From positions 1,376,001 through 1,440,000 of the forward strand of contig CAWGMQ010000004.1 in the NCBI GenBank assembly GCA_963823665.1: 64,000 nt of DNA. The letters are read 5' to 3'. Position numbers and translations under genes: made by a program. Of the stretch, positions 1 to 64,000 are shown piece after piece. This DNA comes from an uncultured Planctomycetota bacterium. Its GTDB lineage: Bacteria; Planctomycetota; Planctomycetia; Isosphaerales; Isosphaeraceae. Numbering within the stretch: the stretch's first letter is position 1; every line of letters starts with the position of its first letter. The notes below the pieces were generated by a model. That model was given only the letters and a program-made list of their open reading frames with translations. It made no database searches and was not told the DNA's origin.

Positions 1-2019
1 ACTGCGCAAGCGCTGGGCGTTGTGTCCGAGATGGTCGAGTATCGCAAGTGGACCGATCCGCTGCTACGTGAAGAAATCGACAAGGCGGCAGACAAATCCC
101 GGCAGAAGCTCCACGCCAGCCTGGCACTATTGCCTGTGGACGCCACGCAGGTCGTCTATCTTCGAGGCCGGCTACTCGATGCCGAACCTCGTGACGTGCC
201 GGTGATCCGAGACGCACTGGCCCCGCACAAGGATGATTTGCTGGACGCGCTGTGGGCGGTGGTGGAAAAGCCCGACAAGGACAAGGGATCGCAGCGGCTA
301 CGCGCGGCGGCGGCGCTGGCGAAGTACGACCCGGTGAGCGAGAAGTGGACGAAACGCAGCCCGCTGGTGGTCAATGATCTCGTGCTGGAAAACTCGCTGC
401 ACCTGGGTCAGTGGAGCGATGCATTCCGGCCCGTGAAGAAGTCGTTGTTTGCTCCGCTGGCCGACATCTTCCGAGATCGCAACTCGGAGCACGCGTCTGA
501 ACGCACGCTGGCAACCAACATCCTTGCCGACTATGCGGCCGACCAGCCGCAAGTTTTGGCCGATCTGCTGATGGACGCCGACGAAAAGCAGTTCGCTGTC
601 ATCTACCCGAAGTTCAAGGATGGTGGTGAGCAAGGAGTGCCCGTGCTGGCCGGGGAGATCGACAAGAGACTCCCGCCCGGCCTGCCCTCCTCGGACGACA
701 AGCGGGAGAAGCTGGCGAAGCGGCAAGCGAATGCGGCGGTGGTTCTCTTGAGGATGAACCAGCCCGCAAAGGTCTGGTCGCTGCTCCAGCACAGCCCCGA
801 TCCGCGTTTGCGGAGCTACCTGATCCATCGGCTGGCTCCGATGGGGGCGGACGCTGGCGCCATTGTGAAGCAACTCGGCACTGAATCGGACCTCACGATT
901 CGTCGGGCGCTCTTGCTGAGTCTGGGCGAGTTCGGCGAGCAGGAATTCACGCCGGACGACCGGAAAGCCGTGCTGCCGAACTTGAAGGAGATGTACCGGA
1001 CGGCGAGCGACCCCGGCCTTCACGCGGCAGTGGAGTGGCTCCTGCGGCAGTGGAAACAAGATACGTACCTGACACAGACGAACGACGAATGGGCAAAGGA
1101 TGCCGAGAGGCGAGAAAGGAAGATCGCCGGGATCAAGGAATTGTTAGCGAAGAACAGGGAGAAGACCCCGCCACAGTGGTATGTCAACACGCAGGGCCAG
1201 ACGTTCGTCATGATCCCTGGTCCAGTGAAGTTCGTCATGGGATCGCCGCTGACGGAAGTGCGCCGCGAATTGCCGGAGGTAGAGCACAAGAAGCGCATCG
1301 GTCGCACGTTTGCCCTGGCCGCCAAGCCGGTGACGCTCGCGGAATACCGGCGGTTTGATGAAGCGTATGTTACTCGGCGAAAGGAGCTGTGGAAGCGCCA
1401 GGTACGCTCGGACGACAGTCCCGCGCTCGGGATGTCCTGGTATCAGGCGGCGGCGTACTGCAACTGGTTAAGCAAGCAGGAAGGAGTGCCCGAGAGCGAA
1501 TGGTGTTACGAGCCGGTGCAAGAGAGCGGGGCCGTGCCTTCGGGCTATAAAGAGGGCATGAAGATGGCACGGAATTATTTGCAGCGCAAAGGCTATCGGT
1601 TGCCGACGGAAGCTGAGATCGAGTATGCGACTCGCGCGGGGGCGGTGACGGCGCGCTATTACGGTGAGACAGAAGAACTACTGGAGAAATACGCGTGGTA
1701 CAACAAGAATGCGCGGGAACAGACGTGGCCGGTGGGGAGCACGAAGCCAAACGACTTGGGGATGTTCGATACTCAAGGAAATGTGTTCACGTGGTGTCAG
1801 GATCGTTTCGACAGCCATCGCCAGAACACTGGCAACGGAATGAGCGAGGACAACGAAGACGCGGTGTTAGCGGTCGCCAGTGCCGATCAACGTGTGTTGC
1901 GTGGCGGCGCCTTCGACAATGTTGCGTCCCTCTTGCGCTCCGCATACCGTAACATGAATGTCCCGGCGACTCTTTTCATCCGTTTCGGTTTTCGTTTGGC
2001 GAGGACTGTTACCCCGTAA
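1..2019 (+). CDS. HEAT-like repeat + FGE-sulfatase (SUMF1) domain protein, probably the C-terminal part of a planctomycete Ser/Thr kinase-FGE protein; 5' end outside window
   Basis: Frame is open from base 1. FGE motifs: FVMGSP, YRLPTEAEIEYATRAG, PNDLGMFDTQGNVFTWCQD, RVLRGGAF, FGFRLART. Confidence 0.8.
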   Translation, partial: TAQALGVVSEMVEYRKWTDPLLREEIDKAADKSRQKLHASLALLPVDATQVVYLRGRLLDAEPRDVPVIRDALAPHKDDLLDALWAVVEKPDKDKGSQRLRAAAALAKYDPVSEKWTKRSPLVVNDLVLENSLHLGQWSDAFRPVKKSLFAPLADIFRDRNSEHASERTLATNILADYAADQPQVLADLLMDADEKQFAVIYPKFKDGGEQGVPVLAGEIDKRLPPGLPSSDDKREKLAKRQANAAVVLLRMNQPAKVWSLLQHSPDPRLRSYLIHRLAPMGADAGAIVKQLGTESDLTIRRALLLSLGEFGEQEFTPDDRKAVLPNLKEMYRTASDPGLHAAVEWLLRQWKQDTYLTQTNDEWAKDAERRERKIAGIKELLAKNREKTPPQWYVNTQGQTFVMIPGPVKFVMGSPLTEVRRELPEVEHKKRIGRTFALAAKPVTLAEYRRFDEAYVTRRKELWKRQVRSDDSPALGMSWYQAAAYCNWLSKQEGVPESEWCYEPVQESGAVPSGYKEGMKMARNYLQRKGYRLPTEAEIEYATRAGAVTARYYGETEELLEKYAWYNKNAREQTWPVGSTKPNDLGMFDTQGNVFTWCQDRFDSHRQNTGNGMSEDNEDAVLAVASADQRVLRGGAFDNVASLLRSAYRNMNVPATLFIRFGFRLARTVTP

Positions 2020-2067
2020 ACGCGTACCCAAGCGGGGTCGAAAACGCAGCGGATCAATACACTTAAT

Positions 2068-2111
<44 letters not shown>

Positions 2112-2237
2112 GGGCATACTTTTATGCGATGCCGCGTCGTAAGTCTTTAATCTATAGTCTGTTGGAGAAATACCCTAGCGGAATGGCGTTTTCCAGGGAA
2201 TCGAGAGTTTTCCGGAGTTTTTCAAAGTTTTACTACC

Positions 2238-2261
2238 GTTTCTCTGCCGCGGCAGAGAAAC
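2238..2261. repeat. Perfect 24-bp palindrome GTTTCTCTGCCGCGGCAGAGAAAC
   Basis: Sequence equals its own reverse complement. Confidence 0.9.
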
Positions 2262-2426
2262 TCTGCGCCGCCGGGCGCGTTCTTCGCCCTCCCCCGCTGC
2301 CAACTCCGAAGGTTGCCGCGTGCCACTACCGCGATGATAATCGAGGACTCCTCCCCCGGTCAAAACAAGCCAAGACTTGTCTGGTGTCTCTCGGCCAAGC
2401 GATGCGCAGCGTGACGTTTTCCCCCC

Positions 2427-2456
2427 AGAGGATTTTAAGTACTCGTTGTCTGCCAT
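2427..2456 (-). repeat. Degenerate tRNA-Leu(TAA) D-loop/anticodon fragment; direct repeat of 30226-30255
   Basis: 24/30 match to 30226-30255 with shared core GATTTTAAGT. Minus strand reads ATGGCAGAC..GAGTA-CTTAAAA-TCCTC. Confidence 0.6.
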
Positions 2457-2732
2457 AGACGTGGCATTGGGCTGACGTAGGAGTGGCGTTTAAGTCGTCG
2501 TCCGATCAGTCAGTTACGTCGCTTGCGTTCCGTAAATAGATTGCAGCCGCATTGGAGTCGCACGGCCAGTACTCTTACCAAATTCTTACCAAGTCGGGCC
2601 GCTCCCCATCCTACCGCCGAGGTCCCCAGGTCGACGATCCCCCCGTTTCGACGGCTGACGGCAGGGCAGCCGGTTCCGGCCTGCATCGGCGACGCGCCGC
2701 TCTCACCGATCTGCTTCCTCCCCGGCCGTGCC

Positions 2733-3194
2733 ATGGTGATCATGCAGGAGATCGCGGCCCAAGCACAACAGTTGCTGGCGGTTGGTTTGAGCCTACGGGA
2801 GGTCGCCGAGGAGCTGGGCCTCAAGCCAGACACGCTCCGCAAGACGATTCGGCAGGGACGACTGATCCGGCCTTGTCCCCAAGCACCCGGTGAGCCAATA
2901 CCCGAAAATGCACCTGGTCCACAACAACCGGCTGCCACCGACAAGTCCACGCGGGCCGCCCTTGATGCCGTAGCCGAATTGGGGACGGCGTGCACACGGC
3001 CTAACGAACGCGTCCTGGCGGCAATCGGTCTTCTCAACGGGGCATCGACCCGCTTTGAAACCTGTCGTGACGTCTTCTTTGGCGGCGTGCTGTGTGCCCT
3101 GCCGGCCTTGACGGAGAACGGGCTGTTTCGACACCTCCACGACTGTCTGGCAGAAGTACAGCCCGGGATGCCCATGCAACGAAGCAGACGCTAG
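2733..3194 (+). pseudogene. Truncated HTH-containing putative transposase remnant
   Basis: HTH-like LSLREVAEELGLKPDTLRKTIRQGRL, then ELGTACTRPNERVLAAIG...FGGVLCALPALTENGL, recalled as the N-terminal part of a large putative transposase family. Ends before any catalytic domain. Confidence 0.55.
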
Positions 3195-3308
3195 CGCATC
3201 GCGGACGTCAGACATCTCGTGAGGGTGAAAACTCAATCCGTGCATTATCTCATTGCCTCTTTGTGGAGTCTGTCGGCGATTAAACCGCCTAAGCGGCAAC
3301 TCTCCCCA

Positions 3309-4707
3309 TCACGAAGACGGCCTCTCCGTGCGCTGACGCGTTAGTAGCAGGGCGAGTGTGCACGACGCCATCCGGCTCAAGCGCCCGTCGGCCCGGCTGG
3401 TAAGGGCAATGGGCACGCGCGCGCCGAGCACGATACCTGCCGGCAATGCATCGGCCAGGTACTCCAGCTGTTTCACCAGCATGTTGCCAGATTCGAGGTC
3501 CGGGACCACGAGGATGTCGGCCCGGCCGGCCACCGGCGAAATGATACCCTTGACCTTGGCCGCCGCCTCCGAAACCGCGTTGTCAAAAGCGAGCGGGCCG
3601 TCGATCACGGCCCCGGTGATCTGCTGGCGGTCGGCCATCTTGCAAAGAGCCGCTGCGTCCAGTGTGGACCGTAGCTTCGGAGTCACTGTCTCGACGGCCG
3701 AAAGGATCGCCACTTTGGGGGTTTCGATCCCAAGCATGCGCGCTAGGTCGATCGCATTTTGCACGATGTCGTGTTTGGCCTCGAGATCGGGGGCGATGTT
3801 GATGGCGGCATCCGTGAGGAAGAGGAGGCGGGGATACTCGGGGGCGTCCATCACGAATACGTGGCTCATCCGCCGGGCTGTACGGAGACCTGCGTCCTGG
3901 GCCACGACCTCGTGCATCAACTCATCGGTGTGCAAACTTCCTTTCATGAGGGCCTCGACTTTGCCGGCGTGGGCCAGGGCGACCGCCGTTGCGGCGGCCT
4001 CGTGGCTGTGCTTGGTCGGGATCAACTCATAAGGCGATAGATCGATTCCCTCGGCTATGGCGGCCGCGCGGATTTTGCCCTCCGGGCCAACGAGCAGCGG
4101 GGTTATCAAGTCGGCCTGAGCGGCATCGACGGCGCCTCGCAGCGAGTTGCCGTCGACCGGATGCACGACCGCCATGCGGATCGGCGCCAACCCCTTGGTC
4201 CGGGCGATAAGCTGCCGGAAACGGGCGCCGGGCTCATGAAGGTGGACCTCGGGGAGGAGGGCACGCGGGCGCTTGACTTTGTCGGTCGGGGCGGTGACCT
4301 GGGCAATGCCGCTGATGACGCGCTCGTCCTTCTGGTTCGTGCAGCGGCAGTCGAAAGTAACTCGGTGCGTCTCCGGGTCCTTGCCGGCGACGGTCACCGA
4401 GACGGTGACGGTGTCTCCGAGGGCGACGGGCGTCATGAATTTCAGTGTCTGGCCGACGTAGATCGTGCCCGGGCCGGGAAGCTTGGTTCCCAGCAGCGTG
4501 GAAATCGAGCGCCCCGCTCCACATGCCGTGGGCGATGATCGTGTGAAAGATGTCGCTGCGGGCGTACTCCTCGTCTACGTGGGTGGGGTTGATATTGCCT
4601 GACATGACGGCGAACAGTTTCACGTCTTCCGGCGTCAGGGTGCGGACCAAGCTGGCGGAATCGCCTACCTTGATCTCGTCGAACGTCTTGTTCTCGATGT
4701 AGTCCAT
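3309..4707 (-). CDS. Bifunctional MaoC enoyl-CoA hydratase / phosphate acetyl(butyryl)transferase; frameshift ~4506
   Basis: MaoC part: FAVMSGNINPTHVD, IAHGMW, LPGPGTIY. PTA/PTB part: LMKGSLHT, TDAAINIAP, DGPLAFDNA, PDLESGNML, LTSRAD. Confidence 0.9.
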
Positions 4708-4808
4708 GAACGCATCCTTCGATCTTGAGTTCTGCCATCGCGCTGGCTGTATGCTGCTTTCCACAGGCGTCGTTCGGTGACGGCGAATTCCCCGTCATCC
4801 GACGACGA

Positions 4809-7575
<2,767 letters not shown>

Positions 7576-7576
<1 letters not shown>

Positions 7577-10500
7577 CAGAGTTCTCCAAGCAAGGGGGGG
7601 TCCTTCATGGGCGAGGCGGTGCCGGGCCCCGGCTCGCGGCTGTGGTCCGGGGCGTAGCTGTCTCTGTCGGGTCGCGGGTCAGACGGAGCAGGCTGCCCCA
7701 CCTGGAGGGGATCCACTTCGCCAGACTCACCCTCTCGGGCGAAGCCCGGCGGGTCGTAGTGCGAGCTTTCGGGGTCGTCCGGGTAAATCGATGGCGAGCG
7801 GGCCCCTCTCCGGCCAATCACGATCGCGAAGATCGAGGGGACGACGAGCAAGGTCGCAAATGTCGACATCACGAGCCCGCCGATAACTGCCAGCCCGAGC
7901 GGTGCCTGCATCTGGCTCCCCCGCTCGAGGGCCAGCGCCATCGGCACCATGCCAACCGTCATCGCGCAGGCCGTCATCAAGATTGCTCGCAAACGTTCGC
8001 GAGCTCCAGCGACGGCCGCCTCGGTTGCGGACGCGCCTCCCTTCCAGTGGTCGTTCATGAACGCCACGAGCATCACCGAGTTAGACACCGAGACGCCCAG
8101 GCTCATGATCGAGCCCATAAACGACTCGATATTGAGTCCGGTGTTGGTCACGTAGAGTATGGTCGCGATCCCCGCGAGTACTCCCGGTACGGCGCTGATC
8201 GAGATCAGCCCCAGGCGCGGCGACTGGAAATAGGCGGTCAAGAGTACGAGGATGACCAACACGGCGACCGCCAAGCCGATCCCGAGCGCCCGGAACATCT
8301 CGATCATTGGCGGGAGCTGGCCCAGAGGCTCGACACGCACACCTGTGGGCGGTTCCCCGGCGGCGCCGATCGCCTTCGCGACCTGGCGCGAGGCCCGGCC
8401 CATGTCCTCACCCTCGACGTTCGCTGTCAGGGTAAGGTAGCGCTGCGACATGTCACGGTCGTATTCGCCGGGGCGGACGCCCTGTCGGACCGTCGCCACG
8501 TCGCGGATCATCAGGTTCACCAGAGGATTCACCGATGCGATAGGCAACGACTCGACGTTTTCTGGCCTGATCATCTTTGTGGGCGGCATCAGCACTTCCA
8601 CGAGGTAGTCAAAGCCCGTATTCACGTCGATCCAGTAGTTGAGATCAGTAAAGCGTGTCGACGATGTCGCCATGACGAGTGCCTTGCGGACGTCGTCGAC
8701 TGTGACATCGCTCAACCCCGCCTTCTCGCGGTCGATGGCGACCTCGACGGTGGGGTAGTCGAGAGTCTGCTCGAACTGCACGTCGCGAAGGAAGGGGATC
8801 CGTTTCATCTCGCTGGCGATCTTTTCCGCGTGCTTCCGGACGTCATCCAGATCGGTGCCGACGAGTTGAACCGCAATCGGCGTGGATGAGCCGAAGCTCA
8901 TGACCTGAGTCACGATATCGCCCGGCGCGAAGCCGAAGGTCGACTTCTTGGCTTGCTCCAGCGCCTTCGCCCTGGGCAATCCGCCCTGCTCCAGTCGAGC
9001 GGCGAGCCACGGAATCACCCGCTCGGGCAGTACCTTGCGGAGTTGCTCGCGAAACTCGGCGAGCTTGATCCCGCTGTCCTCTTCAAGCGCGACGCGCAGC
9101 TGGCCATCGTCAGGCCCGCGCATGAAGAGCACCATGTTGTCGATGCCAAAGTTCGGGGCGACCTGGCCGACGAAGCCCAATGTGATCGCGATGTTCTCGG
9201 GCTTTGCCTCGCGCTCGATCTCCTCGAGGCACTTCACTGCCATCTGTCGGGTCAACTCAAAGTTCGAGCCAGGCGGCGGCCGGAACCGGAGGACGAACTC
9301 GCCCGAATCCACCTGCGGGAACAACTCGGTGCCGACCTGCGACCCGAGCAACCAGAGGGTCAGTGCGCACGCCACGAGATATCCCGGAACCACCCACCAG
9401 CGCAGGCGCACAAACCGGTTTACGGCCTCGCCATAAGCCTTCGCCATCCGATCGAACAGGCCGCGATTCTCCGCGCCATGCCTCTTCTCCTTGAGCAGGT
9501 AGACGCACAAGATCGGTACGAACATGATCGAGAGCAGGTACGACGAGATCATGGCGAACCCGACCGCCAGGGTCAGCGGCATGAAGAGCGACCGGAGCGG
9601 GTCTTCCAAGATGAATGCCGGCACGAATACGGATAGGATGCACAAGAGCGCCAGCAGAATCGGGACGGCCGTGGCGTTGCTTGCGCAACACCGCCCTGGC
9701 GATTTTCGGCGTCGTCGCCATCTGCACGTGCAAGTTCTCGATCGTCACCGTCGACATATCGACGAGAATGCCGATCGACAGCGCCATGCCGCCCAGCGAC
9801 ATGATGTTAATCGTGTTGCCCGTGAGCCAGAGTCCGACGAAGGACCCCAGGAGCGCGAGCGGGATGTTGGCCACGACGACGATCACGCTCCTCCAGTCGC
9901 GGAGGAACAAGAGGATCATCAAGCCGGTCAAGCCCGCGCCAATCGCCCCCTCGGTGGCGACACTCTCGATCGCGGCCAACACGGTAGGTGACTCATCGAA
10001 CTCGAAGCTGATCTTAACCTTGTCCCTGTATTCTCTGGGGATGACGCTATGGAACAAACTCATCGACTTGCGGGTGTCCGCCACGACGGTCAACGTCGAT
10101 CCGGTGTCTTTCTTGATGATCGGCAGATAGACCGACTTCTTGCCGTTGACCAAAGCGTAGCCGTAAGTGACGTCGGTATCGTCCTGTATGGTTGCCACGT
10201 CGCGGATGTAGACGTTTCGCCCTAGTCTGAGCGGAATATCGCCCAAATGCTTGATGTCGACGACCGTCGCGTTGTTGGCGACAACCGGCATTGAGTCCTG
10301 GACATAGAGGTTGCCGTAAGGAATGATCGTGTTCCCCTTTGCCAGAGCATCGACGACCTGTTGCGGTGTCAGGTTGTAGTCGCGGAGCTTCTGGGGATCG
10401 ATGCGTATGACAATCGACCGCATGTTGGGACCGAACGGCGAGATGGCAACCGTGCCGGGGACGTACTTCTGCACCTGGGGACGGATGAGGTTCTGCGCCC

Positions 10501-10975
10501 AATCTCCCAGTTGGCCGAGCGAGGCTTCCGTGCTCTCCAGAACAAGGTAGCCAACCGGAACGCTGCCGGCGTCCATCCGCATGATCATCGGCGGCAATGT
10601 CCCCTTCGGCATCCACGACATCGCCCGGTCGGACATTGCCACGACCTGGGCCATCGCCTGCCCCATGTCGGTGCCGGGGAAAAACGAGAGCTCGCACAGG
10701 GCGACCTGCTGGATGTTCCGCGATTTGATGTCCCGGATGCCGTCGACGTACTGGAAATAGAGCTCGAGCTGGTTGACGATCAATCCCTCCATCTGGTCGG
10801 GACCCATGCCGATGTAGTCGAGAAAGACGTAGATCTTCGGCACGTTGAGCGAGGGGAAAATGTCCACTCGCATCTTGTTGTATGCCAGGGCGCCACCGCT
10901 GATCAGCGCCACGACCAGCATTAAAGTCGTTACTGGTCGCCGCATGGCGAAGATCGTTATGCCCATGGGTCTCAT
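7576..10975 (-). CDS. RND efflux permease (AcrB/CusA family); frameshift ~9685
   Basis: FAMRRPV, TINIMSLGGMALSIGILVD, ELFPQVDSG, RLRAILMTA, PLGLAVIGGL. Confidence 0.92.
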
Positions 10976-11075
10976 CCTCTTCGTGGAACCGGGCCTAAAT
11001 TAACCTGCTGACCGCGACTAGTGACGCCTCTGCGTCTGGCGCGGTCTCTCCAGACAGTACGAGCTGATCTGGTCC

Positions 11076-12069
11076 TTAGCGAGCCAGATCGGTGAGCAAT
11101 GCGATCAGCGCCGCCGGGATTGCCTTGCGCTCGGTCGAGGTTTGTTCGAACGGGGTCAGAACAAGCTGGCCCTGGATCTCACCCACCATCTTGTGCGATT
11201 GACCCTGTTCCAGAGCATCGACTGCGAAGGCCCCCGTTCGACTGGCCAGGATCCGATCCCGGACGGCCGGAGCCCCTCCGCGCTGGAGGTGACCGAGAAC
11301 CAGCAATCGCGTGTCGAAAGTCGCTCCTCGCTCGTTCATCTCCCGTCCGATCCGATGCACGCCGCCTTCGATCGCGCCCTCGGCCACGATGACGATCCAT
11401 GAGGTTTTGCCGCAACGCTGCTCCTCTTGCAGCCGCTTGAGGACTTCGTCGACCTGGAATGGGACCTCGGGAATCAGTGCGGCATCGGCTCCGGTCGCCA
11501 GCGCGGTGTGCATGGCGATCTGGCCGCTATTTCGGCCCATCACCTCGACGAGGAACAGGCGTTCGGTTGCGTCGGCGGTGTCGCGGAGCTTGTCCACGGC
11601 GTGCGCGGCGGTGCTGACCGCGCTCGTGAAGCCGATGCTGACGTCGGTGCCCGAGAGGTCGTTGTCGATGGTTCCGGGACAGCCGATGACCGCGCCATTC
11701 CAGAAGCGGGCCAGGTCGAGGCATCCCCGGAACGTGCCGTCGCCGCCGATTGCGACCAGACTGTCGATCCCATGTCGTCGCAGAACTGTCGTCGCGGCGC
11801 GCAGACCTTCCTCCGTCCTGAACCGCTCGCAGCGGCTGGTATGCAGGATCGTGCCCCCACGATGGATGATATTCGAGACGCTGCGCAGATGCATCTGGTG
11901 ATCTTTCCGGTGGAACGAATAGTAGAAGTCTTCGTCGAGCAGGCCCTTGTAGCCTCGCCGGATTCCCATCACCTCGATGTCCGCGTGGAAGTGCGGTCCG
12001 CACCACAGCACGAATACAGGCATTCATGCCGGGAGCGTCACCGCCACTCGTGAATAATCCGATACGCAA
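11076..12069 (-). CDS. pfkA: ATP-dependent 6-phosphofructokinase; frameshift ~11982
   Basis: TSGGDAPGMNA, GGTILHTSR, IGGDGTFRG, PGTIDND, EVMGR, LGHLQRGG. Confidence 0.95.
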
Positions 12070-12082
12070 GGGTTGAGACTCC

Positions 12083-12307
12083 TCACCGACAGCTCATGAA
12101 ACGTAGGAATCCGTTCCGCAGTGGCTCTCCTCCAAATTCGGCCAGCTCTGGGGTTAGCTGCTGTGCGTCCATCGCCCGCACCCCCGGCAGTCTCCAGTCT
12201 GCGATGGCCGCCGCCGCGCGCGGTCCGGCGGAGTCATCGGGGCGAAGAGAGCTACCGTAGCCGATGACGATGATCTCTTTAGACGTCGATCTACTTGGGA
12301 TTGCCAT
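12083..12307 (-). pseudogene. hoxW: Hydrogenase maturation protease, N-terminal ~60 aa only
   Basis: IIVIGYGSSLRPDDSAG and QQLTPELAE directly after hoxH. Only ~240 bp lie before pfkA, too little for a full protease. Confidence 0.8.
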
Positions 12308-12311
12308 AGTC

Positions 12312-13736
12312 TCAATTCCTCCATAAGTCGTCGTGGACGGTCCCATCCGGGCCGACGAGCCGCACGTGCAGGCGCATCATACCGACAGCGTGGGTCGAAC
12401 AGCTCAGGCAGGGGTCGAATGCGCGGATACCCGCCTCGAGGCGGTTCAGGACGCCCTCCGGGATCGCGGCGCCCTTGACGAAATGCTGCGCGATCTGGGC
12501 CATGGTCCGGTTCATTGCCAGGTTGTTCTGGCCCGTGGCGATGATCAAGTTGACTTTCTGGATTAGCCCATTATCGTCCACGTGGTAATGGTGGAAGAGG
12601 GTGCCGCGGGGCGCCTCGCTCACGCCGACGCCCTCGGGCATGTTGATCCCGGCGTGGGCCCGGAGCCGTTCCGATAGGAGGTCCGGGTCGTCCAGCAGAC
12701 ACTCGATGGACTCAACCGCAGCCAGGATCTCGATAAGGCGTGCGTAGTGGTACCAGAACGATGAGTTCACCGTGCGGCCGCCCCGCTGGCGATACTCCTC
12801 AAGCTCGGCGTCGGCGAGCGGTACCCCGATCCGCGTACACACGTTGAGCCTCGCCAGCGGACCGACGCGGTAGATCCCCTCCGGGTACCCGAGCGGGAGG
12901 TAGTATGGCGATTTCAAGTAGGAGTCGGGCTGGACCGATTCACCGATGAAGTCGCGGTAGCGGGCCGCTTCGAATCCGTCGGCGACGATGTGGCCCTGGG
13001 AGTCGGTGACGCGAATCCGGCCGTCGTAGTGCTCCCACGACCCGTCGGGACCGATCAAGCCCATGAAGAGGGTCGGGAAGTTGCCGAAAGTCTCGGACTC
13101 TTCGCGAAAGCGAACCAGCAGATCCTTGAAGCGGACCAAGGCGGCCTGCACGGTCGCCTTTGCCTCGGGGACGCGGGCGCGGATCAACTCGCGGTGCTCC
13201 GCGGTCAGGGGCTCGCGCACACCGCCAGGCACAGACCAGGCTGCGTGGATTTTTCTGCCCCCCAGAGCCTCGATGATCTCCTGGCCAAACTGCCGCAGTC
13301 GGATTCCGCCGCGAGCCAGCTCGGGTTCGGCCTCAATGAGACCGAAGATGTTCCGATGGGCCGGGTCGCTGTCCATCCCCAGCACGAGGTCCGGTGCACT
13401 GAGATGGAAGAAGCTCAGCGCGTGGGACTGCACGATCTGGGCCAAGTTCATCAGTCGCCGGAGCTTGGCGGCCGCCGGCGGGATGGTTACAGACAGGAGC
13501 GCATCCCCGGCCTTGGATGAGGCGATGAGATGGCTCACCGGACAGATCCCACAGATGCGCGATGTGATCCCCGGCATTTCCCAGAACGGACGCCCCGCAC
13601 AAAAAGCCTCGAAACCGCGGAACTCAGCAACGTGGAACCGCGCGTCGGCGACGTGGCCCTGGTCGTCAAGTTGAATCGTGATTTTGGCGTGCCCCTCGAT
13701 CCGTGTAACGGGGTCGATTACGATTCGCTGCGTCAT
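12312..13736 (-). CDS. hoxH: Group 3d bidirectional [NiFe]-hydrogenase large subunit
   Basis: [11 protein letters not shown]1 motif [22 protein letters not shown]2 motif DPCLSCSTH followed by a C-terminal extension. Confidence 0.96.
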
Positions 13737-13786
13737 GGGCTTGCCTTCGATCTCCGCGCTTGAGCTCTGAACAGGACGTTTCGGTT

Positions 13787-14329
13787 TCAGCCAAACTTGA
13801 TCTCTCGACCATTGAGGTGGGGGATTGCTCCTGCAATCAGTTGTTCCAACACGGCCCGGATCGTCGAAGCGGGCGGAGGACAGCCGGGGATGTAGAAGTC
13901 CACAGCCACGACGGCGTGAACTGGCGTGACCTGGTCCAGCAAAACCGGCAGGATGCCCGGCTCTTTGGGAATCGCCGCGTGGAGGTCGCCGTTCTCCTTG
14001 TAGACTCGCGTGAGGACGGGTAAGGCGGAACCCAGTCGGTTGCGCAGGGCTGTGACGTTGCCCGTCACGGCGCAATCGCCGAGGGAGATTAGCATGCGGG
14101 TCCGCTCGCGCACCCGGTGGACAAAAGCCAGATGCTCCTCGTTGGCAACAGCCCCCTCGACCAGCACCGCATCAACACCCTCGGGATAGACCTTGGCGTC
14201 GATGAACGGGGAGAAAACGAGGTCGACCTTGCCGGCGAGATCGATGAGGAACTCGTCAAGGTCGAGGAACGACATGTGACAGCCCGAGCAGCCACCGAGC
14301 CACACCGTGGCAAGCCTCAAACGATTCAT
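13787..14329 (-). CDS. hoxY: Bidirectional hydrogenase small subunit
   Basis: [26 protein letters not shown]. Confidence 0.95.
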
Positions 14330-15033
14330 TGTTTTCTCTCCCGCGCCTCGATCAGGAAGGCGAGCTTGGACCGATCGTGCTCCAGCTCCGCGACGGTGTC
14401 TCCCCGGTGGAACAGAGCGCCGGTGGGGCAGGCCATCACACACTTGCCGCATGACGTGCATGTGGATGACTCGCCCCAGGGCTGGTTCATGTCGGTGATG
14501 ACGCGAGAGAGGGTCCCGCGGCCGGCGACGTCCCAGGTATGTGCGCCCTCAATCTCGTCGCAGGCGCGCACACAGCGCGTGCAGAGAATGCAGCGATTGT
14601 GGTCCACCCCGAACCGCTCGTGGCTGAGGTCCACCTGGCAATCTGGGTTCAGGTAATCAAGCTCCACATGGTCCATACCGACGGCGATGGCCAGGTCCTG
14701 AAGCTCGCAGTCGCCGTTCGCAACGCAGACCGAACAGACGTGGTTGCGTTCGGCGAAGAGAAGCTCCACGATCGTGCGCCGGTAGTGGCGGAGCCGATCT
14801 GTGTCAGTCTGAACGACCATGTCTTCGACGACCTTCGTCACGCAAGCCGGCTGGAGGCGGCCCTTCTCACTGATCTCGACGAGGCAGAGCCGGCAAGCGG
14901 CGACGTCGGTGAGTCCGTCAAAGTGACAGAGGGTCGGGATCGCAATCCCGGCGTCGTGCGCGGCCTCAAGGATGGTCTCGCCCTCTCGCGCGCTGACCAG
15001 CTTACCGTCGATTGTGAGCGTCCTTACTGCCAT
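14326..15033 (-). CDS. hoxU: Bidirectional hydrogenase diaphorase Fe-S subunit
   Basis: [53 protein letters not shown]. Confidence 0.95.
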
Positions 15034-15079
15034 AATTGTCACCTCGATGGTGGTATCCCGCGCATGGAATCGATTGCCG

Positions 15080-16717
15080 TCACGTCCCAGTCACCGATTG
15101 ATTGCGGCTTCGAGATGCCTCAACGGACCCATCCTTGATGAGGGCCAGGTACTCATGTCGGAAATAGCGCAACGTGCTCAGGACAGGGTTTGGCGCCGTC
15201 TGGCCCAGGCCACAAAGGCTCGTATGCTTGACCACGTCACAGAGGGACTCCAGCCGGGCCAGGTCGGTGCGTGTCGCGTTTCCCGCGAGGATTCGCGCGA
15301 GGATCTGATCCATCTGCACAGTGCCGGCGCGGCAGGGGATGCACTTACCGCACGATTCGTCCCGGCAGAATCCCATGAAGAACTTCGCCATTCCGACCAT
15401 GCTGGTGTCCTGGTCCATGACGATCATGCCACCGGAGCCCATGATCGACCCAACCTTCTGAAGTGATTCGTAATCCACTGGCGTGTCGAGCGCGTCGGCC
15501 GGGATGCACCCGCCCGACGCCCCTCCGGTCTGGACAGCCTTGATCGTGCCGCCACCCGAGGCACCCCCGCCGATCTCCTCGACGATGAAGCGCAGGGTGG
15601 TGCCCATGGGCACTTCCACCAGCCCGGAGTTGCGTACCTTACCGGTCAGGGCGAAGACTTTCGTTCCCTTGCTCCCGGCTGTGCCGATGTTGGCGAACCA
15701 CTCCGAGCCGTTGCGGAGGATGGCCGGGACGTTGGCGAACGTCTCGACGTTGTTGATCAGCGTGGGATCGCCCTCGAGCCCCACCTCAGCCGGGTACGGC
15801 GGGCGCGGATGCGGCGTGCCTCGCCGGCCTTCGATCGAGGCGAGCAGCGCCGTCTCCTCGCCACAGACATAGGCCCCTGCGCCGATCCGCAGGTCGATCC
15901 GAAAATTGAACCGCGACTCGAAGATCTGGCTCCCCAGCAGCCCCAGCTTCCGGGCCTGTCTGATGGCGACGTCAAGCCGTTCGATGGCTAGCGGATACTC
16001 ACCTCGCACATAAATGTATCCCTGGTCCGCACCGACGGCATGTGCCGCGATGGCCATGCCCTCCAGGACTCGGTGCGGGTCGCTCTCCAGGATGCTACGG
16101 TCCATGAACGCACCCGGGTCGCCCTCATCGGCGTTGCAGACGACAAACTTCGGGCCTGGTGGCATCTTGGCGACCGTTGCCCATTTCACTCCGGTCGGAT
16201 AGCCCGCGCCGCCGCGGCCACGCAGGCCGCTCTGAGTGATGAGGTTGATAATATCCGAGGGCGTGATCTCGTGCACGGCATGGTACAGGGACTGGTAGCC
16301 GCCGGCCGCGATGTACGTCTCGATCCGCTCGGGCTCGACGATACCGCAGTTCTCCAGCACGACGGGACGCTGCTTGGTGAAGAAAGGGCTCTGAAGGTCT
16401 GCTCGCGGCGCTTCGGCCGTGCCCCCGTTTATTGCCCGGACGATCGACGGAGCATGGACCGGCGCCACCTGCTCATAGATTACTCCCTCGGGATCGACCC
16501 GGACCAGCGGACCGGCGCAGCAAAGGCGCATACAACCCACAGGGCAGACGTCGACGCGATCGTGCAGCGCAGCCTCAGTCACCGCCGAATCGAGCCCTTG
16601 CCGCACGGCGTCGGCGCCCGACGAGAGGCAACCGGCGGCCGTGCAAATGCGGACCTGGACGGGTCGTCGCCGCGCCGACTCACTCTGCGCGATCTGGTGG
16701 AGGTCATTCAGGTCCAC
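15080..16717 (-). CDS. hoxF: Bidirectional hydrogenase NAD/FMN-binding diaphorase subunit (NuoF-like)
   Basis: N-terminal 2Fe-2S domain, [41 protein letters not shown]. Confidence 0.95.
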
Positions 16718-17219
16718 GGCTCAACCATCCTTTCACGCGGTCACTTACCATATCCGGGTCCTGTTTCCCACACACCTTGCCGTCGAAGACCACGACCGGC
16801 GCGATCCCGCAGGCGCCCAAGCAACGTGCCGTCTCCAGCGAGAGTCGACCATCTGCCAGCGCGTCCCCGGGGTGGATTCCGGTCGCGTGTTCGATGGCCG
16901 ACAGTAACTCGGCGCCTCCGTTGACATAACAGGCCGTACCCAGGCAGACCGTACACTGGTGCTTCCCCTTCGGCTTGAATCTGAATAAATGATAGAAGCT
17001 CGCCACGCCGTAAACGCGGCTCGGAGGAAGGGTCAGTCCGCGAGCGATATAGAACAGGATGTCATGATCGAGGTGACCGAAAAGTTCCTGCGCCGTGTGA
17101 AGCACCTCGATCAGCGCGTCGGGCCTGTGATGGTGGCGCTTCATCGACGTGTCGATCAAATGGAATCGCTCGTCGCCGCTCGGATGCGCGTCGGCTGCCG
17201 CCGTTGTCGTCTCAGTCAT
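16704..17219 (-). CDS. hoxE: Bidirectional hydrogenase subunit E (NuoE-like, 2Fe-2S)
   Basis: [41 protein letters not shown]. Confidence 0.93.
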
Positions 17220-17256
17220 TGTTGACTCCGTCCTCGCTCCAAGGTCCCACGGATCT

Positions 17257-18270
17257 TCAGGTCGTGGCCTCCGTCCCGGTGAAGTTGACCAGTGTCTTGA
17301 TGTAGTTGGCGCGCTCGAAGGCACCAGGGTCCGGAGCGTTGATCGCACTCAGACTCCCTTTCATCTGGGCGACGGAGGCGTATTCTTTTTCCACCATCCA
17401 GGCGCGGATGCCGTCGAGCAGGGTCCGGACATGGTTCGGGCCATGGTGGTAAAGAGCGGAGGCGATCATCGTCACGTCGGCGCCGGCCAGGAGGAGCTTG
17501 ATCGCATCAAGGGCCGTGTGAACGCCCGTCGTTGCCGCGAACGAGGTCTCAAAGTGGGGGCGGAGGATGGCGATCCACCGGAGCGGCAAGCGCAGTTCGC
17601 TGCTGGTGCTCAGGATCAGGTTCGGAGTCACGCGGAGCGTCTCCAGGTCGATATCCGGTTGGAGGAAGCGGTTGAACAGGACCAGGCCGTTCGCGCCGGC
17701 CCGGGTGAGCCGGAGCGTCATGTTGGGTAACGAGCTGAAGAAAGGCCCCAACTTGACGGCGATAGGGATCGTGACGACCTCGCGAACCGCCTCGACAAGA
17801 TCGACGTAGCGCGATTCGACGTCGTTGCCGGTCTGAAACGGGTCCGTGACGACGTGATAGATATTCAGTTCGAGGGCATCGGCACCGGCCTCCTGGATCA
17901 GCTTGCCGTAGCGAACCCACCCCCCCTTCGAAGTGCCGTTCAAGCTGCCGATCACCGGAATCGACAGCGACCGCTTGGCCTCCTCGATGTGGTGGAGATA
18001 GGCGTCCGGCCCGGTGTTGTAGTTGTCCAGCTCGGGGAAGTACGAAAGAGCCTCGGGGAAACTCTCCGCGCCGTGCTCGTAGAAGCGGTAGGTTGCCATC
18101 TCGTCATGCTCGATCTGCTCCTCGAACAATGAGGGCATCACCGCCGCGGCGGCGCCGGCGTCCTCGAACCTGCGCAACGTGTCCAGTTTCCCGGTCAGAG
18201 AGCAAGCCGAGATTACCAGCGGGTTCGCCAGCGTCAGACCAAGGTATCGGGTTGTCAGGTCAACGTTCAT
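17257..18270 (-). CDS. Dihydroorotate dehydrogenase-like FMN protein (PFOR-associated type)
   Basis: LTTRYLGLTLANP, SLFEEQI, LELNIY, VKLGPFFS, LFNRF, TGVHT. Start overlaps the nifJ stop (ATGA). Confidence 0.85.
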   Translation of the reverse strand: MNVDLTTRYLGLTLANPLVISACSLTGKLDTLRRFEDAGAAAAVMPSLFEEQIEHDEMATYRFYEHGAESFPEALSYFPELDNYNTGPDAYLHHIEEAKRSLSIPVIGSLNGTSKGGWVRYGKLIQEAGADALELNIYHVVTDPFQTGNDVESRYVDLVEAVREVVTIPIAVKLGPFFSSLPNMTLRLTRAGANGLVLFNRFLQPDIDLETLRVTPNLILSTSSELRLPLRWIAILRPHFETSFAATTGVHTALDAIKLLLAGADVTMIASALYHHGPNHVRTLLDGIRAWMVEKEYASVAQMKGSLSAINAPDPGAFERANYIKTLVNFTGTEATT

Positions 18271-21200
18271 GATTGTACCTCTTCCATCCGGCCGGGAGCG
18301 GTGCGCTCGACGCCCGCCATCTGTTCGTAGAAATGCCAGCGCTCGTCGATGTCGCGCTGCGCCAAGCTCAGGAGTTGTTCGGCCCGTTCGGGATTGGACC
18401 GAGTCAGCATGGCGAAACGGGCCTCCTTCATGGCGAACTCCTTGAATGGAAGGTTCGGCTTGTGGCTGTCGAGGTGGAACGGATGGCTCCCCGCGCTGGC
18501 GAGACGCGGGTCGTAGTGGTAGAGGGGCCAGTAGCCGCTGGCCGCTGCCTCCTTCTGGTGGCTCATCGACGTGGACATCTCGATGCCATGTGCGATGCAG
18601 TGACTGTAAGCGATGATCAACGACGGTCCGGTGTAGGAATCGGCCTGCTGGAAGGCGTGGAGGGTCTGCAAGGGGTTGGCCCCCATCGCGATTTGGGCGA
18701 CGTAAACGTTGCCATAGTCCACGGCGATCATGCCGAGGTCTTTCTTGGCGATGGCTTTGCCCTGGGCGGCAAACTTGGCCACCGCGGCGCGCGGAGTGGC
18801 CTTGGACGCCTGGCCGCCTGTGTTCGAGTAAACCTCGGTGTCGAGCACCAGCACGTTCACGTTCCGCCCCGACGCAAGAACGTGGTCCAGCCCGCCGAAC
18901 CCAATGTCATACGCCCAGCCGTCGCCACCGACGATCCAGACGCTCCGCCGCACAAGCGTATCGACCACCGTCAGGAGTGCCTTAGCCTCGGCGTCCGCGA
19001 TGGTGGATAGCCGTTCCTTGAGCTGAGCCACGCGCCGGCGTTGTTCGCGGATCTCCTCCTCGGTCTCCTGATGCGCATCCAGGATCGAAGCGACCATGTC
19101 CTCGCCCAATTGGGGGGCCAGCTCTCCTAAAAGGTGGCGCGCAAGTTCCTCCTGCTGGTTGACGGCCAGGCGCATCCCCAGGCCGAATTCGGCATTGTCC
19201 TCGAACAGCGAGTTGGACCAGGCGGGCCCGCGGCCCCCCTCATTCTTTGCCCAGGGGGTGGTCGGGAGGTTGGCCCCATAGATCGAAGAGCACCCGGTGG
19301 CATTGGCGACGATCAAGCGATCGCCATAGAGCTGGGTCAGGAGCTTCAAATACGGCGTCTCGCCGCACCCGGCGCAGGCGCCCGAGAATTCGAACAGCGG
19401 CTGGAGCAACTGCGAGCCCTTGACCGTATCGGCCTTCACCTGCTTCCGGTCGATTTCCGGAATCTTCGTGAAGAACTGGAAGTTCGGCCTCTCGCGCCCG
19501 AGGTGATCCTCCGACTTGATCTCCATGTTGATCGCCTTGTGCCGTGCGACCTCCTTGCTGACGGCCGGACAAACGTCAACACAGACACCGCAGCCGGTGC
19601 AGTCGTCCGGGGCGACCTGGATCGTCATGAGGTGATCGGGAAGGTCCGTGCCGGTCCAGGGCCGCGAGCGAAAGCCTGGCGGCGCTCCGTCCAAGGCCGA
19701 AGGCGCGTAGACTTTGCTCCGGATCACGGCGTGCGGACAGACCATCGCACAGAGGCCGCACTCGATGCAGACATCCGGGTCCCAGATCGGGATCTGCTGG
19801 GCGATGCTGCGCTTCTCGAACCGGGAAGTGCCCGTCGGGAAAGTACCATCGGGCGGCAAGGCGCTGACGGGGAGCAGGTCGCCCTTGCCGGCTATGATCA
19901 GGGCCGTGACACGCTGGACGAAATCGGGCGCGTCGTCGGGCACGACCGGCAGCCGACGCCGGTCCCCGGCGACATACCTCGGGAATCGCGACCTCATGCA
20001 GCGACGCGAGGGCGTCGTCTACAGCAGCGAAGTTCCGGCGCAGCACCGCCTGGCCGCGCTTGCCGTACGCTTTTTCAATCGACTCCTTGATCTCGTTGAT
20101 CGCATGGTCGCCAGGCAAGAGGGTCGTCAGTGAGAAGAAGCATGTCTGCATCACCGTGTTGATTCGCGGCCCGAGCCCCGCCTCGCTGGCCACACGGTAG
20201 GCGTCCACCACGAAGAACCGCAGTCTCTTCTTGATGATCTGTTCCTGGACTTCGACCGGGAGCTTCTCCCAGACCTCCGCCGGCCCGAAGTGGCTATTGA
20301 GCAGGAACGTGGCGCTCGGCTCGGCGTGCTCCAGCACGTCGATCCGATCCAGGAAGCCGAACTGATGGCATGCCACGAAGTTGGCCCGGCTGATCAAATA
20401 CGGTGAATTAATCGGCTGCGAGCTGAAGCGAAGGTGCGAGACGGTGATCGAGCCCGACTTCTTCGAGTCGTAGACGAAGTATCCCTGCGCGTGCAGCGGG
20501 GTCTTCTCGCCGACGATCTTGACCGAGTGCTTGTTCGCGCCGACGGTGCCGTCGCTGCCGAGTCCGTAGAAGAGCGCACGAAGTCCGTCTTCGTGTTCGG
20601 TGCAAAAGTCTTCGTGCCCTTTGAGATTCAGACTCAGGTGCGTTACATCGTCGTTGATCCCCACCGTGAAGTGCAGCTTGGGGTCCGGTCGACCGAGCTC
20701 GTCGAAGACCGCCGCGGCCATGGCCGGTGTGAATTCTTTGGACGAGAGGCCGTACCGGCCTCCGATCACTCGCGGAATCGGTCCCGCTCCCTTGGCCCGA
20801 CTGCTCCAACTCTCGGCCAGGGCGGTCACGACGTCGAGATAAAGCGGCTCGCCCAGACTTCCCGGCTCCTTGGTGCGGTCCAGGGCCGCGATGATCCGGG
20901 TCGTTGGCGGCAGTGTTGCGATAAATGCATCGGCGGAGAACGGACGGTACAGCCGAACCTTGAGCAACCCCACCCTCTCGCCGCGGGCGACGAGAGTTCG
21001 GACTGCTTCCTCCGCCGCGCCGACGGCGGAGCCGAGAATCACGGCCACCCTCTCGGCGTCGGGCGAGCCCACATAGTCGAAGAGATGGTATTGCCGCCCG
21101 ATCCGACCGGCGAAACGATCCATGGTTTGCTGCACGACATTTGGCACCGCCTCGTAAAACATGTTCACCGCCTCGCGGGCTTGGAAGAACACGTCCGGGT

Positions 21201-21864
21201 TCTGTGCCGATCCGCGAAGTACGGGCCGATCCGGCGACAAGGCCCGATCGCGATGGGCTTGCACATGGTCGTCGTCCATCATCGCCCGCACATCGTCCGC
21301 GGTAAGCTGATCGATCTTGTTGATCTCGTGCGACGTCCGAAAGCCGTCGATGACGTGGAGAAAGGGTACGCGCGCCGCGAGGGTGGCGGCCTGCGCGATC
21401 AGAGCGAAGTCCTGTGCTTCCTGTACCGAGGTTGCAAAGAGCATCGCCCAGCCCGTCGAGCGCGTCGCCATCACGTCGCTATGGTCGCAGAAGATGGACA
21501 GGGCGTGCGTCGCCACCGACCGGGCGGCGATGTGGAAGACCGTGGACGTCAGCTCGCCGGCGATCTTGAACATGTTGGGTATCATTAGCAGCAGGCCCTG
21601 CGAGGCGGTGAACGTCGTCGTGAGCGCTCCGGCCTGCAGCGCCCCGTGCACGGCACCCGCCGCGCCCCCTTCGCTCTGCATCTCGATGACTTCGGGCACC
21701 GTGCCGAAAAGGTTCTTCTTACCCGCGGCAGACCAGGCGTCGGCCAGCTCTCCCATCGGCGAGGCCGGGGTGATCGGATAGATCGCGATCACTTCGTTTG
21801 TCAGGTGGGCGACGAAGGCAGCCGCCTCGTTGCCGTCGAGCGTGATCCAACGTGGTTGATGCAT
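18267..21864 (-). CDS. nifJ: Pyruvate:ferredoxin/flavodoxin oxidoreductase (single chain); frameshift ~19978
   Basis: YPITPAS, EMQSEGGAAG, GLGSDGTVGANK, two CxxCxxC ferredoxin motifs, FSGACAGCGETPY, GGDGWAYDIG, YSNTGGQ. Confidence 0.96.
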
Positions 21865-21974
21865 GATGCAGCCTCTCGATTCAAACGGGCCGGACTTGAC
21901 TGAGGTCGGAAGAGCCAACCAAGTCGTAGCCGTCTATTTCTCTTTCGGCCTCAGCGGCCCAGCTCTCCATCCGG

Positions 21975-23149
21975 TTAGCGGTCCAACAGGACCGCCACGC
22001 CAGGAAGCTGCATGCCCTCCAGAAACTCCAGGCAGGCCCCGCCGCCGGTGGAGATGTGCGTGATCCGTGCCTCGACCCCCGCCTTCTTGACAGCCGCGAT
22101 GGTATCGCCGCCTCCGATGAGCGTGCACGCCTCGGGCATTTCGGCCAGGGCCCGCGCGACGGCCAGTGTGCCCTCCGCGAACGGTGCCATCTCAAAGACA
22201 CCCATGGGCCCGTTCCACACGACGGTTCGCGCGCGCGCAGGCGTTCCCGGAATGCGGTCACGGTCTTCGGGCCGATGTCCATCGCCTTCCAGCCGGAAGG
22301 CACTTCGGCGACATCGACGACCCGCCGCTGCACCCCTGCCTCCGCGCCGATCGTGACCACCAGATCTTGCGGGAGGAACAGTTTGTCCCTCCCCTTCTGG
22401 AGTAATTCCCTGGCCGCGTCGAGCTTGCTCTCTTCGACCAGGGATTGCCCCATTTCTTTCCCCTCGGCTTTGAGGAAAGTGTTGGCCATTCCTCCGCCGA
22501 TCAAGAGTCCATCAGCCCTGCCCAGCAGGCTCTTGACGACGCCGATCTTGTCGGAGACCTTGGCCCCGCCCAGTATGGCGAGAAACGGCCGAGCCGGACT
22601 GGTCAAGACACGCCCCAGCACATCAAGTTCACGCTCCATCAGGAGCCCCGCGACCGCCGGAAGGTACCTGGCAACTCCAACCGTCGATGCATGAGCGCGG
22701 TGAGCGGAGCCAAAGGCGTCGTTGACGAACAGGTCGGCCAGGGACGCCAATTGTTGAGCGAAGTGCGGATCATTGGCTTCTTCTCCCGGATGGAAGCGAA
22801 GATTCTCCAGCAGAACAGCGTCTTTCCGGGGCATCGCCTTGACAATTGCCGTGACGTTCGGCCCGACACAGTCGGGGATGAGACGCACAGTCCTGTTGAG
22901 CAGCTCGCTGAGGCGGGCCGCCGCCGGGCCCAGGCTCAGAGCCGGAGTCGGCTTCCCTTTTGGGCGGCCGAGGTGCGAACAAAGAATGACCCTGGCGTCC
23001 TTGTCGATCAGGTATTGGATCGTCGGCAGCGACGCTCGGATGCGGGTATCATCGGTCACGACACCTTTGTCCAGCGGCACGTTGAAGTCGACGCGGACGA
23101 GAACCCGCTTGCCGGCTGGGTCGATATCCCGAACGGTTTTCTTATTCAT
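21975..23149 (-). CDS. pgk: Phosphoglycerate kinase; frameshift ~22235 in a (GC)n run
   Basis: [44 protein letters not shown]. Confidence 0.96.
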
Positions 23150-23186
23150 GAGATCAGATCCCTGGTGTTCCCTTTGGCCGGCTATT

Positions 23187-25676
23187 TTATACGCTCGCGG
23201 CACGCGCTCCTTTTTTCCCCGCCACTGCTTTGACTGGTGTGGGTGCTGGGCTCGGATGCTCACGCAACTGTTTTTCCATGTCCAGCACGGCGCCGGTCGT
23301 CTTCAATACCGTGTCGGGATTCAGCGAAATGCTGTCGATGCCGCACGAAACCAGGAAGCGGGCGAACTCCGGGTAGTCGCTCGGCGCCTGCCCGCAGATG
23401 CCGATTTTTCGGCCGCACGCACGCGTCCTGCGAATGACGTCCTCAATGAAGCGCATGACGGCCGGGTTCCGCTCGTCAAAGAGGTGGGCGACGATCGCCG
23501 AGTCGCGGTCCACACCCAAGACGAGCTGGGTCAGGTCGTTCGAGCCGATCGAGAAGCCGTCGAAGATCTCGGCGAAGTCTTCGGCGAGAATGACGTTGCT
23601 GGGTATCTCGCACATGACGTAGACCTCGAGCCCGTTTTCGCCGCGCTTCAGCCCGTGCTTGGCCATCTCGGCGCACGACGCGCTGGCCCTCCTCGACGGT
23701 CCGGCAGAAGGGGACCATGAGCTTGACATTGGTCAGCCCCATCTCGTCGCGAACCTTTTTCATCGCGCGACATTCCAGCGCGAAACCGTCGCGGTAGCGC
23801 GGGTCGTAGTAGCGCGAGGCGCCGCGGAAGCCCAGCATCGGGTTCTCCTCCGTCGGCTCGTAGGGCCGGCCGCCAACCAGGTTGGCGTACTCGTTGGTCT
23901 TGAAATCGCTCAGGCGGACGATGACATCCTTGGGATAGAACGCCGCGCCGATCATCGCGACGCCCTGCGGCGAGCTTGTCCACGAAGAACTGGGGCTTGT
24001 CGTCGTAGCCCGCCGTCAGGCGATCGATCTCGGCCCGCACGGCGGTGTCGTCCAGGTGGTGATAGTCGAGCAAGGCCATCGGATGAACCTTGATGTAGGT
24101 GGATATGATGAATTCCTCGCGGGCAAGGCCGACGCCGTCGTTGGGGACAAACGAGAGCCGGAACGCCTGCTTCGGGATTGCCCACGTTCATCATGATCTT
24201 CGTCTTCGGGCGCTCCAGCTTTCGTAGGTCCTGACGCTCGACGTCGAAGTCAAGCAGGCCTTCGTAGACGAAGCCGGTGTCGCCCTCGGCGCCGGAGACC
24301 GTGACCTCCTGGCCGTCGTGGAGCAGCTCGGTGCCTCGCTCGGTCCCGACGACGGCGGGCAGGCCGAGTTCGCGGCTCACGATGGCCGCGTGGCAGGTCC
24401 GGCCGCCACGATTCGTGACGATGGCCGCCGCCTTCTTCATGGTCGGTTCCCAGTCGGGATCGGTCTTGTCGGTGACGAGCACATCGCCGTCGCGGAACTG
24501 ATGCAGGTCCTGCACGCGTTTGATCACGCGCACGGGTCCCCGGCCGATCTTCTCGCCGACGCTCCGGCCGCTGACGAGCACCGGGCCCTTGGACCGCAGC
24601 TTGTAGACCTCGATCGCTGTCCGGCCGTTTCTGCGACTGGACGGTCTCGGGACGTGCCTGGACGATGAACAGCTCGCCGGTTCGTCCGTCCTTGGCCCAT
24701 TCCATGTCCATCGGCGTGGGCTGCCCGCGCTTGGCGCTGTAGTGGTCCTCGATCAGGCAGGCCCAGCCGGCCAGTTGCAGGATCTCGTCGTCGCTGATGG
24801 CGAAGCGGTCGCGGTCCTCGGGCGGCACCGGGACGTTCTTGGTCATCTTGCCGCCGCCAACGTCGTAGATCAGCTTGAATTCCTTGGTGCCGATCAGCTT
24901 CTGGAGGATCGGCCGGAAACCTTGCTTCATCGTCGGCTTGAAGACGTAATACTCGTCGGGATTGACCGACCCCTGAACCACGTTCTCGCCCAGGCCATAC
25001 GCGGCGTTGATCAACACGGCGTCACGGAACCCGGTTTCGGTATCGATCGAAAACATCACGCCGGAGACGGCCAGGTCCGACCGCACCATGCGCTGGACGC
25101 CGATCGACAGACCGACCTTGAAGTGGTCGAACCCCTTGTCCACGCGGTAGGAAATGGCCCGATCGGTGTAAAGCGAGGCGAAGCAGCGCTTGCAGGTCTC
25201 GAGCAGGGCCTGGCTGCCCTGGACGTTCAGGTAGGTTTCCTGCTGCCCGGCGAAGCTGGCGTCGGGCAGGTCTTCGGCGGTGGCGCTGCTGCGCACGGCG
25301 ACGTCGAGCGGCTGGGAGGTCCCCTCCGAGAGCTTCTCATAGGAGGTGTCATGGCTTGCTGCAGGTCTTGGGGCAGGTCAGCCTCGAGGATCAGGTCGCG
25401 AGCCTGACGGCCTCGCTGACGGAGATTCTCGATGTCGCGCGTGTCCAAGCCCTGGAGAACTTCCCGCAGTCGGCGGTCAACCCCGGTCTCGCGCAAGAAA
25501 TAGCGGTAGGCGTCGGCCGTAACGGCAAAGCCGTTGGGCACCTTCACACCCTTGGGAGTCAACTCGCGGTACATTTCGCCCAGCGAGGCGTTCTTTCCGC
25601 CGACGAGCGCGACATCACCGATGCCGATCTCGTCGAACCATCGAATGTGTGGATTGGATACCCGTTTGCTAATCAT
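23187..25676 (-). CDS. ppsA: Phosphoenolpyruvate synthase; about 5 frameshifts
   Basis: [68 protein letters not shown], distributed over six frame segments. Confidence 0.93.
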
Positions 25677-25774
25677 CGTTCGTGCTCCTTGATCGATTGG
25701 AAGTGGCTGGCCGCCCTTAGTTGGAAGCCAACTGCGTTGGCAATGTCCACCTGGCGGCGGCTCGAATCCGGCAT
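25673..25774 (-). pseudogene. HPr phosphocarrier N-terminal remnant
   Basis: RRQVDIANAVGFQLRAASHF resembles the HPr motif N..GLHxRxA, with His replaced by Gln. Ends after ~33 aa. Confidence 0.5.
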
Positions 25775-25844
25775 GACTGGCTCTCCTCGCGGATTGCCGC
25801 CTCGCGGGGCCAAACCACAATGGTGAAGTAGATACCGGCCATCC

Positions 25845-26104
25845 TTAACCATCCGTCGCTGCCAACGATTCGAGGTCGTGAAGCATCCTCGTTGGCTCTT
25901 CTGTTCGTCTAAATCGGCCATCGTTCTGCCTTTCAAGTCCCACGCTCAAGGCAATCAGCTCTTTCTCCCGCACCGACAGGCGCCTTCCTTCATGATGAGC
26001 TGGTGGAATCCTGCGAACCCCCGCGCAAGGTCGGGCATCTCCTGCTGCATCTTCTGGCGATCGGCATGCCACCCATCGAAAAACGTGGCTACTTCACTTG
26101 CCAT
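25845..26104 (-). pseudogene. Carboxymuconolactone decarboxylase (AhpD-like) remnant
   Basis: PDLARGFAGFHQLIMKEGA / LSVREKELIALSVGL across a frameshift. The CxxC part is absent. Confidence 0.6.
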
Positions 26105-26177
26105 AATTTGCCTCCCTCGAATCGTGCTCCTTCTGAATTACTTCCCAACGTATCACGGGCCGGGACGATGCTCGGCT

Positions 26178-27190
26178 CTAAGTGGGTGTCCCCATCCGCC
26201 GCAGCAAGTCAACACAGCGCGAGGAATAACCCCACTCATTGTCATACCACCCGATGACCTTGATGAGGCGGCCGTCGATCGCTTGCGTCCAGCTTCCATC
26301 CAGAACGCAGGAGTGGGGGTTCCGGATCACGTCCGAGGACACGAGGGGATCTTCCGTGTATTGAAGGAAGCCGCGCAGCGACCCCTCGGCGGCCTTGCGG
26401 AAGGCCGCGTTGAGAGCTTCTCGGGTCACGGATTTCCGCAAAGTCACCGTCAGGTCGGTGAGGCTCCCGCAGGCGATGGGCACGCGCAGGGCGAAGCCGG
26501 TCAGCTTGCCCTTCAGGTCGGGAATGATCTCGCCCACGAGTTTGGCGGCTCCGGTGGTCGTGGGGATGATATTCAGCGCGGCCGCGCGGGCCCGCCGCGG
26601 ATCTTTGTGCAGACCATCCACCAAATGTTGGCTGCTGGTGTAGGCGTGCGTGGTTACCATTAGCCCCTCGATAATGCCAAACTGCTCGTGAAGCACCTTC
26701 GCCATCGGGGCAACGCAGTTCGTCGTGCACGACGCGTTACTCACCAATCGCATGGATGGCTTCAGGAGGGCGTCATTAACGCCAAAGACGATGGTGGCGT
26801 CGATCGGTTGATCGCCTTTGACCGGAGCGCTGAGCAAGACCTTGGCGCGCCGGCCGCCAAATGCTTTTCCATTCCCTCGCGGGATCGGAACGCTCCGCTC
26901 GCTTCGAAGACGACATCGACCGCGGCCTCCTTCCACGGAAGCCGCGCCGGGTCACTCACTCTGGTGACACGGATTGTCCGGCCGTTGATGATCAGGTTGT
27001 CTCCGTCAACAGCCACGTCGCCTGGAAACGGGCCGTAAACCGTGTCGTACTTAAGCAGATTGACCAATGCGTGCGGCTCGGCCAGATCGTTGATGAGCGA
27101 GACGTCGAACTCCTCGGGCCGCGAGAGGAGAAGGCGGCACGTGAGCCGGCCGATCCTGCCGAAGCCATTGATTCCCACTCGAATCGACAT
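26178..27190 (-). CDS. gap: Type I glyceraldehyde-3-phosphate dehydrogenase; frameshift ~26845
   Basis: [38 protein letters not shown]. Confidence 0.96.
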
Positions 27191-27253
27191 CGCAAGCCTC
27201 CCTTTCTCAAGACTCAGCGAATGACAAATCGCAACACAGACGCTGTCGCCTGA

Positions 27254-27505
27254 CTAGCTCACGGGGTCGGCGATCTCGGCGTCGGTCCGGGCATTAATCC
27301 CGTAGAGCTTGACCGTGATCTCGTCGGCAATGCCCTTGACGCCCCGAACCCTCTCGACGGCCCATTTCTCGGCGTAGGTTCCTACCATGCCGTTCAGCGT
27401 CACTACCCCGCTCGCGGCCGAAACGCCGATCTGGGCCGCCGTGGCGCATGGCTCCCATTTGATCTCATCCATGACGTCCTTCTGCAATCGGGCGGCTGTC
27501 TTCAT
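27254..27505 (-). pseudogene. BON/OsmY-like protein, truncated after the first BON domain
   Basis: LQKDVMDEIKWEP, IGVSAASGVVTLNG, VRGVKGIADEI, RTDAEIA, then stop. Confidence 0.7.
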
Positions 27506-27639
27506 CGTCAACGCCTCTCGGTAAACGTTGGGTCATCATCCCCGGATAACGTTTCCGGTTCGTACTTCGCTTGCTGCATATCGAAAGAGCGGGCCAGCCG
27601 ATTGCTCTTCCGCCCGACGGTCATGCGACACCCGTTGGC

Positions 27640-27847
27640 AAACCAACGGGGGTCGCGGCATGGACCTTCCCGAGCACCTCGAACGCGAGCGGGACGGTCG
27701 TGACGGCGCCAACCAGCACGAGCGTCCACCCGACGGCCTTGCGTTGGCTCTCGGGCAGGCGGTCCGCCAGCAGAAGGCCGAGCCCGACGCCGACCGCGTG
27801 CCGACGAGCAGCGCGAGTTCAGGCAGGGTCAGTGAGAGGTCTCTCAT
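27640..27847 (-). CDS. Small two-TM hypothetical membrane protein (frameshifted; 3' end approximate)
   Basis: MRDLSLTLPELALLVGTR / GVGLGLLLADRLPESQRKAVGWTLVLVGAVTTVPLAFEVLG. RBS GAGGA upstream. Confidence 0.55.
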
Positions 27848-27954
27848 CGCGGTAATATCCTCGGTTCAGATGATTCAGAAATACTCGTTATCACCTCTGG
27901 CGAAGGTTCCGGCCGGAGAGCGACCGGAGCTCCCGTCAGACGGACCCTGTTGAG

Positions 27955-28491
27955 TCAAGGGCCGACGGTAGCGAGTTGTTCGCCATGGATCGTCGACGAA
28001 TTCGCCTCAGTCTGATCCAGAAGATCCTTGGCGCGTCTCACTTCATCGGCCGTTCCGTGGGCGACCAGGAGGAGCTTGCCGTTCTTCACCTGGGTCTCGT
28101 ATTGCAGGACACTGTTTTTCGGGATGCCGATGCTGTACAGACCTGCTCCAAGTGCGGTGAGTCCCCCCGTCATGACGGCACCTTCGAGTGCGCCGACGAT
28201 CCACATGACGAGCGGCCCCGCCACAAGCACCTGACCGATGCCAGGCACCCAGAAGAACGCGGAGCCGAACAGCAATCCCCAGAAGCCGCCCCAGAAGGCT
28301 CCGATCTTGCCCCAGTATTTCATGCGGTCGCCAGTGTTGTAGTAGCCGACGACGTTCTCTTCCGTGTGGTAATCCTTACCGACTATCGACAGCTTCTTCA
28401 TGTCGAAGCCGCTCTTTTGAAGCTCGCGGATGGCGTCCTCGGCCCGGTCGTGGGAGTCGAAGGTGGCGACGACAGAGTTCGTGTTGAACAT
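27955..28491 (-). CDS. General stress / YflT-DUF1269-like membrane protein
   Basis: VATFDSHDRAEDAIRELQKSGFDMKKLSIVGKD and glycine-zipper TM segment WGGFWGLLFG. RBS GGAGG. Confidence 0.8.
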   Translation of the reverse strand: MFNTNSVVATFDSHDRAEDAIRELQKSGFDMKKLSIVGKDYHTEENVVGYYNTGDRMKYWGKIGAFWGGFWGLLFGSAFFWVPGIGQVLVAGPLVMWIVGALEGAVMTGGLTALGAGLYSIGIPKNSVLQYETQVKNGKLLLVAHGTADEVRRAKDLLDQTEANSSTIHGEQLATVGP

Positions 28492-28556
28492 CTTGTGGTT
28501 CCTCCAGTGAGATTTCGTTGCAGAATGAATGAAATCACAGAAGCTGCGGCTTGCGC

Positions 28557-28790
28557 TCAGCGCTCCTTTCGGCCGGCGATTTCGAGTTCGTTCCTGATGA
28601 TCGCATGACCGAATACTCGTCGGACCGCTTCCTGGGCGAGTTGTTTCTGGTGGTAGCTGGCGACGCGCCCCTCGAGGATCACAACACTGTCCCGAACGGA
28701 CACTCCGAGTCGTTCAAGGCTGGATAACCGGTTCGCCTCAGTTCCTGTGTCAGACCCTCGGTGAGGCAGGTACACTCGGTCTTCCGTGCC
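28557..28790 (-). pseudogene. Small BON-domain protein, frameshifted; start uncertain
   Basis: ELRRTGYPAL / VSVRDSVVILEGRVASYHQKQLAQEAVRR..IRNELEI. Confidence 0.6.
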
Positions 28791-28999
28791 AGGTTTTGCG
28801 CCGGACACGGTTCGGGATCGTCCTTCCGTTCGACGTTCGTACAAGGGTTAAACAGCATTCGGGGCAATCCTGTCAGAGAAACGCGTGTTGTTGCGACGGT
28901 CAAGGGCACTGTTAGATCAACTCGGTTTCGGATGCGACTCCTTGCTCGGTGCCTTGACATCCCTCCAACAATTCCATCAGTGACATCGGGTGGGCCGAC

Positions 29000-29371
29000 C
29001 TACTGGCGCAAAGCCTCGTGAATCCACGCGGTGGCCACGTCGGCCTTGCTCTCATCGAAGTACCGGACCTTGGCGGTGGTGAACGGCTTGCAGAAGACCG
29101 CCATCCCCGCTTCCCACCGATTCTCGCCTATCAGAGCCAACCGCTCGATGTCAGCGAAATGGTGGAGGTCGAACTTGACATCCTCCCACGCAGCCCCCAT
29201 TGTCCAGCCGTGGAAGCCGTGCATCCGGACCAACATCCGGACCTTGCCGTGGGCCTTGACCGCCCGCTCTACCTCCGGGATGAAGTTCGCGTAGTCTTCC
29301 CTCGTGAGCTTGCCGCTCAAGTTCAGGATCAGAATCTTCCCGCCCGCTTCCTCCTGCAATTCGACGGACAT
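29000..29371 (-). CDS. STAS/SEC14 (SpoIIAA-like) domain protein
   Basis: LSGKLTREDY, HGKVRMLV, FHGWTMGAAWEDVKF, IERLALIG, VRYFD. Confidence 0.85.
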   Translation of the reverse strand: MSVELQEEAGGKILILNLSGKLTREDYANFIPEVERAVKAHGKVRMLVRMHGFHGWTMGAAWEDVKFDLHHFADIERLALIGENRWEAGMAVFCKPFTTAKVRYFDESKADVATAWIHEALRQ

Positions 29372-29820
29372 GGGATGTCTCGTTGTAATTGTTGACTTGC
29401 AATCCATCATGGCAGCCTTGGCCACTTACTGCGCACCGGTTGGTTTCGGCATGACCATCGAACTCGTCCTCAATTGAAGGACTGTTTGGGATATCCTCAA
29501 GAAACAGAATCTCCGCATTCCCGATGGCCAAAAAAAAACCGACGTGCTCGATCGCCACTGTCGGGCGTTCGAGCGCGTCGGGTTACTCTCTGACTGACCC
29601 CCCGGCGCAGCCAGGTTGTCTTTCAGCAAGTCATCCAGCGATTCCGATGTGTTCAGTATCGCGCCTCAGAGCGACGAACGCAAGAGTTTTTCTCGTCGAG
29701 TCTGGCATTATCCATCTCAGGCAGCCCGCGAGACGATAACGCGGTGCTCCGTCGCGACCTCCCGCTGAACGACCTTGCAGATTTTTCGACAGGGAAAAGG
29801 ACCACGCGCTTGCGGACGTC

Positions 29821-30060
29821 ATGAATACGCAGGGGGAAATTGAAGCCGTCATTTGTGAAGGGACGCGGCTCTTCGAGCGGGAATATATCGGCCGTGGCCT
29901 CAAAGACACCCGCGCCCACCTTATCGCGGATTGTATCGTGGTTCGCCTTCAGGTAGTTCTGACCGCGGCCGAACAGCATCTGGTCAAGACATATCCGGCC
30001 GAGAAGGGGAGGGACCTGCTCAAGCAGGTGCGGACCCATCCGATCGAAACGGTTCCGGGT
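29821..30060 (+). pseudogene. DUF2294-family protein, C-terminally truncated
   Basis: TQGEIEAVIC..FEREYIGRG..VVRLQVVLTAAEQHL..KGRDLLKQVRT, after which similarity is lost. Confidence 0.65.
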
Positions 30061-30184
30061 TCCCGGACACGCTACCTAATTCCATTCAACGTCAACGAAA
30101 CGGCCAATGCCACCCCAATGCGACGCCGGGCGTGTTACCAAATCCGTTTAGCAAGTACCGCCCCACTATTCGTCGTAAGTTCAA

Positions 30185-30255
30185 TTCCGGCGGCGGGATT
30201 CGAACCCACACCCTGGTTCCCCAGGAGAAGATTTTAAGTCCTCAGCGTCTGGCAT
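30185..30255 (-). pseudogene. tRNA-Leu(TAA) remnant (3' portion; D-arm/5' end damaged)
   Basis: Minus strand: GAGGA-CTTAAAA-TCTTC anticodon arm, CCTGG-GGAA-CCAGG variable arm, GTGGG-TTCGAAT-CCCGC T-arm, CGCCGGA-A. No complete D-arm. Confidence 0.75.
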
Positions 30256-30259
30256 CGCC

Positions 30260-30510
30260 AGAAAGGACGGGGCGCCCAGTTGCCCGGAATCGAGCCAGCT
30301 CCCGGTTGCTGGCGCCCTCTCCGTGAATCAATTCCCACCACCCGTCCCCACAATTGGATCTTGAATACTTGAAGAACGAGCGACCGTCTGGTGAAACGCC
30401 GGCCGTCGACGGATAAAGTGCCACGTCTCCGTCGATCTGATCAGTGTCTGGATCGGGGATTGGCTTCCAGCGCCGGACTAACCCGTCCAAACCCGCGGAG
30501 TACAAATGGA
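30260..30510 (-). pseudogene. WD40-like repeat gene fragment
   Basis: LYSAGLDGLVRRW and VSPDGRSF within ORF 30242-30640. Confidence 0.35.
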
Positions 30511-30666
30511 CGCGGACTCCAGTAAACGCCGCGACGAACCCGGAGCAGGACACTCGGGCCTGAGGGTGATCCCTCGCCCCGCTTGGCGCTAGGGCGCTTT
30601 GGCCATTCGCAGGCGCTCCGCTCGCCGATCGGAAAGCCACAAACCATCGTCGCCATTAGATTTAGA

Positions 30667-30739
30667 TGGGCGATACAGGACTCGAACCTGTGACCCCCTG
30701 CGTGTAAAGCAGGTGCTCTAACCGCTGAGCTAATCGCCC
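30667..30739 (-). tRNA. tRNA-Val(TAC)
   Basis: GGGCGATTAGCTCAGCGGTTAGAGCACCTGCTTTACACGCAGGGGGTCACAGGTTCGAGTCCTGTATCGCCCA folds into a full cloverleaf. CCA not encoded. Confidence 0.97.
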
Positions 30740-30824
30740 TGGAGAGTGATGCGAATTTGCTGACTTCCCAGGCCGGTGATCGTCCTTCCGGAAACCCAAC
30801 TATAACCCAAAACGAATTTCGACG

Positions 30825-31803
30825 TCACTGCTGGGCGGGCGCCTCGTTCAGCGAGCGCCCGGGCTCGCCCGGAGAGTGAGCTTGCGTCGCTGAAGTTGAT
30901 GAGCCCGCAGTCGCCGGGGGAGCAAGTTGCTTCCCATCGTCGCCCGGTGACACACGGCGAACGGAAACCACCTTCCATCCCGAATCGATCGCTTCGAGTC
31001 TGAACCGGATGAGCGTGAGGCTCAGACGCGTCGGCGGATCGCCGGAGGACGCCAGGCGGTCGGTGGCCGTGGCGTTCACCTCGGCGTGTTCGAGTATGAA
31101 CGGGCCGTCAGCCTTCAATGTATGAAAAGATCGCTTCAGCAGTGCCGCCCAGTCGTTCGGGGCCACGCTTACCTCCATAGCCAGCGACTTCGCATCGTCC
31201 GGCAGCGGAGGTTTCGCCTCCAGAATGAGCATTCTGTATGTGGGGAGGAGTTTCTTGTTCGAAAGGGCGCCTGCCGCGAGCTGCGTGAACACCTTGCCGA
31301 GTTGCTCGGCGCTATCAAAGAGATCGTTCGGGTCGCCACTCTGCATTTTTTTGTAAAGCCCGGATTTCTCGGCTTCGTCCTTGGCCTCGTGCAGCAGCAT
31401 CAAGCAAGTTGGCCGCTGCGCCCAGCTCGTTTTTCGTCTTGAACCGGCCTGCGATGCCGTCGTAGTCAAAGTCGCGCTCGATGCGCGCATGCAACTTACC
31501 CAGGGGTGCGAACGAGCCTTTGAGCAGTCGCTCGCCGGCGGGATTCCGGGTGACTGTTCCAACCGAGCGGATTGCGGGCGGCTCTTCAACAGTGCCGAGC
31601 CTCTTGATCGTGTCAGAATCCTGCGTCGACATGGCCTTCAAGTAGTCGGCAGCGACAGTTTCGACCGGGTCGAGCGACCGCGGCTTGACGCGAGGCCAGG
31701 CGACCATCACTCCCACGGCTGCGACCGCCGCAACCCCTACGACCGCAAAAACAAAAAATGGCCACACTGGCGCGCGTTTCCCTGGCGCGACCGGAAGGGA
31801 CAA
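30825..31803 (-). CDS. Membrane-anchored hypothetical protein; frameshift ~31400
   Basis: N-terminal TM (WPFFVFAVVGVAAVAAVGVMVAW). ORFs 31315-31803 and 30825-31589 join at AAANLLDA/LHEAKDE. Confidence 0.6.
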
Positions 31804-31847
31804 AAGTCGACGAGGTTTCGCGAGGCTCAGGTATCGGTCTGCTCATG

Positions 31848-32264
31848 TCAGGGTCGCTCCCGAGAAGTCGTTCGATCGCGTACGGGCTCCCTGGCTTCGA
31901 GCGCCTTGGCAACGCGCGCCAAGGTCGGGATCAAATGTTGCTCGATCAACTCATTCGTGCGCCAGGCGGATTCGGCCCCGTCGGCAAGGACATTCACGAT
32001 CTCCGCCGCCACCTTGATCAGCCGGCCGACGATCCACGCGGCAAGACCGCTGCCACCCAGCGAGATGAGGGCGATGATCCCGATCACCTGTCGCTCGCCC
32101 CAGGTGAATTGTGAGTCCGAGAGCAGCGATTGAGATTTCTCGAGGAAGATTCCCAGGCCCAGCCCCACGATCCCCAACTGAACGAGCGGAGCCAGCAAAG
32201 CAAGCGTCCGTCGGCCGCGCCGGAGCTCGTCATACCGAGGTCGATCGCTTGGGTATCGATTCAT
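31848..32264 (-). CDS. Hypothetical two-TM membrane protein
   Basis: Two hydrophobic segments; co-oriented with neighbours. Confidence 0.6.
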   Translation of the reverse strand: MNRYPSDRPRYDELRRGRRTLALLAPLVQLGIVGLGLGIFLEKSQSLLSDSQFTWGERQVIGIIALISLGGSGLAAWIVGRLIKVAAEIVNVLADGAESAWRTNELIEQHLIPTLARVAKALEAREPVRDRTTSRERP

Positions 32265-32314
32265 GGGTCACGGGCGCTTCTGGAACGAAGAACATGAACA
32301 GCCGGGCTGCGCCA

Positions 32315-33166
32315 TTATAGTCGCTCGAGGACGTAAAAGCCTCTGCGGAGAGCCGAGGAATGATCACGTACAAAGTGCACGGCTCGATAGGATTGTTCGA
32401 AGGCTTGCTCGAATGCCTGTGCGACCAGCGATCGCCAGGTTTCGGCGAGGACACAATCTTCACTGCGAAGGGCCACGATGTCGTTCGGGATCTCCAGCAA
32501 GAGCCGTGGCTCAGCGCCGTTGGAGATCGGTTTCACGCCAACTGGCACCACGCAACGACGAGGGGTTTCCTTCAGTTCGATCATTCGGGGAAGCCCGGCT
32601 ACCGAATCGAAGGATAGCGGAGCAGGGGGCTCGGTCTCGACATTCCACTCGGCGATGAGCCGGTCAGAGGGCACGCCCGCATTGAGCCGGTCGGTGCGCT
32701 CGCCGTACATGTTTTCGATATAGCGCGTGGCGTGCGCACCGAGACGACTGAGGTTGAAATGGGCGTTGCCGGCTTGAAGCGGATCGAACGACCACGCGAT
32801 TCGCTCGATGCCCTCCTCACGAGCAACCTGGCGCTGAAACAGCTTGATTTCGAAGCCGAGACCTTGCGACTGATACTCGGGAACAACGCCGGTCAGTTGC
32901 GAGTAGAGGCACAGACGCCCTTCGATCCTGCCGAGGAACGCGAACGACATCGCGACGGCTTCACCACCCGGCAGGAACGCTCCCACGACCAGTCCGCCAT
33001 GCAGGTTGGCGCCGACCATCGTTGCCACGGGGATGAGATAGCCGTCCTCGCCGATTCCCCAGGCGCGCTTTTGAGCTTCCTGACAGGTGCGGTAGTCGGC
33101 AATTGAGCGGGCGCGGCGAATGGTGATGTGATCGCCATCGGTTCGATACGACGTTTCTAGAGACAT
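32315..33166 (-). CDS. GNAT-family N-acyltransferase (putative D-amino-acid N-succinyltransferase)
   Basis: LYSQLTGVVPEYQSQGLG, WSFDPLQAGNAHFNLSRLGA, NMYG, SDRLIAEW. Confidence 0.85.
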   Translation of the reverse strand: MSLETSYRTDGDHITIRRARSIADYRTCQEAQKRAWGIGEDGYLIPVATMVGANLHGGLVVGAFLPGGEAVAMSFAFLGRIEGRLCLYSQLTGVVPEYQSQGLGFEIKLFQRQVAREEGIERIAWSFDPLQAGNAHFNLSRLGAHATRYIENMYGERTDRLNAGVPSDRLIAEWNVETEPPAPLSFDSVAGLPRMIELKETPRRCVVPVGVKPISNGAEPRLLLEIPNDIVALRSEDCVLAETWRSLVAQAFEQAFEQSYRAVHFVRDHSSALRRGFYVLERL

Positions 33167-33174
33167 GATCTTAC

Positions 33175-34323
33175 CTACAAACCAAGGAGCAGGCAGAAGA
33201 TGAGGGCGGCGCGTTCAGGGAGCGAGTCGATCAAGATATGCTCGTCGTCGGCATGGGCGCCGGAGCCGCGCGGGCCCAGGCCGTCCAGAGTAGGGATTCC
33301 CAGGGCGGATGTGAAGTTGCCGTCGCTGCCGCCGCCGGTGGATCCCTCGGTGAGCTCGAGGCAGAGAGGCTCGGATCGGGCGAGCCCGCGGGCTTTCTCG
33401 AAGAGAGACCCGTTGGCAGTCGTCCGCTCCATCGGAGGGCGGTTGAACGATCCGCGCAGCCTCAGGCGGATTTCAGGATTGGCGGGCAGAAGCGCGGCCA
33501 GGGCCGATTCGATCCGTGTTTCTTCGGCACGAGTGGCGACCCGGACATCGATCTCAGCCGAGGCGTGCGCGGGCACGACGTTGGTGGTGGTGCCACCTCG
33601 AATCACACCGACATTGATGGTGGTTCCGGCGGCCAGGTCCTGTAAGTCTTCGAGCCTGAGGATCTGGCGAGCGAGCTCCACGATCGCGTTTCGACCCTGC
33701 TGGGGCGCCACGCCGGCATGCGCGGCCTTGCCCTCAATCTCGAGATGAAACCGGCCGACGCCCTTGCGCGAGGTTTTCAGCCCGCCGTCGGCCAGAGCCG
33801 GCTCGAGCACCAGGGCGTAGGCACAATCAACCGCGAGCGTTTCGATGAGCTGGCGCGACGTGGGGCTGCCGATCTCTTCATCCGAAGTGAAAAGCACCCA
33901 GACAGGCCGAGGCAGGGCACACCCGAGTTTCTTGAGCTGTTCCATGACCGTGAGACAGACCACGAGGCTGGCCTTCATGTCGAAGACGCCGGGGCCGTGA
34001 GCTCGACCAGTCTCATCCAGACGAAACGGCATTCGCTCCAGAGTCCCGATCGGCCAGACGGTGTCGAAATGCCCCAGCACCAGGGCCGGCCTTTGGTCGG
34101 CCGGTCCGGACATCCGGCCAATCAAATGGTTTCCTCCGTGGATGTTGGAGACGACCTCGACTGCCGCGCCGGCATCCCGCAATTGGCCGGCCAGGAGCGT
34201 TGCCAGCGCGTCGAGAGCCGGCTTGTGGTGGCTGGGCGACTCGACGCTCACCAGCTCCGCCACGCGACGAATCATCGCCTGCTGAACATCCCCGGCGAAT
34301 TCGGAAGGTCCCCCGACGGCCAC
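33175..34323 (-). CDS. M20 metallopeptidase (putative N-succinyl-amino-acid desuccinylase)
   Basis: LGHFDTVW, GPGVFDMK, SDEEIGS, GKAAHAG, GGGSDGN, GAHADDE. Confidence 0.88.
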   Translation of the reverse strand: MAVGGPSEFAGDVQQAMIRRVAELVSVESPSHHKPALDALATLLAGQLRDAGAAVEVVSNIHGGNHLIGRMSGPADQRPALVLGHFDTVWPIGTLERMPFRLDETGRAHGPGVFDMKASLVVCLTVMEQLKKLGCALPRPVWVLFTSDEEIGSPTSRQLIETLAVDCAYALVLEPALADGGLKTSRKGVGRFHLEIEGKAAHAGVAPQQGRNAIVELARQILRLEDLQDLAAGTTINVGVIRGGTTTNVVPAHASAEIDVRVATRAEETRIESALAALLPANPEIRLRLRGSFNRPPMERTTANGSLFEKARGLARSEPLCLELTEGSTGGGSDGNFTSALGIPTLDGLGPRGSGAHADDEHILIDSLPERAALIFCLLLGL

Positions 34324-34333
34324 GTGAACTCCT

Positions 34334-35440
34334 TTAAACTGAGAGCAGGAACTGGCGAATCGTTCGGGACCGGATGCGGGCTTCGATCGGCTCGACGCCA
34401 AGGCCGGCGGACGTCGGGACGCCGACTGCCCCTCGCTGGGCAAGAATCGGCGGTGCCACGAGATCTTCTGCGTAATACTTGTCGGAGCCGGAAACATCGC
34501 CTGGAAGCGAGAACCCCGGCAGCGATGCGATCGCCACGTTGGCCGCCCGGCCGATGCCGAACTCGTGCATTCCTCCGCACCATACGGGCACTCCACGCTC
34601 GTAACAATGATCGTGAACACGCTTGGCTTCAAGCAAGCCTCCCAGGCGGCTGACTTTGATATTGATCACGCGGCAGGCTCCCAGGTCGAGAGCCTTGCGG
34701 GCGTCGGCCACGGAATGGATGCTTTCGTCCAGGCAAATGGGCGTCTTCAGCGACTCCTGAAGCCGCGCGTGGTCGATGATGTCGTCGTCGGCGAGAGGCT
34801 GCTCGATCAAGAGCAGGTCAAAATCGTCAAGCTGCTTGAGCGTCGGCAAGTCTTCGAGCGTGTAAGCAGAGTTCGCATCGACCTGGAGCGGGATGTGCGG
34901 GTAGCGGTCGCGCACGCGGCGCACCACATTGACGTCCCAGCCCGGCGCGATCTTGAGTTTGATGCGGCGGTAGCCTTCATCGAGGTAGCGACCGATCAAG
35001 TCCAGCAGGGATTCAACGCGGGATTCGATACCCAGGCTCACTCCCGAGAGGATTTCCGTGCGGGTTCCTCCCAGAAGCTCGTTCAACGGTTGGCCACATG
35101 TTCTGCCCAGCAGGTCCCAGCATGCCATTTCCAGCCCGGCGCGTGCAAAGCGATTACCCTTGACTCGCCCGTAAAAGGCCGTGAGCTCATCGACGGTTGA
35201 CCAATCTCGACCGATCACGCCCGGGACCAGGAAATCGCGGAGAACGTGCCAGCACGTTTCGGTGGTCTCCGGGCAATAGTACGGGTCAGACGGACTGGCG
35301 CATTCGCCCCATCCGATCACGCCTTTGGCGACAGCCCGCACGATGATATGGTCGAGGTAGTCCTTTCGGCTCGAGCTGGTCTGGAACGGCCGGACCAGGG
35401 GAAGGCGGACCATTCTGAGCTCGACCTGCTCGATCCGCAT
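34334..35440 (-). CDS. menC: o-succinylbenzoate synthase / N-succinylamino acid racemase (enolase superfamily)
   Basis: RIKLKI, VDANSAY, IEQPL, LDESI, NIKVSRLGG, WCGGMHE, LPGDVS. Confidence 0.9.
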   Translation of the reverse strand: MRIEQVELRMVRLPLVRPFQTSSSRKDYLDHIIVRAVAKGVIGWGECASPSDPYYCPETTETCWHVLRDFLVPGVIGRDWSTVDELTAFYGRVKGNRFARAGLEMACWDLLGRTCGQPLNELLGGTRTEILSGVSLGIESRVESLLDLIGRYLDEGYRRIKLKIAPGWDVNVVRRVRDRYPHIPLQVDANSAYTLEDLPTLKQLDDFDLLLIEQPLADDDIIDHARLQESLKTPICLDESIHSVADARKALDLGACRVINIKVSRLGGLLEAKRVHDHCYERGVPVWCGGMHEFGIGRAANVAIASLPGFSLPGDVSGSDKYYAEDLVAPPILAQRGAVGVPTSAGLGVEPIEARIRSRTIRQFLLSV

Positions 35441-35541
35441 GGATATTCCGCACTGAAAAATGCTCGAATGGTTCCGACGCAGCCCCCAGGTTCGGCATTT
35501 CGCGCTGACATTGCAAGACACCGAGGCTGGCGAGCGTTAGA

Positions 35542-35709
35542 TATCGCGGGCAATACCTGGTCGTGATCCCCAAGCACCGCATCGTCGCCGTCCGGCAACT
35601 TCGGGCTCCGAACATGGAAGCGACCAAGACAGACGATTTCGGCGAGTCTAGCCAGAAAGTGCAGGACCTGGTCCCGGGGAAGCCGACGGCCGCTCCGGCA
35701 GGAGGTTGA
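35542..35709 (+). pseudogene. C-terminal remnant of a serine hydrolase (beta-lactamase fold)
   Basis: My translation: YRGQYLVVIPKHRIVAVRQ...DDFG...stop. No upstream coding part. Confidence 0.45.
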
Positions 35710-36038
35710 ACGGCTGTCGCATCTGACTGAACGGACGTGCAATTCGTTTTCCGCAGGCGCGGTGGGATCAGAGATCAACGAATTCTCCTGGCGACCGCTC
35801 TCGAACGGTCGTGAGCACAGGAGGCTCAAGCTTGCGAAGACGGCTTCGTGGCCTTTTTGCGGGGCATAACACTGAACGCCGGTCTTTGAGCGTGTGCGGA
35901 ATGGGAAATCGCTTGAGATCGGCTCGGCGGATGTTAAACTAGTTATTAACGTCAAAGGCTCCCTCATCGTGCGTGACGGCGAGCCAGCCTTGCAGATCCT
36001 GCCAGACTTTCCTACCTGCCTGCTAAGGAGCTGACATC

Positions 36039-37415
36039 ATGACCGAGCCCATTCCGACCACTTCGCGCCGAAGCTTCCTGGGAACGACGGGCTTGGCCGC
36101 CGCGGGTTCTGCCCTGGCAGGCGTCGCGATTCCCGCGGTCCATGCGGCCGAGGACAACACGATTCGCGTGGCCTTGATCGGCTGCGGAGGACGAGGCACG
36201 GGGGCGGCCGGTGATGCACTTTCGACCCGGCAGGGTCCGATCAAGCTCACCGCAATGGCCGACGTCTTCGAGGATCGGCTTTCCTCGAGCTATGAGACAT
36301 TGGTCAAGGAACATAAAGACAAGGTCGACGTGAGCTGCGAGCACAAATTTATCGGCTTTGACGCCTACAAAAACGCGATGGATTCCTTGAAGCCGGGCGA
36401 CGTGGTGATTCTTTCGACGCCGCCGGCCTTTCGCTGGGTGCACTTCACCTATGCGATTCAGAAGGGGCTGCACACGTTCATGGAGAAACCGGTGACGGTC
36501 GACGGACCGACCACGCGCCGGATGATCGCCTTGGGAGAAGAGGCGAAAAAGAAGAACCTGAAGGTGGGTGTCGGGCTCATGTGCCGGCACTGCGAGGCGC
36601 GCGGCGAGCTGCTCAACCGCATCAACGACGGCGCGATCGGTGACATTGTGTTATTGCGGGCCTATCGCCAGACTGGGCCGGTCGGTTCCGCGCTTACCGG
36701 CCCGAAGCCCGACGGCATCAGCGAGCTGCTCTACCAGATCAAGCGGTTCCACGCGTTTCTGTGGGCGAGCGGCGGCTGTTTCAGCGACTTCTTGATCCAC
36801 AACATCGACGAATGCTGCTGGATGAAGGGCGCCTGGCCGATTTCGGCCAAGGGCTCCGGCGCTCGTTGCTATCGCGGCGACTACATCGACCAGAACTTCG
36901 ATACCTACTCCGTTGAATACACCTTTGCGGACGGCAGCAAGATGTTTCTGGAGGGGCGGAATATCGACGGCTGCAATCAGGAGTTCGCCAGCTACGCGCA
37001 TGGAAGCAAGGGCTCGGCGGTCATTTCGTCCAATTCGCACAGCCCGGCGAGGTGCAAGATCTACAAGGGACAGAACATGCGGCGGAGCGACATCACCTGG
37101 GCGTTCCCCCAGCCCGAGCCGAACCCGTACCAGGTGGAATGGGACGACCTGATCCACGCCATCCGCAAGGACAAGCTCTACAACGAGGTGAAGCGCGGCG
37201 CCGAGGCCAGCCTGGTCACATCAATGGGCCGCATGGCCGCTCACACCGGGCAAATCATCACTTTCGATGACATGCTCAACTGCAAGTGCGAGTTTGCCCC
37301 CGAAGTCGATAAACTGACCATGACCAGCCCGGCGCCGCTGCAGGTTGACAAACTGACCAAACGATATCCTGCTCCACAGCCCGGGATTGTCACCGACCGC
37401 GAATACCTGGCTTGA
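36039..37415 (+). CDS. Tat-exported Gfo/Idh/MocA oxidoreductase
   Basis: SRRSFL signal, LIGCGGRGTG, FMEKPV, IHNID. RBS AAGGAG. Confidence 0.9.
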   Translation: MTEPIPTTSRRSFLGTTGLAAAGSALAGVAIPAVHAAEDNTIRVALIGCGGRGTGAAGDALSTRQGPIKLTAMADVFEDRLSSSYETLVKEHKDKVDVSCEHKFIGFDAYKNAMDSLKPGDVVILSTPPAFRWVHFTYAIQKGLHTFMEKPVTVDGPTTRRMIALGEEAKKKNLKVGVGLMCRHCEARGELLNRINDGAIGDIVLLRAYRQTGPVGSALTGPKPDGISELLYQIKRFHAFLWASGGCFSDFLIHNIDECCWMKGAWPISAKGSGARCYRGDYIDQNFDTYSVEYTFADGSKMFLEGRNIDGCNQEFASYAHGSKGSAVISSNSHSPARCKIYKGQNMRRSDITWAFPQPEPNPYQVEWDDLIHAIRKDKLYNEVKRGAEASLVTSMGRMAAHTGQIITFDDMLNCKCEFAPEVDKLTMTSPAPLQVDKLTKRYPAPQPGIVTDREYLA

Positions 37416-37436
37416 GGAAAAATCGACATCGAAGGG

Positions 37437-38680
37437 ATGGCAACGAATTCGGGTCCATCGACGAAAGCGCCCGGCGCCAGGCGGATCTCGTCGATGGACC
37501 AGTTCCGGGGCTATACCGTCGCCGGCATGTTCGTCGTCAACTTCGTGGGTGGGCTTGCGGCCTTTCCCGAGGTGCTCAAGCATCACAGCGGCCTGCCGTA
37601 TCTCAGCTATGCTGATACGATCATGCCGAGTTTCATGTTCGCGGCTGGGTTTTCGTATCGGCTGAGCGCACTCAAGCGGTTTGCGCGTATCGACATTTCG
37701 TGGTCCGCAGCCTGGCGCTGGTCCTCATATCGCTGGTCATGTACGCGGGCAAAGATGTCGAATTCAAGCAGTGGACACCGACCTACGACTTGCAGCAGAG
37801 GGCGTGGCGGGTTGTCGGCACGCTGTTGAAGGCGAACTTATGGGAGGTGCTGGCGATCATCGGGGTCGTGCAGATATTGATCCTTCCCGTGATCGCCGCG
37901 AGCACGAGAGCCAGAGTGATCGCCTGCGTCGACTGCGCGACGATTCATCTGCTGATCTCTTATTCGTTTAACTTCGCGTTCGTTTATGGAAAACCGAACT
38001 GGATGGACGAACGAATCTGGGGATTGACCGGTGAGTCGGCGTGGGACGGCGGATTCTTCGGTCCAATTGGCTGGGCAATTCCCATGTTGCTGGGAACGGT
38101 TGCGTTTGACGTTTTATCGCGTAACGGACCGTGGAAATCTGCGGTGAAAGTGCTCGGCTTGGGATTGGGCCTCATGACGCTCGGGTATGGATTCAACTGT
38201 CTGACCACGCTGTATGACACAGACAAAGGGAACGTGAAGGTGGTTGATGACGTGGCCGAGAGCCCTGTCGTTCCTCCGGTCGGAAACGCGGCGAATCGGG
38301 AGTTGGCCACGCTTCTCGCGCCACCGCCATTTGCGCAGCCGCCGCCGATCAAGATCCGCCCGCACAACTACTGGATGATGAACAAAAAGGTTGTGAGTCT
38401 TCCGTTCTCGCTTTTCTCGTCGGGGTTTGCCCTGGCTCTCTACGCGCTTTTTGTGCCATTGTGCGACGTGTGGGGAATCTCGATCGGAGTATTTCGGACG
38501 CTGGGAACGAACCCGCTAGCGGCGTACATCATTCACCACGCAGTTGAAGGGGCGGTACTCGGTGTGGTTCCAGACGATTCGCCTCTCTGGTACGGTTGCG
38601 CGGGGCTTCTCGTCTTCTTCACGATTAGCTATCTATTCGTGCGTTATCTCGAAAAACACGGATACTACTTGAGGCTCTGA
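37437..38680 (+). CDS. Heparan-alpha-glucosaminide N-acetyltransferase-like membrane protein; frameshift ~37690
   Basis: [43 protein letters not shown]; multiple TM segments. Confidence 0.75.
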
Positions 38681-38715
38681 CCTTCGGGCAGGGCTCGCGC
38701 GCAGGGCGCTCCAGG

Positions 38716-39795
38716 TCAATACTGCCCGAGGACCATCTCGCTGGCATTTCGAGTCGAAAGGGCCTGGTAGATCCCCATCTGCATCCCTGTCGGAATGATC
38801 GGGACACAGTTCGCGTCGCGACCGATTTGGAGTGAGTTCCAGGAACTCACGGAGTTGGCGATGAAGCGGACCGAGCCATCTCCCATCGCGAAATTGCAAC
38901 CGTTCCCATGGTAACTCGAAGCCGAGATGGCGACGATCGACCCGCCGGCGTCACACGGTCCGGGAAGAATGGTGAGATCCGCGCCGGCCAGATTCATCGG
39001 ATAGAAGGTGGACATCAAGCCGTCGCCGAAATCCGAATCAGCCCACCAGCCGCGCGTGGTAAAAGTGCACCCGCCGGACGCGTTGCAGGGAACCGGGAAA
39101 GTGATGCTCAGCTTTCCGTGGGCGCTCTCACCCAGCATGATCGTGTTGCTGAGCCCGTCCGTAACACTCGCAAATGTAACGGGGCCCTGACTGGGAGTGT
39201 TGGGGATCCAACCGGGCCCACCGATGTCGGGAAACATACCCGTTTCTGCGGCCAGAACCTGGTTATTGATCGGGTAGTACATGAATGTGCCTGCGATGCC
39301 ACGGTAGCTGGTGCATGCCGTCACAATCGTCGAGCCGTCCAGGCTGGTTCCCGTCTCGTTTAATTTCACGTTCCGCGCACCCGGATCACTCGGGCATGTC
39401 AGAAGCGCGGGACCGAGGGGAGGTACTGTGGCGTTACGAACCTGGTAGGGGCCGAGTGATTGATTGATCGCGTTGTAGACCGGCCGTTCCTCCGTGTAAG
39501 CCAACAGGGCAGCGAACTGCCCCCAGCCGTCGGAAAACTGCTGAAACGTACCGCCTGTTCCAATGTATATCTGAGAAGTACGGCCAAGCGGCAAGGATCC
39601 GAACGAGTTCTCGTAACTATGGCAAGCCAGAGCAAGCTGCTTGAGATTGTTGGTGCACTGGCTCCGCCGGGCCGCTTCCCGCGCGGCCTGAACTGCCGGC
39701 AGAAGGAGCGCAATCAAGACCGCGATGATCGCAATGACGACGAGAAGTTCAATCAATGTGAAGCCTTTGGAATCGCTTCGCAAATCTCGTTTCAT
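38716..39795 (-). CDS. DUF1559 prepilin-type N-terminal cleavage/methylation protein
   Basis: [68 protein letters not shown]. Confidence 0.95.
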
Positions 39796-39951
39796 GTCGG
39801 GCCCTTCCGGAATGAATATGGCAGAGTCTCCGGCCCGCTCGGCCGGTTGACCCAGAATTGGATTCGGCGCACGACTCTCATTCGAGTCTAATAGGCCGGC
39901 CGCCGCCGCGGCAAGCTGAAGATCTGCAATTGCTTACGAAATGGGAACCAA

Positions 39952-40170
39952 CTATTGCTGCGGCGCCTTTTCGCGCTCCTGACGGGAGCTTATTTTCGGA
40001 TTGGGCTTGGGAGTATTGACCTTCGCCTGCTCGGCGGGCGCACCCCCTTCTGGCAGTGTCAGCTCGTTGTCACCTGAACCGCAGCCCGCTGCGGTGATGA
40101 ACCCGACCAATACGGCAACCAGAGCCGATCGACGACAACTTTCGGACAGCCACGGCATGCATCTCATCAA
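39952..40170 (-). CDS. Small predicted lipoprotein
   Basis: Hydrophobic stretch plus AAGC lipobox; next to the DUF1559 gene. Confidence 0.55.
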   Translation of the reverse strand: MMRCMPWLSESCRRSALVAVLVGFITAAGCGSGDNELTLPEGGAPAEQAKVNTPKPNPKISSRQEREKAPQQ

Positions 40171-40390
40171 CGATCTTGATCTCCGTGTAAAGACCGGGAG
40201 TTCTTATCGAAAGTCGAGTGGTCGCCACCGCTTTCTCGAATGCAGTCGAACATTCACCTGTCTCAAGATTGTCACACCGATGGCCGGGCTTTTCCAGGAG
40301 GCTCTCGAGTCGACGATCGCGAATTCCACCTGCTCGTGAGCCCGGTTGCACCACGGCTCTTTCCGATACCCCACTCGGGTACCGCCCTGC

Positions 40391-41422
40391 TCACACCGTT
40401 TGAACCAAGGACTTCATCTTCTCCAGACCCGTCTGAATGACGGCGAGCGGGTCTTGACTCCAGAGCTTGCGATTGAATAGCTCGAGCGAAAGCGTGACGT
40501 GGAAACCGCCTGAAGCAAGGTTTCGCAGCAACTGCTTCAGTGGTGCGACCCCGTCCCCGGGGTAGACCCTGTCGGCGTCGGTCGCCTTTTCACGCGGCGG
40601 ATCGGCCGGGTAATCGTTGAAATGAAAGACGTGGATCGATTCACGCCCGAGAAGTGTGATCCCATCAAACCCCGACCCGCCACGATACAGGTGATAGACA
40701 TCCGGTAGGATGCACGCTTTGGGATGATGCGACTCGAGCGCCACCTGTGCGGCCTCGCCCAGCCGGCTCAACGTCTTGGAGCCCCCCCAGACCTCGACCT
40801 GGGGAACAACACCACACTGGTCGCCCAGCTCGAGCAAGGTCCGATATCGCTCGGCGATCGGCAGCATGTCGGCCATCCGCCGATCGGTAGCGCCCACCGG
40901 CGGCGCAGCCAGGCGCTTGCCGCCGATCTTGCTCACCAGGTCCATCGCGCGACGGGCAGCCTCAAACCCCTTGCGCCGGCGTTCCGGATCATCGACCACC
41001 CAATCGAAAAAGCCGATCGCGCTCTCGACGGTGATGCCGGCATCCCGGAACCGCTTCGCGAGGTCGTCAAGCGACCCACCCGACTGCGCATACCGCTCGA
41101 GCTCGTCGATCCACGGTTCCATCGCGTGGTAGCCTGCCTTCTTCGCCAGCTCGATCTCCTCGACGATCGAGAGCTTTTGTCCGCGAATGGTGCTGGTATT
41201 GAGCCCGAGCAGGAACTGGCCCTTGTTGATCGAGGCCGCCGCATCACCCTGGCCGGACCCGGAGCCACCCACCGACGCGTGTACGCCGGCCCCACGCACA
41301 GTTCCCCCGGCCACAAGCCCCGCGACTCCACCGACAATCAATTCCCGCCGCTTGAGGTCACATCTCACGTCGCCATCCTCCCGCTCTGGTGTCTCAAGGA
41401 ACCGCCAATGCTCTCGACACAT
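40391..41422 (-). CDS. Sugar phosphate isomerase/epimerase (xylose isomerase-like TIM barrel) with Tat-like signal
   Basis: KRRELI, LNTSTIRG, LPDVYHLY, HFNDYP, RVYPGDG, LSLELFN. Start may be slightly downstream. Confidence 0.85.
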   Translation of the reverse strand: MCREHWRFLETPEREDGDVRCDLKRRELIVGGVAGLVAGGTVRGAGVHASVGGSGSGQGDAAASINKGQFLLGLNTSTIRGQKLSIVEEIELAKKAGYHAMEPWIDELERYAQSGGSLDDLAKRFRDAGITVESAIGFFDWVVDDPERRRKGFEAARRAMDLVSKIGGKRLAAPPVGATDRRMADMLPIAERYRTLLELGDQCGVVPQVEVWGGSKTLSRLGEAAQVALESHHPKACILPDVYHLYRGGSGFDGITLLGRESIHVFHFNDYPADPPREKATDADRVYPGDGVAPLKQLLRNLASGGFHVTLSLELFNRKLWSQDPLAVIQTGLEKMKSLVQTV

Positions 41423-41476
41423 AAGTTATTATCAGCATTAACTTATCAGCGTTCGGCGCGGCTTGCAACTGACTAT

Positions 41477-42901
41477 TTACGAGTACTCCATGTCATTCCG
41501 AAGCGCCCGCCGGGCTTCCTCGTGAATCGCCTGCATCCGCCCGCGGATCAGCTCGGTGACGAGCTTCGGATCCAGCCCGGCCATCTCGCTCGGCATGATC
41601 GGCGGCCCGTAGTGAATCCTCACCGGATGCGGCACCGGAACGGGCCGTGACCGCGGCCAGCTCTCGTGCAATCCTGCGACCGCGGCCGGAACCACCGGTA
41701 CTCCCACCCGCGCCGCCAGAACCGCGATTCCAGGCTTGAGCGGCCCGAGCTCGCCGTCAGGGCTGCGCGTTCCCTCCGGAAACAGCGTCACGATCCCGCC
41801 GGCCTTGAGCCGCTTGAGCGTCTCCTTCATGCCCGAGGCGCCAATTCCTTCGCGCTGGATGGGAAACCCGCCGACCGAGCGGATGAGCATTCCCAGAACC
41901 GGTAAGAACAACGTCGATCGCGCCACATAATTGAGCGGCCTGCGCAGCGGGATCCCCACAAAAAAGACATCCAGAAAGCTCACGTGATTGCAAACGAGAA
42001 GCACGCCCCCCGCAGCAGGAATATGACCCTGCCCGTTCGCTCGCCAGCGCATGACGCAGAGAGCCAGGCTCGAACAGACGCACTGAACGATCCGGTACCA
42101 GATCAAGCTCCCGCGCGAACGGTCGCGGCGTATCGGCTCCTCCCGCGGCCCTTGCTCTCGCGCCGGCGCGGCAGCCGACACGACCGGCGGGCGCTCGCCG
42201 ACCGCTTCCGGTGCATCGCCCCCTCGTTCTTGTCGCAGGCCCTCGTCTGGCCCTCTGCTCTGCACGTCGGCCGCCAGCCGTTCCACGACTTTTTCGATGC
42301 TCAACCCCGTCGAGTCCACGACAATCGCGTCGTCCGCGGGTTTCATCGGGGCGATCGCCCGGTCCGCATCGCGAGCGTCTCTCGCACGGATCTCTTCCAG
42401 CACGGCTTCGAAACCCAGTGCTTCCTGCCTCTGTGCATAATCAACCAGCCGGCGGCGAGCCCGCTCTTCCTCGCTGGCAGTCAAGAAGTACTTGCGAAAC
42501 GCGTCCGGAAAAACCAGCGTCCCCTGATCCCGACCTTCAGTCACCACGTTCTCCGTCGCGGCGAACTCCCGTTGCCACGCCGTCAGCCGCCTGCGCACGC
42601 TCGGACTATCGGCGATGAACCGTGACGACTCTGTGACCGCCGAGCCGCGAATCAGTTCCGTCACATCTTCGGAGCCCAGGACGACTTTTCCGGGCGGCAT
42701 CCGCACTTCGAGGTTCTCAACCAGCGAGCAAAGGTCCGATTCACTCGCGAGGTCGACATTCGCGCGAAGCGCCGCCAGCGTGACGGCACGGTACATCGCG
42801 CCGGTATCGAGGAAGCGCCAGCCCAGTCGATCGGCTAACTTCCGCGCAACGGTGCTTTTGCCGGCGCCGGCCGGTCCGTCGATCGTGACGACGCGGTACA
42901 T
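41477..42901 (-). CDS. cmk: Cytidylate kinase fused to 1-acyl-sn-glycerol-3-phosphate acyltransferase
   Basis: IDGPAGAGKST, LDTGAMYR, EGRDQG; then NHVSFLD and FPEGTRS in the same frame. Confidence 0.9.
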   Translation of the reverse strand: MYRVVTIDGPAGAGKSTVARKLADRLGWRFLDTGAMYRAVTLAALRANVDLASESDLCSLVENLEVRMPPGKVVLGSEDVTELIRGSAVTESSRFIADSPSVRRRLTAWQREFAATENVVTEGRDQGTLVFPDAFRKYFLTASEEERARRRLVDYAQRQEALGFEAVLEEIRARDARDADRAIAPMKPADDAIVVDSTGLSIEKVVERLAADVQSRGPDEGLRQERGGDAPEAVGERPPVVSAAAPAREQGPREEPIRRDRSRGSLIWYRIVQCVCSSLALCVMRWRANGQGHIPAAGGVLLVCNHVSFLDVFFVGIPLRRPLNYVARSTLFLPVLGMLIRSVGGFPIQREGIGASGMKETLKRLKAGGIVTLFPEGTRSPDGELGPLKPGIAVLAARVGVPVVPAAVAGLHESWPRSRPVPVPHPVRIHYGPPIMPSEMAGLDPKLVTELIRGRMQAIHEEARRALRNDMEYS

Positions 42902-42928
42902 GAGGTTGGTTGTCTGAAGGCCGAACGC

Positions 42929-43384
42929 CTACTCGACGATCTCTTGAAGTTTGCGACTGGGGTGCAGGGGCTGTCTACCGGCGTAACCGGCATCGAGGTC
43001 GTGCCAGAACGACACCTCGGGCTCACCGAGGCGCCAGCACAGAAAAACTTCGCGTCCATCCATCATCGAATAGAAATCGCACAGGCCATCTGGCCCTTTG
43101 TATTCCACGCCCAGCTTCCTCAATTCCTCGAAATAGGCGACGAGCTTCCTGTTTTCTGCATCGAGCTCGGCCTGGAACTGGGCGATCTCCTCCGCATACA
43201 GGTCGTTCGACGGGCGGCTCCGTTCCTTCGTCAGCGTCGAAAGCCGCTGCTGCAATTCCTCAACGATCCTATCCTGGCGCACAATATCGCTGACGATCAT
43301 CTTGACCAGCGGCAAGGCTTTGTTGGCCTCCTCGACAGTGTAGTACTTCCGTTTCTTCCCCGCGGACGGCTTGGCTGGGGCCAT
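42929..43384 (-). CDS. DUF2203 family protein
   Basis: YTVEEANKALPLV, GLCDFY, VFLCWRLGEPEVSFWH, GYAGRQPL. Confidence 0.85.
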   Translation of the reverse strand: MAPAKPSAGKKRKYYTVEEANKALPLVKMIVSDIVRQDRIVEELQQRLSTLTKERSRPSNDLYAEEIAQFQAELDAENRKLVAYFEELRKLGVEYKGPDGLCDFYSMMDGREVFLCWRLGEPEVSFWHDLDAGYAGRQPLHPSRKLQEIVE

Positions 43385-43686
43385 ATTTTTTCCCCTGGAA
43401 ATTCGATGAGTGCGATCAATCCGACAAGATTCCCTCCTGGAAAACGAACAACCCCCCTCCTGGCTGCACGCTAGTCCGAACCGACTTTCCGTTCAAGACC
43501 ACCGCACCCGGATTGTCGTCATAGCCGCATTTTACATCCCAGAACAGTCAGACGGCGGAATCGTTCCGCGGGGATGAGGGCGAGAATGATCCACGCACTC
43601 ATCCCTGTTCGCTCATAGTTATTATAGGATGCCGCCGACCCCCCGCAAGTGCTGGTCCGTGTCACGGCTCGGAACTATCGACTCGA

Positions 43687-45417
43687 TCACGGGCTGCGGT
43701 GACGTGATTTCGCAACTTGCCGCGTCATGGTTGCAAGCGGAACGGTGTTCCAGACATCGCCCTTCGTCAGCCAGCCGCGGCGAGCGACGGTCACTCCATA
43801 TTCTAGATCGTCCAAACCCCCGGTCGAATGTGCGTCCGGATTAATTACAATCATCACCCCCTTCTGCCGCGCCCGGCGGCAGTGAGCCGCATCCAGGTCC
43901 AGCCGGTGCGGATTGGCGTTGATTTCGATCATCGTTCCGGCGGACGCGGCCGCATCGATCACCGCGTCAAGATCCACGTCATAACCATCCCGCGCCAGCA
44001 AAAGCCGCCCGGTCGGGTGCCCCAGCATCGTCACGCGTGGGTTCGACGCCGCACGCACCAGCCTCCGCGTCATCGCGTCACGCGCAAGCCCGAAACTCGA
44101 ATGGACACTCGCGACAACATAATCGAACCCCTCGAGCAGTTCGTCCGGGTAATCGAGCGAGCCATCCGGCAGAATGTCGCACTCTGTCCCCTTGAAAAGG
44201 TGAAACTTCCCTCCAAAGGATCGATTGAGCTGGTCGATCGCCTCCCATTGCTCACGTACCCGCTCGATCGAAAGCCCCCCCGCATAGGCCGCCGACCGCG
44301 AATGATCGGCGATTCCCAGGTACTGCATTCCCCGTTCTCTTGCCGCTAGAGCCATCTCCTCGAGCGTCGCCGCTCCGTCGCTCCAGTCGCTATGACAGTG
44401 AAACGTACCCGTCAGATCGCCGAACCCGATTAACTCCGGCAGCTTACCTGCTTCGGCCGCCTCCATCTCACCGCTGTCCTCCCGTAGCTCCGGCGGAATG
44501 TCGTCAAGCCCAAGCGCCTTGAAAACGTCAGCTTCGGTCTTGCACCGAACGTCGCCCTTCTCTCCGGAAAGCGCATACTCATTCAGAGAAAGCCCGCGTG
44601 CGATCGCCCGCTTCCGCATCGCAATGTTGTGTGCCTTCGAGCCGGTGAAGTAATGCAGCGCAAACGGAAACTGTGCGTCCGTTACCCCCCGCAAATCGCA
44701 CTGCACTCCCTCAGCCAGCCGCACGCTTGCCTTCGTGGGCCCATGCGCCAGCACCGTCGCCACCTGGGGCAGCTTCACGAAGGCGTCAAGAACGACTGGA
44801 ACCTTCTCCGAGCTGATCAGGATGTCCAGATCCCCGATCGTCTCCGCCCGCCGCCGCAAACTCCCGCACACCTCGATGCGGATCACGTCGGCGTGACTTT
44901 TCAACCGCTCCACGATCGGCCCCACCAATCGCCGAGCCGTGCTCTGCAAGATCCGCTCGCCCGCCTTCTCCACGAATTCAATCCCGGCGACGATATTTGC
45001 CTGGGTCTTCTCGCCGAATCCTTTCATCTTGGCAATTTTCCCGGACTCGGCCGCCGCCCGCAGGTCCGCCAGGCTGTCAATCTTGAGCTCGTCGTGCAAG
45101 GTCTTGATCTTCTTCGGTCCTAATCCGGGAATGCGCAGCAGCGCCACGAGTCCTGCCGGCATGCTTCGCTTCAGCTCGTCATACGACGCAAGTTGTCCCG
45201 TCGTCGCGAGCTGAACGATCTTGGAATACATCGTCTCGCCAATGCCGGCAACCTCTTTCAAGCTCCCGTCCGCGATCATGTCGCGCAAGTCGGCGGGCAG
45301 ATTCCCGAGCGACTGTGCCGCCGTATGGTAAGCCCGGCAACGAAACGGATTCTCACCCTTGATCTCCAGCAGTGTCCCCATCTCATCGATGATCTGGGCA
45401 ATTCGTGCGGTTTCCAT
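43687..45417 (-). CDS. polX: DNA polymerase X with PHP 3'-5' exonuclease domain
   Basis: GENPFR, GSLRR, GDLDIL, FTGSKAHN, HCHSDWSDG, GHPTGR, EINANPHRLD, PDAH. Confidence 0.95.
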   Translation of the reverse strand: METARIAQIIDEMGTLLEIKGENPFRCRAYHTAAQSLGNLPADLRDMIADGSLKEVAGIGETMYSKIVQLATTGQLASYDELKRSMPAGLVALLRIPGLGPKKIKTLHDELKIDSLADLRAAAESGKIAKMKGFGEKTQANIVAGIEFVEKAGERILQSTARRLVGPIVERLKSHADVIRIEVCGSLRRRAETIGDLDILISSEKVPVVLDAFVKLPQVATVLAHGPTKASVRLAEGVQCDLRGVTDAQFPFALHYFTGSKAHNIAMRKRAIARGLSLNEYALSGEKGDVRCKTEADVFKALGLDDIPPELREDSGEMEAAEAGKLPELIGFGDLTGTFHCHSDWSDGAATLEEMALAARERGMQYLGIADHSRSAAYAGGLSIERVREQWEAIDQLNRSFGGKFHLFKGTECDILPDGSLDYPDELLEGFDYVVASVHSSFGLARDAMTRRLVRAASNPRVTMLGHPTGRLLLARDGYDVDLDAVIDAAASAGTMIEINANPHRLDLDAAHCRRARQKGVMIVINPDAHSTGGLDDLEYGVTVARRGWLTKGDVWNTVPLATMTRQVAKSRHRSP

Positions 45418-45438
45418 CGGGCGTCCCCTCTCGGCTCC

Positions 45439-46775
45439 TCACCTCGATTTCGGCGGACGCGGCGTCATTCCCAGCAGCGTCTGCGGCGTCTGATACTGAA
45501 TCTCGCGCACATAGGCCATGGCCTGCTGGTGGTTCAGATGTCCCAGCTCGATCCGCTGGGCCAGCACGTTCGCCATCACCTTGCGCCGATCACAACCTTG
45601 GCATAAGACCACTCGACGCAATACGCGTCAGAGAAGAACCCGATCTGTTTGTTCGCCGGTACCATCTCGAGCCGCTCGTGCATCACCTGTGCAATTGTCG
45701 ACGGAAAAAAGTTATGCCACCAGTAACCGGCCAGGCTCAAGTTCGGCAGCTCGCGCACCAGCGTGCACATCGAATGGTTGGCGTGGCGAGAACCAAGGAA
45801 GCACTGAAATTTCAGCTTGGGATGCCGCCCGATCATCTCCGCGACCTGCCCGATGGTGCGCTGCGAAAGCCGGCTCGCAGTCTCGAACGGAAGCGGCTCG
45901 GCCCCGAAGCTGAACTGAAAGATCAGTTGCTCGCCGCGTGCTTCGAGCATGGTCAGGAAGAGCTCGTTCACATAAGACGCGTAACAGTCCCGCTCGGCCG
46001 GCCCCGCGTGACTGCGCCGCTTGATCGCAGCCGTCATCTCGGCATCGCTCACGATGCGATAGTCGATGTCGGTTGAGAGGTGGGTCGCCGTGGCGATGAT
46101 GCGATCGTACGGAATGCTTTCGACATAGTGCTTGACCGCCTGGTGCACGTCATCAAGGCACTTGATCGTGTGCTCGGTGGCCGGTCTCGGGCCTGCTCCG
46201 ATCGGAGCCGGGCTCTCGGGCGTTTTCCCCCAGCAACGTTCCAGCTCGTAGAGCGCTGTATCGAATTCGCCCCACTGGCAGCGCGTGAAGAATCCCCATT
46301 CGAGGGAGTATTGCAAGCGGCTGTCGTCCGATCCATTCCCGCGCCGGGCAAGCTCGGTGCCCGTGCGCTCGATACCTGCCCGGTCCAGTACCTGGGTTGC
46401 CCATGATCGATCGTCGGCCCGCTCGCGAATCATCGCATCGAGCTTCTTCCAGTTCGACTGGTCCAGCGGTGCCGACCATCCGTAGTGGTGGCGGAGAATG
46501 ATCCGCAAGCCCCAGTAAGAGGACGTGTTCTGGATGAACGGCAAGTAAGGCAGGGCCTCTTCGATCCGCGCTGTGGCTTCGGCGCGCGACGGCCAGCCGG
46601 GAAACTGGGTCAGCCGCGCTCCGTTCGGGCAGCCCGCGGCGTAGAGATCGCTGACGACCATGTGGTAGAGCAACAAGTCGTGCAGCCCTCGCGCAGCCAG
46701 CTTCCCGCCGACCAAGTGCGTGTGCACATCCAGAATCGGAATCTCAGCCAGCGACCGTTCCAGTTCGAGACTCAT
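45439..46775 (-). CDS. Uronate-isomerase-like amidohydrolase-superfamily protein; frameshift ~45590
   Basis: ILDVHTHL, LLYHMV, LAGYWWHNF, GFFSDAYCVEWSYAK / RKVMANVLAQRIELG. Confidence 0.7.
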
Positions 46776-47012
46776 GACCCCCTCCAGCGAGGAAGCGCAC
46801 AACGCGCGGATGAAAGCACAAATCGCAGCGCATTCTACTCGCTGAGCGGATGCCGCAAAACGACTTAGTGATTTGAGCGGTCCCAAGCCGATCATTCGAG
46901 CCGAGCCAGATCCCACCATCCCGCCGCAATCCAACACTTCCCCCAACCAGGCCCGAGCATTACGATTAGATCGATAGGCCACCGCCCAGAACCCGTTCCG
47001 AGCCCCCTATCC

Positions 47013-47615
47013 ATGCCCGACGCAGTTGACCAAACACCACGCGACGTCTCGGCACTCTTCGATCGCTACCAAGAGCGATTGAGACGCACCGTGCGGCTCC
47101 GCCTGGACGCGCGCTTGGCTGGCATTGTTGATTCCTCGGGCGTTCTCAAACTGGCGCGTGAAGAAGCCGACCATCGCATGGCCGGGCTCGCTGAAAAATC
47201 CGCCGCCTCGTTCCTCTGGCTCCGGCAAATCGTCGGCGAAGTGCTGCTGAAAGTCCATAAAGAACGACTGGGCCCGGACTTTCGCGGCGATATCTCCCTC
47301 TACCGTGGTGCACTCCCCGAAGCCACCTCGACCTCGCTCGCCGCCCATCTTCTGGGCAAGACCGGCGGCGCCGACGACCTGGCCGCCGCCCGCGCCGAGC
47401 AAAAACTCCTGCTCCAGGAAACACTCAACGCCATGGACCCGATCGATCGTGAAGTTCTCACATTGCGCCACTGCGAACAGCTCTCCAACGACGAAGCCGC
47501 CGCCGTCCTGGAAATCTCGACCGCGCAGGCAAGCGAAGCTTACATCCGCGCCCTCAAGCGCGTGAGCCTGATCATGGCGTCATTGCCTGCTTTCAAGAGC
47601 AAGCGCCTGAACTGA
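47013..47615 (+). CDS. ECF sigma-70 factor, planctomycete kinase-associated type
   Basis: LFDRYQERLRRTVRLRLD, FLWLRQI, ATSTSLAAHLLG, MDPIDREVLTLRHCEQLSNDEAAAVL. Confidence 0.88.
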   Translation: MPDAVDQTPRDVSALFDRYQERLRRTVRLRLDARLAGIVDSSGVLKLAREEADHRMAGLAEKSAASFLWLRQIVGEVLLKVHKERLGPDFRGDISLYRGALPEATSTSLAAHLLGKTGGADDLAAARAEQKLLLQETLNAMDPIDREVLTLRHCEQLSNDEAAAVLEISTAQASEAYIRALKRVSLIMASLPAFKSKRLN

Positions 47616-47627
47616 AAAGGATCGACC

Positions 47628-50600
47628 ATGCCGGATGGTGGAACAGACCGCAATCCCGTCGAGCTCCTTTCGGAGGAATTCCTCGATCGCATCCGCCGCG
47701 GCGAGGCGGTCACACCCGAGGACTACGCCGAGCAGCACCCCGATCTGGCCGACGAGATCCTCGCGCTCTTTCCAGCTCTCTTGATGATGGAAGACCTGGG
47801 CGGCGAGACCGGCGACCTCACCGCCTCGTTCGGCTCATCCTCCCCGGCGCAATCGCCGGCGCAACCGCCGGTCATCTGGGAGAGTTCCGCTTGCTGCGCG
47901 AGGTCGGACGCGGCGGCATGGGCGTCGTGTACGAAGCCGAGCAAGAATCTCTGGGCCGCCGCGTCGCACTCAAGATCCTCCCCTCCGGTGCCCTCAGTGA
48001 CTCGAAGCAAGTCCGCCGTTTCGAGCGCGAGGCCCGCTCGGCCGCTCGGCTGCATCACACCAACATCGTCCCGGTCTTCGGCGTCGGCGAATGCGAAGGC
48101 ATTCATTTTTATGTCATGCAGTTCATCCAGGGCCAGGGTTTGAACGCCGTTCTGGATGAGCTCAAACGGCTGCGCGACGCTCGCGTTGCCACCCCCGCCC
48201 GTGCCTCGACCACCCGCCACGCCCAGGCGAGCCCAGCCGCGGCCGAGATCGCCAACTCGCTCGTCACCGGGCGATTCGCGGCCAGCACCGGCACGGCAAC
48301 CACGCCAACCGGCGAGACCCCCGGGCCCTCCTGGATCGGTCCACCCGTGCCCCCCAAAACAGCGGCCGGGCAGCTCGACGCATCCTCTCCAAGTGTCACG
48401 GCGACATCGAGCGTCTCAACCCTGTCGGAAACCGACCGCCGCTACTTCCAGGGCGTCACGAAGATCGGCCTCCAGGTCGCCGAAGCGCTCGCTTATGCCC
48501 ACGGTCAGGGAGTCCTGCATCGCGATATCAAGCCGTCGAATCTGCTGCTCGATCGAGACGGCAACGTTTGGGTTACCGACTTCGGTCTTGCCAAGGCCAC
48601 CGGGTCCGACGATCTGACGCATACCGGCGACGTGATTGGCACCGTGCGCTACATGGCCCCCGAGCGGTTCCGCGGCGAGAGCGACGCGCGATCTGATCTT
48701 TACGCACTCGGGCTCACGCTCTACGAGATGCTGGCCTTGCGCCCTGCACTTGACGAAGCCGACCACGCCAGCTTGATGCGCCAGGTGACGCAGGTCGAGC
48801 CGCCTCGACTCAAGCGATTGAACGCCCGCGTGCCACGCGACCTCGAGACAATCATTCATAAGGGCATCGCGCGAGAGCCCGCCCAGCGGTACCCCTCCTC
48901 GGCCGCGATGGCCGACGATCTGCGCCGGTTCCTGGAGGGACGCCCGATCCTGGCGCGCCAGGTTTCCCCAGCCGAGCGTGCCTATCGCTGGTGTCGCCGG
49001 AATCCGATCGTCGCCGCGCTGCTTGCGATCGTCTCGGGTCTGGTCGCCGCCGGGTTCGTCGCCGCGGTCGCCGCGGCGGTCTATTTTCGACAAACCGCAG
49101 CGAGCGAGAGCGCCGCGCGGCGCGATGCCGACCTCGCCCGCGCTCAAGCCGATCGAGCGCGCGAACAGGCCGTCGCCTCAAGCGCCGAGGCAGAAACCCG
49201 GCGGAAGGAGGCTGAAGCCAGCACGGCGGCCGCCATCCAGAAACAGCAGGAAGCCCTCGCCAGCTTCGCGCTGGCGCAATGCCGTCGACGATTCCTTCAC
49301 GAAAGTCAGTGAAACCGCACTCCTCAATGTTCCAGGCGTGCGGCCCCTTCGCCGTGACTTGCTCGAATCGGCGCTTGCATTCTACGAAGAGTTTCTCAAG
49401 CGCCGCGGCGACGACCCCAGCATCCTCGCCGATCTCGCCGCGACCCAGTTCCGCGTCGGCATGATCCTTGCCGAGCTCGGCGATGACGCCAAGGCACGCA
49501 CCACTCTTCGCAAAGCTGCTGCGCTTTACGATCAGGCCCTCGCCGCCAGGCCCGGCGATGTCGAGATGCTCGAACGCCAGGCAGAGGCCTGGCACCGGCT
49601 TGGTGACCTCGACTATCGAACCGATCCGGCAACAGCCGGCGCAGCCTACAAGAAGGCGGTCGCAATCCGCGAGCAGCTCGCCAAAGACCATCCCCAGGAC
49701 CCGCGGTTTCGGATGGCTCTCTCTCGATCTTTGAACGGCGTGGGGCTATGCGCCAGTCGAGGCCCGGCTGCACTTCCGGCCTACCGTCGCTCGCTCGAAC
49801 TGCGGTTGAAGCTCGCCGAGGAGATTCCCGGCGACGCCGATCTGCTCCACGGCTTGGGCGAGTCGTTCCACAATCTCGGCGCCCAGCTCATGACCTCCCC
49901 GGAACACGCGCTCGAGCTCTTCAAACGATCGATCGATTACTGTCAGGCGGCCCTCGACCGGCGGCCCCACGACCTCGAGTTCGCAGGGGATCTCGGAGCT
50001 TCGTATTCAAGCGCCGCGAATCTCTGCTGGTTCCAGGACCGCCGCGATGAAGCTTTGGCATTGTACGCCGATCAGGTTGCGCTTTATCGCAGGCTCGCGA
50101 GTGAAAACCCGGACGTCCCCCTTTACCGAATGCTTTTGGTACAAGGAATGTTCACGAATGCGCGATACTTGAGTCAGGCGGGCCAAACCGAGAACGCGAT
50201 GTCGCTGTTCCGCGAGCTCGCCGAATCAGTCGAATCCCAGCCCGAGTCGGCGGCAGCCACCTATCACTTTGCCATAGCGTCCCACATGCTCATCGCCGAA
50301 ATTCTCCTCGGCGACCACGCCGACTCGGATATCGATTTCTGGCCCGAACCCGCCCGTCATGAGGCAGACCTGGCCGTGGCCGACTTGAGAAAGTCGATCG
50401 ATCGCGGCTTTCACAACGCCGCCGTGCTGCGCCCTTCCCTTGAACAAAGCGCTCATGAAACGAGCCGATTTCCGCGCTCTTGTCGCCGAGATGGATGCCC
50501 AGCCAAACCGTCGGTGGCCCAGCAGCCCGCAGACACCCCGCACAAGCCACCCTTGAGTTCCCCACTAGACCACCCCGGCAGGCTCGAAGAGGATCAATTC

Positions 50601-53600
50601 CTCGGTGAGCTGACCATCGGCTTGCTCGAGAACAACCCCGGAAACCCCACAGCCGACGGAACCTCGCCACTGGAAGCGATGCTCGCGCGAGTGGAAAGCC
50701 GAATGAAGGCCGGCGCCAATCTGCCGGCCCTGGAAGCGGCCGCACGCGCGCTCCGTTCGAAGATCGGCGAACGGCTGTGGAAACTCGGCGAGCTCGCAAA
50801 GGCCGAGCGCATGTGGGATGAGAGTTTCAAACCAGCGGCTGCGCTGAAACGCGAAAAGCAGGTCCCCGAGCCCGTCGCTTCTCCGCAAGCCGCGTTCGGC
50901 GGGGCCGCAATCGTTGATCTCTACTTTGAGCGCGGTTCTCTGGGAGCAGGCCTACGCGTGGCAAGAGCGATTCAGGCCCTCGAGCCCGGCAGCCCGGGCG
51001 GCCCGCTGCTATTCGTCCGGGCTCCTCGCGCTTTACCGGGGCGACCTGGCCGCATTCAAGCAGATCGCCGCTGAAGCAATCTCGACCGCCGGGCAACCCA
51101 ATGATTCAATGGCGTTTGACGCGGTGCGCACCGCTGCGCTCGGTCCGCCGGGCACCGCTGACACCGACCAGGCCGCGGCCATCGTCAAGCGGCTATTGGC
51201 CATCCGGGCCCGCGGCTTGCCCGCCTGGTATCACGTCGTTCTCGGGCACGCCTTGCTTCGTTCCGGGGACGCAACGGGTGCCCTCACCGAGGTCGAGCCA
51301 TACAAAAACGGATTGAACGGCAAGGCCGTCATGCCTTTGATCCGCGCCGCGCCGGCCGATCCGACGTCGCCCGACGCTGGCTCGCCGCCCTCGACCGCGA
51401 CCTCGAAGACCAGGTTCACGAAGCTACGGATGCCTACGGCGCTCTCCGCGCGCCACGCTACTGGGGCGCCGATGTCCTTCGCGCCGATCTGCTTCGCCGG
51501 GAGGCCTACGCAGCGCTCGGTGAAAAGGCCCCCGAGCTACAGTCCCTTCGCCTCCTTCGCGCCGACTCGCTCCACCGCCTCGGCAAGATGAAGGAAGCCG
51601 AGATCGAATTCGATGCAGCCGTCGCCGGGGCGCCCGACCAGGTTGCTGCACTGCTCAAGCGAGCTCACACGCTCGAGAAGCTCGGCCTGCGCAATCGTGC
51701 CGACGACGATCTCGCACGTGCCTCGCAGGTCGACCAGAACGACCCGCGGCCCTGGGTCCTGCGCGGAAAGCTCCTCGCCGGCCGCGGCCTGGGAAACGCA
51801 GCCGACGAGGCGTATGCTCATGCCCTTGCGCTATCTGCAAATCGCTTGGATCCCTTTATCGAGGCCGGCTGGTGGATTGCCGGGCCCTTTCCGCCCGATA
51901 TGAGAATCTCCCAGGGGGTCGAGGACGATCCTGACCCCTCCCGGCCGATTTCCGGCGCCAACCTCGAGACCCTCGAATGGCGTTCGGTTTCCGCCAAGCG
52001 CAATCGCCTGGTGAACCTGGGCTTCATTCACGACCAGCCCAATTCATCCGTTTATGCGCTCACGCACATACCCTCGGATCGCGAGCGCACCATCATCATA
52101 TTCTTTGGCGGCGGCCGGACCGTTCGCATCTGGCTCAACGGGCGTATCGTGTTCGAGCCCGACTTGCCCAACGTCTATCATCAAGGCACCGAGTACTCCG
52201 TCCCGGTCGCGCTCAAGCCCGGCCGCAACACGCTGCTGGTGCGTGTGAGCGATCCCTCGAGCAGTCACTGGCTGCGATTGCGTACCGACGATTACGAGCT
52301 CGATCGCGCGTGGCTCTCCGCAGACTTCGGTCGCTTCGACGAAGCGGCTGATCTGTTCGACGCCGCCGGGCGTCGCGGGCAGCTTTACCAGTCGTTCCCC
52401 ATGGCTCGCAAGGTCCAGTTCCTGGCCGGGCTCGGCGACCGCAAGCGCTACCTCGAGTCGGCCGCCCTCTTGGCCGATTGGGACGGACCCTCGGCGATCG
52501 ACCCAGGTTCGACCGCGCTGGCGCTCGAGCTCATTCCCAACGATCTGATCTCCCCGGATCGCTTGATCGAACTGGCCCGGCAGGCGGCAGGCACAGCATC
52601 GGCGGGCAGGCTGCAGCACGACGTCGTCGGCCTGGCTCTCTACCGCGCGGGTCGCTATCGCGAGGCCCTCGATTACTTGCAAGCCCATCGAGGCAAGGAC
52701 GAGAAGCCCCGTCCCGTCGAAGGAATGGCCTTGTGGCACCTGGAAAACAGAGCGACGCGCGCGAAATCCTCGCTGAGCTCGATAAAGGTTTCGAGAAATG
52801 GGCCGGCCCGGGCGAAGGCGGCCACATAACCACATGGTGGAACTGGTCAGCGCTCGGCACGATGTACTTGTCCGTGCGCCGCGAAGCCCACGAGCTCATT
52901 GACGGCCACGCCCTCGACGATCAGCGGGTGCTCGCGAAAATCCGCGCTGGCATCGATAACTTACTCGACCAGCGCGACTCGCCCACCTGGGCTTTCGACG
53001 TGGTCGTCCGGCTCGATCCACAGAATGTCCCACTTCGCACCGCACGCTTCGGCCGGCTGCTCGAAATCGGCAGGGAGCCCGAAGCCGAGCCGTTCCTCGC
53101 CACAATGGTGAAGAATAAGGCGGACAAAATCGGCGCGTGGATCGAGCGCGGCATGTTACTGGCACGTGCCGGGCTGGCCGACCGTGCTGCGGCCGATTTT
53201 GCTGCTGCGCTTGACGTGGTCCCGCGCAATCCGATCATCTACGGCCCGCGTGCATCGATCTGTGCGACGCTGGCCACCGAGCCGGCGGCCTACGACCGGC
53301 TTCTCGCCCTCCGCGGGCACGATCCCGTTCTCTGGTACGTGTGCGCCTGTGAATCGGTCAGACGAAAAGACTGGAAGCCGGCCGTTGCCGACTTCATGCG
53401 TGGCGGCGAGCCGTCGGTGCCGAACGAGTTTGCATTCACATACGGGGCATCACTCCTTCTTGCAGGAGATCAGTCGGCCTTCGCGCGTTATGTCGCACGG
53501 CAAGCCGAGCTGCTGAACTCCTTGAACAATCCCGCAGCCCCTTATGTGCTGGCGAGAATCGCTGGGCTTTCGAAAGTGGGCGTGATGCCGTCAAAACAGC

Positions 53601-54013
53601 TTGTGGAATTGGCTGACTCCGCGGCCGCGAAGGCAAGCCCCGCGACCGCGTGGCATCGGCACGTCCAGGCCCTGGCTGCCTTCCGTGGTGGTGACCTGGC
53701 TCGAGCCGAGCAACTGGCTGACGAATCAAGTCGCCTTGCCTGGCTACACTCGCAGGGTCTCAATGACGTGCTGCTCGGTCTCATCAATCGGAGCCAAGGC
53801 AAAACGGCTCTCGCCCGCGCTCGACTCGACCATGCCTCGAGGACGCTCGGCCGCGCTCGCCCGGGCAGTGCGGCCAGCACAGCCGCGAACGGCAGAGTGA
53901 TCTTGCTCGACTGGCTGGAATTCCAGGTGCTGGGCCGCGAGCTCGAGCAAGCCCTCTTCGACCAAGCATTCCCGGCGGATCCGTTCACACGTTCTCTAAA
54001 GTCCAAAATCTAA
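47628..54013 (+). CDS. Giant Ser/Thr protein kinase with TPR repeats and a beta-sandwich domain (~2100 aa; about 7 frameshifts)
   Basis: EVGRGGMGVVY, VALK, HRDIKPSN, DFGLAK, GTVRYMAPE, then TPR-like helices, WWIAGPF..VRIWLNG..LKPGRNTLLVRV, C-terminal FPADPF. Confidence 0.85.
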
Positions 54014-54651
54014 AATTGGCACAGCCATTGGCGCATCGCCGCCGGATCCTCTCCAAACATCAATGACCCCGGCACAATCCAATCCCCGCCCGCTTCGGCG
54101 ATCTGCGGCACGGTATTCCGCCGAATCCCTCCATCAAGTTGGATCTCGACCTCGGCGTCGTGCGCGTCAATCGCCGCCCTCGCCGCCCGGATCTTCTCGA
54201 AGATCTCGGGTTGCATGGTCGTCCCTTTCGTCCCCATCGGCGTCCCCACGATCGTGACCTGATCGATCAGATTCCAGTAGGGATCGAGCACGCTCACCGG
54301 CTCGGTCACCAGCAGCGAGATGGCCACGAGCTTTCCCAGGTCCTTCACCTTCTTGATCGCCACCGCCGGATCTTTGAGCGAGTCAAAACAAAATATCACG
54401 CCGTCGGCGCCAGCCTCGGCAAATGGCTCGACCCACGCCAAAGGCTCCGTGGTCATCAAATGCACCTCAAATGGTTTGGCCGTATGCTTGCGCAGCGCCT
54501 TCACCAAGTCAGGAAAAAACAACATGCTCGGCACGTAATGCCCGTCGGCAACGTCCAGATGGAACCGTTCCGTATACTCGTCAACCCGCCGGATCTCCGC
54601 GCCCAGGTTCGAAAGATCCGCCGACCACAATGATGCAGAACACTTCAACAT
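54010..54651 (-). CDS. rpe: Ribulose-phosphate 3-epimerase family protein
   Basis: SASLWSAD, HLDVADGHYVP, EVHLM, LDGGI, VPGS. Confidence 0.88.
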   Translation of the reverse strand: MLKCSASLWSADLSNLGAEIRRVDEYTERFHLDVADGHYVPSMLFFPDLVKALRKHTAKPFEVHLMTTEPLAWVEPFAEAGADGVIFCFDSLKDPAVAIKKVKDLGKLVAISLLVTEPVSVLDPYWNLIDQVTIVGTPMGTKGTTMQPEIFEKIRAARAAIDAHDAEVEIQLDGGIRRNTVPQIAEAGGDWIVPGSLMFGEDPAAMRQWLCQF

Positions 54652-54682
54652 AGAACACCCTCACTGGATGATGCATCGACCG

Positions 54683-55504
54683 TCAGGCGCGCTCGTCCAC
54701 CCGAAACCGCCTGAGCACAAAGCCATCGATGGCCTTCTTCACATCCGCCGCATGCCGGTCCACACTCACCGATTTCGGCGTGACCTCACAGAATTCGCAT
54801 CCTGGTATCAACCCGGCCAACGTCTCAGCCAGCTCCCACGGATGAATCGGATCGCGCCGGTTTCCCAGCACCAGCGTCGGGACCTTGATGGTCTTGTAGC
54901 GCGCCGGGTCAGGGCAGGGGGTATCGACAACCAGCCGTGACAGCCTGGCGGCGCACTCTTCGGCTCTCGGCTGTTCGAACTGGCCGATCAACGATTTGGC
55001 GCAATCCGGCGAATCACGCTCCATCGCAGCGTATTGCTCTGTGCGGTGAAATTGTTCGAGGCCCTCCTTCGCGCCCACCGTGCGCAGCAGCTCGGCAATC
55101 GTCGTGAACAGCCACACGTTCTCCGGCAGCGGGTGGTCAATCCACGCGGGTCGAGAAAGCACCAGTCCCAGCACGCGCTCCGGATGCCGCAGCGCCAGGT
55201 TCACTGAGGCCGCTGCACCCAGCGAAATTCCACCGATCACGGCGCGCTCAATCTGAACATGATCGAGGAGCGCCACGAGGTCATCAGCCAGGCACTCGAT
55301 CGTGAGCTTCGTCTCGTCACCGAGCGGGCGGGTCTCTCCGTGACCACGAAAATCCATTGAGATCAATCGCACGCCGGGGGCCGGCACGTATACTCCGACC
55401 GCCGCAATAAGGTCACCACCCAAGCCGTGCTGAAAAACAAAGGGTAAACCCACGCCGGCGTCGCGGTATTTGAAATTCAGGCCGTCACGATGGAGGACCG
55501 GCAT
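54683..55504 (-). CDS. Alpha/beta hydrolase
   Basis: FQHGLGG, DFRGHG, nucleophile elbow GISLG, VPTLVLG..DPIHP. Confidence 0.9.
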   Translation of the reverse strand: MPVLHRDGLNFKYRDAGVGLPFVFQHGLGGDLIAAVGVYVPAPGVRLISMDFRGHGETRPLGDETKLTIECLADDLVALLDHVQIERAVIGGISLGAAASVNLALRHPERVLGLVLSRPAWIDHPLPENVWLFTTIAELLRTVGAKEGLEQFHRTEQYAAMERDSPDCAKSLIGQFEQPRAEECAARLSRLVVDTPCPDPARYKTIKVPTLVLGNRRDPIHPWELAETLAGLIPGCEFCEVTPKSVSVDRHAADVKKAIDGFVLRRFRVDERA

Positions 55505-56486
55505 GTGGCGCACTCTCCTTCAGGATCGGTTTCAATATCTCCCGCAAGAATAGAACTCGACGCTCCACGTCCGCCTCCTCCAAGCCGTGAATCACGACGG
55601 CGCCGCGATAGCCAATTCTGTTCAGTCGGACGAAGTAAGGGTAATAAAAATGAAATGAAGGCTCGTTAAGCAGTGCCTTGCTCGGCAGCTTTGCCACCGT
55701 GTCGCTGAATTTGCTCATCTCCCCCTGCGAAGCAGCTTCGATAAGAGCACGAACCGACTTGCTGGCTCGAGCACGTTCCGCCGTCTCCTTCATCTCTGCA
55801 AGAGAACGATGATCGGCCTCATCAAGGTGCGGCTCTTTCGCATGAGCCAATACAATACTGGGGCCAAGCCAATCGAACACTTCGTCGAGGATCGCGGTGA
55901 ATAGGCCCATTTCGCCAGGCCGAAGCAAATTCGCCGGATCGATCACCACCTTCAACCACCGCGAATCAATCTCATCCAGCAGCCGGCGAGCCCTCATCAC
56001 CGAGCTGACGACATTGTTGATCTCCGGCTCAAAGGCCAGCGTCACTTCATGCCGGTCCGCAATCGCCACCGCCGCGCGCATCGTCTCGACCAGGCGTTCC
56101 CACGTACTCTTCCGCGCGTTCTCCGGATGCCACTTCCACATGTCATGTGGATCCATCGATCCGGTGCAAAGCGTGATGATTCGCGTGTCGAGCCAGCGGC
56201 AGGCTTGGGCGAGCACCTCAAGCCGGCGCAGGTTATTCGCCAGCCGTCCGCCGTTCGAATCAACCATGTTGAACGTGCCCGAGATCGCCGCCATTGTGAT
56301 CCCGCGCTCGTGCAGCGTCTGGGCGATCCACACGCACGAGCCTTCGTCGAGCTTATCCGGCAGCGTGGCCAGCCCCATGCACGACATGTTGAACTGAACT
56401 TGCGTCAATCCGTGAGAAGCGACCGCGTCCAGCGTCTGTTCGAGCGTCGGCCGCGGAAACGTCTTGGCGAAAATCCCTAGCTCCAT
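55485..56486 (-). CDS. Sugar phosphate isomerase/epimerase (xylose isomerase-like TIM barrel)
   Basis: LGIFAKTF, SGTFNM, TLCTG, FEPEINNV, DPANL, AHAK. Confidence 0.85.
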   Translation of the reverse strand: MELGIFAKTFPRPTLEQTLDAVASHGLTQVQFNMSCMGLATLPDKLDEGSCVWIAQTLHERGITMAAISGTFNMVDSNGGRLANNLRRLEVLAQACRWLDTRIITLCTGSMDPHDMWKWHPENARKSTWERLVETMRAAVAIADRHEVTLAFEPEINNVVSSVMRARRLLDEIDSRWLKVVIDPANLLRPGEMGLFTAILDEVFDWLGPSIVLAHAKEPHLDEADHRSLAEMKETAERARASKSVRALIEAASQGEMSKFSDTVAKLPSKALLNEPSFHFYYPYFVRLNRIGYRGAVVIHGLEEADVERRVLFLREILKPILKESAPHAGPPS

Positions 56487-57563
56487 CAGACACCTCCGCT
56501 CAATCCGGCGAGCTCAACCCTCTCGCCGGTTTCCACCGAGCGCGCGATCGCCACCATCGCCTGCACCGCGGCCAGGCCGTCGTCCAGGCTGGCGCCCTCC
56601 TGCGGCGCACCGCGCAAAATCGGTCTCGGCAAAAGCTTCGATTTGCAGCTTGTAGGTATAGGCGTCTTCACCCAGCACGCGATGAAACTGTCGATCGCTC
56701 GCCCGGAAGCATTCGACATCGCTCGACTTGTGAAACCACGGCAGATACACGCGGCCCGAAACACTCCCATTCTCGCCGAAGACCTGAAAGCCTTCTTGAA
56801 AGTCGCCCTTGATCGGAATTTGCAAATCAAGATGCCCGAGCGATCCATCTTCAAAATCGACGTCGATGAACCAGCAGTAGCAATCGAACCGCTCGAGCAG
56901 GCGCGCGCGGACGGCCGCGATCGGCCCGCCCAGGCACCGCGCTGTATCGACGAGATGGCTGCCGTGCGTGAGGAGGTAATAGCGGCGGCGATCGGACTTC
57001 GGGTTCCCCTCCGGACGCAACGCCTTGGCGCTTGTGAACGGGATCGGCTGGAGATTATCGGTCATGGTGTAACGGTACGCCGAATCGTAGTACCAGGATT
57101 TCAGCGCGATGCGCTGGCCCATTTCCTCGGCGATGAACTTGCGGGCGAACGTGATTCCCGGGTCAAACCGCCGGTTGTTGCCCACCTGCACACTAACTCC
57201 GGCCGCGGCCGCCTGATCGCGCAGCTCGCGGCACGACTCGATCGTGGTGCCCAGCGGTTTCTCGACCAGTACGTGCTTGCCGGCCTGGATCGCCTTCTGC
57301 GCCGCGGGAACGTGAAACTGGTCGGCGATTGCGATGATCACGGCCTTGACCTTCGGGTCCGCGAGCATCGCGTCGTAGTTCGAATACGCGACCTTCGGCT
57401 GATGAACCTCGGCCATTCGCTCGCGCAGATCATCGGCGAGGTCGCAGATGGCGTAAAGCTCGGCGCTCTTGGCCTTGCGGCAGGCGTCGAAGTGAGCGAA
57501 CTGCGCAATGGGCCCGCATCCGAGCACGCCGATCGAGACGCGGTCATCATCCTTGACAATCAT
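56486..57563 (-). CDS. Gfo/Idh/MocA NAD(P)-dependent oxidoreductase; frameshift ~56621
   Basis: GVLGCGPIA, HVLVEKP, GNNRRFDP, HGSHLVD. C-terminus ASLDDGLAAVQAMVAIARS lies in the second frame. Confidence 0.9.
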
Positions 57564-58988
57564 GCGATCTTCCCCGGATACCGCTGCCGGAGCGCCTCGG
57601 AAAGCGCGGCCAGTTTCTTGCGCTGGGCGACGGCCGCCAGAGCGGCCAGATGCTCCTCCATTGCGATACCTTTCAGTTCGCCCGATTGATGAATTTCAAT
57701 CGCCTGAATCAGCGCTTCGAGTCCGATTCGCGGGTCGGCCTTGCCGTCTTTGCCTTTGATGGAGTTAATCGCCGAGCCGGCGAGGAAGAGCACGTTTTGC
57801 GCGATTCCCCGTTGATTCCAGATCTTCGAGGTTGAGGATGATATTGCCCTGGTCGAGCGCACCGGCGCGGGTGATCATGGTGGGGTTGATTCCCTTGATC
57901 GGCCGCGTGAGCGCCGCCTCCGAAGCATGCCACTCTGCTCCATAGGGGCGAATGAACGGCGAGCCGGGCCGTAGCGGGGCCGTCTGGCGGAAGTCGATGC
58001 CGTCGAGCCGGGCCAGCAAGTCAATCACCTCGCGCCAGATGCTTCGCGTCTTGACGCCGATGCCGGCGTTATGGCCGTAGATCGCCGGCGGATTCTTGAG
58101 CGTGCTGGTCGCTTCGCGGACCATCCTGACGGTCCCGCCCGCGTAGGTCTCACTGAACATCACACCGGAAGCGCCGGCTTCAACGACCGCCAGCACCAGC
58201 TCGACGATCTGTTCGGGGCCCGCGGTGACATGAGGCGAGTACACCAGCCCCAGCCCCCGGCGCGATTCGCGTACCCGCTCGATCGCCGCGATGGCGCGTT
58301 TGGTTCGCTCTTGGACCGGCGAATAATCGAGGTCGGGGTAGAGGTCTTCGTCTTCCTTGATGAACATCAAGAGGGGGCTGCCGGCGACCTCGCCCACCAG
58401 GCGTTCGACGTCCTCCGGCGTGATTCCGGCCGTTGGCTTTAGTATCGTGCCGAACGCGGGCTGGTCGAGGGCGAACCCGGTTTTCTTGCGGATGTTGATC
58501 GGCCCATAAGCCGGCCCGGGGAACCCGGCGAGCACGTCGTCGGGAATCTGGATCGAGATCAGCCGGGCGTCTTGATTCTCGTAGACGTCGAACATGACGG
58601 CGCCGGCGATCGTGTGCAGGATGTCGGTGGACGTGAGCCGCCCGTTCGGATGCCGCATCATCTTGAGCGGAAACGCTACGTGCAGCAGCCCGATCCTTCC
58701 AGACGCGTCAAACGCGTCGACGCCCGCCTGCTGAGCAGAGCATTGCGCCAGCAGCGACCCCGGCAGCGGGTTCTTGACGCCGCTGGTCGCATGGTAGCTG
58801 ATCTCCTCGATCGCGTGCTCGAGCGTTCCCGTCCGGAAATGGAAATAGTATGTGGCGACAAGATGATCCGGAACAGTTGGCGCAGGCCGTTCGCCCAGCC
58901 GGTCTGCGACCACCTTCCGCAAGACTTCCTCGCGAGCGTCGAAATCATCGCGTAGCAGATCGATCGTCGACGAATTCAAAAATGCCAT
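57560..58988 (-). CDS. Form IV RuBisCO-like protein (RLP); frameshift in the C4 run ~57808
   Basis: VATYY, FPGPAYG, GTILKP, FIKEDE (K201/D203/E204), YGHNAG, ARLDGID, LFLAGSAI. Confidence 0.88.
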
Positions 58989-59060
58989 TCGGAGTTCTTC
59001 CTCTGTGGAATGTTCAATACACTTGCCTGCCGGCGACACACCCCCAATCGGCCGAATCCT

Positions 59061-59654
59061 TCACGCCTTCCCCGGGTGCTCGTCGGAGAAACTGACCCTG
59101 GCGTAGATGTCACGCAACGGTAGCGAGCAGTTGATTGAAACAATCTTGAGCGTGCCGTCGAGATCATCCAGCGCGGAAAATACCCAATCATCGCCCTGGC
59201 GGAGATAACGCCCGACCAGAACCTGGCTTTGGTCGATGAGAACATATTCTTTCAGAGATGGCAGCCGGCGGTAGTGCGCGAATTTCGCCCCACGGTCGTA
59301 CGACTCAGTTGTCGGCGAAAGCACCTCAACGATCACGGTGGGATTCAGAAGCGTATCCAATTCGTCATCCTGAAACTCGGGCTCGCCGCAGACAACGATG
59401 ACGTCCGGGTACGCGTACAGCCCGGTCGAACTCACGCAGACTCGCAGATCGCTGATGAAAGCTTCAGATGGACGATTCTCGAGCCGATCGCTGATCTTGT
59501 AGTAAAAATTGCCAGCGATTCGGTTATGCTCGCGACTCGCGCCCGACATCGCCGTGATGTATCCGTCAAGGTACTCGCTCTTGAACGCGGCTTTCCGCTC
59601 CGCGGCGAGGTACTGTTCCGGAGTAAAGCGCGTTCTCAGCGCGGCTGACGCCAT
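59061..59654 (-). CDS. Uma2 (DUF820) family endonuclease-fold protein
   Basis: EYLDG, MSGASREHN, YPDVIVVC, VEVLSPTTESYDRGAKF, EYVLIDQ. Confidence 0.92.
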   Translation of the reverse strand: MASAALRTRFTPEQYLAAERKAAFKSEYLDGYITAMSGASREHNRIAGNFYYKISDRLENRPSEAFISDLRVCVSSTGLYAYPDVIVVCGEPEFQDDELDTLLNPTVIVEVLSPTTESYDRGAKFAHYRRLPSLKEYVLIDQSQVLVGRYLRQGDDWVFSALDDLDGTLKIVSINCSLPLRDIYARVSFSDEHPGKA

Positions 59655-59727
59655 GACATTCTCCACACGACGATTCGGTCACGCACTCGAACATTCTACG
59701 AAATCGTGCCGCAGAATTCGACTTTCC

Positions 59728-62487
59728 TTACCGCAGCTTTTTCTTTTCCCGAGTACCGTCAAAGTCCACAAACTGCGTCTCGATCTTCAAAAAAACACAC
59801 CCGTTGCTGGCCAAGTGCGTCGAAATCCGAACCCGCCCGTCGGCGTCGCTACGAGCGCTGTTCCCTCCCGTCCATCGGTACTCGCAGAGCTTCTGCACCC
59901 GCTCAACATCCGTCCGCGGATAAGCCGCCGGCGCAAGTAGCGTCTTGATCGCATCCTTCGCCAGGTCGCGCAAACCTGCGTCTTGATCCTGCCCCACCAG
60001 CTTCAGAATGGCGCCCGCCACCTCCTGGCGACCAGTCGCATCCAGCTTCGTCACCGCCTCGAGCGCCGCGCGCTTCTCGGCACGATCGCCCCCTTCAAGT
60101 GCGCGATGCAAAGACGCCACCCGCGCCGGGTCACTCGCGCCTGCTCCAGCCGGTCGATCACGCAGCGCCCGCGCCTCGGCAAACGGCGTGTTCTCATTCT
60201 TGCTGAAATGAAAGGCGAGCACGCGATAGAGCCGATTCGCCTCAACCCCGTCCAGCTCGAGCGTCACATCAAATGACGCCTCCGAGCGCGACTGAGTATC
60301 CTCCGGTTGATGTGTGTAAAGAACGGCGCGAATCACACCGCTATCATCCCGCGACGCAAAGCCGCCGATCCGATGCCCGCCGATCTGCTGCGGCTCCAGC
60401 ACCCAGTATCGATCTCCTAGATCCGAGAGCAGCCCCAGCACATGAAAGATCGGCATCGGCACAGTCACCGTCCGATCGCCGCGGCCGTCGCCATCGTCAT
60501 CGACGTGCACCACGCGCGAAACCGCGTTGATCCCCGCGAAATTCGCCGGCGGCGGCCATACCGTCAAAATCGTTTCACCGTAGGCGTAGCGTCGGTCCCT
60601 GGCCGCCTGCAATAGCTGACGATGTACCACGTCGAGGCACCAAGTGGGGAAAAAACCATTGCCCAGGTACGAATCGATTGCCGCCTCGTCCGGCGGCGGC
60701 AGCCAGTCCGGACAGGCCTCATGGGAGTCGACCCAGAGGTTCCTGTAGTATTCTGGATCAATCCCAAGCGCGATCTCCTTGGCTTTGATCAGCTTCGCCA
60801 CCATCATCTCCGACTTGTTGTACGCGTGGATCGAGATAAAATCACATGGACTTCCTTTACCTCCATGCTGCCGGCATAGCGTCTCGACGCGCCGCGACCG
60901 CCTACCTTCTAGCCGCTTGTCCGCAAACGCCGCATTGAGAGGCAGGGCGCCTGGCGCGGCCGCGTTCGGCGAGCAATGCGCAAGAAACTCCTTGAGCCTC
61001 AAGTTCACCCCAAAGATCGCGCCCAGCTCGAGCCCACCGATTGAAACCTTTCGCGAGTCGAACCCACGATCTTCATACGCCCGCAGCACGGCATCGGTCG
61101 AATAATCGTAAAACGTTTGCAGCTCGTTCCAGTCCGCCCGCCAGAACATCCGCCCGAGATCCGGCTCGTTGAAGATGCTCCATGGAAAGTCGAGCGCGTC
61201 GGCGCCATAGCGGGCAATGACGTGGCCGGCCAGCGCGCGGACGACTTCGTGCCACTGGGCGTAATCCTTCACGGTCGTCCAGCTTCGTCCATCGCGCGAA
61301 AGATCGCCGGCCGCATCCGCCAGGTTCGCGAGCACCCGCCGGCTGCGCCGATGCGCGAAGTCCCACTCCTTGTCGAGCCGGCCCCAGTAATAGCACGCCG
61401 TGCCGTACGGCTTGAACTTTCGCAGATAGCAACCTCCAGGCGCGAAGAGCCCGGGGGCGTCCGAGTCTTCCCACCGGGGCAGGGGCCCTTCGTAGGCGAT
61501 TTTCCACCCACCGGGCGGATTCGCGACCGATTCAACGGTTACTGTCCTCGCCGCGCTGTCCGCGGAAACCACCTTCGTCCGAGCGTCATGAACTCCGTCC
61601 GCGATCAGAACTTCGTCGCCAGGATGGTAATCGTCTCCCACAGGCCGCCCGTCGGGAATGTTGTATTTCTCGTGGCCAAGGAAGTCTTCAACGCGAAGCA
61701 CCAGTCTCTTGTCGCGCGGCTTGATTGCCGCGATGCGCCTGGTCTCGCGCTCGCGCACGATGTTCGGCAGATTGACCGGGAGGAATGCATTCGGCCGATA
61801 CTCTGTGCCGGTCATCCAGAAATCGCGCTGATAGCTCCAGGCCTTCGGGTGCTGCTTGCGAGCCTCGTCCATCAAATCGAAAGTCGGCTCATAGTTCGCG
61901 GCCTGCGTGCAAAAGACGACGTTGCAAATGCCCGAAAAGAACCTCCCATGCCATTGCACCGACTCGCATTGCAGATCAAGCTCGAACTTGACCGGGTGAA
62001 CCGCCGGTGCTGCCTCGGTGGTGAAGCTCCACTCGTGCGTGGCGGCGAGCGCCGGTTGGCCCGCGCTCGCCGTGACTATCACGCTGTAGGTCTTGTTTGC
62101 CACCAATGGTCCGTCAGGCTCGACGTAAACGGCCAGTGACTTCTTGCCCTGAAGGTCCTGCTTCGGGCGCAACCAACCGCGACAGCCCTCGGCAAAATGT
62201 CCGGCCGATCGAATCAATTCGACCCGAGCGCCGCCTTCCGGCTGAAGGCTGACCGAGACAGACGCAGGCTGAACGTCGGCCGGTTTGGCTCCCTGCGCAG
62301 CATCGAGCTCGAAGTAAATACTCGTTCGCAATGGCACGTTGCGGGCACCGTGCGCCGGGCGCGGGCTGCCGTGCGGGTCAGGCAGCCGCTCGATCAGCTT
62401 GACTTGCTGTGCGAAGCCAGGAATGGATGCAGCGGCCGCGAACGCAAGCCCGATCAGGCCGGCAAACGAACGACGTTGTGTAATCAT
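59728..62487 (-). CDS. Secreted protein with Ig-like domain and GH-A clan (GH39-like) catalytic domain
   Basis: Signal peptide, Big_5-like (VPLRTSIYF...WSFTT), WSIFNEPD, DFISIHAY, VDSHEA. Confidence 0.55.
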   Translation of the reverse strand: MITQRRSFAGLIGLAFAAAASIPGFAQQVKLIERLPDPHGSPRPAHGARNVPLRTSIYFELDAAQGAKPADVQPASVSVSLQPEGGARVELIRSAGHFAEGCRGWLRPKQDLQGKKSLAVYVEPDGPLVANKTYSVIVTASAGQPALAATHEWSFTTEAAPAVHPVKFELDLQCESVQWHGRFFSGICNVVFCTQAANYEPTFDLMDEARKQHPKAWSYQRDFWMTGTEYRPNAFLPVNLPNIVRERETRRIAAIKPRDKRLVLRVEDFLGHEKYNIPDGRPVGDDYHPGDEVLIADGVHDARTKVVSADSAARTVTVESVANPPGGWKIAYEGPLPRWEDSDAPGLFAPGGCYLRKFKPYGTACYYWGRLDKEWDFAHRRSRRVLANLADAAGDLSRDGRSWTTVKDYAQWHEVVRALAGHVIARYGADALDFPWSIFNEPDLGRMFWRADWNELQTFYDYSTDAVLRAYEDRGFDSRKVSIGGLELGAIFGVNLRLKEFLAHCSPNAAAPGALPLNAAFADKRLEGRRSRRVETLCRQHGGKGSPCDFISIHAYNKSEMMVAKLIKAKEIALGIDPEYYRNLWVDSHEACPDWLPPPDEAAIDSYLGNGFFPTWCLDVVHRQLLQAARDRRYAYGETILTVWPPPANFAGINAVSRVVHVDDDGDGRGDRTVTVPMPIFHVLGLLSDLGDRYWVLEPQQIGGHRIGGFASRDDSGVIRAVLYTHQPEDTQSRSEASFDVTLELDGVEANRLYRVLAFHFSKNENTPFAEARALRDRPAGAGASDPARVASLHRALEGGDRAEKRAALEAVTKLDATGRQEVAGAILKLVGQDQDAGLRDLAKDAIKTLLAPAAYPRTDVERVQKLCEYRWTGGNSARSDADGRVRISTHLASNGCVFLKIETQFVDFDGTREKKKLR

Positions 62488-62552
62488 CTCAGAGTCTCTG
62501 GCCCGCCATGTATCAACACTCAGGCCAGAGTACCGCTGATAGAGACACGACG

Positions 62553-64000
62553 CTATTCAACTTCCAGTGGAAGCTGCGCCCTGATCGATCGCCAAAGCCG
62601 CTTCCACCGTAAATCGGGCGGCAGTGAAAAGGCCTCTGCCACAAGCAGCCGGGCCTCATTCCAGCCCTCAGCGGGGGATTGCGCCTGGGCTCCGGGCAAA
62701 AGCTCGAGCAACTGCACACCGGCCCTCGGGTCCAGGCACGCTTTGGCGGTGAGCGCACTCGATGTCAGCTCACCGCTTCGACTCTTTTCTGCTACGACCG
62801 ATTGAATATAAGCATTCATCGGCTCGAACAACACGGCTGCCGCGTCGCGGTTGTAGTGTGAGAGCAACATGCACAGAGCGCCGATTGCGGACCTCTGAAG
62901 CCTGTCTTCGTCGTCGGCGTCGATGCGCACGTGAAGCGCCACCGCTCGCCAGAAGAACTCGGCCAATCGCTCGGGCGCAACCTGTTCGACGACCGGCAAG
63001 ATCACGGCTGCCGGGTTGGTCGGATAGATCGCGTCCGTGCCATCCAGGTTCGTGATCGGTTCAACACCCGGTCCGGATTCCAGCATGCTGTCGATCGCCT
63101 CGAGTGAGCGATCGAGCGACTCAAGGGCGGCCGCCTTGTCATGCGCGGCCACACCGATCGCCGTGGACGCCCAAGCACACGCACGCGCCCCCGGCGTTTC
63201 GATGCCGGCGGCGATCCGCCGGGCGCGCGGCAGATCGACTTCCGCCAACCGCCGACATAGCCGCACGATCGTCCCGTACATGAAGAAACCGGTCCGTTCT
63301 TCGATCAAGCCGAAAAGCTTCTCGGCTTCGGCCGGATGAGAAGCCGACAATTCGACGGCGGCGTTACCATACCGCATGTCGCGGTCACGCGCATTCGAGA
63401 TCTTCTGGATTCGCGCCAAAGCCTCCGCGGGATCGAGCCGTGCAGCCTGGTCCATGAAAGCGGAGGCGAACGTTGGATTGCCGATCGGCCTCGAATTCAG
63501 GATCTTGAGCCCCTCTTCCACGAGCGGCTTCGCCGATTCGAGCATGCCAAGATCCAGCAGCTCTTTTATGACTGGTCCTAGCGTGCTGAGTTTGACCGGG
63601 ATCGCCGGAATCGCCCGCGCCTGGACGATCGCTTCATCGAGCAGCGCTCGCTTGCGATCTTGGGCCGATCTCGGAAGCGCTGCGGCCAGCCGGACCAGGA
63701 AGTTCACTTTCAAACGCGGCTCCGAGATCGCCGCGACTTGAGCCTGGGCATCCGTTGCGTCCTTACCAGCCGCTTGGATCGCCAGCTCGCCGCGCAACTG
63801 TTCCACAATGCGGGCATTCTTGATCTTGCCGTCGTTCAGAATCTCGCGAACACGGCCAGGCTCGAATTCGATCACACTCATGAGCGGCATATACTTGGCG
63901 AAATCGTCGTCGCCGGCCATCACCGATTTCAAGGACTGTTCAAGCAGGCGCGCGCCCAGGGCCTTCAATTCGGTGTCGAGAAGTGGGTCAGCGAGCGGAG
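62553..64000 (-). CDS. Helical-repeat hypothetical protein; 5' end outside window
   Basis: Long open frame with Ala/Leu-rich helical repeats running to the window edge. Confidence 0.65.
   Translation of the reverse strand, partial: PLADPLLDTELKALGARLLEQSLKSVMAGDDDFAKYMPLMSVIEFEPGRVREILNDGKIKNARIVEQLRGELAIQAAGKDATDAQAQVAAISEPRLKVNFLVRLAAALPRSAQDRKRALLDEAIVQARAIPAIPVKLSTLGPVIKELLDLGMLESAKPLVEEGLKILNSRPIGNPTFASAFMDQAARLDPAEALARIQKISNARDRDMRYGNAAVELSASHPAEAEKLFGLIEERTGFFMYGTIVRLCRRLAEVDLPRARRIAAGIETPGARACAWASTAIGVAAHDKAAALESLDRSLEAIDSMLESGPGVEPITNLDGTDAIYPTNPAAVILPVVEQVAPERLAEFFWRAVALHVRIDADDEDRLQRSAIGALCMLLSHYNRDAAAVLFEPMNAYIQSVVAEKSRSGELTSSALTAKACLDPRAGVQLLELLPGAQAQSPAEGWNEARLLVAEAFSLPPDLRWKRLWRSIRAQLPLEVE

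Follow-up and report, generated by a model that had tools for sequence, protein, structure and literature searches.

The window, i.e., the whole stretch of 64,000 nt that was analyzed, contains a gene cluster led by a RuBisCO-like protein (RLP) and interrupted by an insertion (Table 1). Its host is a soil planctomycete whose genome is 91.9% complete. Five genes, all on the minus strand, were found where an earlier sequence-only reading had placed them, with Pfam matches for all five, and the four junctions it described were confirmed: an ATGA overlap between RLP and the Gfo/Idh/MocA dehydrogenase (Gfo; 57560-57563), a TGATG overlap between Gfo and the TIM barrel protein (TIM; 56484-56488), a 20-bp overlap between TIM and the alpha/beta hydrolase (ABH; 55485-55504) and a 31-bp gap between ABH and the Rpe paralogue (54652-54682). 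That reading overlooked a sixth gene, encoding a uronate isomerase-like (UxaC-like) protein, which is parted from the Rpe gene and displaced by the insertion of ~7 kb.

Table 1. Cluster genes and the intervening insertion in the window.
Feature	Position	Strand	Match or remark
RLP	57560..58988	-	PF00016, 34.6 bits vs cut-off 30.1
Gfo/Idh/MocA NAD(P) dehydrogenase	56486..57563	-	PF01408
AP_endonuc_2 TIM barrel	55485..56486	-	PF01261
Alpha/beta hydrolase (ABH)	54683..55504	-	PF00561
Rpe-family epimerase paralogue	54010..54651	-	PF00834
UxaC-like amidohydrolase, BH0493/4I6V type	45439..46775	-	sixth cluster gene
Insertion: ECF sigma factor and frameshift-broken Ser/Thr kinase-TPR gene	47013..54013	+	not of the pathway
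ECF sigma factor inside the insertion	47013..47615	+	

The RLP gene has one extra base near 57803-57811 and the Gfo gene one near 56621-56623. Neither base occurred in any of four aligned relatives or in run X1 short-read contigs, which differed elsewhere by 0 and 1 letters, so these two frameshifts are assembly errors. The UxaC-like gene is one base short near 45586 compared with four of four relatives. All six genes showed dN/dS of 0.07-0.24 against their nearest relatives, showing that they are under purifying selection.

Conservation of the cluster and its kinases

We found the five genes in identical order and on the same strand in 25 of 80 GTDB loci, representing at least five phyla (24 of the 63 loci with at least 4.5 kb of downstream sequence); of 80 metagenome loci, 17 had the same arrangement. 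This recurrence indicates that the set is not a chance arrangement and bears out the idea that it is conserved elsewhere. A PfkB kinase gene follows in 13 of the 25 GTDB loci and a UxaC-like gene is present in 15; the common form of the cluster comprises seven genes, RLP-Gfo-TIM-ABH-Rpe-PfkB-UxaC-like. The cluster is a real, widely conserved sugar-breakdown gene set led by a RuBisCO relative that does not fix CO2, and the window holds a six-gene version of it that has lost the kinase.

The most constant partner of RLP was the UxaC-like protein, with orthologues in 27 of 48 genomes that have RLP and 0 of 24 that lack it; for Gfo (31 candidates scored per genome) the counts were 21/48 and 0/24. 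Neither orthologue was detected in 17 of the 48 RLP-positive genomes, seven of which are listed as 92-99% complete, so RLP can persist without these putative feeder enzymes, and Gfo had no match in any of 28 deep-subclade loci. UxaC-like and PfkB genes accompany RLP in the main clade and in the 45-50%-identical subclades L143, L146 and L210, and the two adjoin each other in nine genomes where the pair lies apart from RLP. Other recurring partners were GatZ-like, MtlD-like, PMI-type cupin, class I/II aldolase and GmhA-like SIS proteins, all families that act on ketose phosphates; in deep subclades, the presence of GmhA-like, GatZ-like and aldolase proteins agrees more readily with ketose-phosphate products of six or seven carbons than with a pentulose. 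Piecemeal loss of neighbors is common in Isosphaeraceae.

The sequence-only reading treated the lack of a kinase as the defining trait of the cluster. At the locus this observation stood: queries for PfkB, ROK, APH, FGGY and DUF1537 kinases had no match in the window, DUF1537 was also not found in seven loci of its lineage and matched the genome only in a fragment below cut-off, and phosphoribulokinase (PRK; PF00485) had no match in the genome (the control was positive in 11 of 14). Similarly, a PfkB orthologue was detected in 0 of 9 genomes of the lineage. As a defining trait it failed, however, as PfkB is present in 13 of 18 five-gene GTDB loci outside the lineage, and ROK, APH and FGGY kinases adjoin the same genes in other genomes. 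The PfkB-free lineage is nested in the tree among PfkB-bearing Isosphaeraceae; its loss of PfkB is secondary and purely local. Five more five-gene GTDB loci had no adjacent PfkB, and three of these five genomes had none at E 1e-20. The host genome has 10 PfkB-family matches, which are possible substitutes. The closest solved relative of the relatives' PfkB was YihV (E 6e-37), a sulfofructose kinase that we take to be a ketose C1 kinase. Assignment as YihV proper was rejected, since its DVRW motif, which presumably holds the sulfonate-binding Arg, aligned with DHYD.

The RuBisCO-like protein and its partner enzymes

Intact RLP orthologues have 475 aa, and the clade is confirmed in 249 stretches of GTDB species genomes. 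It is isolated in the tree (support 100), about equally distant from known RLPs and from RuBisCO and outside every characterized clade, as the novelty claimed for it implied. RLP was 16-24% identical to solved RuBisCO and RLP structures and reached none of the NCBIfam cut-offs, scoring far below every one. For an intact orthologue of 93% identity, the AlphaFold2 model (pLDDT 94.6) matched RLPs and RuBisCOs with Z 34-38 over 349-411 residues, i.e., it has the RuBisCO large-subunit fold. The Mg/carbamate core K184/K211/D213/E214/H306 (RuBisCO K175/K201/D203/E204/H294, in what we take to be spinach numbering, mapped through HMMER alignments to form III RuBisCO) was invariant in 99 of 99 clade sequences. 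By predicted fold and metal-carbamate core, RLP is a form IV member of the RuBisCO superfamily.

The substrate pocket is rebuilt in this clade. Of 94 main-clade sequences, 94 have H/L, A, T, N, Q and A where RuBisCO has E60, N123, K177, R295, H327 and S379, whose equivalents are missing in the window's own RLP too; the changes at the distal-phosphate residues R295, H327 and S379 extend to 99 of 99 clade sequences. Loss of E60, N123, K177, R295 and H327 indicates that RLP is not a carboxylase, and carboxylating forms I-III were rejected with a best family score of 76 vs 497 bits. The proximal-phosphate site has changed as well, with T65 lost, Ser in place of G404 and, in 50 of 94, Ala in place of G381. 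The clade has also gained two invariant Arg, R334 and R374, whose aligned positions may point outward from the active site. Pfam scores of the homologues barely clear the cut-off (33-48 vs 30.1 bits) and JGI labels many of them "ribulose-bisphosphate carboxylase large chain", so they can be missed or miscounted as carbon-fixation genes.

None of the cluster's enzymes passed a function-level cut-off, and we therefore infer every substrate. The best characterized matches of Gfo, far below cut-off, were inositol 2-dehydrogenases (IolG), and its many invariant Arg, Lys and Ser residues are possible anion binders. The closest solved relative of TIM, which has a ~50-aa insertion relative to its ~280-aa orthologues, was the L-ribulose-5-P 3-epimerase UlaE (E 1.2e-8). 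UlaE presumably uses two catalytic Glu, with Asp and His as metal ligands; TIM has the E, DxxN and HxK motifs, and the first Glu, Asp and His are kept, but His replaces the second Glu in 18 of 18 sequences, and UlaE proper was rejected on this basis and by score (27-47 vs 317 bits). In ABH, the nucleophile Ser (GGISLG) and Asp were invariant (32/32), but an invariant Lys-Ser occupies the usual position of the catalytic His, which makes the lactone/ester hydrolysis step of the earlier reading doubtful; another His lies three residues past the Asp. The Rpe paralogue keeps the H/D/H/D metal ligands and the DGG/GS phosphate-site motifs, with two pocket Met changed to Ala and Gly; a housekeeping Rpe is encoded elsewhere in the genome. 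The UxaC-like protein (profile matches 4I6V, BH0493 and 1J5S) has an invariant HxH metal motif, YH, WW and catalytic Asp (17/17), scored 37.5 bits against a uronate isomerase family cut-off of 387 and has Tyr and Met in place of Arg357 and Tyr50 of BH0493, which we assume to be functional positions.

Candidate pathways

A dedicated pathway built on a non-carboxylating RLP is very probable, and its substrate is fairly likely to be a phosphorylated keto-sugar or keto-acid. A new reaction is probably concealed in RLP, a member of an uncharacterized branch. As earlier proposed, catabolism of a sugar or sugar acid that ends in an Rpe-type step is still the best reading. As to the specific route, we tentatively favor, at less than even chances, a carbonyl shift and decarboxylation by RLP that turn a keto-hexonate phosphate into a pentulose 5-phosphate, to be used by the Rpe paralogue; a kinase would act in trans. 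The cluster would funnel a hexuronate or a compound of the cyclitol type to a 5-keto-hexonate (keturonate), either by the UxaC-like isomerase from an aldo-uronate or by oxidation with Gfo, cleavage of a C-C bond by the atypical hydrolase and epimerization by the UlaE/IolO-like TIM; an IolO-type enzyme is described as a 5-keto-L-gluconate 4-epimerase in the available text of PMC12632266. The kinase (PfkB in most genomes, an unlinked enzyme in this lineage) would phosphorylate the carbon beside the keto group, so that RLP would receive a substrate of the ketose-1-phosphate type, as characterized RLPs do. RLP would then move the carbonyl by two carbons via Mg-enediolates, as in the DeepYkr RLP 1,3-isomerase that yields pentulose 5-phosphates (PMC5893883, in part), and decarboxylate the resulting beta-keto acid, as reported for 3-oxo-isoapionate-4-P in the accessible part of PMC6302742. 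The Rpe paralogue would pass the pentulose 5-phosphate into the pentose phosphate pathway.

The association of UxaC-like and Gfo genes with RLP, the recurrent UxaC-like/PfkB pair, the ketose-phosphate partner families and the YihV-like kinase are consistent with the favored route, as are the invariant Mg/carbamate core, the replaced distal-phosphate residues with the two new Arg, the precedents for 1,3-isomerization, decarboxylation and 4-epimerization and the low dN/dS. Genomes with RLP and neither feeder, the six-/seven-carbon fit of deep-subclade partners, the PfkB-free lineage, the altered proximal-phosphate site, the possible outward orientation of R334 and R374, the UxaC-like substitutions and scores below every function-level cut-off argue against it. 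A reaction not yet described in the RuBisCO superfamily, in which a keto-hexonate phosphate undergoes carbonyl migration by two carbons and, in tandem, decarboxylation, is rather unlikely as the activity of the clade. If true, it would give Planctomycetota, Verrucomicrobiota, Chloroflexota and other phyla a third route for uronates or cyclitols that leads directly to pentose phosphates, and its reverse reaction would be an Mg-carbamate carboxylation of a pentulose monophosphate.

RLP may instead be a pure carbonyl-migrating isomerase that takes the 1-phosphate of a neutral ketose, be it a pentulose, hexulose or heptulose, to a distal-phosphate ketose without decarboxylation, the product being finished in different genomes by Rpe-like, GatZ-like, SIS, cupin, MtlD-like or aldolase enzymes. 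This possibility, to which we assign a lowish probability, fits the deep subclades that pair RLP with GmhA-like SIS, class II aldolase, GatZ-like, PMI-type cupin and MtlD-like proteins, has the DeepYkr precedent and would explain the RLP-alone genomes because general kinases make ketose 1-phosphates, but alone it leaves the constancy of the UxaC-family partner unexplained. An ascorbate-like route, in which Gfo oxidizes an aldonate at C3, a kinase phosphorylates the far end, RLP is a 3-keto-aldonate-phosphate decarboxylase analogous to UlaD and the UlaE- and Rpe-like enzymes set stereochemistry, is unlikely: the kinship of TIM with UlaE, the possible anion binders of Gfo and the K177/N123 loss and Q327 that RLP has in common with the decarboxylase OiaX agree with it, but the second Glu of UlaE is replaced, the canonical distal-phosphate site is lost and Gfo is missing from many RLP genomes.

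The kinase-independent route of the sequence-only reading, with a sugar acid that is unphosphorylated or already phosphorylated on arrival, would accommodate the PfkB-free lineage with its six genes still under purifying selection, the five other loci and the changes in both phosphate sites. We regard it as improbable, as the residue changes are common to all 99 clade members, including kinase-bearing ones, the Rpe paralogue retains its phosphate motifs, and PfkB-family proteins in the genome could substitute, with other kinases adjoining these genes elsewhere. A role of RLP in MTA or 5'-deoxyadenosine salvage or a DXP shunt, with the sugar genes secondary, is very unlikely. RLP-alone genomes exist, MtnB was above cut-off in none of 39 genomes, a polyprenyl synthase precedes RLP in four loci and mtnA is present elsewhere in the genome; but mtnA (40/42 genomes) and a class II aldolase-like match (37/39) occur independently of RLP, dxs is found in this genome and nearly all PVC genomes tested (57/76 overall), and no mtn family recurs among annotated neighbor clusters. 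Decay of the cluster, or a CO2-fixing RuBisCO, as suggested by three frameshifts in the window, piecemeal neighbor loss and the JGI names, is largely refuted by the near-identical reads without two of the frameshifts, the low dN/dS, the missing RuBisCO residues and the lack of a PRK match.

Comparison with known systems

Few RLPs have been characterized, each with a different enediolate outcome, according to the available portion of PMC10176493. The conserved enzyme set narrows the substrate search for a large, distant clade and, by limiting the substrates, makes the function of form IV proteins directly testable for a new branch. The cluster may also bring to light a sugar-acid route that has been missing for the abundant degraders of soils and sediments.

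OiaX, the 3-oxo-isoapionate-4-phosphate decarboxylase of D-apiose catabolism, has the RuBisCO fold and Mg/carbamate core in common with RLP, and annotated OiaX proteins likewise have no K177 or N123 and have Q at H327, in agreement with the favored route; both also occur in sugar-acid clusters with a kinase and downstream ketose-phosphate isomerases. In contrast, OiaX is ~25-28% identical to RLP, keeps T65 and R295, and has a DUF1537 kinase and TPI/RpiB-like isomerases as partners rather than PfkB, UxaC-like, Gfo, TIM, ABH and Rpe. RLP was rejected as OiaX, as it scored 56-62 bits vs the NF042437 cut-off of 700, annotated OiaX fell outside its clade in the tree and no DUF1537 kinase was linked.

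The DeepYkr RLP, a 5-methylthioribulose-1-P 1,3-isomerase belonging to the MTA-isoprenoid shunt that operates in R. rubrum and R. palustris, is a precedent for converting a ketose 1-phosphate to pentulose 5-phosphates (PMC5893883, in part). Some subclades have a cupin neighbor, as with DeepYkr, here PMI-C-terminal-like. However, no solved RLP was >24% identical to the RLP model (both R. palustris structures were at 18-21%; the tree was built without an authenticated DeepYkr reference), mtn neighbors were not found, and the occurrence of RLP did not complement that of dxs, mtnA or mtnB. MtnW, the DK-MTP-1-P enolase (IV-YkrW), tied with others for the best structural match (Z 37-38, rmsd 2.6-2.9 A, 372-388 residues) at 20-23% identity, with no mtnB/mtnX/mtnD context seen; RLP was rejected as MtnW by NF007095 (46.7 vs 409 bits) and TIGR03332 (21.3 vs 513.6 bits), with no MtnB above cut-off in the 39 genomes.

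The L-ascorbate (UlaD/UlaE/UlaF) and inositol (IolG/E/D/B/C/J; Thermotoga IolO) routes are matched here by the UlaE-like TIM barrel and the IolG-like Gfo. We take the cluster to follow the same UlaD/Iol logic of dehydrogenase, AP_endonuc_2 enzyme, hydrolase, isomerase, PfkB kinase and final C-C cleavage, with the atypical ABH and the UxaC-family protein presumably in the places of IolD/IolN and IolB, and RLP and the Rpe paralogue presumably in that of UlaD or IolJ.

Gene set of the window and its frameshifts

Five ORFs were found on the minus strand where the sequence-only reading had placed them, encoding in order a RuBisCO-like protein (RLP; PF00016), a Gfo/Idh/MocA dehydrogenase (Gfo; PF01408), an AP_endonuc_2 TIM barrel (PF01261), an alpha/beta hydrolase (PF00561) and an Rpe paralogue (PF00834), and all four gene junctions agreed with that reading to the base. 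The nearest named relatives of the window are Isosphaeraceae/Isosphaerales (Planctomycetota) genomes. The RLP and Gfo genes each contained one surplus base, which was absent from all four aligned relatives. Contigs from a soil short-read run (X1) showed a single-base gap at each surplus base, with no other letter differing over the RLP stretch and one over the Gfo stretch. Because both the relatives and these near-identical contigs lack the surplus bases, the two frameshifts are assembly errors. A further assembly error is an indel at 50936 in the neighbouring Ser/Thr kinase gene, which was also absent from a short-read contig. Relative to the nearest relatives, dN/dS was 0.07–0.14 for the RLP, 0.08–0.13 for Gfo, 0.15–0.19 for the hydrolase, 0.07–0.08 for Rpe (one further pair was saturated), 0.24 for the TIM gene (a single pair) and 0.08–0.13 for a sixth member, a uronate-isomerase-like (UxaC-like) gene. 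In close relatives the latter lies directly after Rpe, or after unrelated inserts. A promoter and terminator scan stayed at chance level (2 versus 3.0 and 16 versus 14.1).

Coordinates of features in the window and in loci of relatives (L handles)
Feature	Coordinates	Strand	Remark
GH39-like/Ig-like protein	59728-62487	-	919 aa, probably secreted; two genes upstream of RLP
Uma2-family gene	59061-59654	-	adjoins RLP upstream
RLP	58988-57560	-	
X1 contig, RLP	57631-57893		
X1 contig, Gfo	56583-56777		
Insertion in TIM gene	~55650-55830	-	~50 aa, versus ~280-aa orthologues
ECF sigma factor and Ser/Thr kinase-TPR gene	47013-54013	+	inserted in cluster; several frameshifted pieces
UxaC-like gene	46775-45439	-	cut off from Rpe by opposite-strand insert
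PolX/PHP gene	43687-45417	-	after cluster
Tandem TIM-gene duplicates, nearest relative	L039:12502-14643		64% and 82% identical to window's
Two-RLP locus, Chloroflexia	L080:5003-14266		
Gfo-TIM pair without adjacent RLP	L139:5725-10798		followed by ROK kinase
Deepest RLPs	L193:6819-9096; L202:423-3140		39% identity, Lys at K177; then GatZ/KbaZ-like gene

Among the flanking genes, the GH39-like/Ig-like protein also occurs near the RLP in 3 of 18 relatives' loci; it could supply the pathway's sugar, the association being confined to the window's lineage. The Uma2-family gene keeps its position in the nearest relative only, and genes of this family are common planctomycete filler. Within one sub-branch of Isosphaeraceae the PolX/PHP gene always comes after the cluster, and it persists where the other genes have been lost, an adjacency that probably reflects synteny rather than function.

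An isolated RLP clade and its active site

The 120 best RLP homologues listed were mostly 475 aa long and 74–93% identical, and a search of 50%-identity representatives returned a handful of full-length proteins (67, 50, 45, 39, 39 and 37%), the next being at about 30%. Relatives are encoded in 249 stretches of GTDB species genomes, the best 80 of which belong to Planctomycetota, Verrucomicrobiota, Chloroflexota, Hydrogenedentota, Armatimonadota, Acidobacteriota, Omnitrophota and a few others. PF00016 was present in 13 of 121 genomes of a phylum sample; this count runs over matches of any clade and carries no weight in the conclusions. A plasmid collection held no clade member, all matches being below 60% and those listed at 25–28%. 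The placement of the RLP was checked by FastTree on 117 rows with SH-like support, and 99 clade members sat on one long stem (support 100) apart from annotated OiaX (the 3-oxo-isoapionate-4-phosphate decarboxylase of apiose catabolism), one DUF1537-linked RLP and 16 other outgroup rows; the outgroup branches are long, and authenticated DeepYkr, OiaT and hamamelose RLPs were not among the rows. Titles of three loci (L086, Akkermansia muciniphila; L095, Acidimicrobiia; L100, Bifidobacterium) conflict with their neighbours in this tree, and their labels or bins may be wrong. All six NCBIfam RuBisCO/RLP models scored far below cut-off (best 76 versus 497 bits; OiaX 56 versus 700; the methionine-salvage enolase MtnW 47 versus 409). 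The AlphaFold2 model of P0001, an intact orthologue (pLDDT 94.6), matched RLPs and form I and form III RuBisCOs near-equally (Z 34–38, identity 16–24%).

Residues were mapped via alignments to form III RuBisCO and are given in spinach numbering. K175, K201, D203, E204 and H294 were invariant in all 99 clade sequences. Replacements were found at E60 (His; Leu in 4 of 94), N123 (Ala), R295 (Asn), H327 (Gln), S379 (Ala), G404 (Ser) and K177 (Thr; Cys or Lys in deep members), and two new Arg, R334 and R374 in P0001 numbering, are invariant. With the core retained and these RuBisCO residues lost, formation of a Mg-enediolate is probably within the protein's reach, and carboxylation of RuBP probably is not. 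No PRK match was found in the window's genome.

Conserved neighbourhood and loss of the kinase

Conservation of the gene set was checked as well: Gfo, TIM, hydrolase and Rpe orthologues followed the RLP in the window's order at 25 of 80 GTDB loci (24 when only the 63 loci with 4.5 kb or more of downstream sequence are counted). Of these 25, 13 had a PfkB kinase and 15 a UxaC-like gene inside the fetched flank; among 80 metagenome loci, 17 had the five genes, 11 of them with PfkB and 11 with the UxaC-like gene. Since PfkB and UxaC-like genes so often extend five-gene loci, the usual form of the cluster is seven genes, intact examples being L073, L059 and L095. As side observations, the Chloroflexia locus L080 holds a clade RLP, a divergently oriented RLP from a different clade, a xylose-isomerase-like gene, an FGGY kinase, a class I aldolase and GH127; the Gfo-TIM pair of L139 lies opposite a PhyH dioxygenase, DUF2961 and a sugar ABC transporter; and UroD/MtaA-fold proteins occur near the RLP or UxaC-like gene in L061, L068, L075, L087, L094, L096 and L143 (8 of 80 GTDB loci).

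The sequence-only reading had called the operon kinase-less. No PfkB orthologue was indeed found in the window's genome (best matches 27–30%), which has ten PfkB-family matches, a ribokinase among them, nor in the 8 other genomes of its lineage, all of which keep Gfo, hydrolase and UxaC-like genes. However, the tree places this lineage (support 100) inside a group of Isosphaeraceae in which the earlier branches (L050, L051, L059 and L073) carry PfkB, so the loss is secondary and does not describe the cluster at large. Among five other five-gene GTDB loci without adjacent PfkB, two genomes had a 40%-identical PfkB elsewhere and three had none. In L139, L140 and L080, kinases of the ROK, APH and FGGY families lie next to genes of the cluster.

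Across 72 genomes, which include non-independent kin, 48 with the RLP clade were compared with 24 without it. The UxaC-like gene was present in 27/48 versus 0/24, Gfo in 21/48 versus 0/24 (31 candidates scored per genome), the hydrolase in 21/48 versus 1/24, and PfkB (E 1e-30) in 21/48 versus 4/24, just one of those four exceeding 42% identity. PfkB adjoins the UxaC-like gene in 9 genomes in which the pair is distant from the RLP. Both Gfo and UxaC-like orthologues were missing from 17 of the 48 RLP genomes, and Isosphaeraceae present all stages of loss (RLP-Rpe-PolX, RLP-hydrolase-PolX, RLP-PolX and hydrolase-PolX); these observations count against a fixed pathway. Isolates that carry the RLP alone include Tundrisphaera lichenicola P12 and Tautonia sociabilis GM2012. 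In 28 metagenome loci with RLPs less than 55% identical to P0001, no match to Gfo, TIM, hydrolase or Rpe was found, and the partners were an MtlD-like dehydrogenase (11), a PMI-type cupin (10), UxaC-like (5) and PfkB (3). A search with one query found no MtlD-like partner in the window's genome. Some deep loci carry a GmhA-like SIS protein, E1-alpha/beta/E2 subunits, class I/II aldolases or a GatZ-like protein. L143, L161, L173, L210 and L220 combine the RLP with GmhA-like SIS and with pyruvate-dehydrogenase-like subunits (E1-alpha/beta plus E2 or lipoyl); a glycyl radical enzyme joins them in L173. The idea that the SIS partner is a 3-hexulose-6-P isomerase was rejected, as it scores GmhA-like and HxlB reached just 37 bits, in 1 of 4.

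Partner enzymes and a candidate route

The best characterized matches of Gfo were inositol 2-dehydrogenases (101 versus a 355-bit cut-off). The best solved relative of the TIM barrel was UlaE (L-ribulose-5-P 3-epimerase), whose second Glu is an invariant His here; the insertion in the window's TIM gene is real because a short-read contig without differences spans it. Of the lactone/ester hydrolysis proposed earlier, the alpha/beta hydrolase itself stood, with Ser and Asp kept, but Lys-Ser occupies the usual His position (32 sequences), which makes a plain lactonase doubtful. The cluster Rpe keeps metal ligands and phosphate motifs and has two pocket Met replaced; the housekeeping Rpe elsewhere in the genome scores 262 bits. 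In the UxaC-like protein the HxH, YH and WW motifs and the catalytic Asp are retained, but two residues of the uronate isomerase BH0493, Arg357 and Tyr50, are not. The closest match to the PfkB of relatives is sulfofructose kinase (YihV), which brought up a sulfosugar substrate; this idea was rejected because the sulfonate-binding Arg of the DVRW motif is absent.

Two partners stay with the RLP even among deeply diverged members, namely an aldose/uronate-to-ketose isomerase family and the PfkB kinase, and the downstream partners belong to families handling ketoses phosphorylated at the distal end. These would be linked most simply by an RLP taking a ketose-1-phosphate-type substrate to a distal-phosphate ketose, as DeepYkr RLPs do by 1,3-isomerization (PMC5893883). 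With a keturonate phosphate, the same shift would leave the carbonyl in the beta position relative to the carboxylate, and the loss of distal-phosphate residues from the RLP fits a carboxylate at that end of the substrate. Decarboxylation by the RLP would then yield a pentulose 5-phosphate, to be handed to Rpe; apiose RLPs provide a precedent (PMC6302742). Gfo, hydrolase and TIM barrel may form an optional feeder, analogous to routes through 5-keto-L-gluconate and an IolO-type epimerase (PMC12632266). We tentatively infer a carbonyl shift plus decarboxylation of a keturonate phosphate. A pure isomerase, performing the DeepYkr-type shift without decarboxylation, is conceivable and rather doubtful; an ascorbate-like decarboxylase is unlikely. 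A kinase-independent route appears more unlikely still, and a role in MTA salvage is highly improbable, as mtnA and an aldolase-like match do not follow RLP presence across genomes. A Dxs bypass, an idea that arose from a polyprenyl synthase upstream of the RLP in 4 loci and from PMC10663253, was also rejected: the window's genome has dxs, as do 57 of the 76 genomes examined, the misses being mostly Chloroflexota.

The window contributes a derived, lineage-wide loss of PfkB, a sixth gene displaced from its usual place, proof from reads that two of the frameshifts are artefacts, and a partner pattern across RLP subclades. Only a handful of RLPs are characterized (PMC10176493), and neither the clade nor the cluster was described in the open-licence papers searched; supplements of RuBisCO surveys may list these sequences as unlabelled form IV. 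Both OiaX and the clade RLP lack K177 and N123 and have Gln at 327, whereas OiaX alone keeps T65 and R295. The cluster resembles known RLP-dependent sugar(-phosphate) routes and is a member of none among those testable.
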